Part shown: in pieces, positions 1 to 64,000 of the stretch | Layout: every line of letters starts with the position of its first letter | How positions within the stretch are numbered: position 1 is the stretch's first letter | DNA from: Escherichia phage mobillu | Reading direction: 5' to 3' (one strand) | Length of the DNA: 64,000 nt | Sequence record: MN850622.1 | Made by a program: the position numbers and the translations under genes | Notes under the pieces: generated by a model | What the model was told of the DNA's origin: nothing | What the model saw: the letters and a program-made list of their open reading frames with translations, nothing else | The model's database searches: none

Positions 1-851
1 AATCAAAATCAAGTCTTGCTCGTCCACAAATTATTGATGCAATTTTAGATGCACTGAAATTCAGCACAGACACTTATTTTGTAAGTCCTGAAACTGTTCG
101 TCGTGATTTCACTAAAGAATTCTATACGAAAGTTATTGATCGTTGTGAAAGCATTCAACCATTGATTGATTCATTTGGTAAAATCACACATGTGAACTAC
201 ACTAAGATTGGACGTCTGAAGCCAATGCTGAAACAAGCTTTAGAACACCTTATTCGTTATCATAACCGTTCTCAGGGACAGTACTCTGTTATTCATGGTG
301 ACCCGAACTTCAGTAATACTATGATTACTGATAACGGCGAAGTCAAGTTTATCGACCCTCGTGGATATTTTGGCGAAACCAAGATTTACGGGCCAAAATT
401 GTATGATGAAGCTAAAGTGCTTTATGCTGTTTCAGGTTATGATGAATTCAATGCTAATCCGACCTGGGGACAGTTTACTATTGATGAAACAACTTGTAAT
501 GTGACTATTAACATCAATCCATTAGTTTACAAATATGGAAAGATGAGTTCGTTTAACGAGTATCATCATTTGGCTGTAGCAATTATCTGGATTGCATTAG
601 GTGGTTATTTCAAGAATAATCCACTTAAAGCGGTAGCCGCATATTATAAAGGTATGGAACTTCTGACTAAGCAATTACGTAACATGGGCCGTGTACTTCA
701 AGACGGCTCTATTAGTTATGACGTAGCAGAACCTGTAACGGCTACTCTGATTACAAAAAATCCTGGTAAATGGGTACTAACTGATAAAGAAACTGGTGTT
801 TCCTATCGTCCAATCGGTGGCGATATCACTCATCAATGGGAACGAATCTAA
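1..851 (+). CDS. protein-kinase-like (APH/choline-kinase fold) phosphotransferase, 5-prime truncated at window edge
   Basis: Reading frame open from nt 3 with no stop and no ATG before the window start; catalytic-loop-like VIHGDPNFSNTMI and FIDPRGYFG motifs; stop TAA 849-851. Confidence 0.55.
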   Translation, partial: SKSSLARPQIIDAILDALKFSTDTYFVSPETVRRDFTKEFYTKVIDRCESIQPLIDSFGKITHVNYTKIGRLKPMLKQALEHLIRYHNRSQGQYSVIHGDPNFSNTMITDNGEVKFIDPRGYFGETKIYGPKLYDEAKVLYAVSGYDEFNANPTWGQFTIDETTCNVTININPLVYKYGKMSSFNEYHHLAVAIIWIALGGYFKNNPLKAVAAYYKGMELLTKQLRNMGRVLQDGSISYDVAEPVTATLITKNPGKWVLTDKETGVSYRPIGGDITHQWERI

Positions 852-1237
852 TGCACCGTGTAGAAAACATGCTTAATCTTTGTTTTGATGTCGATGATTG
901 TATAACAGAGTGGAATAACAATCGTGATTACGTGAACTTCAAACCAGACGTCGAAATGGTGTCTGCCATTAATGCCCTGTATGATGCAGGGCATACCATA
1001 ACGCTTTACACTGCTCGCGGTATGAAGTCAGTAGGTCCTGGTCGTATAGCAATTGACATTCTCCCAAGTCTGATTCAGAACTTGGCAAACATTGGCTTGA
1101 AGTACCATAATTTGCTAACACATAAACCAGTATATGATTGGATTATCGACGACAAAGCTATGCGTCCTGACGAATTCAAAGCTCTTATGAATAAAGGCGA
1201 ATTCGAAACATTTAAATCATATAAACCAAATCTATAA
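851..1237 (+). CDS. small HAD-superfamily-like phosphatase (possible 5-prime(3-prime)-nucleotidase type)
   Basis: TAATG overlap with upstream stop; N-terminal FDVDDC (DxD) motif, TLYTARG, and C-terminal K...IIDDK resembling HAD motifs I-IV; alternative start 836. Confidence 0.5.
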   Translation: MHRVENMLNLCFDVDDCITEWNNNRDYVNFKPDVEMVSAINALYDAGHTITLYTARGMKSVGPGRIAIDILPSLIQNLANIGLKYHNLLTHKPVYDWIIDDKAMRPDEFKALMNKGEFETFKSYKPNL

Positions 1238-1294
1238 TAATTTAAGTAAGACCTGCAAAAACCATCGCATCAATTAACGTGAGATGCAAAAAAA

Positions 1295-2455
1295 ATGAAT
1301 ACTTTTAAAATCGGAACGAATTTTGATTTAGCTCTTCTTGATAAAATCGTAGAGCTCAATAAAACTTATCCTAATAGCTTGATAAACGAAGTATACGGCT
1401 CTACAAGAGAAATGGCTTTTGTAGCAGCCAGACCTGATTTTAGGCTTCCTGACGTTGACAAAAAGATGTTAGAAGATTACGTTAAACGTTGTAACGAATT
1501 AGGTATTTGCTTTAACTATACACTCAACACGATAAATCCTGGTTCAAAAAGAGAACTAGTTGAGTGGAAGAAGAAAGCTATTCAGGATTATGTTCAGTAT
1601 CTTTGGTCAATAGGCGTATGGCGTATTACTATCGCTAACCCTGTTGTTATGGAAATTGTTCGTGAAGTCAATAAAGACATTGAGATTGAAGTTTCAACAA
1701 TTCTACATGTCGATGCTGTAACTCAAATCAAATACTTGCATGACCAGTATAATATCAAAAAGGTCTGCTGTGGAATTCATAAGAACCGTTCAGTTTCTTT
1801 CCTGAAGCGTGCAGCAGAGTTTTGCAATAAGAACAATATAATATTTGAAGTTCTTGTAAATGAGTTCTGTTCTAATGCTGGTAAAGGGTATACAACACAT
1901 TGTAGCTATCGTGACTCTTGCTATATTTTCCATAGTACTGATGTTACAGCTGATGATGCTAAATCCTTAAACGGATATCCTATGCAGCACTGTATTAAAG
2001 CTCGTGATACAGACCCATTTAACTGGTTGAGAACTCGTTTTGTTCGTCCTCAAGATTTGAAACTTTATAATGATATTGGTATCACTCAATTCAAAGTTTC
2101 AGGACGTACAGGTAGCACAGACTACATTTTGAAAGTTCTTGAAGCATACGCTTCTGAAAAGTTTGAAGGTAATTTGTTAGAACTGTGGAAGCCTTTAGAG
2201 ACTATTTTCACTCTTGAAAATGAGACCGAGTTTTCACATACGGTAAATATTGAAACCTCTTTGTTAGATGGCTTTTTAGAAAAAAGGTGGTTCAGACATC
2301 CAGATTTCGATTGTGCTAATGAAATCTGCGGGACGACGTGTACATATTGTGAAAGATATTATAAACGTCAGTTATCTAAAAATGGGTTATCAGAAAATTC
2401 TATATCTATTATTGATATAACTAACTCTGATGACGCTTTGAGGTACCCAGAATGA
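1295..2455 (+). CDS. peptidase U32-family protein (RlhA/TrhP/UbiU-like putative Fe-S prephenate-dependent hydroxylase)
   Basis: 386 aa; N-terminal layout and FKVSGRTGSTDY segment resemble U32 KIEGR region; multiple Cys incl. C-terminal CxxxxCxxxCxxC; assignment from memory of family motifs. Confidence 0.5.
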   Translation: MNTFKIGTNFDLALLDKIVELNKTYPNSLINEVYGSTREMAFVAARPDFRLPDVDKKMLEDYVKRCNELGICFNYTLNTINPGSKRELVEWKKKAIQDYVQYLWSIGVWRITIANPVVMEIVREVNKDIEIEVSTILHVDAVTQIKYLHDQYNIKKVCCGIHKNRSVSFLKRAAEFCNKNNIIFEVLVNEFCSNAGKGYTTHCSYRDSCYIFHSTDVTADDAKSLNGYPMQHCIKARDTDPFNWLRTRFVRPQDLKLYNDIGITQFKVSGRTGSTDYILKVLEAYASEKFEGNLLELWKPLETIFTLENETEFSHTVNIETSLLDGFLEKRWFRHPDFDCANEICGTTCTYCERYYKRQLSKNGLSENSISIIDITNSDDALRYPE

Positions 2456-2691
2456 TTTCTAGAAAAACTTTTAACCACCAACTTAATGAAGAGATTTTGA
2501 CTATGAAAATTAACAGCAACGAACAAATTCTTAAAAAGGCCCTTATGGGCCTGTTTGAAACTAAAGCGGCTAAAGTGATTAAAGGACCTGTTCAATTGGA
2601 ATACTACGCTGATGCATTTCTTCATAGTGTTCTTGGAAGTATCGATGCTGAAGCTTTACGTTATATCAACATTGTCAAGAAATTCAAATAA
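2452..2691 (+). CDS. hypothetical protein
   Basis: ATGA start/stop overlap with upstream gene; 79 aa; no recognisable motif. Confidence 0.45.
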   Translation: MISRKTFNHQLNEEILTMKINSNEQILKKALMGLFETKAAKVIKGPVQLEYYADAFLHSVLGSIDAEALRYINIVKKFK

Positions 2692-2714
2692 GCTTTACGA
2701 ATTGAGTATATAAT
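2692..2714 (+). promoter_or_regulatory. putative middle promoter for gene 42 (MotA box GCTTTA + TATAAT)
   Basis: aGCTTTAcgaattgagtaTATAAT, box-to--10 gap 11 nt. Confidence 0.35.
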
Positions 2715-2733
2715 AAATTGTATTGAGGTAAAC

Positions 2734-3450
2734 ATGGGAAAACATAACACAATGAAATATATCAAAGCCGCAGATTTTCAAACCGCATTTAAAGCAGTCA
2801 ATCGTGAAATTTTAGAAAACCCGGAATTCGTAACTGATTCTCGTATTGGACGTTGTAATGAAATTGGGTCTATGACAGTAGTTGTTGACACTCCATCATC
2901 ATTCAAAATGACCGACCCACGTATTAACCGCATCTCTTATGAATACGCCGAAGATTTCTGGAAGTTTATGATTTCTGGTGGTACCAACGCAGAAGAAGCG
3001 TTTAAGGCATATCCTAATGTCGCTAAATTTATTTCTAAACCAAAATCAGATGTTTTGCCGGCGAACTTCAACACTTTCTACGGTCCTCGCATTGCGGCCC
3101 AATTACCAGCTCTTCTAAAAGAACTTAAAGAGAAGCCTAACTCCCGAAGAGTTGTGTTCCAAATTCTAGAAAGTTCTGATCAGGCTTTGCTTGATTCAGA
3201 CGAAACGCTTGAATATCCATGTACTGACTCAGTGACTTATTATATTCGTGATGGTAAGCTTTATACCCACTGTCATATGCGTTCTCAGAACTGTGCTGTT
3301 GTTATGCAGTTGGATTTTTATCTCCAAGGAAAATTACTTCATTATATCGCTAACGAATGTGGTGTAGAAGTTGGTGATTATACTCATACCATGGTAAGTG
3401 CCCATGTGTTTGAACGTGATTTTGATTATGTTAAAGGATTCCTTGACTAA
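2734..3450 (+). CDS. 42: dCMP hydroxymethylase (thymidylate-synthase superfamily), gene 42 homolog
   Basis: GAGGT RBS; SRR and YPCTD catalytic-Cys motif, MRSQN motif, Asp at position +31 from catalytic Cys (equivalent to T4 gp42 Asp179 / TS Asn177); syntenic with T4 gene 42 next to uvsX. Confidence 0.75.
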   Translation: MGKHNTMKYIKAADFQTAFKAVNREILENPEFVTDSRIGRCNEIGSMTVVVDTPSSFKMTDPRINRISYEYAEDFWKFMISGGTNAEEAFKAYPNVAKFISKPKSDVLPANFNTFYGPRIAAQLPALLKELKEKPNSRRVVFQILESSDQALLDSDETLEYPCTDSVTYYIRDGKLYTHCHMRSQNCAVVMQLDFYLQGKLLHYIANECGVEVGDYTHTMVSAHVFERDFDYVKGFLD

Positions 3451-4349
3451 TGGCTATTTTCCGCGTACCAATCTTGAGTATGCGGTCTTATGAAACTGGA
3501 CAGTATGCTATCCTTAAGGATGGCAACTTCCAACTTCATTTGCACCGTGCTAATCCAGGTGATGTGATTACATATCCACGTAATGCATCTGATATTAAAG
3601 AATGCGAACGTCTTTTCCCAGAATTTAAGTTTGTTCCATTATGGTATAAAGATAACGCGTATAACACTCGTAAATATTTCTGGTCTGAAAATGAATTTGT
3701 GGTTGATTCATTAATTGCTTATTATGATTGTGATTTTCTAATCACAGATATCACCGGATATGACGGTGCTTTTGATGTAGAATTCAATTTCAATATCACT
3801 GCAGACCCTAATAAACCACGTTTTTATATTGACGAATTCTTAAAAACCGACATGTTGTCGGTTAATCGTTCACTTCAAACTACTGTGTTGAACGAACGTC
3901 AAAAAGAAGTGCTGGTTAACGCAGGTGCAGATGGTAATAAGATTATCGTAACGCAGAAAGTTATACGTCCTTCCATCATGCAGCGTCTTGTAGGTGATTT
4001 GGCTCCTATTCATCTAGATGGTATTTTTCATCCATTTCGAATTAGCGACCCGTGCTATCGTTTTGAACAAGTGGTTGAATGTGCAATTCAATTAGGCCAA
4101 CCGCTTTATATAACCGATCCAAATAATAGCTTCGACAGAAATAAGTATCCTGAAGAAGCGCTGATTCGAATTTTTAAACCAACTAAAACTGAGTACTATC
4201 AAATTCTTAAAGGACGTCCGAAAATTCAATATTTCGAAAATCCTGAAGAAGTATTCCATCCAGGTCTTGGTGAGTTCATCTACTTTAATGCTTTAATTTC
4301 TTCGCCGTATAATATACCTAAATATGAAGATGTCGTAATCGAGGAATAA
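3450..4349 (+). CDS. hypothetical protein in beta-gt syntenic slot (possible transferase)
   Basis: TAATG coupling to gene 42; 299 aa; no recognisable similarity to T4 beta-glucosyltransferase by eye. Confidence 0.5.
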   Translation: MAIFRVPILSMRSYETGQYAILKDGNFQLHLHRANPGDVITYPRNASDIKECERLFPEFKFVPLWYKDNAYNTRKYFWSENEFVVDSLIAYYDCDFLITDITGYDGAFDVEFNFNITADPNKPRFYIDEFLKTDMLSVNRSLQTTVLNERQKEVLVNAGADGNKIIVTQKVIRPSIMQRLVGDLAPIHLDGIFHPFRISDPCYRFEQVVECAIQLGQPLYITDPNNSFDRNKYPEEALIRIFKPTKTEYYQILKGRPKIQYFENPEEVFHPGLGEFIYFNALISSPYNIPKYEDVVIEE

Positions 4350-4350
4350 A

Positions 4351-4899
4351 ATGGCTAAAATTATTTTAGTAGATGGCCCAGATAATGCTGGTAAAACAAC
4401 TTTCATTAATGACATAATGGAAATTAGTGAAAGATATGTAAAGATTGATTTCCCTAAACGAACAGTTGATGGGCGTTTCGATGTTAAGTCTCGAAATGAA
4501 GTTGGCTGCTTCGAAACGATGTTGAATTATTTAGACCCTACTAAGATTTATCTGTTAGACCGTGGATATATTAGTAACTGGGTTTATGGACGTATTCGAC
4601 AAGATGCGGACTCGGTTCTTGACGTTTATGAACAGGATTATGTTCGTCTTTGCCAAAACCATGATGTGTTCACAATTATTTTAACACGTAACGAAATGAC
4701 TGAAAGTTTTGAAGACGACCTTATTACTTTGTCTTCATTCGGTTTTAATACAGTCATTTCACATTTTGAAGAGTTTGCAATTCATAACAAAATCCAAACG
4801 TATCAATTACTTAATCATGATGGTGCTAACAAAGTTATAGGATTTAATGCAAGCGAACGTAATTATTTGATTACAGAAATTATCAAATGGGCTCGTTAA
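4351..4899 (+). CDS. P-loop nucleotide/nucleoside kinase-like protein (TMPK/dNK-like)
   Basis: Walker A VDGPDNAGKTT near N-terminus; LDRGYISNWVYG resembles DR(Y/H) motif of thymidylate/deoxynucleoside kinases. Confidence 0.6.
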   Translation: MAKIILVDGPDNAGKTTFINDIMEISERYVKIDFPKRTVDGRFDVKSRNEVGCFETMLNYLDPTKIYLLDRGYISNWVYGRIRQDADSVLDVYEQDYVRLCQNHDVFTIILTRNEMTESFEDDLITLSSFGFNTVISHFEEFAIHNKIQTYQLLNHDGANKVIGFNASERNYLITEIIKWAR

Positions 4900-4919
4900 G
4901 AGCCATTTAAAGTTTTAAA

Positions 4920-4944
4920 TGCTGTATAACCCTTAGTATATAAT
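4920..4944 (+). promoter_or_regulatory. putative middle promoter for uvsX (MotA-box-like TGCTGTA + TATAAT)
   Basis: aaaTGCTGTAtaacccttagtaTATAAT. Confidence 0.3.
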
Positions 4945-4997
4945 CATCTTATCTTTTAAACATGAGTAAAATATAATGATGCCTATGGAAAAATACA

Positions 4998-6170
4998 ATG
5001 TCTGATTTAAAATCTCGTTTGATTAAAGCTTCTACTTCTAAAATGACTGCAGACTTGACTAAGTCTAAGCTGTTTAATAATCGCGATGAAGTCCCTACTC
5101 GTATTCCAATGTTGAATATTGCACTAGGTGGTGCACTGAATGCCGGGTTGCAATCAGGCTTGACTATTTTTGCTGCTCCTTCTAAACACTTTAAAACGTT
5201 GTTTGGACTGACCATGGTTGCAGCATATATGAAGAAATATAAAGATGCAATCTGTTTGTTTTATGACTCAGAATTCGGTGCTTCGGAATCTTATTTTCGT
5301 TCAATGGGTGTTGATTTAGACCGTGTAGTTCATACTCCGATTCAATCGGTCGAACAACTTAAGGTTGATATGACTAATCAGCTTGACGCGATTGAACGCG
5401 GTGATAAAGTTATTATCTTTATTGACTCGATTGGTAATACTGCATCTAAGAAAGAAACCGAAGATGCATTGAACGAGAAAGTTGTAGGTGATATGTCTCG
5501 TGCTAAGGCACTTAAATCTCTGTTCCGCATTGTGACCCCGTATCTGACTATTAAAGATATTCCGTGTGTTGCAATTAACCATACAGCAATGGAAATCGGC
5601 GGATTGTATCCTAAAGAGATTATGGGCGGTGGTACAGGTATTCTTTATTCTGCCAACACGGTATTTTTTATCTCTAAACGTCAGGTTAAAGAAGGTACAG
5701 AATTGACCGGTTATGACTTCACGTTGAAAGCAGAAAAATCTCGCACAGTTAAAGAGAAATCTACTTTCCCGATCACGGTTAATTTTGATGGCGGTATTGA
5801 CCCATTCAGTGGCTTGTTAGAAATGGCAACTGAAATTGGTTTTGTAGTTAAGCCTAAAGCTGGTTGGTATGCTCGTGAATTCCTTGACGAAGAAACAGGT
5901 GAAATGATTCGTGAAGAAAAATCATGGCGTGCTAAAGCTACTGATTGTGTAGAATTCTGGGGACCTTTGTTTAAACACAAACCTTTCCGAGATGCAATTG
6001 AAACTAAATATAAACTAGGTGCTATCTCTTCTATTAAAGAAGTTGATGACGCTGTTAACGACCTTATTAATTGCAAAGCAACAACTAAAGTTCCGGTTAA
6101 AACTTCTGATGCTCCATCTGCAGCAGATATAGAAAACGACCTTGACGAAATGGAAGATTTCGATGAATAA
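4998..6170 (+). CDS. uvsX: UvsX RecA-like recombinase
   Basis: 390 aa; strong N-terminal and core similarity to T4 UvsX; synteny uvsX-40-41. Confidence 0.95.
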   Translation: MSDLKSRLIKASTSKMTADLTKSKLFNNRDEVPTRIPMLNIALGGALNAGLQSGLTIFAAPSKHFKTLFGLTMVAAYMKKYKDAICLFYDSEFGASESYFRSMGVDLDRVVHTPIQSVEQLKVDMTNQLDAIERGDKVIIFIDSIGNTASKKETEDALNEKVVGDMSRAKALKSLFRIVTPYLTIKDIPCVAINHTAMEIGGLYPKEIMGGGTGILYSANTVFFISKRQVKEGTELTGYDFTLKAEKSRTVKEKSTFPITVNFDGGIDPFSGLLEMATEIGFVVKPKAGWYAREFLDEETGEMIREEKSWRAKATDCVEFWGPLFKHKPFRDAIETKYKLGAISSIKEVDDAVNDLINCKATTKVPVKTSDAPSAADIENDLDEMEDFDE

Positions 6171-6504
6171 TCTCGATGATTTAAATCTAGAAATCGTTGA
6201 TGAATCCCCTTCTTCGGAAGGGGAAGACATTCGCAAAGAACGAGTGTTTAATGAATCTCTTAAAATTGTCCGTTCAGCAATGGAAAATGTCATTCAAGAG
6301 ATTCTGATTACACTTGAAGACGGTTCCCATCATATAGTCTATATTACAAAACTAGACTGGGTTGATGGTAAAATCGTAATGGACTTTGCAGTTCTTGACC
6401 AGGACAGAAAAGCAGAACTTGCACCGCACGTTGAAAAATGTGTTACAATGCAAGTACAACAAGCTTTTAATGAACGAACCAAGAAAAAATTTAAATTCTT
6501 TTAA
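6163..6504 (+). CDS. 40: gp40-like head vertex assembly chaperone
   Basis: 113 aa, ATG overlapping uvsX stop; position between uvsX and 41 as in T4. Confidence 0.5.
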   Translation: MNNLDDLNLEIVDESPSSEGEDIRKERVFNESLKIVRSAMENVIQEILITLEDGSHHIVYITKLDWVDGKIVMDFAVLDQDRKAELAPHVEKCVTMQVQQAFNERTKKKFKFF

Positions 6505-6513
6505 GGAGTTATC

Positions 6514-7956
6514 GTGGTAGAAATTATTTTGTCTCATCTAGTATATGACCAGGCTTATTTTTCTAAGGTCTGGCCTTATATGGATTCTGAGTATTTTGAG
6601 CGTGGACCGGCAAAAAATGTCTTTAAAATTATAAAGAGCCACGTTAACGAATATAATGCAATGCCATCTATCAATGCGTTAAAGGTGGCTTTAGATAACA
6701 GTTCTTTAACTGAAGCCGAATATAAAGGAACTTCAGACCTAATTGAAAAATTGGCTGATACTCCTGAAGACCATGAATGGTTGGTTAAAGAAACTGAGAA
6801 ATATGTCCAGCAAAAAGCGATGTATAATGCTACATCCAAAATCATTGAGATTCAGTCTAATGCTGAACTACCTCCAGAACAACGTAACAAGAAAATGCCT
6901 GACGTAGGAGCTATTCCTGATATTATGCGTCAAGCACTTTCAATTTCGTTTGATAGTTATGTTGGTCATGACTGGATGGAAGACTACGAAGCACGCTGGC
7001 TTTCTTATCTAAATAAAGCACGTAAGGTCCCGTTCAAATTAAACATTTTGAATAAAATCACTAAAGGTGGTGCTGAAACAGGTACACTAAACGTTTTAAT
7101 GGCCGGTGTTAACGTTGGTAAATCTTTAGGCCTTTGTTCACTTGCTGCAGATTATCTTCAAACAGGTCATAACGTTCTTTATATTTCTATGGAAATGGCT
7201 GAAGAAGTTTGTGCTAAGCGTATAGATGCAAACATGCTTGACGTATCACTCGATGATATCGATGATGGTAACGTATCTTATGCTGAATATAAAGCCAAGA
7301 TGGAAAAATGGCGTTCAAAAACAACATTAGGACGTTTAGTAGTTAAACAGTATCCCACTGGTGGAGCTAATGCTAATACATTTCGTGCATTGCTTAATGA
7401 GTTAAAACTTAAGAAGAACTTTGTGCCATCTGTAATCATGGTTGATTACTTAGGTATTTGTGGGTCTTGTCGTATCAGAGTTTACACTGAAAATAGCTAC
7501 ACATTAGTTAAAGCTATCGCAGAAGAACTTCGTGCATTAGCAGTAGAATCTGAAACAGTTCTATGGACTGCAGCTCAAGTAGGACGGGCAGCATGGGATG
7601 CTTCGGATATGAACATGAGCGATATTGCAGAATCAGCAGGTTTACCAGCAACGGCAGATTTCATGTTGGCCGTAATTGAAACCGAAGAACTTGCACAAGC
7701 TGAACAACAACTTATCAAACAAATCAAATCACGATACGGCGATAAGAATAAGTGGAATAAATTCCTGATGGGTGTACGTAAAGGCAACCAGAAATGGATT
7801 GAGATTGAGCAAGAAGGCATGAACACACCTAACACAGTAAATGAAAACGCAGGTGCTCAGATGCGTCAGGCAGAGGTGAATCGTACGGAACGCGTAGGTA
7901 AAGCCAAAGCAACACGTGCTGACCTAGATAGCTTAGCCAATGAGTTAAAATTTTAA
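6514..7956 (+). CDS. 41: gp41 replicative DnaB-like helicase
   Basis: 480 aa, GTG start after AAGGAG; N-terminus MVEIILSHL...YFSKVWPYMDSEYFE matches T4 gp41; Walker A GVNVGKS. Confidence 0.95.
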   Translation: MVEIILSHLVYDQAYFSKVWPYMDSEYFERGPAKNVFKIIKSHVNEYNAMPSINALKVALDNSSLTEAEYKGTSDLIEKLADTPEDHEWLVKETEKYVQQKAMYNATSKIIEIQSNAELPPEQRNKKMPDVGAIPDIMRQALSISFDSYVGHDWMEDYEARWLSYLNKARKVPFKLNILNKITKGGAETGTLNVLMAGVNVGKSLGLCSLAADYLQTGHNVLYISMEMAEEVCAKRIDANMLDVSLDDIDDGNVSYAEYKAKMEKWRSKTTLGRLVVKQYPTGGANANTFRALLNELKLKKNFVPSVIMVDYLGICGSCRIRVYTENSYTLVKAIAEELRALAVESETVLWTAAQVGRAAWDASDMNMSDIAESAGLPATADFMLAVIETEELAQAEQQLIKQIKSRYGDKNKWNKFLMGVRKGNQKWIEIEQEGMNTPNTVNENAGAQMRQAEVNRTERVGKAKATRADLDSLANELKF

Positions 7957-7962
7957 TAAAAA

Positions 7963-7983
7963 GGAGACTTCGGTCTCCTTTCG
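7963..7983 (+). terminator. UUCG-tetraloop hairpin terminator after gene 41
   Basis: ggagaCTTCGgtctcc followed by short T-run. Confidence 0.55.
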
Positions 7984-7985
7984 GG

Positions 7986-8015
7986 GTTTACATCTTCCTC
8001 TAGGCATGATATGAT
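7986..8015 (+). promoter_or_regulatory. T4-type early promoter
   Basis: GTTTAC -35, TATGAT -10, spacer 18; directly after gene 41 terminator hairpin. Confidence 0.5.
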
Positions 8016-8044
8016 GTACTTACACCAACCAAGAGGAAAACATT

Positions 8045-8419
8045 ATGAATATGTCTCAAGCAATTTTTACTGTAATCACCGAAAACACAACTGTTGAAGT
8101 AGTTTCTCCACTGGCAACCTACGTTATTCTTGCTCCTAAAACTATTGTATCTCGTATGGAAAACATGGGCAAACGTATCGTACAAATAGTTGGAGCCGGA
8201 AATCAAAAACTTGATTATCTACGAACCATCAAAGCTTATGAACATTTCCAACTCGAAAAAGGTTCTCCTATCCAGGTAGAACTCGTAAATGGTGATATCG
8301 TTCGAGCAATGTTCCATCATTTCTATGCATTGAATGACCCATCTAAAGCGGTTCGTTTAATTGCATACGACGCAAACCAAAACGAAATCAACGCAGATGT
8401 ATCTAAATTACGTTTTTAA
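8045..8419 (+). CDS. hypothetical protein
   Basis: 124 aa ORF downstream of early promoter; no motif recognised. Confidence 0.5.
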   Translation: MNMSQAIFTVITENTTVEVVSPLATYVILAPKTIVSRMENMGKRIVQIVGAGNQKLDYLRTIKAYEHFQLEKGSPIQVELVNGDIVRAMFHHFYALNDPSKAVRLIAYDANQNEINADVSKLRF

Positions 8420-8448
8420 GTTTACTTCTCCAGTAGTTGTGTTATTAT
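8420..8448 (+). promoter_or_regulatory. T4-type early promoter with 10-bp inverted repeat around -10
   Basis: GTTTAC ... TATTAT; ccagtagttg / caactactgg flank the -10. Confidence 0.6.
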
Positions 8449-8474
8449 AGATCTATCAACTACTGGAGAACAAA

Positions 8475-8792
8475 ATGAAAACCATCGATTGTAAAGCAGA
8501 ATTTAAGATTTTTTATCACGGTTCAAGTAGTTCAGCTAACATCGAAAACATGCTTTGTCCTCCTGAAGAAACAGGAGTTCTGTCTGAAACTGGACGTAAG
8601 AAAAACTTGGATCGTGTATTCTTTACTGAAGATATCGGTTTAGCAAAGATTTATGCAGGACGAGCAGCACGCTCTTATGGAGGTGAACCACGTCTCTATC
8701 GAGTAATTTCTCCGGTAGATGTAGTTCAAATGAATGATACTAAAGGCGCTACAGTTTATCACGCTGAATGGGCATTTTGCGAGGAAATATGA
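8475..8792 (+). CDS. Arr-like (rifampin ADP-ribosyltransferase fold) small protein
   Basis: 105 aa; FYHGSSSSANIENML and RVFFTEDIGLAKIYA resemble Arr H-G-[ST]...YF(T/S) core; own early promoter with 10-bp inverted repeat. Confidence 0.45.
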   Translation: MKTIDCKAEFKIFYHGSSSSANIENMLCPPEETGVLSETGRKKNLDRVFFTEDIGLAKIYAGRAARSYGGEPRLYRVISPVDVVQMNDTKGATVYHAEWAFCEEI

Positions 8793-8977
8793 GCAAATTA
8801 ACTAAAGTTACTTTTATCGGTTGGTTTAAAAGCGGTGAGATGTTCACTAAAGATATCATGTTATCAGGTGATCGCGAAGAAATCGAGTGGGTTACGGTAC
8901 AACTTGCTGAAGTGAACAAAGCATTAGTTAAAGCATTTGTTAATGACGAGAAAGTTTTCGAAGCAGATTTTCGATAA
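8789..8977 (+). CDS. hypothetical small protein, translationally coupled to Arr-like gene (size/position compatible with dmd)
   Basis: ATGA overlap with upstream stop, GAGGAA upstream; 62 aa; T4 dmd is a ~60 aa gene in the same 41-61 interval. Confidence 0.4.
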   Translation: MSKLTKVTFIGWFKSGEMFTKDIMLSGDREEIEWVTVQLAEVNKALVKAFVNDEKVFEADFR

Positions 8978-8989
8978 TTTTAAATAGCT

Positions 8990-9019
8990 GTTTACAAGCC
9001 CCACATACTGTGTTACTAT
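8990..9019 (+). promoter_or_regulatory. T4-type early promoter
   Basis: GTTTAC + 18 + TACTAT, then CTATCAAC leader. Confidence 0.55.
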
Positions 9020-9047
9020 CTTTCTATCAACTACAGAGGAAATTGAA

Positions 9048-9416
9048 ATGAAAAAATTAATCGCTTTAGCAATGGTATTTGGATTAACCGGATGTGGTGC
9101 CCATGGCTTTATCCCTAATAATGTTGGCCAACTGATTTATAATCCGAATGTTAAACAGTACGACCAACCTAAAGTTGAAGTGGAAGACCCGGTTACTGTA
9201 GGTAATCGAATGATTCAAGCTGATGCCCATGCTCAACGTTATCGTGACTCTGATACTGTAGCATTGTCAAAAGAACAGCGCGTTAAAGAACATTGCTTAC
9301 AGGCTACTGAAATCGCATTCATTCGCTATGTTGAAACAACCGGTAAAGAGCCTACCCAGAAACAAATCGCGAATAACTACGTCCAGTGTATTGAACGTTT
9401 AAACAAATTTAATTAA
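9048..9416 (+). CDS. putative lipoprotein
   Basis: Signal peptide MKKLIALAMVFGLTGC with lipobox LTGC; 122 aa. Confidence 0.6.
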   Translation: MKKLIALAMVFGLTGCGAHGFIPNNVGQLIYNPNVKQYDQPKVEVEDPVTVGNRMIQADAHAQRYRDSDTVALSKEQRVKEHCLQATEIAFIRYVETTGKEPTQKQIANNYVQCIERLNKFN

Positions 9417-9419
9417 TTG

Positions 9420-9449
9420 GTTTACACCAAAGTTAAAATAAGATACTAT
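9420..9449 (+). promoter_or_regulatory. T4-type early promoter
   Basis: GTTTAC + 18 + TACTAT. Confidence 0.55.
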
Positions 9450-9477
9450 AAACATAACAAATCAAGAGGAAATTAAC

Positions 9478-9726
9478 ATGGAATTATTCGTAGCTAGTTC
9501 AGTAGCAGTTTTAATCGCAGGTATTGGTTCAATCATCATTTACATGTTGCCTTGGGTAATCGCACTTATTCGTGGCACAAAAAGCACAACAGCAATCTTC
9601 TTTGTATCTTTACTCTTTAACTGGACGATGGTTGGTTGGATTGGAACTTTAATTTGGTCTATCATTGCCGAAAAGAAATCGGCTCAGCAGCCTCAACAAG
9701 TAATTATTATTCGCGAAAAAGAATAA
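9478..9726 (+). CDS. small membrane protein resembling superinfection immunity (Imm) family
   Basis: 82 aa, two hydrophobic segments, central RGTKS and W-rich second helix (NWTMVGWIGTLIW). Confidence 0.4.
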   Translation: MELFVASSVAVLIAGIGSIIIYMLPWVIALIRGTKSTTAIFFVSLLFNWTMVGWIGTLIWSIIAEKKSAQQPQQVIIIREKE

Positions 9727-9730
9727 ACTT

Positions 9731-9760
9731 GTTTACATTATAGATGGACTATAGTATAGT
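9731..9760 (+). promoter_or_regulatory. T4-type early promoter with inverted repeat around -10
   Basis: GTTTAC; ggact-atagtatagt-agtcc. Confidence 0.55.
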
Positions 9761-9789
9761 AGTCCTATCAAATCAACTAAGGAGTTAAA

Positions 9790-10083
9790 ATGAAAAAGTT
9801 ATCATTGGCAGCAATCTTACTTGCAGTATCATGTGCACCGGCTCCAGTTACGGCAGGTTATGATAAAGACCTCTGTGAGTGGTCAATGACTGCAAATCAA
9901 GAAGATGTTGAACAACAAATCTTCTCTGATATCATGAACATCACTAAACGAGACCGTCCTAATATGGTTAATAAAGTTGTTGAACAACTTAAGTCTGGCG
10001 GTATCATGCAGTACAACTATGTTTTGTATTGTGACCCTAATTTCGATAACAAAGATATCGTAACCGAAATCACAGGTGAATAA
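9790..10083 (+). CDS. sp: Spackle-like periplasmic protein (superinfection exclusion / lysozyme inhibitor)
   Basis: 97 aa with cleavable signal peptide; size and position (before 61.2-like, upstream of 61) as T4 sp. Confidence 0.5.
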   Translation: MKKLSLAAILLAVSCAPAPVTAGYDKDLCEWSMTANQEDVEQQIFSDIMNITKRDRPNMVNKVVEQLKSGGIMQYNYVLYCDPNFDNKDIVTEITGE

Positions 10084-10084
10084 T

Positions 10085-10735
10085 ATGATTTATTATATGC
10101 ACAAAAATGCGCCATTTAAATATGGTAAATTTCCTAATGCACAATGTTATAATATAACGCCGAATGAAAATAATAACGGATACCATCTCGGTGTAATTTT
10201 TGTAATTGTTAAAGATAACGAAATAGTTGCCTGGGCAGATTTTAAAGGTACAACATATGATGTTAATCCTGTGCCTTTCACATATTACAATATAATGGAT
10301 TTGGCATATGATTATAATTGGTTTAATCATGACACGTTGGCTCATATTGAAGGTGTAGGATTTGACATCTCTTATTCTAGCTATTCATTATGTCCTATGA
10401 GCCGAGCTCACGGTAAAGATGTATCATATCTTTCAATTCGGAAACGTGTAAACTTCAAACGTAGTACAGAGTATGTTGGTGGACTCTTTGTTAAAGATAA
10501 TAAAATAACCCGTATTAGTTATCCTCTAAGTGTAGGCCAAAAAGATGTTGATGTTGATTTGGACTTAACTGAAAATAACATTAATCGTATTGCTTCTGTA
10601 TATTTTGATATCGATGAAAAAATTGTAGTGTGTGGATACGAATTACCACCTGAAGAAAAGGCCGAAGCAATTGAAGTCGAATTAGAAATTTCTGTTGATG
10701 ACCAAATATTTAATGCATTTATGAATCGAGGTTAA
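10085..10735 (+). CDS. hypothetical protein (61.2-position)
   Basis: ATG 1 nt after upstream stop; 216 aa. Confidence 0.5.
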   Translation: MIYYMHKNAPFKYGKFPNAQCYNITPNENNNGYHLGVIFVIVKDNEIVAWADFKGTTYDVNPVPFTYYNIMDLAYDYNWFNHDTLAHIEGVGFDISYSSYSLCPMSRAHGKDVSYLSIRKRVNFKRSTEYVGGLFVKDNKITRISYPLSVGQKDVDVDLDLTENNINRIASVYFDIDEKIVVCGYELPPEEKAEAIEVELEISVDDQIFNAFMNRG

Positions 10736-10736
10736 A

Positions 10737-10934
10737 ATGACTACTGCAATTTGCACTGGTTCTAAAATTAGTGTTTTTACAAGTTTTGAAGATTATGAAG
10801 TTGTTTCAAAACACCAATGCCATATTAGCGTAAAAGCTAATGATGGTGTAATTTGGAATATTCCACAGTATGAAGGCACTACATATGAAGTCACAGATAT
10901 AAATGGTGACAAAGCAATCTTTGTAATTGATTAA
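10737..10934 (+). CDS. hypothetical small protein
   Basis: 65 aa ORF tightly packed between neighbours. Confidence 0.4.
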   Translation: MTTAICTGSKISVFTSFEDYEVVSKHQCHISVKANDGVIWNIPQYEGTTYEVTDINGDKAIFVID

Positions 10935-10953
10935 ATATACTCAGGAGGTACCT

Positions 10954-11421
10954 ATGGGTATTATTAACACTGCAATAGATTCTGTTTATGCATATAAGTT
11001 TATTCGACTAATGCAAAAACCTTTTACTGAATGGAAAGCATACGAAGCCAAAATCATCGATGAACGTGGAAGTGTTCTTAAACGCCCTTCCACTCCTGAA
11101 GAGAAAGCGGCTTATACACCTTTTCATGCTTCAGTTCGTTCAATGAAGCGAATGATGAGCACTGTTCCAGGTCTTAATGGAATGGCCTCAATGATGTCTG
11201 CCTGGAGTGCTGTAGCTTCACGCTATAACATTACGGAAGAACAACAGAAAGAAATATTTAAAGAACTCCCTTTATTTGAGGATATGGTTGCTGGTGATTC
11301 AGGCGACAGTCCTCAAGCTATTGCATCAGGAACAACTACAGGTGCAGTCGTAAATAAAGGTCCAGAACAAATTCCTTCCAAGAAAAGAAAGCGAATTAAA
11401 GTAAATATTAATAAGTTGTGA
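10954..11421 (+). CDS. hypothetical protein
   Basis: AGGAGG RBS 6 nt upstream of ATG 10954; 155 aa; Ser/Met-rich middle, basic C-terminus. Confidence 0.5.
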   Translation: MGIINTAIDSVYAYKFIRLMQKPFTEWKAYEAKIIDERGSVLKRPSTPEEKAAYTPFHASVRSMKRMMSTVPGLNGMASMMSAWSAVASRYNITEEQQKEIFKELPLFEDMVAGDSGDSPQAIASGTTTGAVVNKGPEQIPSKKRKRIKVNINKL

Positions 11422-11460
11422 TATGATGGCCTTATTAATTTAAGGCCTCTGGAGAATACT

Positions 11461-12483
11461 ATGGCTGAATGGATAGATAATGAATTTGCTTATCGTGCGT
11501 TTTCTCACCTACCTCGTTTTAGACAAATCAATAATTCAAGCACATTTAAATTAACATTTCGATGTCCAGTTTGTGGCGACTCTCAGACAGATGCAATGAA
11601 AGCTCGCGGTTGGTATTATGGCGGTACTCCTGGTAATGTACATTGCTATAACTGTCAATACCACAATACAATTTCCGGATACTTAAAGGAGTATGATGAA
11701 GAGCTTTATCGCGAATATCTAATGGAAGTTCGTAAAGAAAAAGCTAGAATGGAACCAAAGATTGAAAAGGTTCCTGAAGCTAAGCCAGAGCCAGAGAAAA
11801 AGACTATAAATTCTTTGCCGTCTTGTTCTCGTCTGGACAAGTTGCCTGAAGAGCATCCTATTGTGAAATATGTTAAGTCTCGGTGTATTCCTAAAGAATC
11901 ATGGAACAGATTATGGTTCACATTAGAATGGCCCAAATTGGTCAACAAGATTCAACCTGGTACGTATAAGAAAGAGATTCCCGAACCACGTTTAGTGATT
12001 CCTATTTTTAATAAAGATGGTAAGGCCGAGTCATTCCAAGGACGTGCACTTCGTAAAGATGCTCCTCAGAAATATATCACTATTAAAGCGTTTGAGTCTG
12101 CAACAAAAATTTATGGTGTTGAACGTGTTAAGGAAGGGGACGTCTGGGTAATGGAAGGCCCTATTGATAGTTTATTCATACCCAATGCAATCGCTATTAC
12201 AGGCGGCTCAATAGATTTAGATGTGGTACCATTTAAAGAACGTCGGGTATGGGTAATGGATAATGAACCTAGGCATCCGGATACTATAGCTCGCATGAAG
12301 CGATTAGTTGATGCAGGCGAACGTGTCATGTTCTGGGATCGAGCTCCATGGAGATCAAAGGATGTGAATGATATGGTAATGAAAGAAAATGCAACACCAC
12401 AAGAAATTTTAGAATATATGAAACAGAATATTTCAAGTGGGTTGCATGCTAAAATGAGATTATCTCGTTATTCGAAGATTTAA
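11461..12483 (+). CDS. 61: gp61 DNA primase
   Basis: 340 aa; N-terminal zinc-binding CPVCGDS...CYNC, toprim-like core; synteny. Confidence 0.9.
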   Translation: MAEWIDNEFAYRAFSHLPRFRQINNSSTFKLTFRCPVCGDSQTDAMKARGWYYGGTPGNVHCYNCQYHNTISGYLKEYDEELYREYLMEVRKEKARMEPKIEKVPEAKPEPEKKTINSLPSCSRLDKLPEEHPIVKYVKSRCIPKESWNRLWFTLEWPKLVNKIQPGTYKKEIPEPRLVIPIFNKDGKAESFQGRALRKDAPQKYITIKAFESATKIYGVERVKEGDVWVMEGPIDSLFIPNAIAITGGSIDLDVVPFKERRVWVMDNEPRHPDTIARMKRLVDAGERVMFWDRAPWRSKDVNDMVMKENATPQEILEYMKQNISSGLHAKMRLSRYSKI

Positions 12484-12677
12484 ACAAGCCCTATAATAGC
12501 AAAGGCCAAATCAACTACAGTATCCAATGGAACAGAAGGAACCATAACACCATGGGCAACTAACAATGGTGCAATCCCGAAGTTCCATGAAATAATGCCA
12601 CCTACAACTATTGCAGCGATAGCAGTTTTCTTTTTATTGCCTTTAATAGCGTTGATTAACGATGGAAGTTTAAACAT
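12480..12677 (-). CDS. small hydrophobic membrane protein encoded antisense to the early-gene direction
   Basis: 65 aa, two predicted TM segments; strong AAGGAG RBS 4 nt upstream of ATG on - strand; overlaps gene 61 stop by 4 nt. Confidence 0.45.
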   Translation of the reverse strand: MFKLPSLINAIKGNKKKTAIAAIVVGGIISWNFGIAPLLVAHGVMVPSVPLDTVVDLAFAIIGLV

Positions 12678-12765
12678 GATATCTCCTTAGTTACCTATTA
12701 TTTATTACGCTTTATAAAATTAATGTTAGAATTAACTCTCTTATACTGAATTGAAAGGAAAAATA

Positions 12766-13287
12766 ATGGCACACTTTAACGAATGTTCACAACTTATTTC
12801 TGGTGTTGATAAAGCAGAAGAAGCTTATTTTAATGCTCTGATTCACGAAGATAAAGACCCACTGCAGGTAATGCTTGATATGCAGAAATCTTTACAGGTT
12901 CGTCTGGCAAATGACAAGCCTGAACATAACAAACATCCTGATGAATTGGCCACTGCTGGCGATGTTGTTGATTGGCTGCGTAATCAGAAAGATTATATTG
13001 ATGATGAATTTCGTGAACTGCTGACTTCACTTGGTGGTATGTCCAACGGTGAAAAAGCTGCCAGCTCTGTGTGGAAGCCATGGAAAGCACAACATGCTGA
13101 ATATCGTAATCGTCGTATTGATGAACTGTCTCCTGAAGACCAGCTCGAAATTAAATTCGAAATGATTGATATTCTGCACTTCGTTCTGAACATGTTCCAA
13201 GGTCTGGGTCTTTCTGCCGAAGAAATCTTTAAACTGTATTATCTGAAGAATGCTGAAAACTTTGCTCGTCAAGACCGAGGTTATTAA
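12766..13287 (+). CDS. 56: gp56 dCTPase/dUTPase (MazG-like dCTP pyrophosphatase)
   Basis: 173 aa; MAHFNEC...DKDPLQVMLDMQ...EFRELLTSLG...ILHFVLNMF near-identical pattern to T4 gp56. Confidence 0.9.
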   Translation: MAHFNECSQLISGVDKAEEAYFNALIHEDKDPLQVMLDMQKSLQVRLANDKPEHNKHPDELATAGDVVDWLRNQKDYIDDEFRELLTSLGGMSNGEKAASSVWKPWKAQHAEYRNRRIDELSPEDQLEIKFEMIDILHFVLNMFQGLGLSAEEIFKLYYLKNAENFARQDRGY

Positions 13288-13460
13288 TGGCTCGTTTAAA
13301 TAAACGTCAGCTTAAGAAAGCTCATAAGAAACGTATTGACCAACTATTTAAAAATGATAACAGTGAGCTTATTTGTAAGCTCCTGTCTAATCAGCTTCAG
13401 CATGTTAGTCAATTATCAGACCATCTACATATGGTTGATTGGGTTGCAAATGAAACTTGA
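13287..13460 (+). CDS. hypothetical small basic protein
   Basis: 57 aa ORF (below ORF-track cut-off) starting in TAATG overlap with gene 56 stop; MARLNKRQLKKAHKKR. Confidence 0.35.
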   Translation: MARLNKRQLKKAHKKRIDQLFKNDNSELICKLLSNQLQHVSQLSDHLHMVDWVANET

Positions 13461-13674
13461 TTTTTATGCATGGCAAAAAGCCGGGAGACCGGCTAATAAA
13501 GCATTCGGCTCTGATGGATATAATACTAGACTCCACTGGAAATTTAATACTCCAGATGATTATTCTCCGGTAATAATTAACGGTGATGTTGTTATATTAG
13601 CTAAATTCGGATATTTTATTGTACCGAAGAAATTCATTATAAATACACCTGTAACTAAACAACAAAGGAGTTAA
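13450..13674 (+). CDS. hypothetical protein
   Basis: 74 aa from internal ATG of track ORF 13336..13674; alternative longer start 13336 conflicts with the 57-aa ORF. Confidence 0.35.
   Translation: MKLDFYAWQKAGRPANKAFGSDGYNTRLHWKFNTPDDYSPVIINGDVVILAKFGYFIVPKKFIINTPVTKQQRS
13638..13645 (+). promoter_or_regulatory. late promoter (TATAAATA) for soc
   Basis: Exact TATAAATA about 30 nt upstream of soc ATG. Confidence 0.6.
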
Positions 13675-13676
13675 TT

Positions 13677-13913
13677 ATGGGTGGTTATGTAAACATCAAA
13701 ACCTTTACGCATCCTGCTGGTGAAGGTAAAGAAGTTAAAGGTATGGAAGTTTCTGTGCCGTTTGAGATTTATTCAAACGAACATCGGATTGCAGATTCTC
13801 ATTACCAAATCTTTCCATCAGAAAAGGCAGCTTATTCTACTGTAGTTTCTGATGCAGCTGACTGGAAAACTAAGAACGCTGCAATGTTTACCCCTACACC
13901 AGTAAGTGGTTAA
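13677..13913 (+). CDS. soc: Soc small outer capsid protein
   Basis: 78 aa; GYVNIKTF...HYQIFPSEKAAYSTV matches T4 Soc; preceded by TATAAATA late promoter and AAGGAG. Confidence 0.85.
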   Translation: MGGYVNIKTFTHPAGEGKEVKGMEVSVPFEIYSNEHRIADSHYQIFPSEKAAYSTVVSDAADWKTKNAAMFTPTPVSG

Positions 13914-13922
13914 ATAATTTAA

Positions 13923-13947
13923 GGAATCCTTCGGGATTCCTTTTTTT
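13923..13947 (+). terminator. intrinsic terminator after soc
   Basis: ggaatcCTTCGGgattcc + TTTTTTT. Confidence 0.7.
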
Positions 13948-13956
13948 GTTTCTACA

Positions 13957-13986
13957 GTTTACAACAACTAAAAACTGTGTTAAGAT
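13957..13986 (+). promoter_or_regulatory. T4-type early promoter
   Basis: GTTTAC + 18 + TAAGAT; follows soc terminator. Confidence 0.5.
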
Positions 13987-14014
13987 ATTTTTACTTACTC
14001 AAGAGGAGAACAAT

Positions 14015-14242
14015 ATGTTAAATCGTTGGATTAAACCTAATAACACATTAGGTGCTTTGATTGCTCAAGAAGTTTCGTTGAAATACGGTCTTGGATATTA
14101 CGATGATGTAGTCGTACACTCATTCATGATGGATGGTGAAGACGTCAAATTTAATGTCGAAATCCGTTGGGATGATGGTGGTGTTCGTTTTGTTCGAGGA
14201 ACAATTAATGCTTACGATACTGAAGAAGTTGTTTGCTGTTAA
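14015..14242 (+). CDS. hypothetical protein
   Basis: 75 aa from ATG with AAGAGGAG RBS downstream of early promoter; track start 13946 lies in promoter. Confidence 0.5.
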   Translation: MLNRWIKPNNTLGALIAQEVSLKYGLGYYDDVVVHSFMMDGEDVKFNVEIRWDDGGVRFVRGTINAYDTEEVVCC

Positions 14243-14255
14243 GCCAGGCGAAGGT

Positions 14256-14456
14256 ATGATGCCTATTCCTGATACACACGAAAAAAGTTGGGAATATATC
14301 GGTGACGGCATGATGGAAGAAGTTGTTCGTCCAAAAACAAAACATGTTAATGCTTCAAGCTCTTCAAGTTATAATCATTCATACGTATCGTCTTGGCCTG
14401 GTGATTCTGGGTCAAGTTATTCTGATTGTGGTTCAAGCTCAGGGAGCTGCGAATGA
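14256..14456 (+). CDS. hypothetical Ser-rich small protein
   Basis: 66 aa from internal ATG; upstream part of track ORF 14133 overlaps previous gene. Confidence 0.35.
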   Translation: MMPIPDTHEKSWEYIGDGMMEEVVRPKTKHVNASSSSSYNHSYVSSWPGDSGSSYSDCGSSSGSCE

Positions 14457-14632
14457 ACAAGATAGTTAAATGGTTTAAAAGCTGGGACGATGGTGTCGGT
14501 CCGGAAGATTGGCTGGATGTTCTTGAAGAGAATATGGCTAAAGAATTCCAGAAACATGAAGAAAAGCTCGTCGAAGATGAAGGCGAACGTATTGTAAAAC
14601 TTTATATGGGTGAACCATCGAGGAAATTATAA
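14453..14632 (+). CDS. hypothetical small protein
   Basis: 59 aa, ATGA overlap. Confidence 0.35.
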   Translation: MNKIVKWFKSWDDGVGPEDWLDVLEENMAKEFQKHEEKLVEDEGERIVKLYMGEPSRKL

Positions 14633-15096
14633 TGGATGCTATGCTATTTAAAATGTATTTGCTTGAAGCCAAGTCATTTAAACATATACCAGTGGAAGAT
14701 AAGACTCCACTAGAAATAGCTATTCTCATTAACAAAAGTCTAAATAATCCGCAATATATCGTAGAAGAATTCTGCAAATTGCAGATTCCTAAAGGTTACA
14801 AAATTCGTGTAGAGCGAGTTGGAGCTATTACTCGTTCTAAAAATTCTCCGTTTAGTCTTGAAGAAGGCATAAAGGACTTAGGTTATGAATCTACGGAAAA
14901 TGCCGTTTATGCGAATCCTGAAAAGCGTTTAGACTTGTTTGAAAAGCGAGACCACAAGTATTTTGCCAAAAAATACTTTATTACATCATTAGCAGATTTA
15001 ATCCATTTGCAACGAGCTATTTGGAAATTTTTTAAGACAAAAGGTGTAGCGCTAGAAACATTCTCCGAGCAGCCTAGTTTTTATTTAGGTGAATAA
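14632..15096 (+). CDS. hypothetical protein (mrh-position)
   Basis: 154 aa; lies between soc and mod genes where T4 has mrh; no motif recognised. Confidence 0.45.
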   Translation: MDAMLFKMYLLEAKSFKHIPVEDKTPLEIAILINKSLNNPQYIVEEFCKLQIPKGYKIRVERVGAITRSKNSPFSLEEGIKDLGYESTENAVYANPEKRLDLFEKRDHKYFAKKYFITSLADLIHLQRAIWKFFKTKGVALETFSEQPSFYLGE

Positions 15097-15277
15097 TATG
15101 GACCTTATGAGTATGTTTGACGAGCCTGAAGTTGAGGCTCCTAAAGTGCATCGTAGTGAACTTGTTGATGAACTAGATAGTATTATACAGCGTCATGGCT
15201 TTAGTTTACCATTAGATGTCCTGAAAGACCTCGCCTCTTATTATGATGACCCTCCACCATGGAGTCCATGGAAATGA
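15089..15277 (+). CDS. hypothetical small acidic protein
   Basis: 62 aa ORF. Confidence 0.35.
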   Translation: MNNMDLMSMFDEPEVEAPKVHRSELVDELDSIIQRHGFSLPLDVLKDLASYYDDPPPWSPWK

Positions 15278-15437
15278 AAGAGAAATTGAAAGAGAAATTC
15301 TTACTAGAAATCAAGGAAAAAGACTTTGAGACATGGTATCGAATGGTGAAAGGGTTGACATTGCTTTTTAAAGCATCCTTATTCATGTTAGAACAACCTG
15401 GCCCTGATGGACCTTTAGTAGGAAAGCTTAAAAAGTA

Positions 15438-15466
15438 GTTTACATTCCCTCCTCTCGTGTTATGAT
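15438..15466 (+). promoter_or_regulatory. T4-type early promoter
   Basis: GTTTAC + 17 + TATGAT. Confidence 0.55.
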
Positions 15467-15493
15467 AGGCTTATCTTTAAATGGAGGTCTATC

Positions 15494-16075
15494 ATGACAT
15501 GTCAATCTGAACTTCAAGAACGTGAATACCTAACAAATCTGATTGATAGCAAATTCACCCACCAAGAACAAAACATTCTCTGGGCTTGCACCGATTCTAA
15601 GGAAGACCCGGATTTCCACTATGAATTAGACCATCTTGTTCGTAAGCATATGACTTCTACAGTACCAGTAGAACTCTACCGTGGTGTAACTCCAGAAGAA
15701 GTAGAACGTCTTTCACTTCTTTCTGTTGGTTGCCATTGGTCTCCTGGACGAGTAACATCGTTCACAACTGATTTCAGTACAGCTCGTCAATTCTCCGGGA
15801 GATGGGAATATCAGACGTACACTATTCTTAGTCTCAGGAATGCTCCATTCATTTTTGATTACTACCAAAACATGATTAACATTGTACTCGCCGGAAAGAA
15901 CCCTAAGCATGTTATGGAAGAAACGCGTGTTGACGTCCTAGATATGATTGAATCTGAACAAGAGTACATGGTCTCAGGTATCTCTAGATTTGAGATTGTG
16001 GAAATTGAAGACTTAGAATATGACCCTTTATCTCGATTATACAAAATCATTCATTTGAAAATGTTGAATTTTTAG
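15494..16075 (+). CDS. ADP-ribosyltransferase, ModA/ModB family (ModB position)
   Basis: 193 aa; R-S-E triad: ELYRG, FSTAR, SEQEY; tandem with paralog; synteny next to srd. Confidence 0.7.
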   Translation: MTCQSELQEREYLTNLIDSKFTHQEQNILWACTDSKEDPDFHYELDHLVRKHMTSTVPVELYRGVTPEEVERLSLLSVGCHWSPGRVTSFTTDFSTARQFSGRWEYQTYTILSLRNAPFIFDYYQNMINIVLAGKNPKHVMEETRVDVLDMIESEQEYMVSGISRFEIVEIEDLEYDPLSRLYKIIHLKMLNF

Positions 16076-16104
16076 TGTACAAACTCTTCCAATGATGATA
16101 CTAT
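16075..16104 (+). promoter_or_regulatory. T4-type early promoter (variant -35 GTGTAC)
   Basis: GTGTAC + 18 + TACTAT, CTTTATCAAC leader. Confidence 0.45.
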
Positions 16105-16133
16105 TACCTTTATCAACCACAGGAGAAACCTAA

Positions 16134-16742
16134 ATGTTTATGCCGTATAACGAGTGTGAAATTGAAGAAATTGTTCGTCGTGCTCAAAACCCCGAATATC
16201 AAGATGTATTGCAGTACGAAATTGATAGTCAATTCAGCGACATTGAACAAAGTGTACTGTGGCAGTGTATGGAAAACAAGCCAGACTGTATTCAACAGGA
16301 GTTAAGTTCAATCGTTCGTAGAAATTGGACGTCTTCTGTTCCTGAGACAATGTATCGTGGAATCTCTAAGAAAACTATGGCCGCACTCGATGATAAAGGC
16401 ATTGGTAGTATTATTAAATTTGACAGAGTAATGAGCTTCAGCCCAGTGTTCGGTGTAGCACGTAACTTTGCTTCGTATAATTTTTACGGAACATTTAATA
16501 TGTTCTGCATCAAAGATGCACCATTTGCTTTCAACTTCCGTGAACATATGCTTAACATGATTCTGGCTGCGCCATCTTGTGAGTTCAATGGAGCTTTCCC
16601 TGAAGCGACAAGACGGTCTAATGCTAGACTTATATCCGACGAATGTGAATTTATGCTCCCTATAGGGACTACACTGCGTGTAGATTCTATTATTCAAGAT
16701 GGACGTTATACAATCTGGAATCTGTCTATTGTCAGTTACTGA
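16134..16742 (+). CDS. ADP-ribosyltransferase, ModA/ModB family (ModA position)
   Basis: 202 aa; MYRGIS, FSPVFGVAR, ECEF motifs; paralog of upstream gene. Confidence 0.7.
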   Translation: MFMPYNECEIEEIVRRAQNPEYQDVLQYEIDSQFSDIEQSVLWQCMENKPDCIQQELSSIVRRNWTSSVPETMYRGISKKTMAALDDKGIGSIIKFDRVMSFSPVFGVARNFASYNFYGTFNMFCIKDAPFAFNFREHMLNMILAAPSCEFNGAFPEATRRSNARLISDECEFMLPIGTTLRVDSIIQDGRYTIWNLSIVSY

Positions 16743-16816
16743 CTGAATTGGAATAACCGGATGGAACTCAGAACCATTATAACACATAAAAAATTAAAGC
16801 ATTTTACGAAAAAAGA

Positions 16817-16845
16817 GTGTACACTACCTGAGGGCATGATATTAT
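16817..16845 (+). promoter_or_regulatory. T4-type early promoter (variant -35 GTGTAC)
   Basis: GTGTAC + 17 + TATTAT upstream of srd. Confidence 0.45.
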
Positions 16846-16894
16846 AAGCTTATCAGCTAAATGACTTAACGTCCGTAAGACAGAGGAAAATATT

Positions 16895-17641
16895 ATGTTA
16901 TCAAATAATAAAATTAACAAAATCAATCGTCGTCTTGACCACACCAGAGCTTCTGCGAAGAGACGCTCTAAGGATTTTAACTTAGACTTTAATTACCTTA
17001 AAAACATTCTTGATCAAAAGGTCTGCGCTTACTCAGGTGAATCTTTCAATAACTCTGTTGAAGGTGAGAAATTATCCTTAGAACGTTTTAATAACGATAT
17101 CGGCTACATTAAAGGTAATGTTATCCCGGTTAAGAAAAAATATAACACGGCTCGTTCTGATTTAACATTAGAAGAACTTATTGAGAAACGTGACGCTGTT
17201 GCAAGACGTATCGCTAATCCTTCTGCCCGTAAAGTAGAGAAACTTAATCTCGACGAGAAGAAATGGGCCCAAATTAAAAAGGTTTATGATACTATTTTAA
17301 AAATCCGAGCAAAACGTGAAAATCGTGTTAAGCATATGGCGAACATGATGAAAAATCAACCTTTATCTAACGAATCTAAACTTAGAATTGTTGCTTTGAA
17401 AGCACGCATTAATGGCTCACATCAAGCAGAAGGCCATGAACTTACTAAACTCAACGTTCTTCTTAAAGGCTCTGACTGGAAAACTAAAACTAAATTAACT
17501 GACGCTGAATCGCTTTTCGATACATATGATAAAGTTATCCAAGGTCTGCAACGCTTTGAAAAGATTGGTTTCATTGGTAAATTAAAATTGAAACGTGGCT
17601 TACCACTTAGCGCATCATTATTCCAACTGATTAAAGGTTAA
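16895..17641 (+). CDS. srd: Srd-like protein (sigma-70/32 decoy-like)
   Basis: 248 aa basic protein located between mod genes and dda as T4 srd. Confidence 0.5.
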   Translation: MLSNNKINKINRRLDHTRASAKRRSKDFNLDFNYLKNILDQKVCAYSGESFNNSVEGEKLSLERFNNDIGYIKGNVIPVKKKYNTARSDLTLEELIEKRDAVARRIANPSARKVEKLNLDEKKWAQIKKVYDTILKIRAKRENRVKHMANMMKNQPLSNESKLRIVALKARINGSHQAEGHELTKLNVLLKGSDWKTKTKLTDAESLFDTYDKVIQGLQRFEKIGFIGKLKLKRGLPLSASLFQLIKG

Positions 17642-17643
17642 TT

Positions 17644-17955
17644 ATGGTTTATGTATATGCAATAGTTTATCGAGATATGGAAGGATTTACCGTCCCGGTT
17701 CCACTTGATGAGCATCGTCCTGCAGTATTTTTTAGAAAGGATATTGCAGATAAAGTTTTCGATACTTTGAAAACACAGTATAAAACAGATTTAAAAATGG
17801 GAGTTCTAAGAATGGTCGAAACTCCGCGTAAGTTCTGGTTTAATAAGCTTGAAATGAAACACGTTAAACTAGATGCGGAGACGCAAAGATTGTATCAACG
17901 AATCCTGGACACAGGCCGTATTGTTAGTATTCCAATTGCAGGGACTTTACGATGA
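17644..17955 (+). CDS. hypothetical protein (dda.1 position)
   Basis: 103 aa, overlaps dda start. Confidence 0.5.
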   Translation: MVYVYAIVYRDMEGFTVPVPLDEHRPAVFFRKDIADKVFDTLKTQYKTDLKMGVLRMVETPRKFWFNKLEMKHVKLDAETQRLYQRILDTGRIVSIPIAGTLR

Positions 17956-19265
17956 CATTTGATGATTTGACTGAAGGCCAGAAAAACGCCTTCAACGTTG
18001 TTATGGAAGCTATTAAAGAAAAGAAACATCACGTAACTATTAATGGGCCTGCTGGTACAGGTAAAACAACCCTTACTAGATTTATTGTTGAAGCTCTTAT
18101 TTCTTCAGGAGAATCAGGTATTATTTTAGCAGCCCCTACACATGCTGCTAAAAAGGTTCTAAGCAAACTTGCGGGTCAAGAAGCATCGACTATTCATAGC
18201 ATTCTTAAAATCAACCCAACTACATACGAAGAAAACGTATTGTTTGAACAGAAAAAGGTTCCCGACTTAGCCTTGTGCCGTGTACTGTTATTTGATGAAG
18301 CGTCAATGTGTGACCGTTCTCTGTTTAAAATAATGTTAGCTAGTATCCCTAAATGGTGTACAGTAATTGGAATTGGTGACCGATGCCAGATTCGTCCAGT
18401 AGACCCAGGTGAATCAACTGCGTATCTAAGTCCTTTCTTCACTCACAAAGACTTTGTGCAATGCAACCTTACAGAAGTTAAACGTAGCAATGCACCAATT
18501 ATTGATGTTGCGACTGATATTCGTAATGGCAAATGGATTTACGATAAAGTAGTTGATGGACACGGTGTTCATGGATATACAGACCTTAAATCGTATATGA
18601 TGAACTATTTTAACGTTGTTAAAACTCCTGAAGACCTTTTCGAAAATCGAATGATGGCATTCACAAATAAGTCGGTGGACAAGTTAAATTCAATTATTCG
18701 CCGAAAACTTCTTGAAACAGAAAAACCATTTATTAAAGACGAAGTCATTGTTCTACAAGAGCCATTTACTAAGACATATAAGCTAGATGGTAAAAATATG
18801 ACCGAAATGCTTTTCAATAACGGGCAATTCGTTCGTATTCGAGATGCTGTAGAAACGTCTACATTCGTTAAAGCACGTGGTGTTTCAGGCGAATATATGA
18901 TACGATACTGGAATCTTACAGTAGAAACATATGGGGATGATGAAGAATACATCCGCGAAGATATAAAGGTTATTTCTTCTGAAGAAGAGCTTTATAAATT
19001 CAATTTGTTTTTGGCTAAGACCGCAGAAACATACAAATTTTGGAATAAAGGTGGTAAAGCCCCATGGAGCGAATTCTGGGATGCTAAACGCATGTTCACT
19101 AAGGTGAAGGCACTACCTGTATCAACCTTCCATAAGGCCCAGGGTATATCTGTTGACACGGCCTTTGTTTATACACCGTGTATCCATTATGCCGATTCAG
19201 AATTAGCCAAACAATTACTATATGTCGGCACGACTCGTGGTCGTTTTGACGTCCATTTTATTTGA
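17952..19265 (+). CDS. dda: Dda SF1B DNA helicase
   Basis: 437 aa; MTFDDLTEGQKNAFN...INGPAGTGKTT near-identical to T4 Dda. Confidence 0.95.
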   Translation: MTFDDLTEGQKNAFNVVMEAIKEKKHHVTINGPAGTGKTTLTRFIVEALISSGESGIILAAPTHAAKKVLSKLAGQEASTIHSILKINPTTYEENVLFEQKKVPDLALCRVLLFDEASMCDRSLFKIMLASIPKWCTVIGIGDRCQIRPVDPGESTAYLSPFFTHKDFVQCNLTEVKRSNAPIIDVATDIRNGKWIYDKVVDGHGVHGYTDLKSYMMNYFNVVKTPEDLFENRMMAFTNKSVDKLNSIIRRKLLETEKPFIKDEVIVLQEPFTKTYKLDGKNMTEMLFNNGQFVRIRDAVETSTFVKARGVSGEYMIRYWNLTVETYGDDEEYIREDIKVISSEEELYKFNLFLAKTAETYKFWNKGGKAPWSEFWDAKRMFTKVKALPVSTFHKAQGISVDTAFVYTPCIHYADSELAKQLLYVGTTRGRFDVHFI

Positions 19266-19274
19266 GAGAAAATT

Positions 19275-19952
19275 ATGAGCACTGATGTTATTATAGATTT
19301 TGAAACATTCGGCAATACATCAAAAGCGGCTGTTATTGACCTTGCGGTTATTGCATATAATTCCGACCCTGAAGTTGTTGAATCATTTGAAGAACTTGTT
19401 CAACGAGGTAAGCGAATTAAATTTAATTTAGCTTCTCAGAAAGGGAAGCGAGTTTTCGCTAAATCCACTATGAAATGGTGGAAAGAGCAATCGGCTGAAG
19501 CACGTAAAAACTTGGCCCCGTCTGAAGACGATGTCACTACGCTTGAAGGCATTAAAATCTTTTTAGATTATTGTCGAGCTAATAAAGTTGACCAATGGAA
19601 ATCACAGATGTGGTGCCGTGGTATGAGCTTTGACTTCCCGATCTTGGTCGATTTGATTCGTGACCTCTATCGTGATGAAGGTGTTCTTGAACCAGATATT
19701 GATACTGATAAATTAGAACCGGTTAAATTCTGGGCTCAACGTGATATTCGTACGGCAATCGAAGCTTACTCGTTGACACGAGGATTAAGTATGTGTCCAT
19801 TACCGATGGGTACGCTAAAAGGATTCGTTGCCCATGATAGTATTCATGATTGTGCTAAAGATATTTTGATGTTAAAATATGCTCAGCGTTATGCGCTTGG
19901 CCTTGAAGATGTCCCTGAGAATCCTGACCCATTAAGTGTAAAACAGCGATAA
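19275..19952 (+). CDS. dexA: DexA exonuclease A
   Basis: 225 aa; IIDFETFG, WCRGMSFDFPILVDLIRD, HDSIHDCAKDI match T4 DexA. Confidence 0.9.
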   Translation: MSTDVIIDFETFGNTSKAAVIDLAVIAYNSDPEVVESFEELVQRGKRIKFNLASQKGKRVFAKSTMKWWKEQSAEARKNLAPSEDDVTTLEGIKIFLDYCRANKVDQWKSQMWCRGMSFDFPILVDLIRDLYRDEGVLEPDIDTDKLEPVKFWAQRDIRTAIEAYSLTRGLSMCPLPMGTLKGFVAHDSIHDCAKDILMLKYAQRYALGLEDVPENPDPLSVKQR

Positions 19953-19957
19953 AACCG

Positions 19958-19987
19958 GTTTACAACCAAGGATGGTTGGAGTATAAT
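19958..19987 (+). promoter_or_regulatory. T4-type early promoter
   Basis: GTTTAC + 18 + TATAAT; ccaagg...ccttgg-like repeat in spacer. Confidence 0.6.
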
Positions 19988-20018
19988 CTTTCTATCTTAA
20001 CCAAACAGGAAAAACATT

Positions 20019-20513
20019 ATGAATATCAATACTACGGCTACTTACATCCTGAAAGACGAAAAACAAATCAACTGGTACGGTGCTTCAGTGCGAGCTTATG
20101 AAAAGTTTTGTGAAATTTTAGGTGCCACTCAAGGTAATAGTTTCACTATTGTTAACTTCATCAAACAAGCTGAAGGCCCTTGGTTATTCTTAGAAATTAA
20201 AAATTCATACGGTACAATTTCTACTGCCGCCCTTCCAAGCACCGACTTTGAACTGTTGATTGAAGAAGTAGAACCTGTTAAAGACATCTGTATTGATATG
20301 GATATCGCTTGTATGTACGGTACTCTGATTAAGCCTATTGAGCCTACTGATTTGTTGTGTAAATATGTTTCAATTCGACGACCGTTCGCTGGTCCAGTAA
20401 ATGGCTGGGTGTCTGACCAGTGGATTGAAGAAGGTGTTGAACTTCTGAACGTTGTTCATGCAGGTGATTTTAGTGTAGTTCCACGTAGTGCTGTGGTTAA
20501 TATCCTTAATTAA
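20019..20513 (+). CDS. hypothetical protein, paralog family member 1
   Basis: 164 aa; C-terminal GWVSDQWIEEGVELLNVVHAGDFSVVP shared with two downstream paralogs. Confidence 0.55.
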   Translation: MNINTTATYILKDEKQINWYGASVRAYEKFCEILGATQGNSFTIVNFIKQAEGPWLFLEIKNSYGTISTAALPSTDFELLIEEVEPVKDICIDMDIACMYGTLIKPIEPTDLLCKYVSIRRPFAGPVNGWVSDQWIEEGVELLNVVHAGDFSVVPRSAVVNILN

Positions 20514-20515
20514 TG

Positions 20516-20545
20516 TTGTACATCCAAGGATGGATGGAGTATAGT
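20516..20545 (+). promoter_or_regulatory. T4-type early promoter (variant -35 TTGTAC)
   Basis: TTGTAC + 18 + TATAGT; near-duplicate of 19958 cassette. Confidence 0.45.
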
Positions 20546-20575
20546 GAATTCAATTTAAACAAAGAGAGAGAAATT

Positions 20576-21031
20576 ATGATTGCTATTGGTGAAATTAAGC
20601 GTGTATCGTCTGCATCTCGTTCTAAAGCTGCAGGTCGTCTAGTTGAAGTGGTAGGACTTCGTACTAATGGTACTGGTCGTGTTAAAGAAGTTAAAGTTCG
20701 AATCATTCCTAGTTCTGGAAAAACTGAAACTCAGTACGCTTACGTAAGTCCTAAATTTTTGGAAACTCATGTGAGCGCTCATTTTGCTTCTACTGAACCT
20801 AATGCACAGTTCAAATGGGCCCTTTGCAAAGGTGTTGAATTCCAGACTGATAAAGAATTTGACTTCATCGATGAATATGGTTATCCAAGCAAAACTGATA
20901 CTATGTGTGGCTTCATTAGTGACCAATGGGTTGAAGATGGTGAAAAGTTATACAATATCGTATTCTTAGGTGACTTCCGAGTTGTTAAAGAATCTGAAAT
21001 CACTCGCTATGTGTCTCCTCGTAAAGCTTAA
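20576..21031 (+). CDS. hypothetical protein, paralog family member 2
   Basis: 151 aa from internal ATG (track start lies in promoter); SRSKAAGRLVEV and GFISDQWVEDGEKLYNIVFLGDF motifs. Confidence 0.55.
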   Translation: MIAIGEIKRVSSASRSKAAGRLVEVVGLRTNGTGRVKEVKVRIIPSSGKTETQYAYVSPKFLETHVSAHFASTEPNAQFKWALCKGVEFQTDKEFDFIDEYGYPSKTDTMCGFISDQWVEDGEKLYNIVFLGDFRVVKESEITRYVSPRKA

Positions 21032-21040
21032 GGAATTATT

Positions 21041-21460
21041 ATGAATATTGTAAATCTCTCTACAGGTGATTACGTATATGTATCCGTTGCTTCTCGCTCT
21101 AAAGTTGCCGGGAAGTTGGTTGAAGTTCTTTCTGTGAGTGATCCGGTTTTTGGACGTAACGAAGTTAAAGTTCGTGACGCTGATGGTAACATTGGTTATG
21201 TCTCAAGCCAATTCATTGAACCAGAAGAAAAAGCGTTCAAATGGGGACTATGCAGATCAGTTTCTGTTGAAAAAGACCATGAATTCACTATTGCTGCGGC
21301 AACTGATGGAACACCGTGGAAAACTAAGCAAATCGCCGGATTTATTAGCGACCGTTGGGTAGAAGATGGTGTTAAGCTTTATAACATCGTTTTCGCTGGA
21401 CAGTTCATGGTAGTTCCTGAATTCCAAATTAAAAAATATAGCCCAGCTGCTTTTGCATAA
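21041..21460 (+). CDS. hypothetical protein, paralog family member 3
   Basis: 139 aa; SRSKVAGKLVEV and GFISDRWVEDGVKLYNIVFAGQF motifs. Confidence 0.55.
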   Translation: MNIVNLSTGDYVYVSVASRSKVAGKLVEVLSVSDPVFGRNEVKVRDADGNIGYVSSQFIEPEEKAFKWGLCRSVSVEKDHEFTIAAATDGTPWKTKQIAGFISDRWVEDGVKLYNIVFAGQFMVVPEFQIKKYSPAAFA

Positions 21461-21464
21461 AGTT

Positions 21465-21493
21465 GTTTACTTCTCCTCTGGTTTTGATATTAT
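21465..21493 (+). promoter_or_regulatory. T4-type early promoter with 9-bp inverted repeat around -10
   Basis: GTTTAC + 17 + TATTAT; cctctggtt / aaccagagg. Confidence 0.6.
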
Positions 21494-21519
21494 AACCATA
21501 TCAACCAGAGGAGAATAAT

Positions 21520-22044
21520 ATGTTAGTTTACCGCGTAGAACGTAGTTTTTGTACTCAACGTGAATCATTACCAGGAATTGCTATCGAAGACGGTAAAGCC
21601 GTCAGAATTTGGGAAACCTCTTGGAATAAAGAACCTCGCTCGCCGTACGGTTGGTCGGGCACCGACAACTCTGAAGAAACATGGGAGTTCCTTGATAAAC
21701 ACGGAATACTCTCAGGTAACTTCTACCATCACGGCGACAACTATAATGTCCCTAATCGTCCTACAGTAAATGAAGACAAACTCCTTGAACAAAATATCTT
21801 AAGATACCATAGAATTGAGTACACATTTGAATTGAGTGAAGATTGGGCTCAAGGGTTCTATTTTGGATTTGAAAGTGTTGACGCGGTTTATGCATGGTTT
21901 GATGACCAGGTGGATGTTGAACTCTTGAAAGCTAAAGGATACTACATCGCGGTCTATGAAGCACCTGATTTCATCCTCGGAAGTTGTCAATTAATGTTCA
22001 GACGTTCATTGGCAGAACAAGTTGATTTTATTTTGCTAAAATGA
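21520..22044 (+). CDS. hypothetical protein
   Basis: 174 aa ORF after early promoter with GAGGAG RBS. Confidence 0.55.
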   Translation: MLVYRVERSFCTQRESLPGIAIEDGKAVRIWETSWNKEPRSPYGWSGTDNSEETWEFLDKHGILSGNFYHHGDNYNVPNRPTVNEDKLLEQNILRYHRIEYTFELSEDWAQGFYFGFESVDAVYAWFDDQVDVELLKAKGYYIAVYEAPDFILGSCQLMFRRSLAEQVDFILLK

Positions 22045-22073
22045 TGTACAACAACTATGGTCTATGATACTAT
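22044..22073 (+). promoter_or_regulatory. T4-type early promoter (variant -35 ATGTAC)
   Basis: ATGTAC + 18 + TACTAT; ggtctat / atagacc inverted repeat. Confidence 0.45.
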
Positions 22074-22101
22074 AGACCTATCAAAACAAGAGGAGAATAT
22101 T

Positions 22102-22329
22102 ATGAAACGTCAAATCATTAAAAACGTAACTACTGATTCAAACATCGATGAGTTTGAAGATGTTCTGTTTAATCCTGATTTAGTTGTTGTACAGAAAAAC
22201 TGGACTGAATTTTTATGCTACACTGAAGTGGTTTACGTTTACGAAAAACTCGGCGATGAAATGCCTATCTATGGTATCTTCCGTGAAATCACTGAAAATG
22301 GTACAACTTATTGGAAGGAAACTTACTAA
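22102..22329 (+). CDS. hypothetical protein
   Basis: 75 aa from ATG with AAGAGGAG RBS; track start 22057 lies inside promoter hairpin. Confidence 0.5.
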
Positions 22330-22742
22330 TGGCTAATAAATTCCGCGTTAACTCATGGTACCAATTTAAAGATAAACGTGCCCAAGAAGAGTTTATTAAA
22401 GACCACACTGATAATGGGATTTATGCACGACGTCTTGGCATGGAACCATTTAAAGTATTAGATGTTGACCATCTTGGTCGTCCTACTAAAATTGTGACAT
22501 CTACTGGCACGGTTGGATACGCAACAGGCGGTGATATCCTTGATGAAAACTTTATCTGGCTCTCCACGAATGAAGCAGAATTCTTTGACGAAGTTGGAAA
22601 TCCATATCAAGCGTCCGAAGAGCAAGATTCTGGTGAACTTGATGAATTGTCTGAATTTCCGGTGATGACGATTACTATCGAAAATAACGACCAGGCATGG
22701 TCTTTGTATCAAATGTTGAAAGCTCACTTTAAGGAACAATAA
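22329..22742 (+). CDS. hypothetical acidic protein
   Basis: TAATG overlap; 137 aa. Confidence 0.5.
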
Positions 22743-22921
22743 TGCCGTTATACGACTATAAATGTCAATCTGAAGATTGTGGTCATGAATATGAAAAAAT
22801 TAAAAGAATTTCTGAACGAGAAAACGATGTTTGCCTTGAATGTCATCGTCTGTCTACTCGTCGGGTTTCTGCTCCTAAACATGTGAACGGTGGTTTTTAC
22901 GACTTACTTAAGAAGGGTTAA
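22742..22921 (+). CDS. FmdB-family zinc-ribbon protein
   Basis: 59 aa ORF missed by track; [18 protein letters not shown]...CLECH two CxxC pairs typical of FmdB zinc ribbon; TAATG overlap. Confidence 0.6.
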   Translation: MPLYDYKCQSEDCGHEYEKIKRISERENDVCLECHRLSTRRVSAPKHVNGGFYDLLKKG

Positions 22922-22923
22922 TT

Positions 22924-23346
22924 ATGGCTTTTAAAGGTTTTGAAGTTGGTAAGAAATATCGTATTATCAAAGGACAGGAAGATAATTTCTTGAGAATTCT
23001 TAATACGACTGGTAAACGTCTTAACACTACTCTGCATACAGTTTTATTATCAAGAGATTTTATTGTAGAAGAGATGATTGGTTATGGTGTTTCAATGATT
23101 GCCGCTGAAACCGATGGACCTGGACGTACAATCATTAGTATGCAAGGTGATATTCTAATTTACGGTGCAGAATTTAAATTCTTTGAAGAAGTTCCTGAAT
23201 CAGATACAGCCGTAGATTTCAAAAAAGGCTCTATAGAATTTGTTGATGGTTCGGTGATCGTATCAGGTGATGTGGTCATTACAGTTAAAAGTGAACAAGG
23301 GCGTTTGGCTGCAATTGATGCACTTCAGAAAATTAAATTTAAATAA
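22924..23346 (+). CDS. hypothetical protein
   Basis: 140 aa; followed by UUCG hairpin terminator. Confidence 0.5.
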   Translation: MAFKGFEVGKKYRIIKGQEDNFLRILNTTGKRLNTTLHTVLLSRDFIVEEMIGYGVSMIAAETDGPGRTIISMQGDILIYGAEFKFFEEVPESDTAVDFKKGSIEFVDGSVIVSGDVVITVKSEQGRLAAIDALQKIKFK

Positions 23347-23365
23347 GGGCTTCGGCCCTTTTTGC
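23347..23365 (+). terminator. intrinsic terminator
   Basis: gggcTTCGgccc + TTTTT. Confidence 0.65.
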
Positions 23366-23409
23366 TTTAGATTTCGGATGATAGAATACCTTCATAACGA
23401 GGAGACAAC

Positions 23410-25227
23410 ATGATTAAAAATGAAATTAAGGTATTGTCAGATGTAGAACATATTAAGAAACGTAGTGGTATGTATATTGGTTCTTCGGCTAAAGAAGCCC
23501 ACGAGCGTTTTTTGTTTGGTAAATATCAACAAGTTGAATATGTTCCTGGTCTGGTTAAATTAATCGATGAGATTATTGACAACTCGGTTGATGAAGCTAT
23601 TCGTACATCATTTAAGTTTGCAAATAAAATTGATGTGCAAATTAAAAATAATCAAGTTTCGGTGGAAGATAACGGACGTGGTATTCCTCAAGGTTTAGTT
23701 ACCGACCAAACAGGTGAACAAATTCCTGGACCTGTAGCAGCCTGGACTATTCCAAAGGCCGGTGGTAACTTTGGTGATGACTCTGAACGCAAGACTGGTG
23801 GTATGAACGGCGTCGGGAGTAGTTTAACTAATATCTTCTCTACGTTGTTTACAGGCATCACGTCAGATGGCGAAAACGAAATCACTGTTAACTGTTCAAA
23901 CGGAATGGAAAACAAATCATGGTCTTCTAAGAAATCTAAAGGTAAAGGCACTAAAGTAATCTTCACTCCTGATTTCTCTTCATTTGAAGAGCATAATTTA
24001 TCTCAAATTTATTTAGATATTACTTTAGACCGACTTCAAACATTGGCAGTCGTTTATCCTGATATCAAGTTCACATTTAATGGTAAAAAGGTTGATGGTA
24101 ATTTTAAACGATTTGCTAAACAATTTGGCGAAGATAACATCATTCAAGAAAATGATAAAGTCTCTATAGCATTCACAACATCACCAGATGGCTTCCGTCA
24201 TTTAACTTATGTGAATAACATCCATACTAAAAATGGTGGTCATCATGTTGAATGTGTAATGGATGATATCTGTGAACATCTTTTGCCTGGTATTAAAAAG
24301 AAATATAAGGGTATTGAAGTCACTAAAGCTCGTGTTAAAGAATGTCTCACAATGTTGATGTTTATTAGAGACATGAGCAACATGCGTTTTGATTCTCAGA
24401 CTAAAGAACGTTTAACGTCAACGTATGGTGATATTCGTAATCATATCCAATTAGATGCTAAGAAAATTGCTCAGGCACTTCTTAAAAACGAAGCCTTGAT
24501 TATGCCTATTGTTGAAGCAGCATTAGCTCGTAAATTGGCAGCAGAAAAGGCTGCAGAAACTAAAGCAGCTAAAAAGGCAACTAAAGCTAAGGTTCATAAG
24601 CATATTAAAGCTAACCAATGTGGTAAAGATGCAGATACGACATTGTTTTTAACAGAAGGTGATTCGGCAATTGGTTATCTCATTGATGTTCGTGACCGTG
24701 AACTACACGGCGGATTCCCATTACGTGGTAAGGTGATGAATAGCTGGGGTATGTCATATGCTGATATGATGAAGAACAAAGAGCTCTTTGATATCTGTGC
24801 TATCACGGGTCTTATTCTTGGTGAAAAGGCAGAGAATACGAACTATCGTAATATTGCAATTATGACCGATGCCGATCATGACGGTCTTGGAAGTATTTAT
24901 CCGGCTTTGCTTGCTTTCTTTAGTAATTGGCCTGAATTGTTTGAACAAGGACGTATTCGCTTTGTTAAAACGCCTGTAATTATTGCACAAATTGGCAAAA
25001 CTCAAAAATGGTTTTATACTGTAGCTGAGTATGAAGAAGTTAAAGATACACTGCCTAAGCATAGTATTAGATACATCAAGGGATTAGGCTCCCTTGAAAA
25101 GTCAGAATATCGTGAAATGATTCAGAACCCTGTGTACGACGTAGTTAAACTTCCTGAAAATTGGAAAGAACTCTTTGAAATGTTGATGGGTGATGATTCA
25201 GAACTTCGTAAAGAATGGATGTCCTAA
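23410..25227 (+). CDS. 39: DNA topoisomerase II large subunit (fused gp39+gp60, GyrB-like ATPase/Toprim)
   Basis: 605 aa; GHKL ATPase motifs (DNSVDEA, GG.NG), Toprim region; length equals uninterrupted 39-60 fusion. Confidence 0.9.
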   Translation: MIKNEIKVLSDVEHIKKRSGMYIGSSAKEAHERFLFGKYQQVEYVPGLVKLIDEIIDNSVDEAIRTSFKFANKIDVQIKNNQVSVEDNGRGIPQGLVTDQTGEQIPGPVAAWTIPKAGGNFGDDSERKTGGMNGVGSSLTNIFSTLFTGITSDGENEITVNCSNGMENKSWSSKKSKGKGTKVIFTPDFSSFEEHNLSQIYLDITLDRLQTLAVVYPDIKFTFNGKKVDGNFKRFAKQFGEDNIIQENDKVSIAFTTSPDGFRHLTYVNNIHTKNGGHHVECVMDDICEHLLPGIKKKYKGIEVTKARVKECLTMLMFIRDMSNMRFDSQTKERLTSTYGDIRNHIQLDAKKIAQALLKNEALIMPIVEAALARKLAAEKAAETKAAKKATKAKVHKHIKANQCGKDADTTLFLTEGDSAIGYLIDVRDRELHGGFPLRGKVMNSWGMSYADMMKNKELFDICAITGLILGEKAENTNYRNIAIMTDADHDGLGSIYPALLAFFSNWPELFEQGRIRFVKTPVIIAQIGKTQKWFYTVAEYEEVKDTLPKHSIRYIKGLGSLEKSEYREMIQNPVYDVVKLPENWKELFEMLMGDDSELRKEWMS

Positions 25228-25255
25228 GCTCCTTCGGGAGCTTCATTTTAATTTT
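25227..25255 (+). terminator. hairpin (possible terminator) after gene 39
   Basis: agctccTTCGggagct, weak T-run. Confidence 0.45.
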
Positions 25256-25269
25256 AATAAGGCTTAATT

Positions 25270-26370
25270 ATGAAAGTTATGTTTATCCCATCTCGCGCAG
25301 TCCCATTTAACCCAGAACGTGTACAAGGTGGTCTTGAAGCAGTACATTTAAATGTGTTGAAATATCTTGTGTCCATCGGTGCTGATATTGATTATATCGG
25401 CTTTGATAATGACACGTTTGGTGACTGGAAGGTTAATCATCATCCTGTTGGTCATCTGACTAAATTCAGTCTAGGTATGAGTTATACTATGGCTCGTAAG
25501 ATTGTTGAACTAGCCGGCATTAATGAGTACGATTTCGTTGTTACAATGGAACCGACCAAACTAACCGTTCAGGCAATTAAAGACGCAGGTCTCTCTAAAG
25601 TTCATAAGAATTTTATGGCAACACCATTTGAACCAGTATCTCGTGGCATTGTTCAAATTTGGGACCAGACTATTCAAATTCATAAGAACGGTGGTAAGAG
25701 TTATGCTCCTACTAAAGCCTTCCGTGAATTTGAACGCAAATATTGTTATATGACTTCAGGTCTGACTGACAAAATTGATTATGATTATTGGCGAGCAAAT
25801 CCGTTGTTTGAAGCCGAAGATTATCCGGTTATTTGTTTGAATGATAAACCTGAAGTTCTTCCGGCGACTGATCTGATTATTAGTGCACAACGTTATGACA
25901 CTAAAATGCGTCGTACTGATGTTGCTCTTGAAGCGATTAAAGCACTAGGCGAAAATGGTGCAGGATACTGTCCTAGTAAATGGGCACCACCAGCTAAATA
26001 TCCTGTTATTATTGATGCTCCACACAGTGAAATCATGGAACGTCTTAAAATGGCTAAAGCACTTATTAATACGTGTCCTGACACAGGTACGGTAGAGAAT
26101 AGTTCTATTGAAGCCATCTCTAAAGGTGTCCCTGTAATCCAGTTAGTTTTTAAGGATTATCCTCATGCGACATTCGAATACGACCCGGATACTGTGCGTG
26201 TAGAAATTGATTCCTCTACTCCTAAGAAAGAAGTAGTTGCGCTTTACACAAAAGCTGTATTAGAATTCACTGACACATACGAAGCTCGAGTTAAACGTGC
26301 TGAAGCAGTATGGAAGAAATATAATCGAGATGCAGTTGTTGCGATGTGGGATAAAATCTTCACAGCGTAA
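25270..26370 (+). CDS. GT-B fold glycosyltransferase-like protein (candidate DNA hmC glycosyltransferase)
   Basis: 366 aa; N-terminal MKVMFIPSR...GGLE resembling GT4/T4 alpha-gt N-terminus; inserted between 39 and rIIA. Confidence 0.45.
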   Translation: MKVMFIPSRAVPFNPERVQGGLEAVHLNVLKYLVSIGADIDYIGFDNDTFGDWKVNHHPVGHLTKFSLGMSYTMARKIVELAGINEYDFVVTMEPTKLTVQAIKDAGLSKVHKNFMATPFEPVSRGIVQIWDQTIQIHKNGGKSYAPTKAFREFERKYCYMTSGLTDKIDYDYWRANPLFEAEDYPVICLNDKPEVLPATDLIISAQRYDTKMRRTDVALEAIKALGENGAGYCPSKWAPPAKYPVIIDAPHSEIMERLKMAKALINTCPDTGTVENSSIEAISKGVPVIQLVFKDYPHATFEYDPDTVRVEIDSSTPKKEVVALYTKAVLEFTDTYEARVKRAEAVWKKYNRDAVVAMWDKIFTA

Positions 26371-26386
26371 ATCCTGAATAGCCTGA

Positions 26387-26437
26387 GGCACTATTACACA
26401 TAAGATGATAGATTATATGGTCTTTAGTAATAGTGCC
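26387..26437. repeat. 11-bp inverted repeat with about 29-nt AT-rich loop
   Basis: ggcactattac ... gtaatagtgcc between glycosyltransferase-like gene and rIIA.1-position ORF. Confidence 0.5.
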
Positions 26438-26462
26438 CTAGGAATCTACTGAAGAGAATATT

Positions 26463-26663
26463 ATGAGAACATATAACGTGGACTTGGAACTTTTTGATAA
26501 AGCAGTGCTCCGGGAATTCCGGCTTATCCAAAGATTTTTTGATATCGAATCAGCAGAGTCCTTTAAAGAACGCTTTAAAGAAATTCGATATAAAATACAA
26601 ACCGATACAGCTACTAAAGAAGAACTTCTTGAAGTAGCAGAAATTTTTAAACGTAACTTGTGA
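26463..26663 (+). CDS. hypothetical protein (rIIA.1 position)
   Basis: 66 aa ORF immediately upstream of rIIA. Confidence 0.45.
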   Translation: MRTYNVDLELFDKAVLREFRLIQRFFDIESAESFKERFKEIRYKIQTDTATKEELLEVAEIFKRNL

Positions 26664-26675
26664 TGAGAGAAAAAT

Positions 26676-28889
26676 ATGATTATTGAAACGGCTAAAGAAA
26701 CGATTATTGGTTCTGGTGGTAAAAGCACAGCATTTACTATTCAAGGCAATAGCAAAGTTTATAAGATTTTGTCTAATGACCTTTATACAAACAAAGAATT
26801 GGCTTGTGTACGTGAATTAATCACAAACTGTATTGATGGGCAAATTCTTAATGGTTGCACTGATAAGTTTATTGTTCAGGCACCAGGTCGTTTAGACCCA
26901 CGTTTTGTAGTTCGAGACTTTGGTCCTGGTATGAGTGATTTCACCATTCGAGGTAATGACGAAGAGCCAGGAATTTATAACTCATATTTTGCTTCAACTA
27001 AAACATCGAGTAACGATTTCATTGGTGGATTCGGACTCGGCTCTAAAGCTCCATTAGCATATACCGATACGTTTAACCTTACGTCTTATCACAACGGCGA
27101 AGTTCGTGGTTACGTAATCTACCAAGATGACACGGGTCCACAAATTAAGCCGACCTTTGTAGATAAGATGGGTCCTGATGACCGTACTGGTGTAGAAGTA
27201 GTCGTACCGGTTAACCCGGAAGATTTTGAAAAGTTTGCATCCGAAATTGCGTATGTTATGCGTCCTCTAGGTGATATTGCAGAAGTTCGTGGTGTTAAAG
27301 ATATTAAATACTTCCCTGAATTTGACGATGTATATTTGGCCAAGGAAGCTCCATGGGGTGAACGCGGTAATATCATGGCTGTTTACGGTGGTATTGTATA
27401 TCCAATCGGAAGTGTTATTAAAGAACAAACATGGATGATGACGCGATGCACTACAGCTTATATTAAATTCCCTATGGGTGAACTAGATGTAGCTCCGTCT
27501 CGTGAAGCATTGTCATTTGATAAACGTACGGTAGCAAATATCCATAAACGCGTTGCAGAAATCGATGCTAAATTGTTCGCTGAAGATTCTAAGAAATGGA
27601 TTGATTGTAAATACCCACGTCATGTGTTCCGTGAAATTGATTCTCTTGGCTATACCGCTCGTAAATACATGGAAAAGGCTGGGTCTAATATTGAATCACT
27701 GAAATACTCTAAAGAACAACTAACTTATTCTGAGTTGTACAAACGTTTTAAAATGGGGCCTGAGTGGTGTAATCTTGGCGTCGTATATGATATCGTTGAA
27801 TCCCCTCGTCTTCGTCGTATTCGTGAAAGTGGTAGCTCAACGGCAACCATTTCAATTAACAGTCTGATTGGCATTAACATTAAAAACGTTGAAATTGTTA
27901 TTGACGACGTTAAGGGACGCGTTCCATTAATGCGAGCTCTTAATTCAATTGAAATGTCTAAAGACGAGGTTAAATTAACTGGTAAAGTTCCACGCGGTTT
28001 TGGTAAAAGCGTACTATTCGTTGACCCTACAGACGAAGATGCAATGAAACTTCTGGAACGCCTTAAAGTTATCTTTGTTGGCGACAACATTAACATGTAC
28101 AAGACTTCAGAGCTTTTACAAATCGTTAAGCCATGGATTGAAGTCAGGAAACGAACTAATGAGCCTCGTCCTAAATCGCCAAGTGCTCATCGATTCTTTA
28201 AGAATGAAAACGATGTTTGGGTATCAGAAGACCTCTTTATTCCGGCAAGTGAAGCAGATGAAATCCAAGGTTATGCTATAGTTCGTAATCGTTCTAATGC
28301 TGAATGTCTTGATGCAGATAAAGGTTGGTTGAACTATGACTCTAATTTCTTGACCCGTATTGCTGATTTGTCAGATATTAAAGAGTTCACTGTAGTCCGT
28401 CCACAGATTGCTAAGAAAGTTCGTAAACTTGGTGAAGTAGAATGCTTGTTCGAAAAATCAATTAATGACTATATTACGCTAATCGATAAAGTAGATTATG
28501 ATGAGTATGTATCACCAAGTCGTAGAGCACAGCCCTATCTAAACCATATTACTCGTAATGAAGAGCTTAACTTCCTTAGTAAGTATTTTAGCTCTAAGAA
28601 CAAAGAAATCAGTAAAGATTTTGCAAAACTCTCCACAGTAAATAATCGCTGGGGATGGAATCGATTCGCAGGTGCTACTAATACAGACCTGAATAAGAAG
28701 TTAGAATTGTGTGCTAAAATTTTCGATAAGCTTAAAGATAATGCTTACGATAATGATGATAAAATGGTTATTGAATTCGAAACCAATTATCATATTGTGA
28801 CAGAATACATGGGACGACGTGGTACTCTTTCAAAAGAACAGGTCGCTCAAATCGTTAAATTCATGAAGGCCGTGGAAGCGGCCAAATAA
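26676..28889 (+). CDS. rIIA: rIIA membrane-associated GHKL-ATPase-like protein
   Basis: 737 aa; N-terminus and GGFGLGSK, VRDFGPGM motifs match T4 rIIA. Confidence 0.9.
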   Translation: MIIETAKETIIGSGGKSTAFTIQGNSKVYKILSNDLYTNKELACVRELITNCIDGQILNGCTDKFIVQAPGRLDPRFVVRDFGPGMSDFTIRGNDEEPGIYNSYFASTKTSSNDFIGGFGLGSKAPLAYTDTFNLTSYHNGEVRGYVIYQDDTGPQIKPTFVDKMGPDDRTGVEVVVPVNPEDFEKFASEIAYVMRPLGDIAEVRGVKDIKYFPEFDDVYLAKEAPWGERGNIMAVYGGIVYPIGSVIKEQTWMMTRCTTAYIKFPMGELDVAPSREALSFDKRTVANIHKRVAEIDAKLFAEDSKKWIDCKYPRHVFREIDSLGYTARKYMEKAGSNIESLKYSKEQLTYSELYKRFKMGPEWCNLGVVYDIVESPRLRRIRESGSSTATISINSLIGINIKNVEIVIDDVKGRVPLMRALNSIEMSKDEVKLTGKVPRGFGKSVLFVDPTDEDAMKLLERLKVIFVGDNINMYKTSELLQIVKPWIEVRKRTNEPRPKSPSAHRFFKNENDVWVSEDLFIPASEADEIQGYAIVRNRSNAECLDADKGWLNYDSNFLTRIADLSDIKEFTVVRPQIAKKVRKLGEVECLFEKSINDYITLIDKVDYDEYVSPSRRAQPYLNHITRNEELNFLSKYFSSKNKEISKDFAKLSTVNNRWGWNRFAGATNTDLNKKLELCAKIFDKLKDNAYDNDDKMVIEFETNYHIVTEYMGRRGTLSKEQVAQIVKFMKAVEAAK

Positions 28890-28898
28890 GGAAACATT

Positions 28899-29846
28899 AT
28901 GTACAATATCAAATGCTTGTCCCAAGAAGAACAGTTAGAAGCTTACGGCCTGGTTGAATCAGGCAAATGGACTCGTAAAGAAATTGCCGATTACTTCGAC
29001 ATTTCAACAGATACTCTTCGTAAGATTGTTAAGAATTTTAAAGCAGAAGGCGTTGTCCCTGAAGCAAACGATGCCTCTTATGTAATCGAAGAAATTCCAG
29101 AAAATGATGAACCTATTATCGGCGGACATCGTCCAGAAATCGTATGGAACGCATCATCTAAATTTATTTCAATCATTGAAGGACGCGTAGCATACAATGC
29201 GACCCCATCAAGTCATGCAAATTTTGAAGAAATTAAAGCTAATCTGGTCGCAGGAAACCTTAGTAAAGCTGTCGAACTTATTAACATCAAGAAAGCTATT
29301 AGTAAGTTTGTTGACGGTAATGTTGTTATTGAAGGTGGTAGTTTATTTTATCAAGGTATAGAGATTCGTTCTGGCCTGGTTAATCGTATTATTGATTCTA
29401 TGGAAAAAGGCGAAGACTTTAAATTCTATCTACCGTTCCTTGAAAACCTGTTAGAAAACCCGAGCGAAAAAGCTGTACAACGTTTATTCGACTTCTTGGT
29501 TGCAAATGATATTGAAATCACTGAAGATGGTCATTTCTATGCGTGGAAAGTAGTTCGTAAGGACTATTTAGACTGCTATAGTGGTACATTTGATAACTCC
29601 CCAGGTAAAGTTGTTTCAATGCCTCGTACTCGAGTTAACGACGATGATACTCAAACCTGCTCCCGTGGTCTCCACGTTTGTGCTAAATCTTATATTCGCC
29701 ACTTTGGTTCAAGCTCAGATAAAGTTGTGAAAGTTAAAGTTCATCCACGTGATGTTGTATCCATCCCGGTTGACTATGGTGATGCTAAGATGCGTACATG
29801 TCGTTATGAAGTAATTTCAGACGTTACTGAATTGTTTGCAGAATAA
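28899..29846 (+). CDS. rIIB: rIIB protein
   Basis: 315 aa; MYNIKCL..., FDFLVANDIEITEDG, SMPRTRVNDDDTQTCSRGLHVC match T4 rIIB. Confidence 0.85.
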   Translation: MYNIKCLSQEEQLEAYGLVESGKWTRKEIADYFDISTDTLRKIVKNFKAEGVVPEANDASYVIEEIPENDEPIIGGHRPEIVWNASSKFISIIEGRVAYNATPSSHANFEEIKANLVAGNLSKAVELINIKKAISKFVDGNVVIEGGSLFYQGIEIRSGLVNRIIDSMEKGEDFKFYLPFLENLLENPSEKAVQRLFDFLVANDIEITEDGHFYAWKVVRKDYLDCYSGTFDNSPGKVVSMPRTRVNDDDTQTCSRGLHVCAKSYIRHFGSSSDKVVKVKVHPRDVVSIPVDYGDAKMRTCRYEVISDVTELFAE

Positions 29847-29851
29847 TAATT

Positions 29852-29874
29852 GGGGACTTCGGTCCCCTTTTTTC
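29852..29874 (+). terminator. intrinsic terminator after rIIB
   Basis: ggggaCTTCGgtcccc + TTTTTT. Confidence 0.7.
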
Positions 29875-29887
29875 TTTAGGGGTAATT

Positions 29888-30175
29888 ATGATTCATCCAT
29901 TTGACGTATCAGAATCCAAAATTGCTAATCTTCGTGGTCATCATAAGTGTAAATCAGTTTATTGCGCTAAATTGGTAAAACATCCTGGTGATGCACACTA
30001 CGGCTGGTTAGAATGCGACGAAGTTGTTATTGAAATCCCACCGGTAGATGCAGAATATCTTGAAGAAGGTGACCGCATTTATTTTGGCGAACTACACATC
30101 AGAGGTATCTATGGTAAAGACGAACTTGGGGCTGTTGAGGCTGAAGAGTCTTCCGACATTTATCCTGTCGAATGA
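29888..30175 (+). CDS. hypothetical protein
   Basis: 95 aa ORF after rIIB terminator, GGGGTAA RBS. Confidence 0.45.
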   Translation: MIHPFDVSESKIANLRGHHKCKSVYCAKLVKHPGDAHYGWLECDEVVIEIPPVDAEYLEEGDRIYFGELHIRGIYGKDELGAVEAEESSDIYPVE

Positions 30176-30191
30176 GTTTTTGACTAGTGAA

Positions 30192-30668
30192 ATGAAGGTG
30201 AAGATTGCTGACACTGCTCGGTACTCGTTGAAACAAGATCCTGACCAAAACAAAGAAGATGTAGTTCGACGTTGTAAGGTTGCAGTCTTTGCAGAGTATG
30301 TAGTAGCAAATTGGCTAGACGGATATGTTAATAAAGGTAATGAAGACGTAGAAGACCCGTACACGTATGCATGGGACGTGTTAGCCCATCCCAAATATTG
30401 TGGAATTCGTGTAGAAGTCAAGACACATCAGATGGATTCTAAATGGATTTCTGTTACCACAGGATACAGTGGTGATTATCCGGGTGGCAACGGAATCAAC
30501 ATAGGGCCCTTCTTGAACCATCGAGTCGCAGATTGCATTATTATATTAGATGTCAAAGAAACCTCACCTGACGTCTTCTCTTATTCTATAAAGTTCGTGG
30601 GAGACCATGAAGACCTAAAGAAAATCGTCCGCAAGAGCAACTACAACGGGTGGTATCTTCATCTTTAA
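30192..30668 (+). CDS. hypothetical protein (denB syntenic position; identity unverified)
   Basis: 158 aa from internal ATG of track ORF 30048; start uncertain (30111 alternative). Confidence 0.4.
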   Translation: MKVKIADTARYSLKQDPDQNKEDVVRRCKVAVFAEYVVANWLDGYVNKGNEDVEDPYTYAWDVLAHPKYCGIRVEVKTHQMDSKWISVTTGYSGDYPGGNGINIGPFLNHRVADCIIILDVKETSPDVFSYSIKFVGDHEDLKKIVRKSNYNGWYLHL

Positions 30669-30680
30669 TTTCATAAAAGT

Positions 30681-30710
30681 GTTTACAACTAAGTAGGACT
30701 ATGATATATT
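30681..30710 (+). promoter_or_regulatory. T4-type early promoter with inverted repeat
   Basis: GTTTAC + 18 + TATATT; taggact / agtccta. Confidence 0.55.
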
Positions 30711-30736
30711 AGTCCTATCTAAAAGAGGATAACATC

Positions 30737-31000
30737 ATGAAATTTAAATTTTTCTACGCAAAACATAAAGTAACAGGCGAATTTGTTTCAATGTACAACA
30801 CTGCAGATGACGAAGGGATGATTTATACCCATTTGGGTCTATCTCATTGGGACTCAGACGTGCCTTATATGTCATCTGAAGCCGAAATAACTCGTTTAGT
30901 TAACGGACATATGAACGACCATTTTAGTGTTATTCTTTCTAAAGACCTTAAAGAGGTTATCAACAAAGGATATATGGAACTTGCGGAAGTTGAGATATGA
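30737..31000 (+). CDS. hypothetical protein
   Basis: 87 aa after early promoter. Confidence 0.5.
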   Translation: MKFKFFYAKHKVTGEFVSMYNTADDEGMIYTHLGLSHWDSDVPYMSSEAEITRLVNGHMNDHFSVILSKDLKEVINKGYMELAEVEI

Positions 31001-31189
31001 GCTCTAAAATGTGGATCGGAATATGGTTGCTTAGTATCCCTATGATTTGTATAATATTTTCAATTGCATTGAGGTACTTATGAAAAATGCGCTTATTGTA
31101 TTAAGAACAATTTGTGATACGGGTTTTTACATTGCATGTTCGTTCACTGGAACATGGTTGGCTTTAACATATTTTAATGTAATTTAATT

Positions 31190-31219
31190 GTTTACATCAC
31201 GGTAGGATTATGGTATAGT
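31190..31219 (+). promoter_or_regulatory. T4-type early promoter with inverted repeat
   Basis: GTTTAC + 18 + TATAGT; gtaggat / agtcctac. Confidence 0.55.
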
Positions 31220-31247
31220 AGTCCTACTGAAACATGAGGAACACAAA

Positions 31248-31448
31248 ATGGCTAAGCTTTTTAAAGATGTTGAAATTGGTGAAAAATTTGTTCTGAATAA
31301 TGGTCAGCAGCTTATTCGTGTAGCTTCTATCGCCGGACAAACTCATAACTGTATCGCCCCAACGTGTTGGACTCGATTCTTTATTGAAGATGACACTGAA
31401 TGTTTAACTGTTGAAGAGCTTTTTGAACGTTCTGATATAGCCGAATAA
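31248..31448 (+). CDS. hypothetical protein
   Basis: 66 aa after early promoter. Confidence 0.45.
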   Translation: MAKLFKDVEIGEKFVLNNGQQLIRVASIAGQTHNCIAPTCWTRFFIEDDTECLTVEELFERSDIAE

Positions 31449-31450
31449 AA

Positions 31451-31480
31451 TTGTACAAACTCTTGAGAGCAGAGTATAAT
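31451..31480 (+). promoter_or_regulatory. T4-type early promoter (variant -35) upstream of ndd
   Basis: TTGTAC + 18 + TATAAT inside gagca/tgctc inverted repeat. Confidence 0.5.
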
Positions 31481-31524
31481 GCTCTCATGGATTACAAAAA
31501 CATTAATCAATTGAGGAAATTAGC

Positions 31525-31971
31525 ATGTCCAAATATTTAACTCGTAAAGACCTTCTGGCAGTTGGCGGTGAAGTTGTTGCAGTAGTTCGTAATGGCGAAT
31601 ACGGTTCTGAAGTTTCTAAAGAGTTTCGTTCTCGTGAAGGTTTTTACTTCTTTGTTAAAGGTTCATCTGATTGGCGACAAGTAGCAGCACGATTCTTTGT
31701 AGGACGTCAACGTTCTAAACAAGGGTTGGATGCAATTCTTTCTCACATTCGTCAAGGCCGTTCGCAACTAGCCCGTACCATGGGCACTAACAATATTGAA
31801 TATGACGTAATCTTTGTTGCAGCTAAGAACATGAAACCACTGACCACTGGTTATGGTAAAGGTCAATTGGCTCTGGCATTCACTCGCAACCATACATCAG
31901 AATATCAAACACTCACTGAAATGAACCGTCTTCTGGCAGATAATTTCAAATTCATTCTGCAGAGTTACTAA
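31525..31971 (+). CDS. ndd: Ndd nucleoid disruption protein
   Basis: 148 aa; [57 protein letters not shown] match T4 Ndd. Confidence 0.8.
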
Positions 31972-32023
31972 TTTATACAGGCCTATTAAGTTGGGCCTTT
32001 AATTTATTTTTGAGGTAATTAAA

Positions 32024-32170
32024 ATGGTAGCATGGATTATTGCATTGCTGTGTTGGTCGTTTTTATTCGTTAACACTTTAGTTACAGGCGAAACAACAGT
32101 ATTTCAACAGGCCGTATCACAAGGTACCTTAGCGGTCTTAGCTCTTATTAACGTGTTAAAAGGCGAGTAA
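32024..32170 (+). CDS. small hydrophobic peptide
   Basis: 48 aa ORF below track cut-off; GAGGT RBS; single TM-like segment. Confidence 0.35.
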   Translation: MVAWIIALLCWSFLFVNTLVTGETTVFQQAVSQGTLAVLALINVLKGE

Positions 32171-32310
32171 TGATTAAGAAAATCTTAGCAGGAGCCTTCG
32201 GGCTCTTGTTGTTGCTTACGGTTCTGTACTACGGTGCGATGTTTGGACTAATCCAAGTAGTGCTTTTCATTTCAGATGTTATAATGGTTATTCGTTCATT
32301 AATATGGTGA
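32170..32310 (+). CDS. small hydrophobic peptide
   Basis: 46 aa ORF, TAATG-coupled; Leu-rich TM segment. Confidence 0.35.
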   Translation: MIKKILAGAFGLLLLLTVLYYGAMFGLIQVVLFISDVIMVIRSLIW

Positions 32311-32314
32311 AAAT

Positions 32315-33640
32315 ATGCAATTGAATTCTCGTAATCTAAAAAGTATTATTGATAACGAAGCCTTAGCATATGCGATGTACACCGTTGAAAACCGTGCAAT
32401 CCCAAACATGATTGATGGATTTAAGCCGGTTCAACGTTTTGTGGTTCATCGCGCGTTAGATTTGGCTCGTGGTAATAAAGAAAAATTTCATAAACTTGCG
32501 TCAATTGCAGGCGGTGTTGCAGATTTAGGTTATCACCATGGTGAATCTTCTGCACAAGATGCAGGTGCATTGATGGCTAACACATGGAACAACAACTATC
32601 CATTGTTAGATGGCCAAGGCAACTTTGGTTCTCGAACAGTCCAAAAAGCTGCAGCATCTCGTTATATTTTTGCTCGTGTAAGTAAAAATTTCTATAACGT
32701 ATATAAAGATACTGAATATGCTCCAGCTCATGAAGATAAAGAACACATTCCACCAAAATTTTATCTTCCTATTATTCCGACAGTTCTTTTGAATGGCGTC
32801 TCTGGTATTGCAACCGGTTACGCAACAAATATTCTGCCTCATAGTTTTAAATCAGTCAAAAAGGCTGTATTACAAGCTCTTCAAGGTAAAAATGTCACTA
32901 AGCCAAAAGTTGAATTCCCGGAATTCCGTGGTGAAGTACATGAAGTTGATGGGCGTTATGAGATTCACGGAACATATAAGTTCACATCTCGCACTCAAAT
33001 GCAGATAACTGAAATCCCATATAAATTCGACCGTGAAACGTATGTGAGTAAGGTTCTTGACCCGTTGGAAGACAAAGGTCTAATCTCATGGGAAGATGAT
33101 TGTGGTGAACACGGCTTTGGGTTTAAGGTGAAGTTCCGTAAAGAGTACTCGCTTCCTGATGATGAAGAGCTACGTCATGAAAAAATCATGAAAGATTTTA
33201 GTCTCATCGAACGTCGTTCACAAAACATCACAGTGATTAATGAAAAGGGTAAATTAGCTGTCTATGATAACGTAGTGGACTTAATCAAAGATTTTGTTGA
33301 AGTCCGTAAGACTTACGTTCAGAAACGTATTGACAACAAAATCCTTGAATCTGAAAAAGCATTTAAACTTGCTTTTGCTAAGGCACACTTCATCAAAAAA
33401 GTTATCAACGGTGAAATTGTGATTCAGGGCAAGACTCGTAAAGCTTTGACTGAAGAGCTAGCACAAATCGAAATGTATAAAGAACATGTCGATAAACTGG
33501 TAGGTCTTAACATCTTCCATATCACTTCCGATGAAGCACGTAAACTAGCAGAAGAAGCTAAAGCTAAGAAAGAAGAAAATGGGTATTGGAAGTCTACTGA
33601 TGTTGTGACAGAGTACACTAAAGACTTGGAGGCACTTTGA
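32315..33640 (+). CDS. 52: DNA topoisomerase II medium subunit (GyrA-like)
   Basis: 441 aa; N-terminal ...AYAMYTVENRAIPNMIDGFKPVQRF matches T4 gp52. Confidence 0.9.
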   Translation: MQLNSRNLKSIIDNEALAYAMYTVENRAIPNMIDGFKPVQRFVVHRALDLARGNKEKFHKLASIAGGVADLGYHHGESSAQDAGALMANTWNNNYPLLDGQGNFGSRTVQKAAASRYIFARVSKNFYNVYKDTEYAPAHEDKEHIPPKFYLPIIPTVLLNGVSGIATGYATNILPHSFKSVKKAVLQALQGKNVTKPKVEFPEFRGEVHEVDGRYEIHGTYKFTSRTQMQITEIPYKFDRETYVSKVLDPLEDKGLISWEDDCGEHGFGFKVKFRKEYSLPDDEELRHEKIMKDFSLIERRSQNITVINEKGKLAVYDNVVDLIKDFVEVRKTYVQKRIDNKILESEKAFKLAFAKAHFIKKVINGEIVIQGKTRKALTEELAQIEMYKEHVDKLVGLNIFHITSDEARKLAEEAKAKKEENGYWKSTDVVTEYTKDLEAL

Positions 33641-33717
33641 GTGCCCTAGCCTTAGGATTTCTCGGTGCAATAGCTGCACTAGTGATTTGGCTGTATTGGT
33701 TGGACAAACATGATTAG

Positions 33718-33736
33718 GGAGCTTCGGCTCCTTTTT
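33718..33736 (+). terminator. intrinsic terminator after gene 52
   Basis: ggagcTTCGgctcc + TTTTT. Confidence 0.65.
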
Positions 33737-33757
33737 GTGCATTTTTCTCACAAAACA

Positions 33758-33786
33758 GTTTACACGTGCTTCAAACATGATATTAT
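33758..33786 (+). promoter_or_regulatory. T4-type early promoter upstream of motA
   Basis: GTTTAC + 17 + TATTAT, CTATCAA leader. Confidence 0.55.
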
Positions 33787-33825
33787 AAACCTATCAAAAC
33801 AAAACAGCCGAATTGGAGAAATAAA

Positions 33826-34458
33826 ATGTCTAAAGTTACTTACATCATCAAAGCTTCTGAAAACGCTCTGAATGAAAAAACTGCTGCAATAATGGTTTAT
33901 ATCATTAAGAACAACTTCACCACTGCTGCCAATGTCCGTGAAGCTCTGGAAGCAGAATACAATGCATCGGTTGTTAACTCTAACATTGGTGTATTGATTA
34001 AGAAAGGTTTGGTCGAAAAATCCGGTGATGGACTTGTAGCAACAGGCGAAGCAATGGATATTATCCAAAAAGCTGCAGACCTATTTGCTCAAGAAAATGC
34101 TCCAGAACTTCTTCAGAAACGTAACACCAGAAAAGCACGTGGAGTTACTCCTGAAATGCATGAATTAGCAAACTTTGTTTTTGAAAATATTAAAGATAAA
34201 GTTGAAGTTAAAGAAATTGGTGAAAACCGTAGTAACTTAGAAGTTCGATTTGCAAAACGAGTTCTAGGTATTCGTCAGATCGAAATTCGTCGAGATGGCG
34301 CTCTTAGAATCTTTGCATACAACATGTCAGAAACTGAATCAAAGCTGTTTACTTCTCTTGAAAATGATGTTAAGATTAAGATCGGTGGTAAATATACTTA
34401 CATTGACTTCCCTAATGTGTCCAAAGAAATCATTACCCTTGTAACTAACGTACTGTGA
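33826..34458 (+). CDS. motA: MotA middle-transcription activator
   Basis: 210 aa; MSKVTYIIKAS...VVNSNIGVLIKKGLVEKSGDGL...ENAPELL matches T4 MotA. Confidence 0.9.
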   Translation: MSKVTYIIKASENALNEKTAAIMVYIIKNNFTTAANVREALEAEYNASVVNSNIGVLIKKGLVEKSGDGLVATGEAMDIIQKAADLFAQENAPELLQKRNTRKARGVTPEMHELANFVFENIKDKVEVKEIGENRSNLEVRFAKRVLGIRQIEIRRDGALRIFAYNMSETESKLFTSLENDVKIKIGGKYTYIDFPNVSKEIITLVTNVL

Positions 34459-34468
34459 GGAATACATA

Positions 34469-34798
34469 ATGAATAAGCTGAATATTATTAACGAACTTCG
34501 TAAATGTGCAGAACCTACTCAGGAAGGATGGGATATTTGGTACCACGGGGCTTATTTAGGGACAATTGTAAAGATTAAAGCAGGCCAATATACGGTTATT
34601 CGTGAAAATAATGACGCGCCATTTGGCCTTCGTAAAAACTACATGGCAGCGATCAGTTCATTTGTTGATGCAGCTTACGAAATCTATAAAGAAGATTATA
34701 AAGAATATCAGCAGTCACAACCGGTTATTCGTTCAATTGGTGTTAACAAAGCTCAGCAGAAAACTTTGTGGCAACGTATTAAAGGATGGTTTAAATGA
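34469..34798 (+). CDS. hypothetical protein
   Basis: 109 aa. Confidence 0.5.
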
Positions 34799-35256
34799 AA
34801 ACTTTTAAAGAACGTTTAGCTCTGTTAGATAAAGCTTTGACGCGTGAGACTCCGGAAAGTCTGGCTGCTAAATTAGCTTCTTACGGTGGTGAATATACAG
34901 AACAAAATGTTTTAGATGAAGTTCCTGAAATCTGTTGGCAGACTCTGTATTGGGATGAAAACCAAAAGTATCAACGACGAATTGTCTGCGCAGCCAACCG
35001 TTTTAAATTAAAAGATGGACGAACTCTTATTATTCCAGGTGCTCGTCATTATTCTAAAGATATGGCAGAAGTTTTAGATGTAGTTAAACCTCAATTAGTT
35101 ACTCAACAAGTTTGTGATGATGACCAAGGGTTTATTGACCAGTATAGTAATTATTGGACACGTGAAGAAGCAATGATTATTGCAACTTACGCTGGACAAG
35201 TACGTATTGAACGTGGTGGTAATGAAAAAGAACTTTACTCTGAGGACCTTTACTAA
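34795..35256 (+). CDS. hypothetical protein
   Basis: 153 aa, ATGA overlap. Confidence 0.5.
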
Positions 35257-35537
35257 TGAATCTTAAACAACTCCAGATTGATGCTATTGAAGCCCACATT
35301 AATCATATCAAACGCCTGAATGCTATGATGGAAGAAAATTATGGTATGTATGCTAATCAGCCTGGTTGGGATGCTTTAGACCATCCTTATTTGGTTAATT
35401 TATGTAAAGGTGATACGTTAGCAATTATTCGTGATGGGTTAAAACCTTTCTTGCGCGACATGTATATTAAAATGAACGAAGAAATTATTAGCTCGTTGCA
35501 ATATCAATTAAGGAAATTAGATGATGAGAATAATTGA
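35256..35537 (+). CDS. hypothetical protein
   Basis: 93 aa. Confidence 0.45.
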   Translation: MNLKQLQIDAIEAHINHIKRLNAMMEENYGMYANQPGWDALDHPYLVNLCKGDTLAIIRDGLKPFLRDMYIKMNEEIISSLQYQLRKLDDENN

Positions 35538-35748
35538 TTCTAAAGCGGATTATTTTAATTCTGTTAATGATAAGAATAAAGCTTTAATTCGCCACTTTAT
35601 TACTGAGATGGGATATACTGACTCTAAAGATTTGAAAGAGCACATTATTGAATGTTCTGTGGCTAAAAAGTTTTCTTTCACAGACAAATGTTTAAATGAG
35701 GTTATAAATCATTATGAACAATCTTGTAGCAAAACACGATTTCAATAA
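35521..35748 (+). CDS. hypothetical protein
   Basis: 75 aa; start uncertain. Confidence 0.35.
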   Translation: MMRIIDSKADYFNSVNDKNKALIRHFITEMGYTDSKDLKEHIIECSVAKKFSFTDKCLNEVINHYEQSCSKTRFQ

Positions 35749-35822
35749 GGCTTCTGTCCATAAGGACAAGAAGAAATCAGAACTTCAATCTAAACGCAAA
35801 CAAAAACATAAGGGTAAAGACT

Positions 35823-36122
35823 ATGCTTACTAAAATCAAAGAAAATCCTGCCACTGAACTTGTTATTCGATGTGAAGAACTTGCAGAGCTTTATCAGGTT
35901 AACCGAGAAGTGTGTCGTAGTGTTATCGTAGATATGGCAGACGAAGTATGTTCTCGTATTCCTTTTAGTGTCGATTTCAATCACATGAAGCCTGGCGAAA
36001 TCACTATCGTCTTTGGTTCTGACTATACTGAAGAACGGGCTCTTAACGTCCTAGAATATGAAATGTCGTTTTTCGACATACAGGACTATATTGATAGTTA
36101 TAAGGAACGATATGAGTCATAA
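35823..36122 (+). CDS. hypothetical protein
   Basis: 99 aa. Confidence 0.45.
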   Translation: MLTKIKENPATELVIRCEELAELYQVNREVCRSVIVDMADEVCSRIPFSVDFNHMKPGEITIVFGSDYTEERALNVLEYEMSFFDIQDYIDSYKERYES

Positions 36123-36273
36123 TCTTCAGAACGTAGTAGAGGCCGAACGTGAGCGTGAGGCTTTAGTCTATAATGAACTATTAGTTCAATTCTTGGTCTT
36201 ACACTCGTATGAACAGGAAGACTATACCAATTACGTTAAAAGCGTAGAAAAAGCCGTTTACAATCAACACTGA
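36112..36273 (+). CDS. hypothetical small protein
   Basis: 53 aa from internal ATG of track ORF 36058. Confidence 0.3.
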   Translation: MSHNLQNVVEAEREREALVYNELLVQFLVLHSYEQEDYTNYVKSVEKAVYNQH

Positions 36274-36285
36274 TAATGGTACTAT
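36256..36285 (+). promoter_or_regulatory. T4-type early promoter upstream of asiA
   Basis: GTTTAC + 18 + TACTAT, CCATATCAAC leader; lies inside preceding small ORF. Confidence 0.5.
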
Positions 36286-36319
36286 ATCCATATCAACTAA
36301 GTGGAATGAATAAAACGTT

Positions 36320-36592
36320 ATGAATAAAGACATTGAAATCGTACGTGAAATTATTACTATTGCTTCTATTTTGATTAAATTCTCTAGGGAAGATATTGTT
36401 GAAGACCGAGCAAGTTTCATCGGATTCTTGAATGAGATTGGAATTAAAAAAGATGGTCGGCAGCTAAATCAGAATTCGTTCAGAAAACTAATTACAAATT
36501 TAACTGCCGAAGAAAAGAAAACACTGATTAGTGAATTCAATGAAGGTTTTGAAAATATTTATCGTCATTTAGCGATGTATTCTAACAACTAA
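36320..36592 (+). CDS. asiA: AsiA anti-sigma-70 factor
   Basis: 90 aa; MNKDIEIVREIITIASILIKFSREDIVE...LNEIG near-identical to T4 AsiA. Confidence 0.9.
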   Translation: MNKDIEIVREIITIASILIKFSREDIVEDRASFIGFLNEIGIKKDGRQLNQNSFRKLITNLTAEEKKTLISEFNEGFENIYRHLAMYSNN

Positions 36593-37252
36593 TTATTTAG
36601 CCCTTCCTAGTATTCGGACCGCTTGGTTGCATATAGCCGCTAAGCGATCTTCCTCAAGTATATTATTCCCCTTATACCAATACATCGTCACAGTTCCAGC
36701 ATAGATGTTATCCAAATTAAAGTATGGACAACTATACATATAAGAAAGTTCGGCAGTCTTAGATTTTGTAGGCAAAAATGCAAATTCTGATTTAGATGAG
36801 AAATGACGGCCACTTAAATGAATTATATATTCATTGGCCGTTTTATCCACCGGGAATCCGCCAAGGGACTTTTCAGAAATTGTGCTAGGTAGTTTGCCTT
36901 CATAAGCTATAAGGTCGACAAAATAATTTAAGTTTTTAGGTCTGAAAGAATACACAGCACTAAAATCTGCACCAGATGAGATATGAACTATTTGCAGTTG
37001 TTCTAGAGCCGCAGATTCAAAACGTAAAGCTCGTTCTTTTTGGATTATTTCAGTATAAGTATCATACTTAGCTCTTACATAATAATCCAGCAAAATACTT
37101 CCTTTGTACCATATTAGTGCCATTAGGAACAAAAGAATAATTACCGCTACTCGGGACATTAAAACCTTTCCAGTAGCGTTATCTTTGAAAATACGATCTA
37201 GCAACCCAAATAGAATATCACTAAGCGAAAATGACACTTTTGGTGTTGCCAT
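36593..37252 (-). CDS. t: holin T
   Basis: 219 aa; SFSLSDILFGLLDRIFKDNATGKV...MYSCPYFNLDNIYAG matches T4 holin; AAGGAGG RBS and late promoter upstream. Confidence 0.9.
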   Translation of the reverse strand: MATPKVSFSLSDILFGLLDRIFKDNATGKVLMSRVAVIILLFLMALIWYKGSILLDYYVRAKYDTYTEIIQKERALRFESAALEQLQIVHISSGADFSAVYSFRPKNLNYFVDLIAYEGKLPSTISEKSLGGFPVDKTANEYIIHLSGRHFSSKSEFAFLPTKSKTAELSYMYSCPYFNLDNIYAGTVTMYWYKGNNILEEDRLAAICNQAVRILGRAK

Positions 37253-37261
37253 AATACCTCC

Positions 37262-37813
37262 TTACTTAAAGATATTTATAATTCGTTTAACAAGTGATTT
37301 GCTTTCAAGGTCAGGGAATTTAGGGAATTCGCCGCCAAGATGTTCATGTTTTTCTAAAAGGGCAAAGAATTTTTTGAGCTCTTTAAATTTTCGTTTTTCT
37401 TCTCTATTAGCAACCTCTGCATCAATAAGAGAACTTAAAACACTGAATAATTTATAGAGTTCATGAATTTTCTTATCACGTTGAACTACCCGCTTATACG
37501 CTTCATCTTCCTTCCACCCGTCGTCAGTCCAAAGGTCAAATTCACCTGGTTCTTCTGTAGTGACATTTTGAAGAGCACCTGGAGTGTCAATAACAATTTT
37601 TTGCTTATCATAAGTCCATACTGTTTTTCCGCGATGGTCTTCAACATATACCCATTCTTGCTCGCGTTCATCAAATATAACAGCATAGCCTTCTTTAGGG
37701 TCTAAAGGTTTTTTTGGTGTCGAATGAGCCGGAAATCCTACGCCTTTTAATGGTTTATAATTTTCTTCTTTGTAAAATTCTTTAGTGTCAAAATAATAGT
37801 GATAGAGTTTCAT
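37262..37813 (-). CDS. 38: gp38 tail-fibre assembly chaperone (Tfa-like)
   Basis: 183 aa; MKLYHYYFDTKEFYKEENYKP, EDHRGKTVW Tfa signature; downstream of gene 37. Confidence 0.85.
   Translation of the reverse strand: MKLYHYYFDTKEFYKEENYKPLKGVGFPAHSTPKKPLDPKEGYAVIFDEREQEWVYVEDHRGKTVWTYDKQKIVIDTPGALQNVTTEEPGEFDLWTDDGWKEDEAYKRVVQRDKKIHELYKLFSVLSSLIDAEVANREEKRKFKELKKFFALLEKHEHLGGEFPKFPDLESKSLVKRIINIFK
37273..37280 (-). promoter_or_regulatory. late promoter (TATAAATA) for holin t
   Basis: Reverse-complement TATAAATA, then AAGGAGG and ATG of t. Confidence 0.6.
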
Positions 37814-37820
37814 ATTATAA

Positions 37821-37838
37821 AAAGGGACCGAAGTCCCT
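37821..37838 (-). terminator. UUCG hairpin between genes 37 and 38 (terminator and split-RBS element)
   Basis: On - strand: TAAGGAG-aagggaCTTCGgtccctt-tttataat-ATG(38). Confidence 0.55.
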
Positions 37839-37843
37839 TCTCC

Positions 37844-40800
37844 TTATGCTAAACGAACGATATAGTTAAAAGCAACGTTTTTAACTGTGTTTTCTGTATT
37901 TCCTGTGGCATTTACAGTTATTGTATGTCCATGGGAACCAATTGCAACAGTATGAGAATGAGCACCAATACCTACCGAATGGGTATGAGCACCAATACCC
38001 ACAGTATGAGCATGGTTACCAGTAGCGCTAGTAGTTCCTGACCAACTATGAGTGTGGGCACCGTCTGAAGAAGTTTTGGCTATATTCGACCCTGCAGTAG
38101 CACCGTTCACGGTTCCAGTGAATTTAGCGTTGGCGTTTGCACCTACACTATTATATCCGTCATAGAATATGTTATTGGGTATGCCGGCTTGTATCTGAGG
38201 ACCTGAACGCGCGTGTTGGTGCGCACCAGCGGAACTAGTATTACCACTCACTGTATGGTTATGGTTACCAGTGGTATTACTGGTCTTAGTACCATAATCA
38301 AAGCTTGAAGTCGTTTTGCTACCGTAATCAAAACTAGAAGTGGTCTTAGTACCCAAATCTGTGCTTGATGCACTTGCACTATGGCTATGTGACTTAACAC
38401 CGTCTGCTTCTGTACTCAATACAGCACGCCCAGATGGTTTACCCTTGATAGTTTGACCACGCATATCAGGCAGAGCGCCGGAAGGATACACCGCAGCTAA
38501 CTTAGGATACAAGTCAGCATCAAATGTTTGACCTTCCATTATGGCATAACCTTCAGGAGGTGTATCAGTAGGCCAAGGAATCGGAGCACCAATAGGATAA
38601 CTTGAGACAATATCCGTCTTAAGGTTATTTATTGTGGTATTCAAGTTAGCAAAATTACCAGTGCCGCCAGTGATGTTACCATCAGTACCGAATTGAGCAT
38701 TACCGACTTTAAGAGGTTTAGCTATATCAACCGTATCAGAGTTTAATGCAATACCATGGGAGTAGGTGTAACTGTGCATACGAACGATGTTACCGCCATC
38801 GCCAATACCTAAATACCATTTCGGAACATCTGCTTTACGTCCTTGAATGAAGTTAGAAGACTCTTGTGTTGGAGCATTTATTCTAATAGCATCTGATGCC
38901 ATATTTACTGTTATTCGTTGACCAGCCGTAGTTCCAGCCGCTTCTACTTTAAATCTACCGCCGCCGATATCTACATCATGATCCATGGAAACTTTACCAT
39001 TACTTAATGTAATATAGAATGGACGTAAATTAGAAATACCACCTGATTCACCAGCATTCTGCGGAGTTGGAATAATATAAAACTTATCTTCAGAACGACG
39101 GAAAATAGCACCATATTCAGCATCGTAAATACGGAAAGCATCAGCAGTCCCGCCAATTTTAACCTGTCCGGTAATTGAGGCACCACCTTGAACAAACAAT
39201 CCATTATTCATTGTAACGTTGCCAACTAGAGTGCTTAATCCGTTAACTCTAAGACTTCCGTCGGTTATTAAGCTTCCTCTAGCATTAACCTGTCCATTGA
39301 ACTGAGTTACAACAGGGCCTGTAGTTTCAGAACCGGTCGGAGCTACGCGTTGAGAATAGAAATAATAACCTTGGCCATCAGAAACCTCAAATACGGTTTC
39401 TCGAGCTTTATCACCAGTAGCATTAAATGAGTTACCCCATGCTTTCACGGTCACATAACTTTTGTTCTGACCTGCACGAGTACCGCCTTCCCACATTATT
39501 TGCTTAGTGCCATCAATACCTGAAGCTGCTTTAAAAACTAGAGAAGCATTAGTTCCATCACCATTAAAATATAATCCGTTATTAAGTTTTAACGTTTGAA
39601 CAGAAGCGATGGTACCATCAGCACGCAAATTTAGCGAATTTGAACCAGTTTTAATATCTAAAATGCCGGGCTCAACAAGAAGTCCATCGCCCATACTAAC
39701 GGACATACGACCTGTACCACGGAAATAGTGATACATCTTAGCATTGCTGCTATATCCGATATGAGTCTGTCCATCGCCGTTATTATTACCATCAACATCG
39801 GTACGCGCAGTAAACATTGCTTGGTTATTATTTGGGAAATCCCAAGTAGAACCTGAATCTCGGCTATAACCAACCATCAATTTCTTGGTGCTGTTAATAC
39901 CATTGTTCAAAATGGTAGCCGAAGAAATACCGTTGGCCATTAAATCGATAACGCCGTCGCGAACCCATTTAATACCTGTATCGTTATCACCAATGGCAAT
40001 ACCTTTACCAAACGAAACCAATGGATAACGTCCTTGGTCACCAACATCAGCAAGACCTATACCTATCGAATTAGCAACAGACATACGCCCATCTGTGGTA
40101 TAAGACCATTGATAAACTTCGGCATTACGTCCCGTCCAATACGAAATATTCTGTGGTTTACCTGAACGAGCATCAGCAACTTCATGGAAAATAGCAGAAG
40201 AAACATGTCCGCGGAATTTACGAAGGTAGTTTATACCATTAGTATCCAAATCCGTTTCGGTTGGAGTATACTGCCAAGTCGGTAATGAAACTAAATCATA
40301 TGCAGTATCAATATTAGTGTCCCAAGATTTAGTGCTCACATTGATGTTTTTGGTAATAACTTTAGGACCAATTAAAGAACCAGCTTTAGTTTCAATATTA
40401 CTTTGAGTAACTAAATATCCATTAGATACTAATAAACTTCCGGAATCAACTTGAAAATTACCGTTTCGATTAAAAGTCCAGTATTTTGAAGTCCCGGTTT
40501 CATCAATATAATGGAATTTAAAACTACCTTCGTTTACTAATGTACCAGCAGAAAAAGTTCCATCTTTATAGCGTTGTTTAATCAGTGGATGGTATTCTGA
40601 AACAGAAGTAGTTGAACTTAAATCTGTAAAGATAGGGGCTTTATTCGAATGTTGGTTAGCCCAAGCGCCATTTCCAGTGGTTTTAGGTAAAAATTCAATG
40701 TATTTTCCTGCATAAACAAACTGATTTCCATTGAGATTATACGTGCCGTTTTGTAAATAATCACCAGTTTGAGTTACATTACCGTTAATATCCCCGCCCT

Positions 40801-40960
40801 TAGCAAAGCCTAGGCTAATAATATTACCGAGGTCATCTTTGGTAAAAAGAGTTCGATCTTTTAAGTTTATCGCTAATTCGCCTTCGGCTAATTGTGCTGC
40901 AGTAGGATTAACTCCTGCTACTTTGCTTCTTTTAAATTGTATCTGTTTTAATGTAGCCAT
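37844..40960 (-). CDS. 37: gp37 long tail fibre distal subunit (receptor-binding)
   Basis: 1038 aa; N-terminus [13 protein letters not shown] and C-terminal His-box region ([24 protein letters not shown]...NYIVRLA) match T4 gp37. Confidence 0.95.
38294..38353 (-). repeat. tandem in-frame 30-nt repeat inside gene 37 (receptor-binding region)
   Basis: Encodes [10 protein letters not shown] / [10 protein letters not shown] twice, with synonymous nucleotide differences. Confidence 0.6.
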
Positions 40961-40968
40961 AAGTCCTC

Positions 40969-41634
40969 TTAATAATAGCCGAAATCTTGAACAGAATCTT
41001 TAATTACAATCTGGTCGAAACGAGGAACATGATTAGCCTCAGACGCCGGATTCTGTGAGAAAAAGTTTGGTGCTGTTAAAGTACCAGTCATGGTATCGCC
41101 TTTACGCAATACACGGGAATTTGCGTTATCCGTAACAATATTTATTCTTCCATCAACATAATCTTTTCTTGTGAGATCATTTGCTGCAACCGGAGCAGTC
41201 ATATCGCTTCTTACTTGACCAGCTGCCGACACAACGCCTTTTGTATTAATATCACCATTACGTGTATTGATTACTACAGTTCTACCAGCTGTTCCTTGTG
41301 ATGATTTAAAACCAATACCGTACCATGAAACAATATCAATATTTGCTGTAACAAAAGTAGCTGCATCACCGTTACCTGGATAAACACCACATGGGTTTGT
41401 ATTGTTTATAGCATATGGTATTTGCACACCACTGTTAAATGTTACCTTTGAAGCGTAAGTACCACCGTTTGCTTTAGAAACGAAATCGTTATCAGCAGCT
41501 TGTGGCTTATTATATTCCGAATAGAGTTTAAACGTTTTATACAGGACGTCATCACCTGCTGGCATTAAAGGGAAATTACCTTGATGCCATATAACGGCAC
41601 CACCAGTTGTACTACCAGCTTTTAAATCGGCCAT
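40969..41634 (-). CDS. 36: gp36 long tail fibre hinge protein
   Basis: 221 aa from ATG 41634 ([21 protein letters not shown], late promoter upstream); track TTG start 41670 lies in promoter. Confidence 0.85.
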
Positions 41635-41659
41635 AGTTGTCTCCTTATATGTATACCCA

Positions 41660-41667
41660 TATTTATA
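41660..41667 (-). promoter_or_regulatory. late promoter (TATAAATA) for gene 36
   Basis: Reverse-complement TATAAATA between gp35 terminator hairpin and AAGGAG-ATG of gene 36. Confidence 0.6.
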
Positions 41668-41692
41668 CAAAAATGGGAGACCGAAGTCTCCC
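41668..41692 (-). terminator. intrinsic terminator after gene 35
   Basis: On - strand: gggagaCTTCGgtctccc + ATTTTTG. Confidence 0.65.
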
Positions 41693-41697
41693 TAAAT

Positions 41698-42825
41698 TTA
41701 TTCTGATGCTTCTTTAAATTCTTGCCCAAATACCTTACCAGTATCAGTTGAAGATTGAGTAGGTAATGTCATTATGTCTGGAGCACTTAAAGATTCTGAA
41801 ACATAATTTACACGAATACCATTTATACCAAACTCAGCAGGTTTTGAAACGCTTCCATTACATGATACTTCAGTGAATATAACGTTTCTTAATCCACCTT
41901 GCCCGACTGGAGCTGTACGATAACAATAAATCGTGAACCCGTCAGCACCAGCAGGAATTTCTATGTAGTCTTCATATATCTTCCATTCACCTGCAACCCC
42001 ATCAAAGTTTATATCCTTAAATGAAATAGGTGAAGTAGAAGGAGATTTAAAGAAACGAATAGAAAGTCGTGTCGTCCCTTGTGCTAACAAATCAGCATCG
42101 GCCATTAGTTGGAATTTCATATAAAGGAAATCTCCAGGCTTCAATTTATACCCAGCGAGAGGTGTAATAATGGACGTTGTAGGCATCCTTTTAATTTCAT
42201 TATTAGTACCTCCAACAGCAGATAAAAATGTGTCTGTCGATTCGTACGTACGACTAGGGAAGCCGGTAGCACCAATATCATCGATCGTGTCGTACACAAC
42301 ATCAAGTGGTGTACTATAGTCGGTTGAAGTTTTCTTATTACTATACTTAATATGTTCTAGTGCTATAGCATTCTTACCAGAAATATAAAATGCCGAATAA
42401 GAAATGTCCACTATATTTAAAACTTGTTGAGCTAATGGAATAGCAGAACTTCCGGCTTTATTAAACCATGTAAGAACTTCTGGCGGAAAGTTTGTTTTAG
42501 CGTTAGTAACAAGAGCAAATATAAAATTTGAAGAATATGTGTCCATGAAAGTAACAAATGCACTTGACGTGGCGTCGTTTTCAGTAGAGAAATTATATGT
42601 CTTAGATTCAACTACTGCACCCGTTGTAGGATTTATTACACGAACGTTTAATCCAACGGAAAAAACCTGGGACCCAAGTGGATTATCCTGGAACTTAATA
42701 TAAGCAGGAGATGTTGATAGCGGGCAAGAGCCCGCTATGCTTAATTTAAATCGTACTGAATTGCTTTCCGATAAAAATGGCGTTTGGACGTATCCTTGTC
42801 CAAACTTAGCCATAAATTTTTCCAT
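41698..42825 (-). CDS. 35: gp35 long tail fibre hinge connector
   Basis: 375 aa; MEKFMA...LSESNSVR, C-terminal PAEFGINGIRVNY match T4 gp35. Confidence 0.85.
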   Translation of the reverse strand: MEKFMAKFGQGYVQTPFLSESNSVRFKLSIAGSCPLSTSPAYIKFQDNPLGSQVFSVGLNVRVINPTTGAVVESKTYNFSTENDATSSAFVTFMDTYSSNFIFALVTNAKTNFPPEVLTWFNKAGSSAIPLAQQVLNIVDISYSAFYISGKNAIALEHIKYSNKKTSTDYSTPLDVVYDTIDDIGATGFPSRTYESTDTFLSAVGGTNNEIKRMPTTSIITPLAGYKLKPGDFLYMKFQLMADADLLAQGTTRLSIRFFKSPSTSPISFKDINFDGVAGEWKIYEDYIEIPAGADGFTIYCYRTAPVGQGGLRNVIFTEVSCNGSVSKPAEFGINGIRVNYVSESLSAPDIMTLPTQSSTDTGKVFGQEFKEASE

Positions 42826-42833
42826 AATACCTC

Positions 42834-45800
42834 TTATTCAATCCACTCGAATTTAACAGATTTATTCACAGGGTCTGGAATAATGCGGACATTACCAATC
42901 CTTAAGAAATCCCTTATTGTCAAGTTTCCGATTGTTGCATTATCAGAAGGTAAAGCACCAATATCAGAAGGTTGAGGAGGGTTTCCACCATCAAATACCT
43001 GAACAAAACTTGACCAAGAATTTTTAGTTTTCTGCCATGTACGAGTCCAACGGGTTGTACGTGCTTCTGGAGTTGTTGGATAAGTAATCCAATCTTGGTA
43101 AAGTGAATCAAGTGTGTTACCAAACTGAGTCAGTGTACCAGGAGATTTAACTTCTTCGCCACGTTCTAAGTATGGAAGCCCAGTCACTTCATTAGTTTTT
43201 TCAACCATTTTAAAATAACCTGGGAACTGGTTATAAGTGGCTGAATCGTTAATATCAATTGACCAGAATCCTACATTATCAGATGTTGGCGCACGGGTAT
43301 ATAAATCGGATGTTTTAGTACCCTGAGAACGAATTCTCGAGTTAACAGTCAAACCGCCAGAATTTATAGTAGCACCTTTGGCAATGATTAAGCTTTCACC
43401 AATCGTAACTTGTCCGGATTGATTATTAATTGATAATGGACGTAATCCATTAAATCCACCGGCCTGATCACCAGATGCAGTAAGCATAAAATATGTGCTG
43501 CCGCCATCATTGCGAATAAAGAATCCGTAATCACCACTAATTGCTCTAAATGCATTTGCAGACTTGCTAATGAATTCGCCATTGGCTGTAACTGAACGAC
43601 CAAATGTTGCAACGCCATTCGCATTTAACGTGCCTGAAGCGTTAACATTTATTGGCATCACAGTACCATTAATGCTAAACGTTATATTCCCAGCTTTATT
43701 ACGTTGAGAATAAAAGTGATTAGATGTTTCATCACCAACTTCAAATACAGTAGAACGTGTTGTATCTGAACCACCACCACCAAATTCATTTCCCCAAACT
43801 CTGATAGTCATCGTCTGTGCTGGGTTAGTTCCAGTCTGAGGTCCTTTCTCAAAAATCAGACGAGTTGCCGTTCCAGTATTAGAAATAGTTAATGTACTAT
43901 TTGCCGAAACTGAACCACCAAACGTAGCAGTACTAGTTGATACAAGAGGGGCACTCAGATTCGTTTGTTGGGTTAAGGTTAGTGAACCATTAACCGTCTG
44001 TGCAATGTCCCTACGAATGAACTGAGATGAATCTAGGCCATCTAATAAATTTGCGTCAGCAGCTTTTGCTTTTAATGGCAAATAGTTAGCAAGTACACGG
44101 TTTAATTCATATGGAGAAATAGCATAACTATTTTTTTCATATGATTCTAAAGGTTGTGTTGAACCAACTGTATCATTACCAACGAATGTAATTGAACCAG
44201 ATGAAGTTTTAACAAAACCTCTTATTGCAGTAGTAGCAGCCCATGTTGGTTCATTCTGGACAATCCATTTTAAATTCTTAGGAGATACAGCAGTATTAGC
44301 AGAAGTTCCTGTTATAGTTTCAGCCTGAGTAGCAACCTTAATTACGCCTTCAGACGTTTCAGTGGACTTAGTCCCTAAAAGCTTTTTAGGAGTAATAAGA
44401 ACATCATCTAAAGTTCCTGCATTAGATTCTGCCTGAGTCGCTACGCGAAGTGTACCACGTTGTGTTTCATTTGCTTTAGAAATATCAAGAGTATAATGGT
44501 TCCACAAGGTTCCTTCTTCAATAAGTCCAGAATCAGAATTAACACTGGTACGGTCAGAAGAATCAAAATGAGTTTTAATTTTCAGTGGAGTCGAGATACG
44601 AGTATCATCAGTTCCAGTATCAAATTCGACTTGCGTAGCAAGTTCGGCTATGCCGGATAATCCTTCCGTAGCTTTCCTATCATTTAACGTCTTAGGCGTT
44701 ACTGCACGTGTATAATCAGTCCCAGCATTAGTTTCTGCTTGCGTAGCAATTTCAATTAAACCAATACGTCCATCAGTAGAAGTTTTCTTATGTAGTGTTT
44801 CAGGAGTTACTACAGCGTGAGAATAACCTGCTTGTGATTGACCAGCAATTACTTCACTATCAACAGCTAAAATTACTGCACCTTGTTGAGCATAAGTTGC
44901 TTTATATTGGTCAAGGGCTTTAGGAGAAATAGTTAAATTATTTATGGTTTTATTATAAACGTTAGTGCCTGCAGCACCACGAGTTTCAGCAGGAGTAGCA
45001 GAAGTAGTTGATACATATTTAACTATACCAGATAGTGTTTCAGAGCCCTGACGTGCCTGCAATTTCTTAGGTGTAATAATCGTTGTGTCATCAAGACCAG
45101 CATCGGTTTCGGTCTGAGTAGCAATTTCGGCAAGACCACGACGAGTTTCAGTTGCTGTACGCTCATTTAGTTTTTTAGGCGTAACAATAGTATCATCTAC
45201 AAATGTTGCTGTGGAATTCTGGTTAACTTGTGCTGTTGTGGCAATTTTAGCGATACCACGTCGAGCTTCAGTTGCTGTACGATTTGCCAATGTTTCCGGA
45301 GTAATAGCAACTTCTTTAGCTGGAGTATTCTCTAAATCAACATTTGCTTGCGCTTGAGTAGCAAGAGCAATAACACCTAAACGAGCTCGTGTAGCATCAG
45401 TTCCAGCATCAACACGTTCTACAGTAGGGACGTTTTGTTGAACAACCCAATAACGTGTACCAGCAACGGTGTCTTCGATATACGCTAATTCTAATACAGG
45501 AACATATGAAGTAGTGCCATTGAATTCTAGTTCAGTAACAGAGACCCATTGAGCATCAGGTGGATATTCAGAACGTTTAGGGAACTGAAGCAATGCAACA
45601 GAAGAAGCAATTGTATCACCTTCGGCAGCTTTAATTTTTACTGTTTGGCCTTTACGCATGTAGTTCATTGAAATTTTAACAGTGTCACCACTCAAAATTC
45701 CGGAAGGCAGCGTAAGATTAATAGTTCCGGCTGTAGCGTTATTTGTGCCAAAAATAAGAACTTCTTCATTTGGACGAATATTTGAATCCGCACGGATAAT

Positions 45801-46712
45801 ACGAAGACGCGATTTCTGGTCGCCTTCCCATATACGCCATAAACTATTTGCAGCATCAAAAACAAAAAACGCGTCAGAGTCATTTCTGCCTTCGGCAATA
45901 TGAGTCCCGACTTCACCAATAGACGTTGTATCATCAAATGTTTTAACAATTGTATGATACAGTGGGTTTAATTTATCTAAATCAACTAGGTGGATTATAT
46001 CACCATTGTTAGCATTACGTGGAAGTGTAATGTTGATTGGTGCTGCACTAGTAAAACGACGAACGATAAAATCATTTGCTTGTGCTTGATATGGTGTCGC
46101 AGGTGTAACAGTGATTGATTCTTTACCATAATCGGTAATATACATCTGCCACAAACGATTACTAAACACAAACAATAGTTGTGAACGCGGACGCGTCATT
46201 AAAACCGTACGAACTTGTTCACCTCTAAAGTTTAAAATGCTCTGCACAGACGCGTTAATCTGTACTTTAACTGTCCCGGTTCTTCCGCCAATATCAGCCA
46301 AAACAACAGTATCGCCATCAACCGGCGTATTCGGCAACGTGAAAACCATATCATTACCGGCACCAGTGTTAACCGAAATAGATTCACCTGAAGAAAGTTG
46401 ATAAGTCCCAGAAGCGACAGTTATCCATTGTGCATCAGTACGAACTGCACGCCATTGTAAAAGGTTAAATGCCCCGGAAGGAGACACGATATCATTTATT
46501 GCTTGATATAAACGGTTGTCATAAAGAACAACAAATCCTTTGTTATATCCACGCGTAGAATCATATACTTGAACGGTGTTTTCTTGTACCAGGAAGTCAA
46601 CGTTTACGCCATCAGTACCTACTGTACGGTCGGCTAATGCTACGTTAACAATCTTGTCGCCACCGGCGTCCAGACCGTCTTCGGCTCTGAACTTACGTTT
46701 GATGTCGGCCAT
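42834..46712 (-). CDS. 34: gp34 long tail fibre proximal subunit
   Basis: 1292 aa; MADIKRKFRAEDGLDAGGDKIVNVALADRTVGTDGVNVD and C-terminus match T4 gp34. Confidence 0.95.
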   Translation of the reverse strand: MADIKRKFRAEDGLDAGGDKIVNVALADRTVGTDGVNVDFLVQENTVQVYDSTRGYNKGFVVLYDNRLYQAINDIVSPSGAFNLLQWRAVRTDAQWITVASGTYQLSSGESISVNTGAGNDMVFTLPNTPVDGDTVVLADIGGRTGTVKVQINASVQSILNFRGEQVRTVLMTRPRSQLLFVFSNRLWQMYITDYGKESITVTPATPYQAQANDFIVRRFTSAAPINITLPRNANNGDIIHLVDLDKLNPLYHTIVKTFDDTTSIGEVGTHIAEGRNDSDAFFVFDAANSLWRIWEGDQKSRLRIIRADSNIRPNEEVLIFGTNNATAGTINLTLPSGILSGDTVKISMNYMRKGQTVKIKAAEGDTIASSVALLQFPKRSEYPPDAQWVSVTELEFNGTTSYVPVLELAYIEDTVAGTRYWVVQQNVPTVERVDAGTDATRARLGVIALATQAQANVDLENTPAKEVAITPETLANRTATEARRGIAKIATTAQVNQNSTATFVDDTIVTPKKLNERTATETRRGLAEIATQTETDAGLDDTTIITPKKLQARQGSETLSGIVKYVSTTSATPAETRGAAGTNVYNKTINNLTISPKALDQYKATYAQQGAVILAVDSEVIAGQSQAGYSHAVVTPETLHKKTSTDGRIGLIEIATQAETNAGTDYTRAVTPKTLNDRKATEGLSGIAELATQVEFDTGTDDTRISTPLKIKTHFDSSDRTSVNSDSGLIEEGTLWNHYTLDISKANETQRGTLRVATQAESNAGTLDDVLITPKKLLGTKSTETSEGVIKVATQAETITGTSANTAVSPKNLKWIVQNEPTWAATTAIRGFVKTSSGSITFVGNDTVGSTQPLESYEKNSYAISPYELNRVLANYLPLKAKAADANLLDGLDSSQFIRRDIAQTVNGSLTLTQQTNLSAPLVSTSTATFGGSVSANSTLTISNTGTATRLIFEKGPQTGTNPAQTMTIRVWGNEFGGGGSDTTRSTVFEVGDETSNHFYSQRNKAGNITFSINGTVMPINVNASGTLNANGVATFGRSVTANGEFISKSANAFRAISGDYGFFIRNDGGSTYFMLTASGDQAGGFNGLRPLSINNQSGQVTIGESLIIAKGATINSGGLTVNSRIRSQGTKTSDLYTRAPTSDNVGFWSIDINDSATYNQFPGYFKMVEKTNEVTGLPYLERGEEVKSPGTLTQFGNTLDSLYQDWITYPTTPEARTTRWTRTWQKTKNSWSSFVQVFDGGNPPQPSDIGALPSDNATIGNLTIRDFLRIGNVRIIPDPVNKSVKFEWIE

Positions 46713-46742
46713 TCGTTTTTCCTTTATTGTTTCAATAATACT

Positions 46743-46750
46743 TATTTATA
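46743..46750 (-). promoter_or_regulatory. late promoter (TATAAATA) for gene 34
   Basis: Reverse-complement TATAAATA about 30 nt upstream of gene 34 ATG. Confidence 0.6.
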
Positions 46751-46753
46751 CCA

Positions 46754-46783
46754 GTTTACGCTTTCAAATGAGTGTGTTACTAT
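46754..46783 (+). promoter_or_regulatory. T4-type early promoter upstream of rnh
   Basis: GTTTAC + 18 + TACTAT in divergent 34/rnh intergenic region. Confidence 0.5.
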
Positions 46784-46815
46784 AGACAAGTTGACTAACT
46801 GAACAAGAGGTTCAT

Positions 46816-47733
46816 ATGGATTTAGAAATGATGTTAGATGAAGATTACAAAGAAGGTATTGCACTTGCTGACTTTAGTAACATTGCATTGGCAGCCGCAT
46901 TAAACAACTTTGAAGACGGCGATAAAATTACCGTTCCGATGGTTCGCCATGTAATCTTGAATTCAATTCGTAAAAACGTAGTGATGTTCCGTAAGCAAGG
47001 CTATACAAAATTTGTATTGTGTATGGATAATGCTACTTCGGGTTATTGGCGTCGTGACTTTGCTTACTATTACAAGAAAAATCGTAAAACCGATCGTGAA
47101 GCTTCAAAGTGGGATTGGGAAGGATATTTTACTGCACTCCATCAAGTTGTCGATGAGATTAAGAAATACATGCCATACGTTGTAATGGATATTGACAAGT
47201 ATGAAGCGGATGACCATATCGGTGTATTAACTAAATATTTGTCATTAGCTGGACATAAAGTATGTATTGTTGCATCGGATGGCGACTTTACACAATTACA
47301 CAAATATCCTAACGTTAAACAGTGGTCGCCACCACAGAAAAAATGGGTTAAAATTAAGAATGGTTCTGCTGAAATTGATTGCATGACTAAAATTCTTAAA
47401 GGTGACCGTAAGGATGGTGTTGCATCTGTTCGAGTTCGTGGCGACTTCTGGTTTACCAGAGTTGATGGTGAACGAACTCCAAGCATGAAAACATCAATTA
47501 TTGAAGCAATTGCTAACGACCGTTCTCAAGCCGAAGTATTATTAAGTGCAGAAGAATATAAACGGTATCAAGAAAATTTGGTTCTCATTGATTTTGATTA
47601 TATCCCTGATAATATTGCTTCAACCATTATAGAGTATTATAACTCATATAAACAACAACCTAAAGGCAAGATTTATTCATACTTTGTAAAATCTGGTCTT
47701 TCTAAATTAACAAGTGTAATTAATGAATTCTGA
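46816..47733 (+). CDS. rnh: RNase H (5-prime-3-prime exonuclease, FEN-like)
   Basis: 305 aa; length and N-terminal/central motifs as T4 RNase H; divergent from gene 34. Confidence 0.9.
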   Translation: MDLEMMLDEDYKEGIALADFSNIALAAALNNFEDGDKITVPMVRHVILNSIRKNVVMFRKQGYTKFVLCMDNATSGYWRRDFAYYYKKNRKTDREASKWDWEGYFTALHQVVDEIKKYMPYVVMDIDKYEADDHIGVLTKYLSLAGHKVCIVASDGDFTQLHKYPNVKQWSPPQKKWVKIKNGSAEIDCMTKILKGDRKDGVASVRVRGDFWFTRVDGERTPSMKTSIIEAIANDRSQAEVLLSAEEYKRYQENLVLIDFDYIPDNIASTIIEYYNSYKQQPKGKIYSYFVKSGLSKLTSVINEF

Positions 47734-47740
47734 GGTAAAC

Positions 47741-48010
47741 ATGGCTAAGAAAGAAGCAGTTGAATTTAATCAAGATGTGCATGGTGAAGAACTGGCTAAA
47801 CTAGTCAAGGAAGCTTCCGATAACAAACTTAAAATTTCTGGTTATAATGAACTGATTAAAGACATTCGTACTCGTGCTAAAGAAGAGCTTGGTGTCGATG
47901 GAAAAATGTTTAATCGTTTGTTAGCTCTTTATCATAAAGACGCTCGTGACCAATTTGAAGCTGAAAACGAAGAGGTAGTCGAGCTTTATGACACAGTTTT
48001 CACTAAGTGA
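47741..48010 (+). CDS. dsbA: DsbA-like dsDNA-binding late transcription enhancer
   Basis: 89 aa from ATG with GAGGT RBS; size and position rnh-dsbA-33 as T4. Confidence 0.6.
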   Translation: MAKKEAVEFNQDVHGEELAKLVKEASDNKLKISGYNELIKDIRTRAKEELGVDGKMFNRLLALYHKDARDQFEAENEEVVELYDTVFTK

Positions 48011-48326
48011 TATTAAACCGGTTGATGAGGCCGGTTTATCTGAACAAGAATTAGCAGTAAAACACGATAAAGATGATATCGCTAAATTGCTTGACCGACA
48101 AGAAAACGGATTCATTATCGAATCCATGGTTGAACAATTTGGTATGTCTTATTTAGAAGCAACAACTGCTTTCTTGGAAGAGAATTCTATTCCAGAAACA
48201 CAATTTGCTAAATTTATTCCTACAGGAATTGTTGAAAAAATTACAAGCGAAGCAATTGACGAAAACATGCTTCGCCCGTCAGTTGCTCGTGGTGAAAAAA
48301 CTAATACGTTAGATTTCTTATTATGA
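47988..48326 (+). CDS. 33: gp33 late transcription co-activator
   Basis: 112 aa; MTQFSL.DIKPVDE...LLDRQENGFIIE...TNTLDFLL as T4 gp33. Confidence 0.7.
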   Translation: MTQFSLSDIKPVDEAGLSEQELAVKHDKDDIAKLLDRQENGFIIESMVEQFGMSYLEATTAFLEENSIPETQFAKFIPTGIVEKITSEAIDENMLRPSVARGEKTNTLDFLL

Positions 48327-48976
48327 TTAAAATACGCATGCCTCCTGACGGAGAACGTTATATTAACGGTAAATCAGTATATAAACTATACTTGATGTGC
48401 AAAAACCACTTTGGTGGTCGGTATGATGTAATCAAATATAACTGGTGCATGCGTGTTTCGGATAATGCGTATCAAAAACGCCGAGATAAATATTTCTTTG
48501 AAAAACTAGCAGAGAAATATAAATTGAAGGAACTCACCTTGATATTCATAAGCAACTTAGTTGCTAACCAAGACGCATGGATTGGTGAGATATCGGACGC
48601 TGATGCATTAGTTTTCTATAGGGAATATATTGGACGTCTCAAACAAGCTAAAGAGACGTTTGCTGAAGACGTACGTAACATCTACTATTTCAGTAAGAAA
48701 GTTGAAGTTAGTGCGCTTCAAGAGATATTTGATTATAATAACAACGTTCAGTCGAGCTACATATTCAAATTGCTACAAAGCAATATAATTTCATTTGAGA
48801 CTTTCTTATTGTTAGACTCGTTTTTGAATATTATAGATAAGCACGACGAACTCACTGACAATTTAGTCTGGCAAAATTATTCTACCAAATTAAAGGCATA
48901 TCGAAAAATACTTCAAATCGATGTAAATGCTGCTAAGAAATTGTTCATAGAAACAATCAAATCATGTAAGTATTAA
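48323..48976 (+). CDS. 59: gp59 helicase loader
   Basis: 217 aa; position between 33 and 32; length equals T4 gp59. Confidence 0.75.
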   Translation: MIKIRMPPDGERYINGKSVYKLYLMCKNHFGGRYDVIKYNWCMRVSDNAYQKRRDKYFFEKLAEKYKLKELTLIFISNLVANQDAWIGEISDADALVFYREYIGRLKQAKETFAEDVRNIYYFSKKVEVSALQEIFDYNNNVQSSYIFKLLQSNIISFETFLLLDSFLNIIDKHDELTDNLVWQNYSTKLKAYRKILQIDVNAAKKLFIETIKSCKY

Positions 48977-49005
48977 GCTTTATTTCTTGTGTGTTAAAAT
49001 TACTT

Positions 49006-49013
49006 TATAAATA
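49006..49013 (+). promoter_or_regulatory. late promoter (TATAAATA) upstream of gene 32
   Basis: Exact TATAAATA about 80 nt upstream of gene 32 ATG. Confidence 0.45.
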
Positions 49014-49092
49014 AATCATACCAGCTACGAGGTATAAGTGTCGTAGCAACCAACTGTAAATAAATTAAATAATCTAAATAAAGGTAAATATA

Positions 49093-49995
49093 ATGTTTAA
49101 ACGTAAATCTACTGCTGACCTCGCTGCTCAAATGGCTAAACTGAACGGTAACAAAGGTTTCTCTTCAGAAGATAAAGGCGAATGGAAGCTGAAGCTAGAT
49201 GCATCAGGTAATGGTCAAGCGGTAATTCGTTTCTTGCCAGCAAAAACTGATGATGCACTACCATTTGCAATTCTTGTTAACCACGGTTTCAAGAAAAATG
49301 GTAAATGGTATATTGAAAATTGCTCTTCTACACATGGTGATTACGACTCTTGTCCTGTATGTCAGTACATTAGTAAAAATGACCTGTACAATACCAACAA
49401 AACTGAATATTCTCAACTGAAACGTAAAACTTCTTATTGGGCTAATATTCTGGTTGTTAAAGACCCTCAAGCTCCAGATAATGAAGGTAAAGTATTTAAA
49501 TATCGTTTCGGTAAAAAGATTTGGGACAAAATCAATGCAATGATTGCAGTTGATACCGAAATGGGTGAAACTCCGGTTGATGTTACTTGCCCGTTTGAAG
49601 GTGCCAACTTCGTTCTGAAAGCTAAGCAGGTTTCCGGTTTTAGCAACTATGACGAATCTAAATTCTTGGGTCAATCTGAAATTCCTCGTATTAATGACGA
49701 AGCATTCCAGAAAGAACTATATGACCAGATGGTAGACCTTACTACTTTGACGGCTAAAGACCAGTTCAAGTCCTTTGAAAAATTAAATGAATCTTTCGCT
49801 AAGGTTCTTGGTACTGCCGCTCTTGGTGGTGCAGCAGCCGCAGCAGCTTCTGTTGCAGATAAAGTTGCTTCTGACCTTGACGATTTTGATAAAGACATGG
49901 AAGCCTTTAGTTCTGCAAAAACTGAAGATGACTTCATGAGCTCTACCTCATCCTCTGATGATGGCGACCTAGATGACCTGTTAGCTGGTCTATAA
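49093..49995 (+). CDS. 32: gp32 single-stranded DNA-binding protein
   Basis: 300 aa; [36 protein letters not shown] and acidic C-terminus match T4 gp32; long 5-prime leader. Confidence 0.95.
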
Positions 49996-50001
49996 TAAAT
50001 T

Positions 50002-50023
50002 GGGAGACTTCGGTCTCCCTTTT
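50002..50023 (+). terminator. intrinsic terminator after gene 32
   Basis: gggagaCTTCGgtctccc + TTTT. Confidence 0.65.
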
Positions 50024-50050
50024 GAGTATCTGTAAATTGCCGAAAAAGTT

Positions 50051-50079
50051 GTTTACTTCTTCCCTGGATGTGTTAGTAT
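50051..50079 (+). promoter_or_regulatory. T4-type early promoter
   Basis: GTTTAC + 17 + TAGTAT, CTATCAAC leader; after gene 32 terminator. Confidence 0.5.
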
Positions 50080-50108
50080 AGACCTATCAACAACATGAGG
50101 AAATCAAA

Positions 50109-50495
50109 ATGGAAATCGGAAAATCTTATATCATCAACCCTTTATTTAAAGACGACTTTGCTAACGAGTGCCGTTGCAATACAATAATGCTAAATTTAAT
50201 AGAGAAGCACGGACCTAGTTTTGTTGTAGATGAAATGGAAAGTGATGATTGTGCTGGTGAATGTGTGGTACGTGTAACTATGGAAGATGGCACTGAATAC
50301 ATGGCGAGTGGCCCACTTGAGACGTATTTTGAGATTTACTCTGAAGAATTCAAATACTTTACTGAGGTAGATTTAGTAAAGCCTCAACCTACTAACGAAG
50401 GTATAACTTTAGGTGTAACAAAAATCCATTGTATCGTAGATGAAACCAACGTCGACGAAATCATCGAACTTTTGCAAAAAACTTTTAAAAAGTAG
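50109..50495 (+). CDS. hypothetical protein
   Basis: 128 aa after early promoter. Confidence 0.5.
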   Translation: MEIGKSYIINPLFKDDFANECRCNTIMLNLIEKHGPSFVVDEMESDDCAGECVVRVTMEDGTEYMASGPLETYFEIYSEEFKYFTEVDLVKPQPTNEGITLGVTKIHCIVDETNVDEIIELLQKTFKK

Positions 50496-50524
50496 TTTAT
50501 AATAAGATAGGGTTATGTTATAGT
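50495..50524 (+). promoter_or_regulatory. T4-type early promoter with inverted repeat
   Basis: GTTTAT + 18 + TATAGT; gataggg / ccctatc. Confidence 0.5.
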
Positions 50525-50557
50525 AGCCCTATCAAATCAAAAGTGAAGGAGAATAAA

Positions 50558-50806
50558 ATGAGATTGCAACGCCAGAGCATCAAAGATTCTGAAGTTAGAG
50601 GTAAATGGTACTTCAACATCGTTGGTAAAGACGCTGAACTCCTTGAACAAGCTGAAGAAGCTTTACGTGAAATGGGTTGGAATGAAGAATGTGATGGATG
50701 TCCACTCTACGAAGATGGTGAAAGCGCAGGATTCTGGATTCACCACTCTGATGTTGAATCGTTTAAAGCTGATTGGAAAGTTGTTAAGAAAAATCTGAGG
50801 AAATAA
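50558..50806 (+). CDS. hypothetical protein
   Basis: 82 aa from ATG with GAAGGAG RBS; track GTG start lies in promoter region. Confidence 0.5.
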   Translation: MRLQRQSIKDSEVRGKWYFNIVGKDAELLEQAEEALREMGWNEECDGCPLYEDGESAGFWIHHSDVESFKADWKVVKKNLRK

Positions 50807-50808
50807 AA

Positions 50809-51396
50809 ATGCTTAAATTAGTATTCGCATGCGCACCATCTAAAACAGTTGATGATAAATTGGAATATGCTTTTGGATTAGGTGATGGACTTCCATGGAA
50901 GCATATCAAACAAGATATGAGTAACTTTGTTGCTCGCACTAAAAACACTGTAATGGTTATGGGTGCTAAGACTTTTGCATCATTACCTCGTCTACTACCA
51001 GATCGTACTCATGTGGTTGTCACTGATATGGCCAGAAAACTGCCTAGGACTAAAACCAACGAACTTGCACGGTTCTATATCACCCAAGCAGAATTTATTG
51101 CCTTGGTAATGGGTAGTGAAATTAACCTGTTTAGCCCTTCAACAGACGTATCGTTTAAACTTTCTACTGAACATGTTGATGTATCTGTTATCGGCGGTCC
51201 TGCCTTATTAAAACAAGCACTGCCTTATGCCGATGAAATTGTGATGACTAAAATCATTAAGAAATGTCGTGTTAATTCAGACGTTCAACTTGATAAAGAT
51301 TTCATCCAAGATATTATGCTTCAACGTTCTATGGTAGAATCTCATTACTACAGAATCGATGAACTCACCGAAATTACTGAGAGCGTATATAAATGA
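50809..51396 (+). CDS. frd: dihydrofolate reductase
   Basis: 195 aa; LGDGLPW, VMGAKTF, VIGGPALL motifs as T4 DHFR. Confidence 0.85.
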   Translation: MLKLVFACAPSKTVDDKLEYAFGLGDGLPWKHIKQDMSNFVARTKNTVMVMGAKTFASLPRLLPDRTHVVVTDMARKLPRTKTNELARFYITQAEFIALVMGSEINLFSPSTDVSFKLSTEHVDVSVIGGPALLKQALPYADEIVMTKIIKKCRVNSDVQLDKDFIQDIMLQRSMVESHYYRIDELTEITESVYK

Positions 51397-52253
51397 AACA
51401 ATACCAATACCTGATTAATGATATCCTAGAAAATGGCTACGAAACAGACGACCGTACAGGCACAGGAACAATTGCCCTGTTCGGAACTAAATTACGTTGG
51501 GACCTGACTAAAGGATTCCCTGCAGTAACAACTAAGAAATTAGCATGGAAAGCTTGTATTGCCGAACTACTGTGGTTCATGTCTGGTTCTACCAACGTTA
51601 ATGATTTGCGTATTCGTACTCATGGTAGTCTTATTCAAGGTAAAACTATTTGGGACGACAACTATGAAAATCAGGCAAAAGACCTTGGATATCATAGCGG
51701 CGAACTTGGTCCTATTTACGGTAAGCAATGGCGTGATTTTGGCGGTGTAGACCAATTGGTCAAAACTATCGACCGCATTAAAGCTCTTCCTAATGATCGT
51801 CGTCAAATAGTTTCTGCATGGAACCCAGCCGAAATTGACCAAATGGCTCTTCCTCCTTGTCATATGTTCTATCAATTTAATGTGCGTAATGGGCATCTTG
51901 ATTTACAATGGTATCAACGCAGTGTAGATGTTTTCTTGGGCCTGCCGTTCAACATTGCCTCGTACGCTGCCTTGACGCATATTGTAGCGAAGATGTGTAA
52001 CCTTATCCCAGGTGATTTAGTGTTCTCAGGCGGCAACACGCATATCTACAGCAATCATGTAGAACAATGCAAAGAAGTTCTTCGTCGTGAACCTAAAGAG
52101 TTATGTTCTCTTGAAATTAATTGGCCTAGTAATTTTGAGAATTGGCCTACAAAAATCCAAATGGACTGGGTTACCGGAACGATGACACATTCTGATTTCG
52201 TTCTTAAAAATTACGAATCACATCCAGCTATAAAAGCTAAAATGGCGGTATAA
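51393..52253 (+). CDS. td: thymidylate synthase
   Basis: 286 aa; DRTGTGT, PPCHMFYQF, YQRSVDVFLGLPFNIASYA; uninterrupted (no intron). Confidence 0.9.
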   Translation: MKQYQYLINDILENGYETDDRTGTGTIALFGTKLRWDLTKGFPAVTTKKLAWKACIAELLWFMSGSTNVNDLRIRTHGSLIQGKTIWDDNYENQAKDLGYHSGELGPIYGKQWRDFGGVDQLVKTIDRIKALPNDRRQIVSAWNPAEIDQMALPPCHMFYQFNVRNGHLDLQWYQRSVDVFLGLPFNIASYAALTHIVAKMCNLIPGDLVFSGGNTHIYSNHVEQCKEVLRREPKELCSLEINWPSNFENWPTKIQMDWVTGTMTHSDFVLKNYESHPAIKAKMAV

Positions 52254-52254
52254 A

Positions 52255-52509
52255 ATGATTTTACGTTTTATTAATTCATATGGCACCACAATTTTTGAAA
52301 TGAAAAATCCAAGTGAACTGGATATCCCTTCACCAAATAGTGAAATCACAATTAAAGGTGAACGATTCATTTGTTATTCACATGAACGAATTTATGAATA
52401 TCGTGAATTTTGTGGTGGTTACGGTATGGAAAAAGAACCATTGGTTTATTTCGATATCACGGTCTTGACACCTAAAGAATACGAAGAAATTATTGCTGAG
52501 GATAATTAA
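52255..52509 (+). CDS. hypothetical protein
   Basis: 84 aa. Confidence 0.45.
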   Translation: MILRFINSYGTTIFEMKNPSELDIPSPNSEITIKGERFICYSHERIYEYREFCGGYGMEKEPLVYFDITVLTPKEYEEIIAEDN

Positions 52510-52533
52510 CGCTTCAGTTTAAAAGTGTATAAT
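52510..52533 (+). promoter_or_regulatory. putative middle promoter for nrdA
   Basis: cGCTTCA + 11 nt + TATAAT. Confidence 0.35.
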
Positions 52534-52596
52534 AAATTAACGGGATAAATACTATCCCGTTTGGAGTAATGTCTATCAACCTATACTGAGGAATAT

Positions 52597-54852
52597 ATGC
52601 AAGTAACTAAGAGCAGTGGTGTATCACAAAATTTTGATGCACAGAAAATTATTCAAGTCTTAACTTGGCAATGTGAAGGAACACAAATTGATCCATATGA
52701 ATTGTACGAAGAAATTAAGACCCATCTTGTCGACGGGATGAGCACCAAAGATATCCAGAAGATTTGTATTAAAGTTGCAGCTAACTCGATTTCTGTCGAA
52801 GAACCTGATTATCAGTATGTCGCCGCCAAAGGGCTAATGTTTGCACTTCGTAAAGATGTATATGGGCAGTTTGAACCGCCTGCTTTTATCGACCATATTT
52901 CTTATTGTGTTAATGAAGGCAAATATGACCCTGAGCTGTTGTCTCAATATTCAGCAGAAGAAATCATTTATCTCGATTCACAGATTAAACATGAACGAGA
53001 CTTTGACCTGACTTATGCTGGTGCTATGCAGCTTAAAGAAAAATATCTAGTTAAAGATAAAACAACTGGGAAGATTTATGAAACTCCCCAGTTTGCTATC
53101 ATGGCTATTGGCATGGCCTTACACCAAGACGAAACTCATGACCGTTTGAAACATATTATTCGTTTTTATGATGCCGTTTCTACTCATCAAGTTTCATTGC
53201 CAACCCCAATTATGGCAGGTGCTCGTACTCCAACTCGCCAGTTCTCTAGTTGTGTAGTTATTGAAGCCGGTGATTCGTTAAAATCTATTAACAAAACTTC
53301 AGCATCAATTATTGAATATATTTCTAAACGAGCTGGTATCGGTATCAACGTTGGTATGCTTCGTGCAGAAGGTTCTAAGATCGGTATGGGTGAAGTTCGA
53401 CATACGGGTGTTATTCCATTCTGGAAACATTTCCAAACTGCAGTAAAATCTTGTTCTCAAGGTGGTATTCGTGGTGGTGCTGCTACAGCGTATTATCCGA
53501 TGTGGCACTTAGAAGTAGAGAACCTATTAGTTCTGAAAAATAACAAAGGCGTGGATGAAAACCGTATTCGACATATGGACTACGGAATTCAGATTAATGA
53601 CCTCATGATGGAACGCCTTGGTAAAAATGATTATATTACTTTATTTAGCCCTCACGAAATGTCAGGCGAACTATATTACTCGTTCTTTGAAGATCAAGAT
53701 AAATTCCGTGAGCTTTATGAGAAAGCTGAAAAAGACCCAACAATTAGAAAGAAAAGAATCAAAGCACTAGAACTCTTTGAATTGTTCATGACTGAACGTT
53801 CTGGTACTGCTCGAATTTATCCACAGTTTGTTGATAACACGAATAACTACACTCCATTTATTCGTGAAAAAGCTCCAATTCGTCAAAGTAACTTATGTTG
53901 TGAAATCGCTATTCCAACTAATGATGTGAATGGTCCTGATGCTGAAATTGGTTTATGCACATTATCTGCTTTTGTATTAGATAAATTTGATTGGCAAGAC
54001 CAAGATAAAATTAATGAACTTGCTGAAGTACAAGTACGTGCACTTGATAACCTGCTAGACTATCAAGATTATCCGGTTCCAGAAGCTTTAAAAGCTAAAA
54101 AGCGTCGTAATCTTGGTGTTGGTGTTACGAACTATGCTGCATGGTTAGCTTCTAACTTTGCTTCATATGAAGACGCTAACGATTTGACTCATGAATTGTT
54201 TGAGAGATTGCAATATGGCCTTATCAAAGCATCAATCAAACTCGCCAAAGAAAAAGGATGTTGCGAGTATTATTCAGACACTAAATGGTCTAGAGGCGAA
54301 TTACCTATCGACTGGTACAATAAAAAGATTGACCAAATCGCAGCCCCGAACTACGTCTGTGACTGGGAAGAACTTCGAGCTAAACTCAAAGAACATGGAA
54401 TTCGTAACTCAACGTTGTCTGCACTCATGCCTTGTGAGTCAAGCAGTCAAGTATCAAACTCTACAAACGGGATTGAGCCACCACGTGGTCCAGTAAGTAT
54501 TAAAGAATCTAAAGAAGGCAACTTCCGACAGGTTGTTCCTAATATCGAACATAACATGAGTCTTTACGACTACGCGTGGAAACTTGCTAAGAAAGGTAAT
54601 AAACCTTATTTGACCCAAGTTGCTATCATGTTGAAATGGGTGTGCCAATCTGCTTCTGCTAATACTTACTATGACCCTGCAGTATTTGAGAAAGGTAAAG
54701 TGCCAATGTCAGTAATGCTTGACGATCTGCTTTACTTCTGGTACTTTGGCGGAAAAAACCTCTACTATCATAACACTCGTGATGGGTCTGGTACAGACGA
54801 CTATGAATTAGAAACACCTAAAGCAGAAGATTGTTCTGCTTGTAAGCTTTAA
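52597..54852 (+). CDS. nrdA: ribonucleotide reductase class Ia large subunit
   Basis: 751 aa; ATP-cone N-terminus, NLCCEI active-site region, C-terminal CSACKL-like tail. Confidence 0.9.
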   Translation: MQVTKSSGVSQNFDAQKIIQVLTWQCEGTQIDPYELYEEIKTHLVDGMSTKDIQKICIKVAANSISVEEPDYQYVAAKGLMFALRKDVYGQFEPPAFIDHISYCVNEGKYDPELLSQYSAEEIIYLDSQIKHERDFDLTYAGAMQLKEKYLVKDKTTGKIYETPQFAIMAIGMALHQDETHDRLKHIIRFYDAVSTHQVSLPTPIMAGARTPTRQFSSCVVIEAGDSLKSINKTSASIIEYISKRAGIGINVGMLRAEGSKIGMGEVRHTGVIPFWKHFQTAVKSCSQGGIRGGAATAYYPMWHLEVENLLVLKNNKGVDENRIRHMDYGIQINDLMMERLGKNDYITLFSPHEMSGELYYSFFEDQDKFRELYEKAEKDPTIRKKRIKALELFELFMTERSGTARIYPQFVDNTNNYTPFIREKAPIRQSNLCCEIAIPTNDVNGPDAEIGLCTLSAFVLDKFDWQDQDKINELAEVQVRALDNLLDYQDYPVPEALKAKKRRNLGVGVTNYAAWLASNFASYEDANDLTHELFERLQYGLIKASIKLAKEKGCCEYYSDTKWSRGELPIDWYNKKIDQIAAPNYVCDWEELRAKLKEHGIRNSTLSALMPCESSSQVSNSTNGIEPPRGPVSIKESKEGNFRQVVPNIEHNMSLYDYAWKLAKKGNKPYLTQVAIMLKWVCQSASANTYYDPAVFEKGKVPMSVMLDDLLYFWYFGGKNLYYHNTRDGSGTDDYELETPKAEDCSACKL

Positions 54853-54906
54853 GACTTTTTATTATAATTTACTCATGGATGAGTTAATAACTAAGTGAGA
54901 AATATA

Positions 54907-56082
54907 ATGAGTACAGTTTTTAACACACATCAAGTCGATGTTTTGAATGAACCGATGTTCTTTGGTTCTGGTCTTGGCCTCGCACGGTATGATATTCAGC
55001 GTCATAAAGTTTTTGAAGAACTTATTGAAAAGCAATTGTCGTTTTTCTGGCGCCCAGAAGAGGTAAACTTGATGTTGGATTCGGCCCAGTTTAATAAGCT
55101 TCCACAGTTCCAACAGGACATCTTTACCAACAACCTTAAGTATCAATCATTATTAGATTCTATCCAAGGTAGAGCACCATCTGCGGTACTTATGTCATTG
55201 CTTTCAGACCCTTCATTAGATACATGGGTTGCTACATGGACTTTCAGTGAAACTATTCACTCTCGTTCATATACTCATATTATGCGAAATCTTTATACAG
55301 ATCCATCGAAGGTGTTTGATGAGATTGTATTAGATGAAGCTATTATGAAGCGTGCCGAATCTATCGGACGATATTATGATGATGTTCTAGTCAAGACTCG
55401 TCATTGGGAAAATGCTAAGGAAGTTTATGAGTGTTCAATAGGCTCATGCCAGCAGAATGATATTGAGATGTACGAAGAAATAATGTTTAACGCCAAGCGT
55501 GATTTAATGAAGTCTCTTTATCTCTGTTTGCATGTTATCAACGCCTTAGAAGCTATTCGTTTTTACGTATCATTTGCATGTACTTTCAACTTCCATAAAA
55601 ATATGGAAATTATGGAAGGTAATGCAAAGATTATGAAGTTCATTGCTCGTGACGAACAACTCCATCTCAAGGGTACTCAGTACATTATCCGTCAACTTCA
55701 ATCTGGTACTGATGGCGATGAGTGGGTTCAAATTGCTAAAGAATGTGAACAAGAAGCAGTTGACATTTTTATGGAAGTAAATAGTCAAGAGAAGGAATGG
55801 GCTGCACACCTCTTTAAAGACGGTACATGTCCAGGTATCAATACGCAGAGTATGTGTGCTTTTGTTGATTACTTGACTGTGTCTCGTATGAAACAGTGCG
55901 GTTTGCCATGTCCAATTACTGATGCTCCGACCAAGCATCCGTATCCTTGGATTCGTGAATATCTGAACTCTGATTTAGTTCAAGCAGCTCCTCAGGAAGT
56001 TGAAATCAGTTCTTATCTTGTCGCACAAATTGATAACGATGTAGACCAAAATGTAATCAATTCATACAAAAAATATTTCTAA
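54907..56082 (+). CDS. nrdB: ribonucleotide reductase class Ia small subunit
   Basis: 391 aa from ATG 54907; di-iron ligand region (EXXH motifs), uninterrupted. Confidence 0.9.
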   Translation: MSTVFNTHQVDVLNEPMFFGSGLGLARYDIQRHKVFEELIEKQLSFFWRPEEVNLMLDSAQFNKLPQFQQDIFTNNLKYQSLLDSIQGRAPSAVLMSLLSDPSLDTWVATWTFSETIHSRSYTHIMRNLYTDPSKVFDEIVLDEAIMKRAESIGRYYDDVLVKTRHWENAKEVYECSIGSCQQNDIEMYEEIMFNAKRDLMKSLYLCLHVINALEAIRFYVSFACTFNFHKNMEIMEGNAKIMKFIARDEQLHLKGTQYIIRQLQSGTDGDEWVQIAKECEQEAVDIFMEVNSQEKEWAAHLFKDGTCPGINTQSMCAFVDYLTVSRMKQCGLPCPITDAPTKHPYPWIREYLNSDLVQAAPQEVEISSYLVAQIDNDVDQNVINSYKKYF

Positions 56083-56086
56083 GGAC

Positions 56087-56100
56087 GGGACTTCGGTCCC
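56087..56100 (+). terminator. UUCG hairpin after nrdB (weak terminator)
   Basis: gggaCTTCGgtccc, poor T-run. Confidence 0.4.
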
Positions 56101-56108
56101 ACTTTATT

Positions 56109-56519
56109 ATGAAAGATATCGCCGCCGAATATTCCTTTATTAAATATACAGAATTGGAGCTATTAGAAGATGCAACAATTAAAACAGTTGATGTCCCTAA
56201 TAAGAAAAATGTCATATACGCTATTGCTATAGATGACGAACTTGTGTATATTGGTAAAACCAAGAATTTAAAGAAACGCATTAACTATTATCGAACAGCC
56301 ATAAATCGAAAAGACCAGACTTCAGATTCAAGAAAATCACTTATGATTTTGGATGCCTTAATGCAAGGCAAAAAGGTTGAATTCTGGGCCCGCCAATGTT
56401 TTGACCTTTCAGTCACCAACGAACTTGGTTCAATGACCATCGCAACAATGGACCTTGAAGAACCGCTTTTTATCAAAAAGTTCAACCCGCCTTGGAATAT
56501 CCAACATAAGAAAAAGTAG
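56109..56519 (+). CDS. denA: DenA-like GIY-YIG endonuclease II
   Basis: 136 aa; VIYAIAIDDELVYIGKTKNLKKRINYYR GIY-YIG-like; position after nrdB as T4 denA. Confidence 0.65.
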   Translation: MKDIAAEYSFIKYTELELLEDATIKTVDVPNKKNVIYAIAIDDELVYIGKTKNLKKRINYYRTAINRKDQTSDSRKSLMILDALMQGKKVEFWARQCFDLSVTNELGSMTIATMDLEEPLFIKKFNPPWNIQHKKK

Positions 56520-56548
56520 TTTACATACCACAAGGATTGTGGTACAAT
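56519..56548 (+). promoter_or_regulatory. T4-type early promoter upstream of rnlA
   Basis: GTTTAC + 18 + TACAAT; ccacaa / ttgtgg repeat. Confidence 0.5.
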
Positions 56549-56566
56549 TTAAAAAAAACTAACTGA

Positions 56567-57700
<1,134 letters not shown>

Positions 57701-57702
57701 TG

Positions 57703-57732
57703 GTTTACAAACACCAAGGAAGGTGTTACTAT
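57703..57732 (+). promoter_or_regulatory. T4-type early promoter upstream of alc
   Basis: GTTTAC + 18 + TACTAT, TTATCAAC leader. Confidence 0.55.
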
Positions 57733-57762
57733 GGCTTTTATCAACAACACGAGGAGAAAATT

Positions 57763-58263
57763 ATGAATATGCAATTGATTACTAACGATATGGTCGTAAC
57801 CGCTTTTGGAGACACAACTGACGGAATCCGAGTCTTTAAGAAAGGACGTCCAGTTGGTTATCTTACTGACCTACGTGTTACACTGGCCAAAAATCTTAAA
57901 AAGAAAGTAAAACAAAAAGAGTATTCCACCCGATACGCTGAAGAGAAACGCGAAGCTATGCCAGAAGCAGTTAATGCCATGGTAGAATTTCTTCAAAACA
58001 ATTTGACTAAATATGACGCTAATGTGTTCATTAATATTAGTCAACCAAACGTACATATCGCAGGTATCAAATTCTATATTATTTGCGACCCTCTTACCGA
58101 CAAATTCAACCGTCTCGGAATCTCAAGCCCATATCATACAGCAGAAGAGTTGTGTGTATTGTTTGAATCATACAAAATCCAAACTGACGGGCCTAAAACA
58201 GTTCTTATCAATGGATTATCCCGAGACGAAATCATTGAGATTATTCAAACATGCTTAAAGTAA
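57763..58263 (+). CDS. alc: Alc-like protein (inhibitor of transcription from cytosine-containing DNA)
   Basis: 166 aa from ATG with GAGGAG RBS; position between rnlA and pseT and length as T4 alc; track start 57700 lies in promoter. Confidence 0.5.
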   Translation: MNMQLITNDMVVTAFGDTTDGIRVFKKGRPVGYLTDLRVTLAKNLKKKVKQKEYSTRYAEEKREAMPEAVNAMVEFLQNNLTKYDANVFINISQPNVHIAGIKFYIICDPLTDKFNRLGISSPYHTAEELCVLFESYKIQTDGPKTVLINGLSRDEIIEIIQTCLK

Positions 58264-58607
58264 ATGCATCATATATTGTAGTGGCAGCTTTTGCAGTTGT
58301 TGCTACTGTAACAATAGCATTTCTGAACCATAAAGTCGATTCGCTGAATACTGAATTGGCTTCTGTTAAAGAGACTGCTAAAAACAATGCTAAAGTATTA
58401 GACGACTTCAAGATTCAATATCAGTCAATCGAAGAAATGACTTATAAGAACCGTGTTTTAGTTGACCAACTTAAGGCTGAAAATGAAAAGCTCCGTAAGG
58501 ATTCGAAGAAGAAGAACGTGGTGGCAAGTAAGCCAGGATTGGTCGAAAAACAAATCAACAGGTCCTTCGATTCCTTTGCAGAAGACCTCAGGAAGCTCTC
58601 AGAATGA
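58251..58607 (+). CDS. i-spanin (Rz-like)
   Basis: 118 aa; N-terminal TM segment then coiled-coil-like charged region. Confidence 0.55.
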   Translation: MLKVNASYIVVAAFAVVATVTIAFLNHKVDSLNTELASVKETAKNNAKVLDDFKIQYQSIEEMTYKNRVLVDQLKAENEKLRKDSKKKNVVASKPGLVEKQINRSFDSFAEDLRKLSE

Positions 58608-58894
58608 TTAAATTAACTGTGGCTGTATTATCTATTGGTCTCCTAGTTGGATGTACTCAGGATGTGCCAGTAAGCCCTAAAGAAACTTTACATCCTTCAT
58701 GGCCTACGCCTATTTCCGAATACAACCAGAAATGGCAAGTAAAGGTTATTGATGGTAATCCGTGGGTTGGAATGCCATTTGAAGACTCTCAAGAATTTCG
58801 TATCTGGTTAAACGACGTAAAAAGATATATACATGACCAGAAGACTATGTTATGTTATTATCGTAGTGGTTTAAAAGAGGAAAAATGCCAATGA
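58604..58894 (+). CDS. o-spanin (Rz1-like lipoprotein)
   Basis: 96 aa; lipoprotein signal LLVGC, Pro-rich; ATGA-coupled to i-spanin. Confidence 0.55.
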   Translation: MIKLTVAVLSIGLLVGCTQDVPVSPKETLHPSWPTPISEYNQKWQVKVIDGNPWVGMPFEDSQEFRIWLNDVKRYIHDQKTMLCYYRSGLKEEKCQ

Positions 58895-59109
58895 CTAAAG
58901 AACAGCATGAATACATTAAAGGGCTTATCTATGAATCTGAAATGGCGGCTATGATTTATGGGCGCCAGATTCAACGATTAGAATCTTTGCCTCCGACTAA
59001 TGACCGATTGTTAGTTCAGTCTCGTGCTAATCTGAAAAATGAATATCAGAATAAGTGGGCAGTAGCGACTAAAGCTCTTCACGAGTATATTGAATCTTTA
59101 GTAAAATAG
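58885..59109 (+). CDS. hypothetical protein
   Basis: 74 aa. Confidence 0.45.
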   Translation: MPMTKEQHEYIKGLIYESEMAAMIYGRQIQRLESLPPTNDRLLVQSRANLKNEYQNKWAVATKALHEYIESLVK

Positions 59110-59138
59110 TTTACAAACTCTCAGGAGCAGAGTATAAT
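59109..59138 (+). promoter_or_regulatory. T4-type early promoter with inverted repeat
   Basis: GTTTAC + 18 + TATAAT; aggagca / tgctcct. Confidence 0.6.
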
Positions 59139-59166
59139 GCTCCTATGGATAATTGAGGAAATCTAA

Positions 59167-59465
59167 ATGAAAACATTACTAGAGAATTACATCAAACGGT
59201 CTGATGAGTATATTGATATCTGCCGTGGAATGACACTTGTAGATTATGACAAAGATGCAGCAAAGGCACTAGATGAAGCAGGTAAAGCTCTTCGTAAAGC
59301 TGCTAAAGAAAAAGGGTTGGATTTGCAACAACTCAAAAGTCATATGATTAAATTTATTTCTTCAAACGTTAGAAGTACGTCAATTAATAAAAACGTTGCT
59401 GAAATTAATAAAGACCGGCGCGAACTCAACATTCGTATTCTTGAAGCTTTCTTAGGAATCAAATA

Positions 59466-59466
<1 letters not shown>
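59167..59466 (+). CDS. hypothetical protein
   Basis: 99 aa after early promoter. Confidence 0.5.
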
Positions 59467-60553
<1,087 letters not shown>

Positions 60554-60745
60554 ATGAAACGATTATATGAAGTGATTGAGGCCATCGAACAGCATAAAGA
60601 ATATTTGTTTGTAGCCTGGCCTTTAGTAAATGGACAGTTCGGTATTGATGTGCTGGACTATGAGCATGAAGAACGTTTGGACGGTGGTATATTTGATAAC
60701 GTCGACCAGGCAATTGAATGGTTAAATGAAAACTATGTACGATAA
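60554..60745 (+). CDS. hypothetical protein
   Basis: 63 aa. Confidence 0.45.
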   Translation: MKRLYEVIEAIEQHKEYLFVAWPLVNGQFGIDVLDYEHEERLDGGIFDNVDQAIEWLNENYVR

Positions 60746-60950
60746 ACATCATGAAATCGAAGATGAAGCATACAAAATGCTTCGTAAACTAGTGGGACTT
60801 AATATGAGTCCTACATTAATCAACAAACTCGCAGGAATTCGTAATGATCTGAATACTCGTTACAAAGGTGAATATCATGTAGAGTTTGTTCCTGTAGGTG
60901 AACCAACCGAGCGATTTGTTGTTCGAGTTAAAGTAAATACTGTGCACTGA
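60726..60950 (+). CDS. hypothetical protein
   Basis: 74 aa; start uncertain. Confidence 0.4.
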   Translation: MKTMYDKHHEIEDEAYKMLRKLVGLNMSPTLINKLAGIRNDLNTRYKGEYHVEFVPVGEPTERFVVRVKVNTVH

Positions 60951-60957
60951 GGTAATT

Positions 60958-61233
60958 ATGTTCCCAACTTATTCTGAAATTGTAAAGGTAGTCTTCAGTC
61001 AGATTATTGCTAATAATATGTTTGAAGTGCTTGATAATGCAGCCGAACTCAGAGTTCATGCTCAACTAACTCATGTACTCAATGCTTTGCTCCCAGACCA
61101 AGTAGATTCTATTGCTATTACTCTTCTCCCTGGGTCTGCACACGTCATAGTGGTATTTGATCTTGACGGCGATTTAGTTATCCAATGTGATATCAATTTC
61201 GGTACACAAAAAATTGAATGCAAAGCAATTTAA
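60958..61233 (+). CDS. hypothetical protein
   Basis: 91 aa. Confidence 0.45.
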   Translation: MFPTYSEIVKVVFSQIIANNMFEVLDNAAELRVHAQLTHVLNALLPDQVDSIAITLLPGSAHVIVVFDLDGDLVIQCDINFGTQKIECKAI

Positions 61234-61235
61234 TG

Positions 61236-61265
61236 GTTTACAACATGGTGGAGTTGTGATACTAT
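61236..61265 (+). promoter_or_regulatory. T4-type early promoter heading the unit that contains DAHP synthase and cd
   Basis: GTTTAC + 18 + TACTAT. Confidence 0.55.
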
Positions 61266-61293
61266 AACTCTACCAACAAATGAGGAAATAGAA

Positions 61294-61530
61294 ATGCTAA
61301 GTGAAAACCCAATTACAGTACACGAATTTCAGATTAAAGTAAAAGAATTTGCTCAAGCACTCATCAATAAAGTGTCTGAACGTTTCCAAGATGCAACATT
61401 ACGAGTTATTCAAGAATCTCCACGTTCTTTTCTCATAATCGTTAATCCTAAAGATGGTGACCAAATTACTAATCTTAAATTATGCAGTGATGGTCTTGTT
61501 GAAGCAACTCGAGTATATGGATCACTATAA
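61294..61530 (+). CDS. hypothetical protein
   Basis: 78 aa after early promoter. Confidence 0.5.
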   Translation: MLSENPITVHEFQIKVKEFAQALINKVSERFQDATLRVIQESPRSFLIIVNPKDGDQITNLKLCSDGLVEATRVYGSL

Positions 61531-61650
61531 TGAGAGCTATCTCGTTACTATCGAGAATGCTCATAAATCTGAGCACTACCAACTTAGCCTGTCTAATCCG
61601 GTTAAAGGTATTGTTGAATCAGAATCTGTTTATATCTTCTAAGGATTGTT

Positions 61651-62643
61651 ATGTTACCTGTCGTCGGAAAACTTATTTCTCCAAAAGAACTGGCTGAGAT
61701 TATTCCTTTGTCGGAAGCTTACGCATCACAAGTGGCTTCTCATCGCGAACAAGTTAATTCGATTATGAACGGTGAAGACCCACGCAAACTTATTGTTGTA
61801 GGTCCTTGTTCAATTCATGACCCTATTGCTGCTGTTGAATACGGCAAACGTCTGGCTGAACTTCAAACTCGTCTTCCTAATGTTCTGTTAGTGATGCGCG
61901 TTTATTTTGAAAAGCCTCGAACTACCGTAGGTTGGAAAGGTCTTGTAAATGATCCATATCTTGACGGAAGTTTTGATATGAACCACGGTCTTATAGTTGC
62001 ACGAACATTGTGTCGTAAACTTCTACGTATGGGACTTCCATTAGCAACTGAAGTATTAGACCCATTCACGATTAAGTATCTTTCTGGTATTTTCTCATGG
62101 GTTGCTATTGGCGCCCGTACGACTGAAAGTCAGACACATCGTGAAATTGCTTCAGGTCTACCGATGTGCGTAGGCTTCAAGAACGCAACCAATGGTTCTA
62201 TTAAAGTAGCTACAGACGCGATGTATAGTGCCGCCAGGCCTCATCGGTATATGGGTATGGACGTCGATGGTACTGTAGGCATTGTTGAAGCTGAAGGTAA
62301 TCAGAATACGCATATCGTATTGCGTGGCGGGACCAACGGCCCGAACTATCATTCTTCTGATATTCAAGAAGCTTCTAACAAAGCAAGTGCAGTAGGTCTG
62401 AATCATTATGTAATGGTTGACTGTAGCCATGCAAACGCTGCTGGGCATTATAGCAATCAAATTGGTATTGGTAAAAATTTAGCAGCTAATGATTTGGTCA
62501 AAGGAATTATGATAGAATCATTCCTACATGAAGGAAATCAAAAAATTTCTAATAATATGTCCTATGGCGTTTCCGTTACCGATGCGTGCATCAGTTGGGA
62601 ACAAACTAAAGAGCTGTTAACTTATATTAATAAGGTTCAATAA
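61651..62643 (+). CDS. 3-deoxy-D-arabino-heptulosonate 7-phosphate (DAHP) synthase, class I (AroG-like)
   Basis: 330 aa; VGPCSIHDP, RVYFEKPRTTVGWKGLVNDP, GARTTESQTHRE, ESFLHEGNQ, TDACISWE closely track E. coli AroG; lacks about 20 N-terminal residues. Confidence 0.9.
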   Translation: MLPVVGKLISPKELAEIIPLSEAYASQVASHREQVNSIMNGEDPRKLIVVGPCSIHDPIAAVEYGKRLAELQTRLPNVLLVMRVYFEKPRTTVGWKGLVNDPYLDGSFDMNHGLIVARTLCRKLLRMGLPLATEVLDPFTIKYLSGIFSWVAIGARTTESQTHREIASGLPMCVGFKNATNGSIKVATDAMYSAARPHRYMGMDVDGTVGIVEAEGNQNTHIVLRGGTNGPNYHSSDIQEASNKASAVGLNHYVMVDCSHANAAGHYSNQIGIGKNLAANDLVKGIMIESFLHEGNQKISNNMSYGVSVTDACISWEQTKELLTYINKVQ

Positions 62644-63224
62644 TGAAAGCTAGCACATATCTTCAAATTGCTTATTTGATTTCTCAAGAATCAAAATGTT
62701 GTTCATGGAAAGTTGGTGCCGTCATTGAAAAAGATGGACGCATTATTTCTACAGGTTATAATGGCTCTCCTTCAGGTGGTACAAACTGTTGCGAACATGC
62801 ATCCGAAAACGGTTGGTTGAAGAATAAACCAAGCCCGGTCATCGTTGCTGGGCATAAAGAAGGCACTACAGCATTTGGACGGGTGGATAATTTTGTTTTG
62901 GCTAAAGAACATCGGGCCGCTCATAGTGCATGGTCTGCTAATAATGAAATCCATGCTGAACTGAATGCAATTTTATTTGCAGCTCGTAAAGGTAATTCTA
63001 TTGAAGGTGCTACGTTATATACGACGCTTTCTCCGTGTCCTGATTGCACTAAAGCTATTACACAGTCAGGTATTAAAAAGGTTGTATATGCAGAATTATA
63101 CGACCGATCTCCTGAAAATTGGGCAGACATTCTAAAACAAGCCGGTATTGAAGTAATTCAGTACTCTCGTAATAATCTTCGTTCTCTGAATTGGGAACAA
63201 ATCCGAAACTTTTGTGGTGAATAA
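62643..63224 (+). CDS. cd: dCMP deaminase
   Basis: 193 aa; HAELNAI and SPCPDCTKAI zinc-binding deaminase motifs; TAATG-coupled. Confidence 0.9.
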   Translation: MKASTYLQIAYLISQESKCCSWKVGAVIEKDGRIISTGYNGSPSGGTNCCEHASENGWLKNKPSPVIVAGHKEGTTAFGRVDNFVLAKEHRAAHSAWSANNEIHAELNAILFAARKGNSIEGATLYTTLSPCPDCTKAITQSGIKKVVYAELYDRSPENWADILKQAGIEVIQYSRNNLRSLNWEQIRNFCGE

Positions 63225-63225
63225 T

Positions 63226-63522
63226 ATGATTTTAACTGAACAAGAAACTATGGTTCTTCGTGAACGTATTAAAACTATTCTGTCTGTAGGCGTTCATTGT
63301 GTTGTATTTGAAAAGGCTAACGGTGAGGTACGCGCTATGTTTGCTTCTCGCGATGAACTTGAAGTCAAATATGAAAATAACAATCCGGCATCAGAAGTTC
63401 GTTCTGAACCTCGTGAATCAGTTCGAGCATTCGATACCAAGTTAGGTCAGTGGCGTTCTTTCCGCCTTGATAAAGTAATTTCGGTTGATGGTACTCCGGT
63501 AGAACGTTTGCTTCTTATGTAA
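63226..63522 (+). CDS. hypothetical protein
   Basis: 98 aa from ATG 63226. Confidence 0.45.
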   Translation: MILTEQETMVLRERIKTILSVGVHCVVFEKANGEVRAMFASRDELEVKYENNNPASEVRSEPRESVRAFDTKLGQWRSFRLDKVISVDGTPVERLLLM

Positions 63523-63524
63523 TA

Positions 63525-63549
63525 TGCTTTACGAATAGTATGGTATTAT
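63525..63549 (+). promoter_or_regulatory. putative middle promoter for gene 31
   Basis: aTGCTTTAcgaatagtatggTATTAT. Confidence 0.35.
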
Positions 63550-63579
63550 TAATCTATCGTCAAACAACAAGGAAATAAG

Positions 63580-63912
63580 ATGTCTGAAGTACAACTCCCA
63601 ATTCGTGCTGTTGGTGAATATGTCATTCTGGTTTCTGAACCCGCTCAAGCAGGTGATGAAGAAGTTACCGAATCAGGACTTGTGATTGGTAAACGTGTTC
63701 AAGGTGAAGTTCCTGAACTATGTGTAGTTCATTCTGTAGGTCCTGATGTTCCTGAAGGTTTTGTTGAAGTCGGTGATTTGACTCCACTACCAGTTGGACA
63801 AATTCGAAATGTTCCACATCCATTTGTGGCTTTGGGACTTAAACAACCTAAAGAAATTAAACAGAAATTCGTAACATGCCACTATAAAGCTATTCCGTGT
63901 CTTTATAAGTGA
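63580..63912 (+). CDS. 31: gp31 co-chaperonin (GroES-like)
   Basis: 110 aa; [34 protein letters not shown]...[14 protein letters not shown] matches T4 gp31. Confidence 0.9.
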
Positions 63913-64000
63913 TATAAATAACTATATGAAGAGAACACTCTTCTAAGCGGTAGCCTACAACTGAGAGACTTGTCGAAAGAAGGTGAAATTCAGAAGAACG

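Follow-up and report, generated by a model that had tools for sequence, protein, structure and literature searches.

The window analysed here is a 64,000-nucleotide stretch of Escherichia phage mobillu (MN850622.1), a Mosigvirus (RB69-like) phage. Between the DNA primase gene (61) and the dCTPase/dUTPase gene (56) of this window lies an open reading frame (ORF) on the opposite strand, which is predicted to encode a membrane microprotein (Table 1). Gene 61 ends at position 12483, and therefore the last four nucleotides of the ORF are common to both genes, so that the convergent 4-nt overlap described in the initial annotation is confirmed, as is the AAGGAG ribosome-binding site that it had placed ahead of the ATG. 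The ORF had also been called the only convincing minus-strand gene in the long plus-strand block (225-36592), and this description holds: the greedy ORF map of the block contains only one other minus-strand candidate, 15201-15386, which lacks both a ribosome-binding site and a promoter motif and whose product is not hydrophobic. The membrane protein once described by Mosig as the product of "gene 69" was considered as an identity for the ORF and rejected, because that gene, later renamed segF, lies on the far side of gene 56.

Table 1. Features of the locus between genes 61 and 56 and of its T4 counterpart (window coordinates unless an accession is given)
Feature	Position	Strand	Details
Gene 61, DNA primase	11461..12483	+	phrog_47, E 8.9e-102; DNA primase label in matching records; convergent with the ORF
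Shared stop tetranucleotide TTAA	12480..12483	.	Common to both convergent stops: gene 61 TAA (+) and ORF TAA (-)
ORF, predicted 65-aa membrane microprotein	12480..12677	-	ATG start, TAA stop; MFKLPSLINAIKGNKKKTAIAAIVVGGIISWNFGIAPLLVAHGVMVPSVPLDTVVDLAFAIIGLV; RB69ORF029w / phrog_2024 family
Predicted C-terminal hydrophobic, weakly amphipathic helix	12486..12527	-	Codons 51-64; AlphaFold2 51-64 and 51-62
Predicted transmembrane helix	12555..12635	-	Codons 15-41; AlphaFold2, block pLDDT 75-90; Kyte-Doolittle 19-residue maximum 1.93
W31-N32 codons	12582-12587	-	Inside helix 15-41
Shine-Dalgarno AAGGAG	12683..12688	-	Read from the letters; 5-nt spacer ATATC to the ATG at 12675-12677
Late-promoter-like box	12699..12706	-	AATAAATA; A at -13, otherwise the T4 consensus TATAAATA; 21 nt ahead of the ORF ATG
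Probable MotA-dependent middle promoter of gene 56	12705..12732	+	MotA box TTACGCTTTA 12705-12714, 12-bp spacer, -10 TAGAAT 12727-12732
Gene 56, dCTPase/dUTPase	12766..13287	+	phrog_173, E 1.2e-45; Pfam dUTPase_2; record annotations; divergent from the ORF
T4 ortholog, late box	NC_000866 17709-17716	+	
T4 ortholog, coding region	NC_000866 17738-17938	+	Absent from the RefSeq and GenBank annotation

The ORF belongs to a family that is already catalogued in databases as RB69ORF029w / RB32ORF030w / phrog_2024, a "hypothetical protein" with hundreds of records, from which it differs neither in profile nor in its position beside gene 61. Its residues 1-65 align with positions 1-65 of the 65-position phrog_2024 profile (E 2.6e-27), which is its only significant PHROG match, and the orthologs of six other lineages match the same profile with E values of 1e-24 to 5e-31. 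Matches to the protein were found by tblastn in 692 phage records, and identical proteins are present in many Mosigvirus records. Substitutions show a third-position excess (12/4/38 in the Marfa-IME08 comparison, for example), and the dN/dS values of 0.09-0.27 indicate purifying selection, which rules out a spurious reading frame. On the evidence of its conservation and selection, the ORF is a genuine gene, as the initial annotation had proposed; it is conserved in T4-like phages and is predicted to encode a membrane protein. The literature search, which extended to ribosome profiling of T4, to ORFs missing from annotations and to late promoters in antisense orientation, returned no paper naming RB69ORF029w and nothing on the locus.

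Conservation in related genomes, which the initial annotation had made a test of the gene, extends to at least ten T-even lineages, in which the ORF is kept convergent with gene 61: Mosigvirus, Tequatrovirus (T4, RB51), Gaprivervirus, Yersinia phage P8, Dhakavirus, Moonvirus, Marfavirus, Jiaodavirus, Gelderlandvirus and Kanagawavirus. The flank formed by gene 61 is constant, and the other flank varies among lineages. The same 4-nt stop overlap occurs in T4, RB51, IME08 (ORF end at 1965, gene 61 boundary at 1962), Merlin, Marfa, UTK0003 and CIP9, and the ORF is set apart from gene 61 in CJ20 and KP1079. In CJ20, a strong terminator hairpin (-35.3 kcal/mol, z -4.87) follows the ORF and separates it from gene 61, and thus the CJ20 ORF is a self-contained unit. 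The G+C content of the mobillu ORF (0.379) is that of the window (mean 0.377), and this composition together with the synteny speaks against a recent acquisition.

All homologs found lie on T4-like phage contigs of approximately 160-175 kb from enterobacterial T-even phages. A HMMER search of 1.84 billion representatives returned six matches, all of them family members or fragments, and a word-indexed search with a nine-genus profile returned 116, all "hypothetical proteins" of T4-like phages; no bacterial or plasmid homolog was found among these representatives and 5.8 billion clusters, and a scan of IMG/VR gave close relatives only. The family is absent from the Tegunavirus phiR1-RT, and for this reason the toxicity screen of phiR1-RT genes was set aside as a source of function; fHy-Eco03 was rejected as a relevant relative because it is not a T4-like phage. 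The family is confined to the T-even group and absent from T4-like phages beyond it, and these sequence comparisons identify the ORF as an accessory gene that the T-even phages (Tevenvirinae plus Marfavirus) have inherited vertically. The IME08 ortholog, like that of T4, is missing from RefSeq annotation. In T4_583L, a viable genome-reduced T4 with a burst of 109 versus 120 for the wild type, the ORF is frameshifted after codon 22 while gene 61 is intact, in a record that carries many other deletions and possibly sequence errors. The viability of this phage makes it probable that the ORF can be lost under laboratory conditions.

The upstream region of the ORF contains an 8-bp late-type box and no -35 element, and no sigma-70-type promoter was detected on the minus strand near the ORF in a promoter scan; a terminator scan of the same surroundings gave nothing relevant. 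The A(-13) form of the box is the commonest natural variant of the T4 late promoter, accounting for 9 of 50 listed promoters, and the TA-to-AT variant is also among those listed (PMC2988020). The orthologs carry the canonical TATAAATA in IME08 and Marfa, GATAAATA in T4, CATAAATA in P8, CJ20 and KP1079, and ATTAAATA in Merlin and UTK0003. Across the ten lineages compared, a box of the form NATAAATA or ATTAAATA always lies 12-22 nt ahead of the ATG, and (A)GGAGG stands where the mobillu ORF has its AAGGAG. The heptamer ATAAATA is rarer in the window than expected (14 copies observed versus 27.2 expected), and only 5 of the 92 window ORFs are preceded by it within 45 nt, namely this ORF, soc, the holin gene t and two in the minus-strand late block.

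A gp55-type late box directly ahead of a strong ribosome-binding site is also the arrangement of the late genes within the T4 early region, soc, e and I-TevI; in the window, soc is 1 kb from the ORF and has TATAAATA 31 nt ahead of its ATG. The soc and e genes share the strand of early transcription, where a hairpin silences both in early read-through RNA. In contrast, the ORF has the A(-13) variant of the box and is on the strand opposite to early transcription, which therefore cannot express it. These signals make expression late in infection, as proposed in the initial annotation, most likely. Transcription of the ORF as a short minus-strand unit would then be carried out late by gp55/gp33/gp45-RNA polymerase, and the transcript would be antisense to the early and middle 61-to-56 transcripts. 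Transcription of both strands, at different times, is known at several T4 sites (PMC2988020). The late box of the ORF probably stands back-to-back with a MotA-type middle promoter of gene 56, judged against the middle promoter consensus (a/t)(a/t)(a/t)TGCTTtA at 12 +/- 1 bp from TAtaaT (PMC2988021).

The protein was modelled in two AlphaFold2 runs (pLDDT 79-80), which give a short N-terminal helix at approximately residues 3-11, the long hydrophobic helix, a Pro-rich loop at residues 42-50 and the C-terminal helix. Together with the distribution of hydropathy and charge, the two models support a small membrane protein with one predicted transmembrane helix. The two hydrophobic helices named in the initial annotation are thus roughly right: the long one stands, whereas the second, with 12-14 residues, could not cross a bilayer by itself. 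This C-terminal helix (hydrophobic moment 0.32, mean hydrophobicity 0.65) starts at the always-acidic D52, position 52 being D or E in 9/9 aligned genera, and the C-terminal 18 residues are hydrophobic with charges only at D52 and D56 (net charge -2). W31, N32 and P37 are invariant in all 31 family members compared, and the ORF protein carries the family motif W-N-x4-P-x5-G-x3-P plus an acidic residue as W31, N32, P37, G43, P47 and D52.

According to the models, the protein may sit in the inner membrane as follows: its N-terminus, which is basic (K3, K12, K15-17), would face the cytoplasm, a single helix would cross the bilayer, and a periplasmic tail of approximately 24 residues would consist of the Pro-rich turn and the short hydrophobic helix. 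The invariant residues W-N-x4-P-x5-G-x3-P-x4-(D/E) would then lie where the helix emerges into the periplasm and could form a surface that binds a partner membrane protein. MgrB, AcrZ and MgtS are bacterial single-pass small membrane regulators that resemble the ORF protein in size, in having one transmembrane helix and in conservation within and just past that helix, a functional analogy without homology. By this analogy, the conservation pattern suggests that the protein works by attaching to a larger membrane protein, and the mode of action could be that of other small single-pass membrane regulators. Searches for function gave no match of the protein in Pfam or NCBIfam, none to PADLOC models at E <= 1, and none in Rfam over 11400-13400 at E <= 1; Foldseek returned family members only from BFVD and nothing from the PDB.

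Taken as a whole, the explanation preferred here is a genuine, vertically inherited T-even accessory gene that would be transcribed late and would encode a single-pass inner-membrane protein, to which we assign a probability of roughly 0.7. On this reading, the ORF product would be an ordinary membrane microprotein, accessory, made late and as yet uncharacterised. Involvement in lysis or the envelope is only a guess. Its being small, probably late and predicted to be membrane-bound makes the tuning of late envelope events, such as lysis timing, lysis inhibition or membrane integrity, a tentative candidate for the process concerned; T4 tolerates the loss of the gene, so that the step concerned is not an essential one. 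It is more doubtful that the T4 product is a missing part of the lysis-timing, lysis-inhibition or envelope-protection machinery that acts through its W-N...P residues on holin T, RI, the spanin or a host inner-membrane protein. T4 RI (the antiholin), Imm and Sp, the last encoded 2.4 kb upstream in the window, are likewise short T-even-specific proteins at the inner membrane or periplasm, and they tune lysis or superinfection. Their families did not come up in the PHROG search, since phrog_2024 was the only significant match, and the ORF protein differs in its predicted small periplasmic part and its predicted late promoter.

Among the alternatives, a late superinfection-exclusion or anti-defence factor, which would block DNA entry of other phages at the inner membrane or neutralise a membrane-acting abortive-infection effector, survives best and is still unlikely. 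Such functions typically reside in small, dispensable, lineage-restricted phage membrane proteins, a description consistent with an ORF that is dispensable on K-12 in rich medium and confined to enterobacterial T-even phages, and the conserved part of the modelled protein is directed towards the periplasmic leaflet. However, neither a PADLOC model nor any other characterised family is similar to it, and Imm and Sp, the T-even exclusion proteins, are early functions, whereas the ORF has no early promoter and runs antisense to the early transcripts.

A strict holin, pinholin or antiholin, that is, a late protein forming or gating the lethal membrane lesion that lets the endolysin out, is less probable again. 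Phage holins (T4 T of PF11031, small class II holins and pinholins) are small, late and membrane-inserted with at least one transmembrane domain, and the ORF protein is likewise small, probably late and membrane-embedded. Orthologs are labelled "holin" or "putative holin" in the UniRef entry of OE5505 and in the GenBank record of KP1079, both without supporting evidence, and the Tequatrovirus copies begin with MVQKLM, which loosely resembles a dual-start motif. Against this, the second Met is not kept outside Tequatrovirus, and no sequence similarity to holins and no match to a holin family of Pfam, PHROG or NCBIfam were found. The C-terminus is hydrophobic rather than charged as in typical holin tails, and neither endolysin nor spanin genes adjoin the ORF. 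A canonical holin T is already present in the phage (36593-37252 in the window; PF11031, E 7e-91), and T4 t is required for lysis; the T4 clone with the disrupted ORF still lyses with a near-normal burst. The holin/antiholin and exclusion-factor assignments of the initial annotation are not supported, and both keep a low probability.

The acquired toxin-like element that had also been suggested is not borne out, and a type I toxin-style element, a small hydrophobic killer peptide controlled by an overlapping antisense RNA, is very improbable. The ORF product shares with Hok, TisB and Ldr a small, hydrophobic, single-helix character and an mRNA overlapped by antisense transcription: its entire coding region is complementary to 61-to-56 read-through RNA, and its 3' end overlaps gene 61. 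This reading is largely refuted by distribution, since the ORF is phage-only, fixed in synteny in at least ten lineages and native in base composition, with no bacterial or plasmid homolog in the collections searched. In addition, there is neither an Rfam antisense RNA nor a promoter-like site for a dedicated short one, the Shine-Dalgarno sequence is strong and exposed under its own late promoter box rather than repressed, and the overlap is not needed, because the CJ20 terminator separates the two genes. Just as implausible is a late antisense RNA as the main product, lowering primase expression or blocking read-through into gene 56 with the ORF incidental: most lineages have no terminator space between the convergent genes, so that late transcripts must enter gene 61 antisense, and both-strand transcription has precedent in T4, but the protein is under purifying selection, W, N and P are invariant across lineages saturated at silent sites, the strong ribosome-binding site is conserved, and the ORF stands apart from gene 61 in CJ20 and KP1079. 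An antisense effect may accompany the coding function and cannot be the main one.

For the late accessory membrane microprotein favoured here, the practical value of the analysis is an annotation correction, as the T4 and IME08 reference records lack a conserved, selected gene that bears late-expression signals. The ORF is also a defined target for the study of T-even late small membrane proteins, with 65 residues, three invariant positions, probably late expression and dispensability. If it proves true that the ORF product modulates lysis inhibition or membrane integrity, it would be an added component of a classic but incompletely understood system.

The minus-strand ORF between gene 61 (primase) and gene 56 (dCTPase) is, judging from its sequence conservation, a real gene for a small membrane protein. 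The ORF matches phrog_2024 ("unknown function") over its full length (E 2.6e-27) and was detected by tblastn in 692 phage records. Identity is 93-100% in Mosigvirus, ~55% in Tequatrovirus, T4 among them, and ~45% in both Gaprivervirus CJ20 and Yersinia phage P8. A second tblastn query with the Gaprivervirus-type protein retrieved members from Moonvirus, Marfavirus, Jiaodavirus, Dhakavirus, and Gelderlandvirus, which also match phrog_2024. The dN/dS values were 0.09-0.27 in seven Nei-Gojobori comparisons, and substitutions were in excess at the third codon position (12/4/38 for Marfa vs IME08; 6/0/11 within Mosigvirus). W31, N32, P37, G43, P47, and G63 are invariant in a nine-genus alignment, in which position 52 is always acidic, and W31, N32, and P37 are still invariant across 31 sequences. 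The initial annotation, which named a lack of conservation in related genomes as one thing that would refute the gene, is borne out on this point by these records and dN/dS values; the coordinates, the AAGGAG ribosome-binding site, and the 4-nt stop overlap with gene 61 are as claimed, and a greedy ORF map covering the entire window leaves the ORF as the sole credible minus-strand gene in the plus-strand block 225-36592. In the same map, two other minus-strand ORFs, of 61 and 72 aa, are devoid of a ribosome-binding site, promoter motif, or hydrophobicity and seem spurious. Over 2 kb around the gene, Escherichia phage FL31 is 99.7% identical and ~150 other records are 96-99% identical, among them O157 typing phage 3 and Shigella phage Shf125875, members of Mosigvirus (RB69-like T-even phages).

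Features of the window and of related loci (locus handles denote the relatives' sequences compared)
Feature	Position (nt)	Strand	Remark
Gene 61, primase	11461-12483	+	phrog_47, E 9e-102
TTAA, interlocked TAA stops of gene 61 and the ORF	12480-12483	both	read from sequence
ORF, 65 aa	12480-12677	-	ORF list
AAGGAG Shine-Dalgarno of the ORF	12683-12688	-	5 nt 5' of ATG
Late box	12699-12706	-	
MotA-box-like element to TAGAAT	12705-12732	+	
Gap, ORF to gene 56			88 bp; G+C 0.23
Gene 56, dCTPase	12766-13287	+	phrog_173, E 1e-45
61-aa ORF	15201-15386	-	seems spurious
Canonical holin T	36593-37252		PF11031, E 7e-91; perfect TATAAATA
Two late-block ORFs	36.6-46.7 kb block	-	
72-aa ORF	60534-60752	-	
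T4 ortholog, 66 aa	NC_000866 17738-17938 (L003 3239-3439)	+	AAGGAGG RBS, GATAAATA box
IME08 ortholog (NC_014260)	L018 1765-1965		canonical box
T4_583L ortholog (MZ375356)	L028 592-725		
CJ20 hairpin	L006 2750-2800		

On the coding strand, the start codon is preceded by AATAAATA, 13 nt, AAGGAG, and 5 nt. The T4 late promoter consists only of the 8-bp box TATAAATA; of 50 listed T4 sites, 32 are perfect, nine carry A for T at -13, and one has TA changed to AT (PMC2988020). The window box is of the A-at--13 form. In all ten lineages compared, such a box lies 12-22 nt 5' of the ATG despite divergence of the surrounding non-coding DNA: canonical in IME08 and Marfa, AATAAATA in RB51, GATAAATA in T4, CATAAATA in P8, CJ20, and KP1079, and ATTAAATA, the TA-to-AT form, in Merlin and UTK0003. 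ATAAATA is depleted about two-fold in the window (14 copies vs 27.2 +/- 4.4 expected on both strands), which fits selection against stray late promoters, and occurs within 45 nt 5' of the start in only 5 of 92 ORFs, namely this ORF, soc, holin gene t, and two late-block ORFs that may be tail-fibre genes, judging from their sizes and order. No sigma-70-like promoter or terminator was predicted near the ORF. In CJ20, the spacer between the ORF and gene 61 is 118 bp long and contains a strong hairpin with a U run behind it (-35.3 kcal/mol, z -4.87); because of this element, the CJ20 ORF is, by its sequence, a self-contained promoter-RBS-ORF-terminator unit. The 16-bp hairpin is perfect, with T/A runs on either side, and resembles a bidirectional terminator shared by the convergent pair. 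From these signals we infer that the ORF is expressed late, and the proposal of a late-expressed membrane peptide is supported by the late box in every lineage compared, hydropathy, and AlphaFold2 modeling.

The late box shares the intergenic gap with a second putative control element. On the plus strand, TTACGCTTTA matches the MotA-box consensus at 9/10 positions and is separated by a 12-bp spacer from TAGAAT; a MotA box is published to lie 12 +/- 1 bp from the TAtaaT -10 element (PMC2988021). This arrangement resembles a middle promoter for gene 56, and its MotA-box-like element abuts the late box on the opposite strand with a 2-bp overlap (12705-12706), so that the two would form a compact divergent pair of a middle and a late promoter. 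The equivalent middle promoter of RB51 has the late box within its spacer.

The predicted protein has a basic N-terminal segment of 17 residues (K3, K12, K15-17), a hydrophobic stretch at residues 18-46 (Kyte-Doolittle maximum 1.93), and a C-terminal part that carries just two acidic residues, D52 and D56. Two AlphaFold2 runs (12 and 31 aligned sequences; pLDDT 79.4 and 79.7) agree on helices at ~3-11, 15-41, and 51-62/64 and a Pro-rich loop at 42-50; the long helix and the hydropathy uphold the membrane-protein prediction. The positive-inside rule predicts a cytoplasmic N-terminus and a periplasmic location of the last ~24 residues. The C-terminal helix (mean hydrophobicity 0.65, moment 0.32) lacks the length to span the membrane and therefore probably rests within or along the outer leaflet. 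Conservation is focused on the periplasmic third of the membrane helix and the turn (W-N-x4-P-x5-G-x3-P-x4-D/E), with the cytoplasmic N-terminus free to vary, as expected of a small protein docking on another membrane protein.

Assignment as a holin, antiholin, or exclusion factor, as the initial annotation ventured, is a guess. "Holin" tags exist on the OE5505 (UniRef) and KP1079 proteins but are unsupported labels; the ORF product does not end in a charged tail, as holins typically do, and the window encodes a canonical holin T. The ORF matched no Pfam, NCBIfam, or PADLOC model and no Rfam RNA family, and Foldseek returned only family members from BFVD and none from PDB.

An acquired toxin-like element, also proposed there, is contradicted by the fixed place on gene 61, the restriction of hits to T4-like phages, and a G+C content (0.379) equal to the window mean (0.377). 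In every carrier the ORF lies tail-to-tail on the gene 61 3' end, usually with the 4-nt overlap; in P8 (L005) a homing endonuclease gene is inserted between them. The other flank is gene 56 in the window phage and RB51, dam in T4, homing endonucleases in IME08 and KP1079, a second, MazG-like NTP-pyrophosphohydrolase in Merlin and Marfa, and an unnamed hypothetical protein at the equivalent position in CIP9. Related loci (L003, L015, L016, L017, L018, L020) mark the ORF/gene 56 junction as a hot spot for insertions, and in all of them the small ORF has kept its place on gene 61. The ORF was not found downstream of gene 61 in T4-like phages outside the carrier subfamily (Tulanevirus, Hadassahvirus, Bragavirus, Krischvirus, Pseudotevenvirus RB16, and a schizo-T-even-type Vibrio phage) and is absent from Tegunavirus phiR1-RT. 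Among 1.84 billion cluster representatives, a profile search recovered only six hits, all of this family, and the nine-genus profile gave 116 hits among 5.8 billion clusters, all on T4-like phage contigs, 47-74 aa long (mostly 63-69), and essentially all unnamed or "hypothetical". Because of this T-even-confined distribution and the G+C content, the ORF is read from sequence as an old, vertically inherited T-even gene, and recent acquisition is rejected.

T4_583L is a genome-reduced but stable T4 clone with a burst of 109 vs 120 for the wild type (PMC9825161). Its ortholog has lost 2 nt, which puts it out of frame after codon 22, and a further 4 nt from the spacer that joins the Shine-Dalgarno to the ATG; the adjacent gene 61 is intact. 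This frameshift and the loss in phiR1-RT point to a non-essential accessory gene. Truncated or frameshifted Tequatrovirus versions in the Logan/ENA assemblies P0036, P0037, and P0033 may reflect either natural loss of function or faulty assembly. The T4 ortholog lies in a 309-bp dam-gene 61 gap, unannotated in RefSeq and AF158101 alike, and in the collection searched its exact protein came from raw-read assemblies alone, without an NCBI or UniProt accession; the RefSeq record also omits the IME08 ortholog. Elsewhere it is a "hypothetical protein" in hundreds of records, and in RB51, RB32ORF030w is "similar to RB69ORF029w". Several product names in Yersinia phage vB_YenM_P8 (PP693301) seem wrong for size and context, such as "DNA packaging ATPase" on a 33-aa ORF, "molybdenum ABC transporter" on three small ORFs of the mrh/srh region, and "major capsid domain-containing protein" on a 61.1-like ORF. 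Literature searches found no paper on the gene.

The family is thus already catalogued, as "hypothetical protein", and the initial observation of the ORF is confirmed; of its interpretation, the late membrane peptide is retained on sequence evidence, and the acquired toxin is discarded on synteny, distribution, and G+C content. The product would be a microprotein that is made late, is non-essential, spans the inner membrane once, and docks on a partner at the periplasmic face. Its most likely role, put forward tentatively at a probability of roughly 0.3, may be in late envelope or lysis control.

Follow-up and report, generated by a model that had tools for sequence, protein, structure and literature searches.

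We propose that the three consecutive genes at this locus are MotB-family early genes encoding MotB.1 (gene 1), MotB (gene 2) and a second, old MotB paralog (gene 3), each predicted to consist of two small beta-barrels joined by a flexible linker; taken as a whole, we consider this explanation likely to be correct. The gene family and its C-terminal paralogy are already known. Patterson-West et al. 2021 (PMC7827196) aligned 102 phage homologues and described a common C-terminal domain and different N-terminal domains in MotB and MotB.1; besides T4, 40 phages were found to carry both motB and motB.1, and RB69 to carry two motB, one motB.1 and one 29-aa peptide. The three-paralog observation as made in the preliminary description of this DNA adds nothing to that study. 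What the present work adds is the predicted SH3/Tudor-like fold and the charge of the shared domain, the probable old origin and mobility of gene 3, the reading of the upstream cassette as a copy of the motB leader, and the frameshift in the T4 reference motB.1, side results that may matter to workers on T4 early genes.

Bases 19900-21600 of the window, by which we mean the whole stretch of 64,000 nucleotides analysed, are 95-98% identical in DNA to RB69, BEU50, vB_Eco_F27 and about 150 other full-length matches, and the window comes from an RB69-like Mosigvirus, a T4-type phage. The three genes lie in the early region between dexA and cef/goF, which is the conserved position of the MotB family (Table 1). 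In the RB69 record they are named motB.1, motB and RB69ORF010c ("similar to motB"), and motB.2 is named as well; motB.1 appears there as two pieces, one of 132 aa and the 29-aa ORF012c. All three proteins score above the gathering cut-off (25 bits) of the Pfam MotB family PF17613, with 31.0 bits for gene 1, 130.5 bits for gene 2 (E 6.9e-38) and 76.3 bits for gene 3 (E 3.1e-21). Among the PHROGs, gene 1 was assigned to phrog_2333 (E 1.6e-80), and genes 2 and 3 to phrog_1671, which is annotated as "MotB-like". Gene 2 is 48% identical to T4 MotB over the full length, and gene 1 matches T4 MotB.1 with 37% identity (E 1e-26) across the N-terminal domain and into the beginning of the C-terminal one. 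The previously given lengths of 164, 151 and 139 aa match the open reading frames, with the 151-aa gene 2 starting at ATG 20576. A 172-aa form of gene 2 from the in-frame ATG 20513 was rejected: it would run through the promoter, a stop codon closes the extension in RB69, and the PF17613 alignment begins at the first residue of the 151-aa protein.

Table 1 Features of the motB locus and its surroundings in the window.
Feature	Positions	Strand	Details
dda	17952-19265	+	
dexA	19275-19952	+	
P1, early promoter and leader of motB.1	19957-20018	+	-35 TTTACA 19959-19964; -10 TATAAT 19982-19987; spacer 17
Gene 1, MotB.1, 164 aa	20019-20513	+	PHROG 2333, Pfam PF17613, RB69 motB.1, T4 MotB.1 similarity
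Shared C-terminal domain of gene 1	20340-20510	+	residues 108-164, pI 4.7
P2, motB promoter and leader	20515-20575	+	-35 TGTACA 20517-20522; -10 TATAGT 20540-20545; spacer 17
Gene 2, MotB orthologue, 151 aa	20576-21031	+	Pfam PF17613, T4 MotB similarity
Gene 3, second MotB copy (RB69ORF010c type), 139 aa	21041-21460	+	Pfam PF17613, RB69 annotation
P3, motB.2 promoter	21466-21519	+	TTTACT-16-TATTAT, within 13-bp perfect inverted repeat 21471-21483 / 21503-21515
motB.2	21520-22044	+	followed by cef and goF

The shared C-terminal domain and the three proteins

The C-terminal block that had been noticed in all three genes reads GWVSDQWIEEGVELLNVVHAGDFSVV, GFISDQWVEDGEKLYNIVFLGDFRVV and GFISDRWVEDGVKLYNIVFAGQFMVV in genes 1, 2 and 3, and a six-frame regular-expression scan found only these three copies in the whole window. 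In BLASTP comparisons, gene 1 matched gene 2 (E 6e-10) and gene 3 (E 3e-10) in the C-terminal part only, and genes 2 and 3 aligned over their full length with 44% identity over 145 aa (E 8e-33). PF17613 likewise covers only residues 84-159 of gene 1, at model positions 78-153, which correspond to the C-terminal domain. The pairwise and profile alignment proposed as a check has been run, and the shared block is significant. The N-terminal block described as common to two of the three is present in genes 2 and 3 (SRSKAAGRLVEV and SRSKVAGKLVEV). These two genes have the full two-domain MotB layout, in which a KOW-like N-terminal domain with the SRSKAAG motif precedes the C-terminal domain; gene 1 lacks this layout, its N-terminal domain falling in PHROG 2333. 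What genes 1 and 2 have in common is limited to about 40-57 aa, and their N-terminal domains are unrelated. By these alignments genes 1-3 are true paralogs; their paralogy is probably old. The shortness of the block shared by genes 1 and 2 (about 36-57 aa) would favour a motif that arose by chance or convergence without homology, but this reading is already refuted by the alignments and has a vanishingly small probability: the weaker pairwise E-values are still 3e-10 and 6e-10, the Pfam gathering score is exceeded by all three proteins, the same five-strand barrel is predicted in the models of genes 1 and 2, and the architectures found in phages F48 and CIP9 bridge the MotB and MotB.1 types.

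AlphaFold2 models built with family alignments (mean pLDDT 78.6 for gene 1 and 85.8 for gene 2) contain two beta domains each, with a low-confidence linker between them. In gene 1, a five-strand beta domain with two helices (about residues 8-83) is followed by the linker (86-106) and the C-terminal barrel (116-163; strands 116-121, 124-137, 140-147, 150-155 and 159-163). In gene 2, a KOW/SH3-like N-terminal domain (1-60) and a linker precede the C-terminal barrel (79-151), into which a long additional hairpin (86-98 and 104-120) is inserted. The five-strand C-terminal barrel is modelled with pLDDT >90 in both proteins, and the shared domain of about 57-74 aa is predicted with high confidence to be SH3/Tudor-like and net acidic in genes 1 and 2. 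The N-terminal barrels are predicted to differ, being basic and KOW-like in MotB, near-neutral and KOW-like in gene 3, and a distinct acidic beta-domain in MotB.1.

These differences are reflected in the calculated isoelectric points, which are 10.7 for the KOW domain of gene 2, 4.7 for the C-terminal domain of genes 1 and 2, and, for whole proteins, 4.5 in MotB.1, 5.8 in gene 3 and 9.2 in T4 MotB. Since the KOW domain is basic and the C-terminal domain acidic, the former is the putative DNA-binding part of MotB, and the invariant C-terminal surface (G..D.W.E.G..L.N.V) is a putative protein contact common to the three paralogs, as judged from charge and conservation. In the 2021 paper, HHpred had led to an OB-fold assignment for this domain, and either domain was regarded as a possible DNA binder (PMC7827196), whereas an acidic Tudor/SH3-like domain predicts protein binding rather than DNA binding. 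T4 MotB is a phage nucleoid-associated, H-NS-modulating DNA-binding protein, which binds host and modified T4 DNA without sequence specificity, copurifies with H-NS/StpA and up-regulates 75 host genes, about one third of them in the H-NS regulon; its overexpression is toxic, and it doubles the burst size (PMC6070864, PMC7827196). Judged by charge, DNA binding, H-NS copurification and toxicity are plausible for gene 2 and doubtful for genes 1 and 3. Gene 3 and MotB.1 lack the basic character of T4 MotB and may not bind DNA at all.

The T4 reference MotB.1 is truncated at 119 aa: a 1-base insertion in the reference sequence removes the last 29 or so residues of its C-terminal domain, and this frameshift is absent from a second T4 assembly. 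MotB.1 reads as frameshifted in the reference sequences of both T4 and RB69; an intact T4-type MotB.1 of 143 aa is present on 256 contigs, and the 164-aa protein is intact in the four other Mosigviruses examined. The N-terminal domain of T4 MotB.1 was placed in an LSm-like fold family with GoF and Frd.2, and knocking out motB.1 in T4 gave no phenotype in the laboratory (Kim et al. 2025, PMC12152347). For the sole functional tests of MotB.1, reported in the same study, the gene was synthesised from the T4 reference sequence. As this gene carries the truncating insertion, the negative results may not hold for the natural protein of 143 aa, and the frameshift changes how they should be read.

Promoter cassettes and gene order

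P1, P2 and P3 are intergenic, sigma70-like early promoters of the T4-group type (TTTACW-N17-TAYWAT). The preliminary description had placed near-duplicate cassettes before the first two genes, and this part of it stands: P1 and P2 form a direct repeat of 48 nt with 75% identity, and their common 20-nt core, CCAAGGATGG[T/A]TGGAGTATA, occurs at only these two sites in the window (0 expected in 100 shuffles). Each has a hairpin with a 6-bp stem in the promoter spacer, CAACCA-AGGA-TGGTTG at 19963-19978 in P1, which also has the Shine-Dalgarno sequence AGGA, and CATCCA-AGGA-TGGATG at 20521-20536 in P2. The predicted stabilities, -5.5 and -5.3 kcal/mol, are barely above those of shuffled sequence (z -1.7). 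The two hairpins differ by one compensatory pair, an A/T swap in which the single difference within the core is balanced by a second change just upstream of it, so that the stem is preserved; its chance probability is about 0.04 by a rough estimate that is no formal test, and the swap is suggestive only. The inverted repeat of P3 is far more stable (deltaG -14.6 kcal/mol, z -7.2) and also spans the motB.2 Shine-Dalgarno sequence. Its counterpart is annotated as a terminator in phage SA79RD, and the motB.1-motB-gene 3 unit ends downstream at P3.

The motB leader of T4, VR5 and VR7 has its orthologue in the 3' half of P2 (TGGAGTATA..AACAAAGAGAGA..ATTATG). P1 has the same elements down to the start codon, indicating that P1 is a paralogous copy of the motB leader, and it was seen only in the Mosigvirus arrangement, where motB.2 no longer precedes motB.1. 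Cassette pairs with 70-76% identity are common in the window before distant and unrelated genes, for example at 31452/59110 and 8421/21466.

Between dexA and cef, the order of genes and promoter cassettes ([P]) varies among relatives. The window and other Mosigviruses have [P1] motB.1, [P2] motB, gene 3, [P3] motB.2, and T4 (Tequatrovirus) and VR5 (Dhakavirus) have [P] motB.2, motB.1, [P] motB. The order in VR7 (Gaprivervirus) is [P] ORF013c, motB.1 (251 aa), [P] motB. RB7 (Tequatrovirus) has motB.2, motB.1, motB and gene 3; KFS-EC3 (Tequatrovirus) and F13076, whose genus is unassigned in its record, have a 30-aa remnant followed by motB and gene 3. A single motB is found in F48 (Marfavirus) after a small ORF, and in CIP9 (Kanagawavirus) after a motB.2-like gene. 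In T4, VR5 and VR7, motB.1 adjoins motB and has no promoter of its own, coming after motB.2 or another ORF that it overlaps or from which 10 nt separate it; this indicates that the paralogy predates the Mosigvirus cassette before motB.1.

Modularity is seen in domains as well as in genes. MotB.1-type proteins occur in forms of 143, about 165, about 180 and about 248 aa, in which the N-terminal modules differ or are doubled and the last 57 or so residues are 70-84% identical to gene 1; the linker of gene 1, DMDIACMYGTLIKP, recurs before the N-terminal modules of the longer forms. The single "MotB" of F48 and CIP9 combines a KOW N-terminal domain with a C-terminal domain of the MotB.1 type, which suggests that the short C-terminal domain is probably the older form. 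In Shf125875, a chimeric MotB joins an N-terminal domain like that of T4 to a C-terminal domain of the Mosigvirus kind. When 1.84 billion representative proteins were searched with a profile built from the three C-terminal domains, only 28 clusters were retrieved, 3 of them spurious; the family is narrow. The spurious matches were three long proteins (570, 842 and 2408 aa, with 6-7 matching stretches each) of MucBP, Ig and Calx-beta repeats. A C-terminal-domain match in phage DCP80 (141 kb), at first considered as a relative outside the T4 group, was rejected as a Gaprivervirus record with an ordinary MotB.1 of about 250 aa.

Selection and origin of the three genes

Nei-Gojobori dN/dS ratios were calculated for six Mosigviruses (the window phage and five others), with RB7 added for motB and three Tequatrovirus-type phages added for gene 3. 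They were 0.02 for dda, 0.05 for dexA, 0.07-0.14 for motB.1, 0.17-0.28 for motB, 0.10-0.23 for gene 3 and about 0.11 for motB.2 and goF. Mean dS was 0.38-0.42 for motB and gene 3, three to four times that of neighbouring genes (0.08-0.16). Since the excess divergence of these two genes is mostly synonymous, it points to exchange of diverged alleles, not to accelerated protein evolution. By these ratios genes 1-3 appear to be under purifying selection gene-wide, with which a few positively selected sites would be compatible. The arms-race divergence previously suggested for the family is thus not borne out by the gene-wide ratios. The survey of copy number among related phages, also suggested previously, showed that it does vary, which is compatible with an adaptive accessory role.

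Gene 3 begins 9 nt after gene 2 and has no promoter of its own. About 207 records contain it at 80% identity or more, and none between 60% and 80%. The copies in RB7, KFS-EC3 and F13076 are about 90% identical to that of the window, whereas dexA, cef and goF of these phages are 65-79% identical, indicating transfer between genera. A neighbour-joining tree that lacks bootstrap support places gene 3 outside the MotB orthologues from Mosigvirus, Tequatrovirus, Gaprivervirus and Dhakavirus, which suggests an old or fast-evolving paralog and no recent tandem copy, although fast evolution could mimic an old origin.

A rival explanation built on the preliminary description is a recent tandem duplication through recombination of early-promoter cassettes, followed by rapid divergence in an arms race. 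PeSL cassettes (promoter-early stem-loops) are documented to shuffle modules in T4-type phages (Arbiol et al. 2010, Comeau et al. 2014; PMC2839356, PMC4122927), and the locus is indeed modularly rearranged among related phages in the same manner, gene order differing at cassette-bounded modules. Variation in order and copy number, the near-duplication of P1 and P2 with its core unique in the window and its stem-preserving change, and the greater divergence of motB and gene 3 than of neighbouring genes among Mosigviruses all speak for such a history. On the other hand, no cassette separates genes 2 and 3, the closest pair; motB.1 and motB occur together in genera in which motB.1 has no cassette; and copying of a cassette with its gene does not explain the unrelated N-terminal domains of genes 1 and 2. 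In addition, similar cassette pairs precede unrelated genes, gene 3 lies outside every MotB orthologue in the tree, the dN/dS ratios of 0.07-0.28 do not fit rapid divergence, and the single deletion junction that was mapped (KFS-EC3, F13076) is at a coding microhomology away from the cassettes. Cassette recombination as the origin of the paralogs is therefore largely refuted, and we regard this history as unlikely.

It is also conceivable that gene 3, and possibly MotB.1, are redundant duplicates drifting to loss with no function of their own. The frameshifted reference MotB.1 of T4 and RB69, the deletion of most of motB.1 and motB.2 in KFS-EC3 and F13076, the absence of a laboratory phenotype in T4 motB.1 mutants and the lack of gene 3 in many Tequatroviruses all speak for such drift. 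Against it, each of the nine loci compared has an intact gene 3 of 139 aa, at dN/dS of 0.10-0.23, and its presence in some 207 records comes with spread between genera; the 164-aa MotB.1 is intact in the four other Mosigviruses examined, at dN/dS of about 0.1, and the many intact 143-aa copies and the unframeshifted second T4 assembly likewise argue against decay. We consider drift to loss very improbable. Gene 3 would instead be an old module under purifying selection that moves between genera, which makes it a good candidate for host-dependent phenotypes.

Proposed roles and comparison with known systems

Under the MotB-family explanation, P1 would drive motB.1, and P2 would drive motB together with gene 3, the hairpin and promoter of P3 closing the unit. 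Gene 2 would do the job of T4 MotB, with its basic KOW domain as the part that contacts DNA. The conserved acidic C-terminal barrel may serve as a common protein-protein module, either for self- or hetero-association or for docking on one shared partner, and through it MotB.1 and gene 3 could bring other N-terminal activities to the same place. The locus would change as diverged alleles, domains and gene modules recombine, the cassette before motB.1 being a secondary copy of the motB leader. A more specific and speculative proposal, to which we attach a low probability, is that the barrel is a docking or hetero-oligomerisation module through which all three proteins, MotB, its second copy and MotB.1, gather on a common target such as H-NS/StpA filaments or on one another, bringing DNA-binding KOW and LSm-like, possibly RNA-binding, domains to it; phages would tune this set by swapping N-terminal modules and whole genes between genera.

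Among known systems, T4 MotB (PF17613; PHROG 1671) is the closest to genes 2 and 3, which are 48% and 39% identical to it, occupy the same position between dexA and cef, and share its early-promoter leader, KOW-like N-terminal domain and conserved C-terminal domain. They differ from it in that gene 3 is an extra copy not found in T4, non-basic and outside the orthologue clade, and in that the C-terminal domain is predicted here to be SH3/Tudor-like, in contrast to the earlier OB-fold assignment. Gene 1 resembles T4 MotB.1 (PHROG 2333) in its predicted five-strand N-terminal beta domain and MotB.1-type C-terminal domain. It has an additional linker motif of about 20 aa (DMDIACMYGTLIKP), its own promoter and a place upstream of motB.2 instead of downstream, whereas the T4 reference protein is truncated. 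The cassettes are like PeSLs in being intergenic early promoters with a stem-loop between or across the hexamers, in a hyperplastic region whose flanking genes vary in order and presence; unlike in the PeSL model, the P1 and P2 hairpins are weak, the one deletion junction mapped lies in none of the cassettes, and the origin of the paralogs is not explained by them. The small beta-barrels of Tudor, chromo, PWWP and KOW domains are structural analogues only, with 10-20% sequence identity, a likeness that does not support shared descent or methyl-lysine reading in the MotB family.

MotB domain make-up in other phages

In the Mosigvirus Shf125875, MotB was found to be a chimera that switches within the linker, its N-terminal domain being T4-like (…KLVEVVSIQLKEGVKDEDSEVKVRIIP…) and its C-terminal domain almost identical to that of the window MotB (gene 2). 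The sole MotB of Marfavirus and Kanagawavirus phages joins a KOW N-terminal domain to a short MotB.1-type C-terminal domain, and the short motif of the gene 1 (motB.1) linker is present in CIP9 MotB too. Judging by the F48 and CIP9 proteins, the short C-terminal domain would be the ancestral form, and the hairpin insertion of MotB would be derived. We also found MotB.1-type proteins with one or two differing N-terminal modules. Between these modules the motif [DF]DV/DMD[IV]A[CS]MYGTL[IV]KP recurs, and it resembles a reusable domain linker.

Features of the motB region and its counterparts in the window and in comparison loci
Feature	Sequence	Position or protein	Remark
Chimeric MotB	Shf125875 (L009)	3006-3491
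Single MotB	F48 (L007)	2480-2860
Single MotB	CIP9 (L008)	2507-3001
MotB.1-type proteins		P0013, P0014, P0020	about 248 aa
MotB.1-type proteins		P0017, P0026, P0070	about 180 aa
Gene 3	RB7 (L012), KFS-EC3 (L013), F13076 (L014)	3501-3920
Gene 3	window	21041-21460
89-aa ORF	RB7 (L012)	4027-4296
Remnant of 89-aa ORF	T4 (L003)	about 1481-1560	minus strand
30-aa fusion ORF	KFS-EC3 (L013)	2827-2919
30-aa fusion ORF	F13076 (L014)	2824-2916
Extra G in motB.1	T4, NC_000866.4 (L003)	about 2305-2310	minus strand; cf. locus L015, 787-1218
Extra T residues in motB.1	RB69, AY303349 (L001)	3480-3560
motB.2 promoter (P3) within inverted repeat	window	21466-21519
T4 motB promoter type	window	31452-31500, 59110-59160
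T4 motB promoter type	T4 (L003)	about 2165-2220

Gene 3 and deletion junctions in Tequatrovirus-type phages

Gene 3, the second MotB copy, shows about 90% identity in RB7, KFS-EC3, and F13076, but the adjoining genes reach only 65-79%. In KFS-EC3, the direct repeat GCATAAAGTTTAA lies on both sides of the gene 3 insertion, and because it covers the 3' ends of motB and gene 3, the insertion is suggested to have arisen by recombination via conserved gene ends. Gene 3 is separated from cef by an 89-aa ORF in RB7 and KFS-EC3. The T4 remnant of this ORF retains the leader and the first three codons, together with the last ~17 codons in a different frame; as judged from these sequences, the T4 counterpart of the RB7 ORF is internally deleted. 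KFS-EC3 and F13076 carry a 30-aa ORF (MKIYRVELLNVVHAGDFSVVPRSAVVAILN) in which motB.2 codons 1-7 are fused in frame to the final ~25 codons of motB.1. It originated from a deletion at the microhomology GTGTTGAA, with a junction inside the coding sequence and not at the promoter cassettes.

Reading frame of motB.1 in T4 and RB69

The T4 reference motB.1 has one additional G (GGATTGGAAG versus GGATTGAAG in OZ209023.1, RB7, and the window) and encodes 119 aa, and the second T4 assembly, OZ209023.1, has a 143-aa ORF; intact 143-aa MotB.1 was found in 256 contigs. The motB.1 used by Kim et al. 2025 (product, 13.8 kDa) was synthesized from the T4 reference sequence, and their protein thus lacks the last ~29 aa of the conserved domain. 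Compared with the window and SA79RD, RB69 motB.1 contains two additional T residues, resulting in a 132-aa ORF and a second one of 29 aa, ORF012c; Patterson-West et al. 2021 listed the latter as a 'Category 3 peptide'. The 164-aa motB.1 is intact in the four further Mosigviruses examined, and the extra T residues of RB69 could reflect either an error in sequencing or a mutation acquired in the laboratory.

Promoters and hairpins

At motB, the window does not use the promoter type of T4 motB (AACTCTTGGGACCAGAGTATAATGGTCCC, in which a hairpin spans the -10 element); two copies of this type occur elsewhere in the window, each ahead of other genes, and with 76% identity they form its most similar cassette pair. 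The motB.2 promoter is enclosed by an inverted repeat of two perfectly matching 13-bp arms (deltaG -14.6 kcal/mol, z -7.2), the right one being the motB.2 Shine-Dalgarno sequence. The ribosome site of motB.2 would be masked in read-through transcripts and free in transcripts begun at P3. The P3 stem is conserved in T4 and VR5 despite their different sequences.

Follow-up and report, generated by a model that had tools for sequence, protein, structure and literature searches.

A GT-B glycosyltransferase gene between topoisomerase gene 39 and rIIA in Escherichia phage mobillu: a probable second DNA arabinofuranosyltransferase of RB69-like phages

Results

The locus between gene 39 and rIIA

The window analyzed here is a stretch of 64,000 nucleotides from the Mosigvirus (RB69-like) Escherichia phage mobillu (sequence record MN850622.1). 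An open reading frame on the plus strand at positions 25270..26370, hereafter called ORF366, begins with ATG and encodes 366 amino acids, with the N-terminus MKVMFIPSRAVPFNPERVQGGLE. A ribosome-binding site, TAAGG (25258..25262, plus strand), can be read 7 nt 5' of the start codon. Upstream lies gene 39 (23410..25227, plus strand), which codes for the topoisomerase II large subunit as a single unsplit product of 605 amino acids that contains gyrase-B, HATPase and Toprim Pfam domains and is 79% identical to T4 gp39. Over the gene 39 stop codon the sequence AAGCTCC-TTCG-GGAGCTT (25226..25243, plus strand) folds into a stem of 7 bp without mismatch, closed by a TTCG loop, and a T-rich tract comes directly after it; this stem-loop is terminator-like or RNA-stabilizing. 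Downstream of ORF366 are rIIA.1 (26463..26663; PF24210, E 2e-30), rIIA (26676..28889) and rIIB (28899..29846). An earlier note on this DNA had described the 366-residue frame between gene 39 and rIIA exactly as found here; for this locus it had named only gene 60 and small open reading frames in T4, which has gene 60, 60.1 and a mobA pseudogene or remnant there.

No promoter-like sites were found in the 42-nt gap between gene 39 and ORF366, the scan returning no more of them than in shuffled sequence, and ORF366 is therefore probably co-transcribed with gene 39. The gene shares its strand with its neighbors, and transcription probably reaches it from early or middle promoters farther upstream, an arrangement fitting for a DNA-modifying enzyme. 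The GC fraction of ORF366 (0.38-0.40) matches that of its flanks, so that recent horizontal acquisition is without compositional support.

Identity of ORF366 and size of its family

A sequence search of the PDB with ORF366 returned one match, about 97% identical over the full length (E 4e-247), to a protein deposited as entries 9iqz and 9ir0. In the structure library 9iqz is named "phage HY126 glycosyltransferase" (apo form) and 9ir0 is the same protein with UDP; both were released in July 2025. ORF366 also matches phrog_8302 from end to end (366 positions, E 9e-222), a family whose function is labeled unknown in PHROGs. On the basis of this end-to-end match and the solved, near-identical protein, ORF366 is a real gene. 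No Pfam family matched at E <= 1 and no NCBIfam family matched, so a family name for ORF366 cannot rest on HMM libraries.

A megablast search with the gene against 50,697 phage records retrieved 155 records, all of Escherichia or Shigella phages of the Mosigvirus type, at 90-99% identity. The closest nucleotide match was NicPhage (98.9%), and the match in RB69 was RB69ORF003c at positions 2520-3620 (97.5% nucleotide identity), with an identical annotated order of genes (60plus39, ORF003c, rIIA.1, rIIA). RB69 ORF003c, or gp3 (NP_861693), and the HY126 enzyme are the same gene as ORF366 and of the same length, and the RB69 copy shares its place between 60plus39 and rIIA.1. The handful of substitutions among them includes nothing that points to a functional difference. 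A novel transferase near rIIA in RB69-type phages, to which the earlier note had referred, is this very gene, reported for RB69 in 2018. In most database records genes of this type are labeled "hypothetical protein", "DNA alpha-glucosyltransferase" or even "ATP-binding protein".

The family is small. Clustering at 90% identity yields five clusters for it in a set of 5.8 billion proteins, and an exhaustive profile search of 1.84 billion proteins yielded 12 cluster representatives, the two weakest of which are ordinary GT4-like proteins. The most distant profile match (P0015, 19% identical) scores above the gathering threshold for PF13439 and just below it for PF00534. Two other distant members, P0009 and P0010, are located among structural genes or adjoin the ligase and dsbA genes, and no pathway gene was seen near either.

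Fold, donor site and relation to GT4 enzymes

The structure consists of two Rossmann-like alpha/beta domains with a cleft between them, and the structural neighbors of ORF366 and 9iqz are all GT-B enzymes. A GT-B glycosyltransferase fold, rather than a non-glycosyltransferase one, is thus supported by the 9iqz and 9ir0 structures and by their neighbors. The AlphaFold2 model of ORF366 itself, built from a six-sequence alignment, reached an overall pLDDT of 60.6, with a poor N-terminal (acceptor) domain and residues 109-187 unmodeled. It sufficed to recover 9iqz and the GT-B neighbors and was too poor for analysis of the acceptor site; a deeper alignment was precluded by a family of only 12 representatives.

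Binding of a nucleotide-sugar donor is indicated by proxy, through the deposition of the approximately 97% identical HY126 protein with UDP (9ir0). In the C-terminal domain, residues R208, R214 and E281 do not vary within the family and match the Arg/Arg/Glu set of GT4-type enzymes such as PimA (2gej), WaaG (2iv7, 8b5s) and BshA (3mbo), with which ORF366 also has the GT-B architecture in common, at 10-14% identity. The nearest structural neighbors are mostly retaining GT4-like enzymes. Unlike the GT4-type enzymes, however, ORF366 gave no significant HMM match to CAZy GT4 or to Pfam Glyco_transf_4 and Glycos_transf_1, and its C-terminal domain lacks the canonical EX7E motif. In the corresponding segment (T272-G273-T274-V275-E276-N277-S278-S279-I280-E281-A282) the position of the first Glu is taken by the family-invariant G273, and the family instead has E276-x4-E281. 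The earlier description of the protein as "GT-B/GT4-like" therefore stands for GT-B, while the GT4 part applies at the level of the fold only.

An arabinosylation module at the window's left edge

An RB69-type arabinosylation module occupies positions 3..4899, directly upstream of uvsX (4998..6170), and supplies the companion genes expected of an arabinosylation pathway. Its first member (3..851, plus strand), cut by the window edge, encodes the C-terminal kinase domain of a bifunctional sugar kinase/UDP-sugar pyrophosphorylase equivalent to RB69 gp52:53 or AfhE, and has weak APH and fructosamine-kinase-like Pfam matches. It is followed by a HAD-type sugar phosphatase of UDP-arabinofuranose synthesis (836..1237, plus strand), equivalent to RB69 gp51 or AfhF, which matches TIGR01689, a capsule biosynthesis phosphatase model (E 4e-13). 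The roles of the AfhE (kinase/pyrophosphorylase) and AfhF (phosphatase) equivalents are those given in PMC13326640. The arabinose-5-phosphate isomerase would be encoded past the edge of the window. The remaining members are a peptidase-U32-family protein, a thymidylate-synthase homolog, a second GT-B protein, hereafter ORF299, and a P-loop nucleotide-kinase-like frame (4351..4899, plus strand) with weak dTMP-kinase and AAA matches. This last frame is equivalent to RB69 gp45 and, by position, to gp78 of Acinetobacter phage DLP3, which is annotated as a "putative thymidylate kinase".

The U32-family gene (1295..2455) lies between the HAD phosphatase and the thymidylate-synthase homolog. It was found in 221 phage records, with identity of at least 80% between genera, and among the matches listed every host belongs to the Enterobacterales or to Shewanella. 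None of the 57 Acinetobacter phages with the pathway has it. The protein shows a weak UbiU-like match and carries the motif CX4CX3CX2C near its C-terminus. The O2-independent hydroxylases UbiU/V, TrhP and RlhA are U32 proteins, and RlhA is required for 5-hydroxycytidine in rRNA. By analogy with these hydroxylases, the phage protein might provide an anaerobic route to 5-hydroxycytosine that complements an O2-dependent flavin synthase. A reservation comes from some 40 Escherichia records, seemingly of JS98-like coliphages, in which a gene of the ORF299 type occurs without the U32 gene.

ORF299 (3450..4349, plus strand) corresponds to RB69 gp46:47, its tblastn match in RB69 overlying RB69ORF046c/047c, and on the evidence of its model and its distribution is a probable first (base-proximal, alpha) arabinosyltransferase. 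Its AlphaFold2 model, from a 43-sequence alignment, is confident (pLDDT 94.4), and its Foldseek neighbors are all of the GT-B type, among them MshA (3c4q), HepE and UDP-GlcNAc 2-epimerases. ORF299 had no match in Pfam and no sequence match in the PDB. The ORF299 type, which includes DLP3 gp79 and the single arabinosyltransferase of Thanatos, shares the GT-B fold, the pathway and the genome with ORF366, yet differs from it in length (299 versus 366 amino acids) and shows no detectable sequence or profile similarity to it.

A synthase for 5-hydroxy-dCMP rather than hydroxymethyl-dCMP

The thymidylate-synthase homolog (2734..3450, plus strand) was identified as a 5-hydroxy-dCMP synthase, which makes the base that carries the arabinoses. 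It is only 24.8% identical to T4 gp42, compared with 70-79% for neighboring core genes, and is nearly identical (E 8e-161) to PDB entries 9iqc, 9ir2 and 9iqu, whose codes adjoin 9iqz and 9ir0. An alignment with E. coli ThyA and T4 gp42 placed the substitutions D169N, N177D and L143E within the segments RSQN, MQLD and EYPC, respectively; T4 gp42 retains Asp at position 169. In E. coli ThyA numbering, D169N together with N177D and L143E has been put forward as a predictive signature of 5-hydroxy-dCMP synthases (PMC13326640), and the RB69 homolog gp48 makes 5-hydroxy-dCMP with flavin and O2 (PMC13326640, NAR 2026). Based upon this signature and the near-identity to 9iqc, the modified base in mobillu is predicted to be 5-hydroxycytosine, not 5-hydroxymethylcytosine (hmC). 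Database records often label the neighboring synthase "dCMP hydroxymethylase".

The DNA of close relatives agrees with this assignment. Only 5-hydroxycytosine derivatives are reported for RB69 and NicPhage (PMC13326640, PMC13390438), and the earlier "hydroxymethyl" assignment was described as erroneous (PMC13390438). By mass spectrometry and NMR the RB69 nucleoside is beta-D-Araf-(1-3)-alpha-D-Araf-5-hydroxy-2'-deoxycytidine, accompanied by the mono-arabinosyl form (PMC13326640), and NicPhage contains mono- and di-arabinosylated cytosine at 1:4 (PMC13390438).

Comparison with the T4 system

The earlier note had reasoned from the presence of gp42, gp56 and alc, together with the lack of T4-type alpha-gt and beta-gt genes, that ORF366 was the best candidate for an hmC DNA glycosyltransferase. 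Two of these three genes were confirmed: a gp56 dCTPase (12766..13287, plus strand; 70% identical to T4 gp56, Pfam dUTPase_2), which removes dCTP so that only modified cytosine is incorporated, and alc (57763..58251; 52% identical to T4). The supposed gp42 is the 5-hydroxy-dCMP synthase. No homolog of T4 alpha-gt or beta-gt was detected anywhere in the 64-kb window (tblastn E > 1). The T4 alpha-gt position, between genes 47 and 55 at 36.6 kb in T4, lies outside the left edge of the window, and ORF299 fills the beta-gt position, which in T4 falls between gene 42 and uvsX. This second candidate, with its confident model, its place at the beta-gt position and its recurrence with the synthase across 348 phage records, had been overlooked. 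ORF366 is neither the sole nor the strongest candidate for base-proximal transfer, and its type is the accessory one of the two, with a copy number that follows the count of extra arabinoses.

The T4 alpha-glucosyltransferase (CAZy GT72) and beta-glucosyltransferase (GT63) are phage GT-B enzymes that move sugar from a UDP-sugar to modified cytosine in DNA after replication. ORF366 resembles them broadly, as a phage GT-B enzyme for a UDP-sugar and modified cytosine in DNA, and stands outside both families, with no sequence homology to either. When the profile of the ORF366 family was set against those of T4 alpha-gt, T4 beta-gt and the ORF299 family, no signal emerged, in a comparison that is underpowered (Neff 2.7 for the ORF366 alignment, T4 proteins as single sequences).

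Distribution and copy number of the two transferase types

The distribution of both types was determined by tblastn of the ORF366 and ORF299 proteins against the 50,697 phage records. The ORF366 type was present in 211 records, comprising about 155 of the Mosigvirus type, each with a single copy, 55 Acinetobacter phages, each with two, and one Tegunavirus; among these 50,697 records none of the Shewanella, Serratia or Klebsiella phages had it. The ORF299 type is far more widely spread (348 versus 211 phage records, and at least 138 versus five sequence clusters). Its hosts include Mosigvirus, JS98-like coliphages, and Klebsiella, Edwardsiella, Enterobacter, Yersinia and Pectobacterium phages, and further Serratia (LC53, X20), Proteus, Providencia, Shewanella (Thanatos-1) and Acinetobacter phages. 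Many of the matches listed have a thymidylate-synthase or dCMP-hydroxymethylase annotation under or beside the ORF299 match.

The two DLP3 proteins of the ORF366 type, gp77 and gp76, are 42% and 41% identical to ORF366 over about 99% of its length, and so fall within its family, and 58% identical to each other. They lie inside the pathway cluster, adjoining the kinase and the ORF299-type gp79. These proteins, designated arabinosyltransferases 2 and 3 (PMC13326640), share family and pathway type with ORF366. The two systems differ in that DLP3 has two in-cluster paralogs, both required for the third arabinose, whereas Mosigvirus has a single copy beside rIIA, at a distance of about 20 kb from the cluster, and adds no arabinose beyond the second. 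Purified gp76 and gp77 together, with UDP-Araf, converted RB69 DNA (mono- and di-arabinosylated) to the tri-arabinosyl form in vitro (PMC13326640). No single DLP3 transferase was active alone, nor on bare 5-hydroxycytosine DNA, and the first step was not reconstituted (PMC13326640).

Copy number of the ORF366 type was compared with the reported chemistry. Thanatos, with no copy and a single transferase of the ORF299 type, is reported to be mono-arabinosylated (a single pentose); RB69, NicPhage and Bas46/47, with one copy, are di-arabinosylated, Bas46/47 by report; and DLP3, with two copies, has tri-arabinosylated DNA (PMC13326640). Taken together, the number of ORF366-type copies equals the number of arabinoses minus one.

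Discussion

The distribution of the family, its copy number and the biochemistry of the DLP3 paralogs indicate that ORF366 is most likely a second arabinofuranosyltransferase. That it transfers sugar to DNA is very probable; that ORF299/gp46:47 adds the first arabinose and ORF366/gp3 the second, in a beta-1,3 linkage from UDP-Araf, is probable with good though lesser confidence. The same order, gp46:47 first and gp3 second, was proposed for RB69 in PMC13326640, and PMC13390438 notes a putative second transferase encoded between the topoisomerase gene and rIIA. Since the first step was not reconstituted and the single DLP3 transferases were inactive, we infer the order of action, and with it the linkage made by ORF366, from comparative genomics.

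The proposed pathway would proceed as follows. The gp56 dCTPase would destroy dCTP, the synthase would hydroxylate dCMP to 5-hydroxy-dCMP, and the hydroxylated nucleotide would be incorporated at replication. The isomerase, kinase/pyrophosphorylase and phosphatase of the left-edge module would supply UDP-D-arabinofuranose. ORF299 would most likely place the first, alpha-linked arabinofuranose on the 5-hydroxyl, and ORF366 would most likely move the second arabinofuranose from UDP-Araf to O3 of the first sugar. The resulting beta-D-Araf-(1-3)-alpha-D-Araf-5-hydroxy-dC would be expected to shield the DNA against restriction, glycosylase and CRISPR defenses.

The alternative that survives best is that ORF366 is the first, base-proximal arabinosyltransferase, acting on hydroxylated cytosine, as in a 2018 proposal with 5-hydroxycytosine as acceptor. 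It was ORF003c that Thomas et al. (2018) picked by HMM and HHpred analysis as the arabinosyltransferase, it was the ORF366 type that was chosen for crystallography as the phage HY126 glycosyltransferase, and no reported reconstitution of the first step by an ORF299-type protein was found. Against this, in Shewanella, Serratia, Klebsiella, Yersinia and Proteus the phages with arabinosyl- or pentosyl-5-hydroxycytosine pathways all carry the ORF299 type and lack the ORF366 type, Thanatos is mono-modified with an ORF299-type enzyme as its single transferase, and the DLP3 paralogs of ORF366 act on DNA that is already arabinosylated. A first-transferase role is accordingly considered improbable.

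Markedly less probable still is an acceptor other than DNA, such as a host lipid, LPS or protein, in the manner of PimA, WaaG or GtfA. The top structural matches apart from the protein itself are indeed lipid, LPS or protein glycosyltransferases, some 20 kb separate the Mosigvirus gene from the pathway cluster, and distant homologs are found among unrelated phage genes. In the phage collection, however, the family is almost confined to phages with the arabinosyl-5-hydroxycytosine module and in DLP3 sits within that module, the DLP3 paralogs modify DNA in vitro, and none of the 12 representatives among 1.84 billion proteins comes from an annotated cellular pathway. The least tenable alternative, the hmC-DNA glycosyltransferase of the earlier note, equivalent to T4 alpha-gt or beta-gt, can appeal to the GT-B fold and to older literature that named the RB69 base arabinosyl-hmC, but is contradicted by the 5-hydroxy-dCMP synthase signature of this genome (D169N/N177D/L143E) and by the 5-hydroxy-dC nucleosides of its relatives RB69 and NicPhage, from which the acceptor was judged.

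Some observations weigh against ORF366 as the second arabinofuranosyltransferase: its acceptor domain is poorly modeled, distant members of its family do not cluster with pathway genes, and its nearest structural neighbors are mostly retaining enzymes. If the donor is alpha-linked, as presumed, inversion would be required to make a beta linkage. Because a single donor supplies both an alpha and a beta linkage in the product, one of ORF299 and ORF366 must invert and the other retain, despite the mostly retaining-type (GT4-like) structural neighbors of both. It is conceivable, and is offered tentatively as something short of an even chance, that ORF366 represents a new CAZy-level family: an inverting beta-(1-3)-arabinofuranosyltransferase on a GT4-like scaffold without EX7E, which recognizes the sugar on duplex DNA. 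An invariant acid of the N-terminal domain, E94 or D88, could then serve as catalytic base.

The gene is already known, through the RB69 arabinosyltransferase proposal of 2018, the crystal structures of its ortholog released in 2025 and the second-transferase role proposed in 2026. There is nothing new in the mobillu copy, which is a member of a known, named and crystallized family, and the result is mainly corrective, including for the annotation of ORF366-type and synthase genes. In RB69-type genomes the T4 logic by which gp42, gp56 and alc together mean hmC leads to an incorrect chemistry. How many arabinoses phage DNA carries influences which bacterial defenses a phage escapes, and knowing the gene that sets this number therefore helps in predicting phage host range.

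Sequence context of ORF366

ORF366 (25270..26370, + strand), the probable second DNA arabinosyltransferase, is preceded by the topoisomerase II large subunit gene (23410..25227, + strand), a single 605-aa ORF of the RB69 '60plus39' type. In T4 this subunit is split into genes 39 and 60, whereas here, as in RB69, it is unsplit, and both the mobA insertion and the translational bypass of gene 60 known from T4 are missing. At 25226..25243, a hairpin made of a TTCG tetraloop and a perfect stem of 7 bp overlaps the gene 39 stop codon, is followed by CATTTTAATTTT, and is the sole terminator-like site within 24900..26800. The 92-nt gap from ORF366 to rIIA.1 holds a 16-nt inverted repeat (arms 26382..26397 and 26427..26442, 88% complementary, 29 nt between arms), which encloses the AT-rich stretch gatagattatatgg and may regulate rIIA.1/rIIA as a hairpin or occlude their promoter.

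Elsewhere, resemblance to RB69 is uneven. Holin t (36596..37261, - strand) is 82% identical to its RB69 counterpart and the C-terminal part of gp34 (42871..43275) only 36%, against 99-100% for motA and gp52 close by. Relative to RB69, the lysis and tail-fibre region (approximately 36596..43300) has thus been exchanged.

A U32-family protein in the arabinosylation module

The equivalent of RB69 gp50, a peptidase-U32-family protein (1295..2455, + strand), is encoded between the genes for a HAD phosphatase and for the 5hodCMP synthase, an enzyme that depends on O2 and a flavin and makes 5-hydroxy-dCMP. The U32 family includes the O2-independent hydroxylases UbiU/V, TrhP and RlhA; the protein of this module may therefore provide an anaerobic route to 5-hydroxycytosine. 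Its match to UbiU is weak (E 9e-4), and a CX4CX3CX2C motif lies at its C-terminal end. Searching the collection of 50,697 phage records returned the protein in 221, at identities of at least 80% throughout, and every named host in the output belonged to Enterobacterales or was Shewanella. The gene was found neither in the pathway cluster of DLP3, an Acinetobacter phage with tri-arabinosylated DNA, nor in any other Acinetobacter phage of the collection, whose hosts are strict aerobes. A caveat to the anaerobic route is that about 40 Escherichia records, apparently JS98-like, carry the ORF299 type (the probable first arabinosyltransferase) and lack the U32 gene. The gp50-type protein has been entered merely as a 'sugar or heterocycle reductase' (PMC13326640).

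The ORF366 family beyond Mosigvirus

Distant family members, 35-38% identical, occur on two metagenomic phage contigs (L008, 8001..9140; L009, 3040..4224), with no pathway genes visible near them on these contigs. One is flanked by a DPBB_1-domain gene and by large structural genes, while the other follows the genes for DNA ligase and dsbA. Evidently, the place of the ORF366-type transferase in the genome is not conserved. Within the phage collection, one record with an organism name starting 'Tegunavirus' gave an ORF366-type match at below 60% identity; other Yersinia TG1-type phages there carry the ORF299 type only. If the match is real, di-arabinosylated DNA would be predicted for that phage.

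Such predictions are misled by public labels. ORF366 orthologs are recorded as 'hypothetical protein', 'DNA alpha-glucosyltransferase', 'GDP-mannose-dependent ... mannosyltransferase' or 'ATP-binding protein', and the 5hodCMP synthase as 'dCMP hydroxymethylase' or 'thymidylate synthase'. Some entries name ORF299 orthologs 'RNA polymerase binding protein'.

Follow-up and report, generated by a model that had tools for sequence, protein, structure and literature searches.

C(UUCG)G hairpins in the Mosigvirus Escherichia phage mobillu: probable T4-type mRNA elements, mostly at gene ends

UUCG hairpins in T4-type phages

Hairpins with a UUCG loop closed by a C-G pair have been known since 1988 and are a textbook property of T-even phages. 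According to later accounts of the original work, the UUCG tetraloop was first discovered in T4 mRNA (Tuerk et al. 1988, PNAS 85:1364, via PMC4371310), and the T4 CUUCGG hairpins showed extraordinary stability and blocked reverse transcriptase (Tuerk et al. 1988, via PMC4371310 and PMC8948821). One of these accounts notes that such hairpins are numerous between T4 genes (PMC8948821, citing Tuerk 1988). Their functions are said to be varied, mRNA stabilisation included (PMC8948821). For two T4 genes, 38 and 25, experiments have shown that a hairpin must form for translation (PMC3014915; Nivinskas et al. 1999; Malys and Nivinskas 2009). The gene 38 hairpin cuts the spacing between the Shine-Dalgarno sequence (SD) and the AUG from 22 nt to 5 nt, and translation is efficient only with it (PMC3014915).

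Terminators have also been predicted in T4-like genomes with TransTerm. Of six genomes compared, all had such a site between genes 35 and 36, and five had one after gene 32 (Nolan et al. 2006, PMC1524935). Hairpins of the present class were already predicted in RB69, although the UUCG loop was not singled out in that work. Another described arrangement is the PeSL of phages RB49 and phi1, in which a terminating stem-loop lies beside a strong sigma-70-like early promoter between genes; PeSLs have about 100 bp of conserved sequence and usually GGGG...CCCC stems that lie inside the promoter or flank it (Arbiol et al. 2010, PMC2839356).

The DNA analysed here, called the window, is a stretch of 64,000 nucleotides of Escherichia phage mobillu (MN850622.1) with a GC content of about 37%. 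It comes from a T4-like myovirus in the genus Mosigvirus (RB69 group). Comparison of one 2.5-kb stretch around the hairpin at 50002 and of two 25-kb stretches gave 96-98% identity to Mosigvirus phages of Escherichia and Shigella, for example SHSML-52-1, FL31 and AV110. Gene names were carried over from the RefSeq annotation of SHSML-52-1 and from T4. Genes are on the plus strand at 1-36300 and 46750-64000 and on the minus strand between 36300 and 46750, where the tail-fibre genes 34-38 and t are located.

The repeated hairpins of the window are very probably the C(UUCG)G hairpins of T4-type phage mRNA, elements that would work at the RNA level and mostly as intergenic terminators. Like the T4 hairpins, they have a C-G-closed UUCG loop on a short, perfect, GC-rich stem, are mainly intercistronic, lie on the transcribed strand and occur in many copies. 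A specialist recognises them at once, the discovery of the UUCG tetraloop having come from T4 hairpins of the same class. Unlike T4, which has a CCUAGAG loop after gene 32 and a GCAA loop before denA, the window has UUCG at both sites. The translational-bypass hairpin of T4 gene 60 has no counterpart in the window.

Number, orientation and position of the hairpins

The initial annotation listed ten positions. When UUCG loops on perfect stems were sought, all ten proved to carry a C(UUCG)G hairpin, and two further hairpins came to light at 6205-6224 and 32186-32211, bringing the total to 12. In every one the C-G-closed loop is carried by a Watson-Crick stem, with a stem length of 5-11 bp. The hairpins and the promoters next to them are as follows.

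6205-6224, plus strand: hairpin UCCCCUUC-UUCG-GAAGGGGA with no U-run, inside gene 40 (codons about 15-21)
7960-7981, plus strand: hairpin AAAGGAGAC-UUCG-GUCUCCUUU, 4 nt past the gene 41 stop
7986-8015, plus strand: early promoter downstream of the 7960 hairpin
13921-13942, plus strand: hairpin AAGGAAUCC-UUCG-GGAUUCCUU followed by U6, putative soc terminator, z-score -4.65
13957-13986, plus strand: early promoter downstream of the 13921 hairpin
23345-23360, plus strand: hairpin AAGGGC-UUCG-GCCCUU, 50 nt upstream of the gene 39 ATG
23363-23369 and 23382-23387, plus strand: MotA box and -10 element of a middle promoter; the U-run of the 23345 hairpin merges into the MotA box
25226-25243, plus strand: hairpin AAGCUCC-UUCG-GGAGCUU with a weak U-run, overlapping the gene 39 stop codon
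29852-29867, plus strand: hairpin GGGGAC-UUCG-GUCCCC followed by U6, 6 nt past the rIIB stop
32186-32211, plus strand: 11-bp UUCG hairpin with no U-run, inside the small membrane-protein ORF 52.1, just past ac
32261-32285, plus strand: middle promoter downstream of the 32186 hairpin
33716-33733, plus strand: hairpin GGGAGC-UUCG-GCUCC(U) with a U-run, 76 nt past the gene 52 stop
33758-33786, plus strand: early promoter downstream of the 33716 hairpin
37819-37842, minus strand: hairpin between the gene 38 SD and AUG, in the layout of a split ribosome-binding site
41675-41692, minus strand: 18-mer hairpin identical to that at 50002, then AUUUUUG, between genes 35 and 36
41660-41667, minus strand: late promoter TATAAATA for gene 36, just downstream of the 41675 hairpin
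50002-50019, plus strand: hairpin GGGAGACTTCGGTCTCCC, that is GGGAGAC-UUCG-GUCUCCC, putative terminator of gene 32 (ssDNA-binding protein), 6 nt past the stop
50020-50023, plus strand: short U-run TTTT, then GAGTAT, part of the putative gene 32 terminator
50051-50079, plus strand: T4-type early promoter (GTTTACT, spacer of 16-17 nt, TAGTAT) for the frd-side genes
56087-56100, plus strand: hairpin GGGAC-UUCG-GUCCC, between the nrdB stop with the denA SD and the denA AUG

The hairpins occur far beyond chance. Eleven CUUCGG hairpins with a stem of at least 6 bp were observed, compared with a mean of 0.02 in first-order Markov simulations, and no other tetraloop sequence recurred more than twice in the window. 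The folding-energy calculation that had been proposed as a check gave -7.5 to -15.9 kcal/mol for the stems alone, values computed from nearest-neighbour parameters that already contain a UUCG bonus and not measured stabilities. All 12 hairpins folded as predicted when their flanks were included, with z-scores of -1.2 to -4.7. Furthermore, CUUCGG hairpins ranked among the top sites in each of the 20-kb scans for terminator-like structures. An Rfam scan of the whole window at gathering thresholds returned zero matches, and these hairpins are without a curated family.

The copies had been described as near-identical, which is correct for a few of them only. When the 18-mer was searched with up to three mismatches, three sites in the window matched: 41675 and 50002, which are identical, and 7962, with two mismatches. 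The stems of the other nine differ, and what these nine have in common is limited to the C(UUCG)G loop and a 5' arm rich in purines. Likewise, the statement that the hairpins recur on both strands is true but misleading, as 12 of 12 are in the sense orientation of the local genes; the two on the minus strand (37819 and 41675) sit within the minus-strand tail-fibre operon. The orientation is informative because CTTCGG differs from its reverse complement. The sequence around gene 39 in 33 T4-like loci, 572 kb altogether, holds 86 CUUCGG hairpins on the strand of gp39 and 8 on the opposite strand.

Ten of the 12 hairpins are intergenic or at a stop codon, and two (6205 and 32186) are inside coding sequence. 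The earlier description of a position mostly after stop codons applies to eight hairpins, which start within 8 nt of a stop, and not to the other four. An early promoter, said to follow often, is found downstream of four (7960, 13921, 33716 and 50002), whereas 23345 and 32186 precede middle promoters with a MotA box and 41675 precedes the late TATAAATA promoter. The four hairpins with early promoters resemble the PeSL of RB49 and phi1. However, the window copies have no extended homology, the hairpin is upstream of the -35 element, and several copies precede a middle promoter, a late promoter or none.

A GC hairpin followed by a U-rich tract was called by the scan at 13921, 23345, 25226, 29852, 41675 and 50002, with 56087 marginal, and the U-run at 33716 was recognised by eye. 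The scan called no terminator U-tract at 6205, 32186, 7960 and 37819. The U-run is weak at 25226 and 7960 and is not convincing at 56087. The proposal that the hairpins are terminators or RNA-stability elements suits most of the copies, which are sense-only, post-stop, followed by a U-run in about half of the cases, conserved, covarying and predicted in RB69. It does not fit all of them, as 37819 and 56087 occupy gaps between an SD and an AUG, and 6205 and 32186 are intragenic and have no U-run. Since these four and 7960 lack a convincing U-run, the word terminator is not applicable to the whole set.

Terminator-like copies and their counterparts in relatives

The hairpin after gene 32 has a folding energy of -12.0 kcal/mol for the stem alone and a z-score of -3.0 with its flanks. 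In T4, gene 32 is followed by GGGGACC-CUAGA-GGUCCCC and U6 and then by an early promoter, the same layout as in the window. This T4 hairpin is the functional gene 32 terminator, which Prentki and Krisch reportedly used in the omega interposon in 1984. RB69 carries the identical 18-mer after gene 32 and a variant with two mismatches between genes 35 and 36.

The gene 32 site was compared in 80 IMG/VR loci with relatives of gp32 (38-100% identity), of which about 78 were evaluated by seeking the most stable hairpin in the first 120 nt past the stop codon. Most of them had a GC-rich hairpin at a distance of 0-37 nt from the stop, with a T-run behind it. The loop with its closing pair was CUUCGG in the majority of loci, and the variants CUCCGG, CUACGG, CUUUGG, CGAAAG, CGAGAG, CCUAGAG and CGCAAUG also occurred. 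The stems varied widely (5' arms GGGAGAC, AGGAGCC, GGGGACC, GCUACUC, AGGAACC, AGGACUC, AGGGAUC and others). Covariation, which had been named as a test of the hairpins, was evident: among 15 distinct tetraloop versions, six of the seven stem pairs had changed on both sides and all cells could pair, a complete pairing that is partly by construction because the alignment was built from best-fold hairpins. The covariation score was 0.835, compared with 0.25 for shuffled sequences and at most 0.22 when the partner columns were slid. The closing C-G pair was invariant among the 15 versions. The informative point at gene 32 is that a hairpin is almost always present while its sequence is free to vary.

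At the junction of genes 35 and 36, a hairpin followed by TATAAATA was found in 23 of 23 loci examined. The loops were mostly UUCG, and some were GAAA, GCAA or UUAU. The exact 18-mer shared by the gene 32 and gene 35/36 sites of the window was found in at least 120 viral (IMG/VR) contigs with GC contents of 30-63%. Among the matches listed, the flanks were dissimilar in most and near-identical in a few; a T-run lay downstream, in the UUCG orientation, in 107 of 122 copies, and an A-rich stretch lay upstream in 28 of 122. The occurrence in so many contigs, the mostly dissimilar flanks and the usual T-run point to repeated convergence on one solution, and the exact 18-mer is best understood as a compact terminator that has been re-invented repeatedly.

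Seven of the 12 window hairpins correspond to TransTerm sites of RB69, namely those after genes 41, soc, 39, 52 and 32, upstream of gene 39 and between genes 35 and 36. The RB69 list (PMC1524935, Additional file 6) has 'ORF041c<--41' for 7960, 'mrh.2<--soc' for 13921, 'ORF003c<--60plus39' for 25226 and 'motA<--52' for 33716. The hairpins at rIIB, nrdB/denA, genes 37/38, gene 40 and ORF 52.1 are not in that list (PMC1524935).

T4 itself has UUCG hairpins at the orthologous sites uvsX/40, soc, upstream of gene 39 and genes 37/38, with compensatory differences. At soc, for instance, the T4 ortholog has AAGGACUCC...GGAGUCCUU where the window has AAGGAAUCC in the 5' arm, a compensatory change. Of the 33 loci, 19 had the hairpin upstream of gene 39, at a distance of 50-66 nt from the ATG (50-53 nt in 17 of the 19), with stems AAGGGC, AAGGCC or AAAGGCC and a MotA box downstream. 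In all, the loci around gene 39 gave 73 distinct hairpin contexts, of which 72 were intergenic or just past a stop and 48 had a T-run, defined as at least 5 T in the 8 nt past the stem. The exact UUCG loop appears to be favoured but not essential, since the close relative SHSML-52-1 tolerates UUAG at the gene 39 stop and UUCU between genes 37 and 38.

The presence, enrichment, strand bias and positions of the hairpins, their conservation across genera and their covariation are observed here, and a simple scheme may be drawn up for this phage in which we infer effects on termination, mRNA stability and translation. The short GC stem with its C(UUCG)G loop would fold upon transcription. Followed by a U-run, as at 13921, 23345, 29852, 33716, 50002 and 41675, it would act as a rho-independent terminator or attenuator at the gene end; 7960 and 25226, with weaker U-runs, may act similarly. 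The terminator hairpin would leave a 3' end shielded from exonucleases, and the next transcription unit would start at the early, middle or late promoter directly downstream. Between genes 37 and 38 (37819) and between nrdB and denA (56087), the folded hairpin would bring the SD and the AUG to a working distance, and for the intragenic copies at 6205 and 32186 the likeliest role is that of a barrier at mRNA 3' ends or of a stability element. The similarity among copies would reflect convergent selection for one very stable loop, a G-rich 5' arm and a C/U-rich 3' arm and not recent copying. The value of the analysis is mainly in annotation, as it marks the ends of transcription units, plus two unusual translation-initiation regions, in an RB69-like phage. 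It may be of use for operon maps, for the engineering of therapeutic T4-like phages and as a source of compact strong terminators.

The initial annotation had suggested that the hairpins spread by recombination or duplication. As copies of a mobile or duplicating cassette, PeSL-type or MITE-like, they would owe their identity to recent common descent, and this we consider very unlikely. The two identical 18-mers and the third with two differences are in keeping with a cassette, but the same 18-mer is widespread among viral contigs with mostly dissimilar flanks. The early promoters downstream of four hairpins recall PeSL (PMC2839356); however, when the 80-nt flanks of all 12 copies were compared by pairwise local alignment, only matches of 18-25 nt were found, well short of the PeSL conservation of about 100 bp between copies. 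The alignment scores reached at most 13.5, against a 99th percentile of 10.5 in the null, and each was explained by a functional motif, namely the promoter -10/start region, the MotA-box promoter or the SD with its AUG. An extra ORF in SHSML-52-1, gp067, lies beside the 33716 site between two near-identical promoter-leader copies of about 75 bp, where the window has a single copy (33757-33834), and is the kind of exchange described for PeSL in RB49 and phi1 (PMC2839356). Yet the UUCG hairpin lies outside this repeat, and the downstream copy in SHSML-52-1 carries a different stem-loop; the insertion or deletion of gp067 was evidently mediated by the promoter-leader repeat and not by the hairpin. 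The gene 32 and gene 35/36 terminators of one genome have the same stem core in some lineages, about three of eight with that of the window among them, whereas they differ in the other five. Concerted evolution of these two terminators was also considered and rejected, the shared core giving a weak signal at most. Finally, T4, RB69 and other genera have hairpins at the orthologous sites, with different stems.

Two other readings concern the level at which the hairpins act. The stems are perfect inverted repeats in the DNA, and Arbiol et al. speculated that a recombination protein could bind GGGG...CCCC stem-loops (PMC2839356), so that cruciforms, recombination hotspots, replication or packaging signals or protein-binding palindromes might be envisaged. 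If a palindrome acted as DNA, its asymmetric loop should face either strand indifferently, yet at all 12 sites the sense strand has UUCG and not CGAA, with the same bias in relatives. The T-run is likewise asymmetric, being downstream far more often than an A-rich stretch is upstream among the 18-mer matches listed, and the stems are free to vary while pairing is kept. A DNA-level function was rejected on the strand asymmetry, and its probability is close to negligible. The hairpins could instead be purely elements of mRNA stability or processing, such as barriers to 3' exonucleases or shields of RNase E or RegB sites, with no significant termination. The absence of a U-run at 6205, 32186, 56087 and 37819, the extensive co-transcription of T4 genes in long overlapping units and the known role of CUUCGG hairpins in mRNA stabilisation (PMC8948821) are in line with such a role. 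Nevertheless, a T-run is needed for termination and not for blocking an exonuclease, and T-runs follow two thirds of the distinct copies in relatives and most of the exact 18-mers among the matches listed; moreover, a new promoter lies immediately downstream at seven sites. A function in stability with no termination is for these reasons judged extremely unlikely for the set as a whole, and RNA hairpins that mostly terminate transcription between genes remain the preferred reading.

Split ribosome-binding sites and intragenic copies

The hairpin at 37819 is the ortholog of the T4 gene 38 hairpin with its split ribosome-binding site. Downstream of the gene 37 stop, the order is UAAGG(AG), a 24-nt hairpin, 5 nt and the gene 38 AUG (37813-37811); the SD itself, UAAGGAG at 37840-37846, runs into the 5' arm of the hairpin. 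The arrangement is also present in T4, with a UUCG hairpin, and in SHSML-52-1, with the UUCU loop.

The hairpin class as such is long known, and two features may be regarded as mildly new: the conserved layout of SD, hairpin and AUG at denA, and structure-preserving synonymous changes in gene 40. At the denA junction, UAAGGA (56080-56085) is followed by 1 nt, the 14-nt hairpin, 8 nt and the AUG (56109), so that the spacing between SD and AUG is 23 nt in the linear form and about 9 nt when folded. This geometry of SD, hairpin, short spacer and AUG is that of T4 genes 38 and 25, and both 37819 and 56087 conform to the definition of such a split site, in which an SD and an AUG over 20 nt apart enclose a stable hairpin and an effective spacing of about 5-11 nt is left. 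Twenty-five distinct junction sequences were obtained from 29 loci with denA 60-100% identical, and the order of nrdB stop/SD, hairpin, 6-10 nt and AUG was kept in most of them, with covarying stems. A literature search for denA described as a split ribosome-binding site found no paper. As the denA hairpin comes immediately after the nrdB stop codon, it may serve as a 3'-end element too.

It is conceivable, if on balance rather unlikely, that two further proposals hold. The nrdB/denA junction would be a third, undescribed split ribosome-binding site conserved in T-even phages, coupling the end of nrdB to the translation of denA, and the GGGAGAC...GUCUCCC stem common to the gene 32 and gene 35/36 terminators in this Mosigvirus, in RB69 and in two other IMG/VR genomes would stem from gene conversion in short patches now and then, or from a preference of the lineage for one stem, rather than from pure convergence.

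The hairpin at 6205, inside gene 40, begins 35 nt past the uvsX stop and has a z-score of -3.2. Because it has no U-run, its most likely function is that of a 3'-end barrier for the uvsX mRNA. At the same site T4 has UCCCCCUC...GAGGGGGA where the window has UCCCCUUC...GAAGGGGA. The differences between the two, CCU to CCC and GAA to GAG, are at third codon positions, both synonymous and mutually compensatory, which argues for selection on RNA structure within the coding sequence. A more distant group keeps the gene 40 stem with a UCAG loop.

Stem and loop conservation

In SHSML-52-1, the close Mosigvirus relative whose annotation, along with T4, supplied the gene names, two of the orthologous hairpins carry a single-base change in the loop, and a further UUCG hairpin lies within a coding sequence in the window:

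SHSML-52-1 locus L001, about 26026-26043: hairpin at the gene 39 stop, loop UUAG
SHSML-52-1 locus L002, about 5440-5465: hairpin at g37/g38, loop UUCU
Window 6205-6224: UUCG hairpin within the gene 40 coding sequence

The stems of both altered SHSML-52-1 hairpins are unbroken. Because the loops changed while the stems remained intact, conservation among close relatives is stricter for the stem than for the precise UUCG sequence of the loop. When the gene 40 hairpin of the window was compared with that of T4, the stem was found to be preserved by paired synonymous third-position changes (CCU/GAA vs. CCC/GAG). The gene 40 stem is also retained in a distant group, where the loop is UCAG, and the loop is UUUG in one close relative (locus L272).

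Near-identical UUCG terminators occur at two unrelated sites in T4, and the most frequent 5' arm among the surveyed loci is GGACUCC:

T4 genome 130339-130360 (locus L003, 340-361): terminator after 30.9, beginning GAGGACUCC
T4 genome 15303-15324 (locus L004, 15303-15324): terminator after soc, beginning AAGGACUCC

A strong 9-bp hairpin (6 GC) with the loop CUCUUG and no UUCG was also observed on the - (sense) strand at window 42717-42738, about 90 nt into the 5' end of gene 35 and just past gene 34.

The denA start region

Window 56080-56111: nrdB stop and SD (UAAGGA), hairpin, 8 nt, denA AUG

This order of elements is kept across T4-like genera with covarying stems, and the loop of the T4 hairpin is GCAA. 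The region looks like a so far undescribed split ribosome-binding site, in which a hairpin separates the SD from the AUG as in T4 genes 38 and 25. The denA start in the T4 GenBank record AF158101 appears to be annotated farther upstream, near or inside the hairpin.

Insertions and deletions relative to SHSML-52-1

The small extra ORF gp067 is present in SHSML-52-1 and absent from the window. In SHSML-52-1 it is flanked by near-identical repeats of about 75 bp, each consisting of an early promoter, a leader and ATGTCTAAA:

SHSML-52-1 locus L002, 1061-1138 and 1382-1460: repeats flanking gp067
Window 33757-33834: single repeat copy without the ORF

This arrangement resembles the promoter-early stem-loop (PeSL) cassettes of RB49 and phi1, and the presence or absence of gp067 is a PeSL-like insertion/deletion attributed to recombination between the promoter-leader repeats.

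Short insertion/deletion or replacement differences were found at three other sites:

Window 8969-9024: at about this position the 46-codon ORF gp021 of SHSML-52-1 is missing
Window 13398-13448
Window 52502-52588

SHSML-52-1 also carries a homing endonuclease gene between genes 33 and 59 (L002 15942-16614) that is missing from the window at 48322-48326. In T4, the interval between genes 59 and 32 holds a different homing endonuclease gene, segG. The gene 33/59/32 region is an apparent hotspot where homing endonuclease genes differ in presence or absence.
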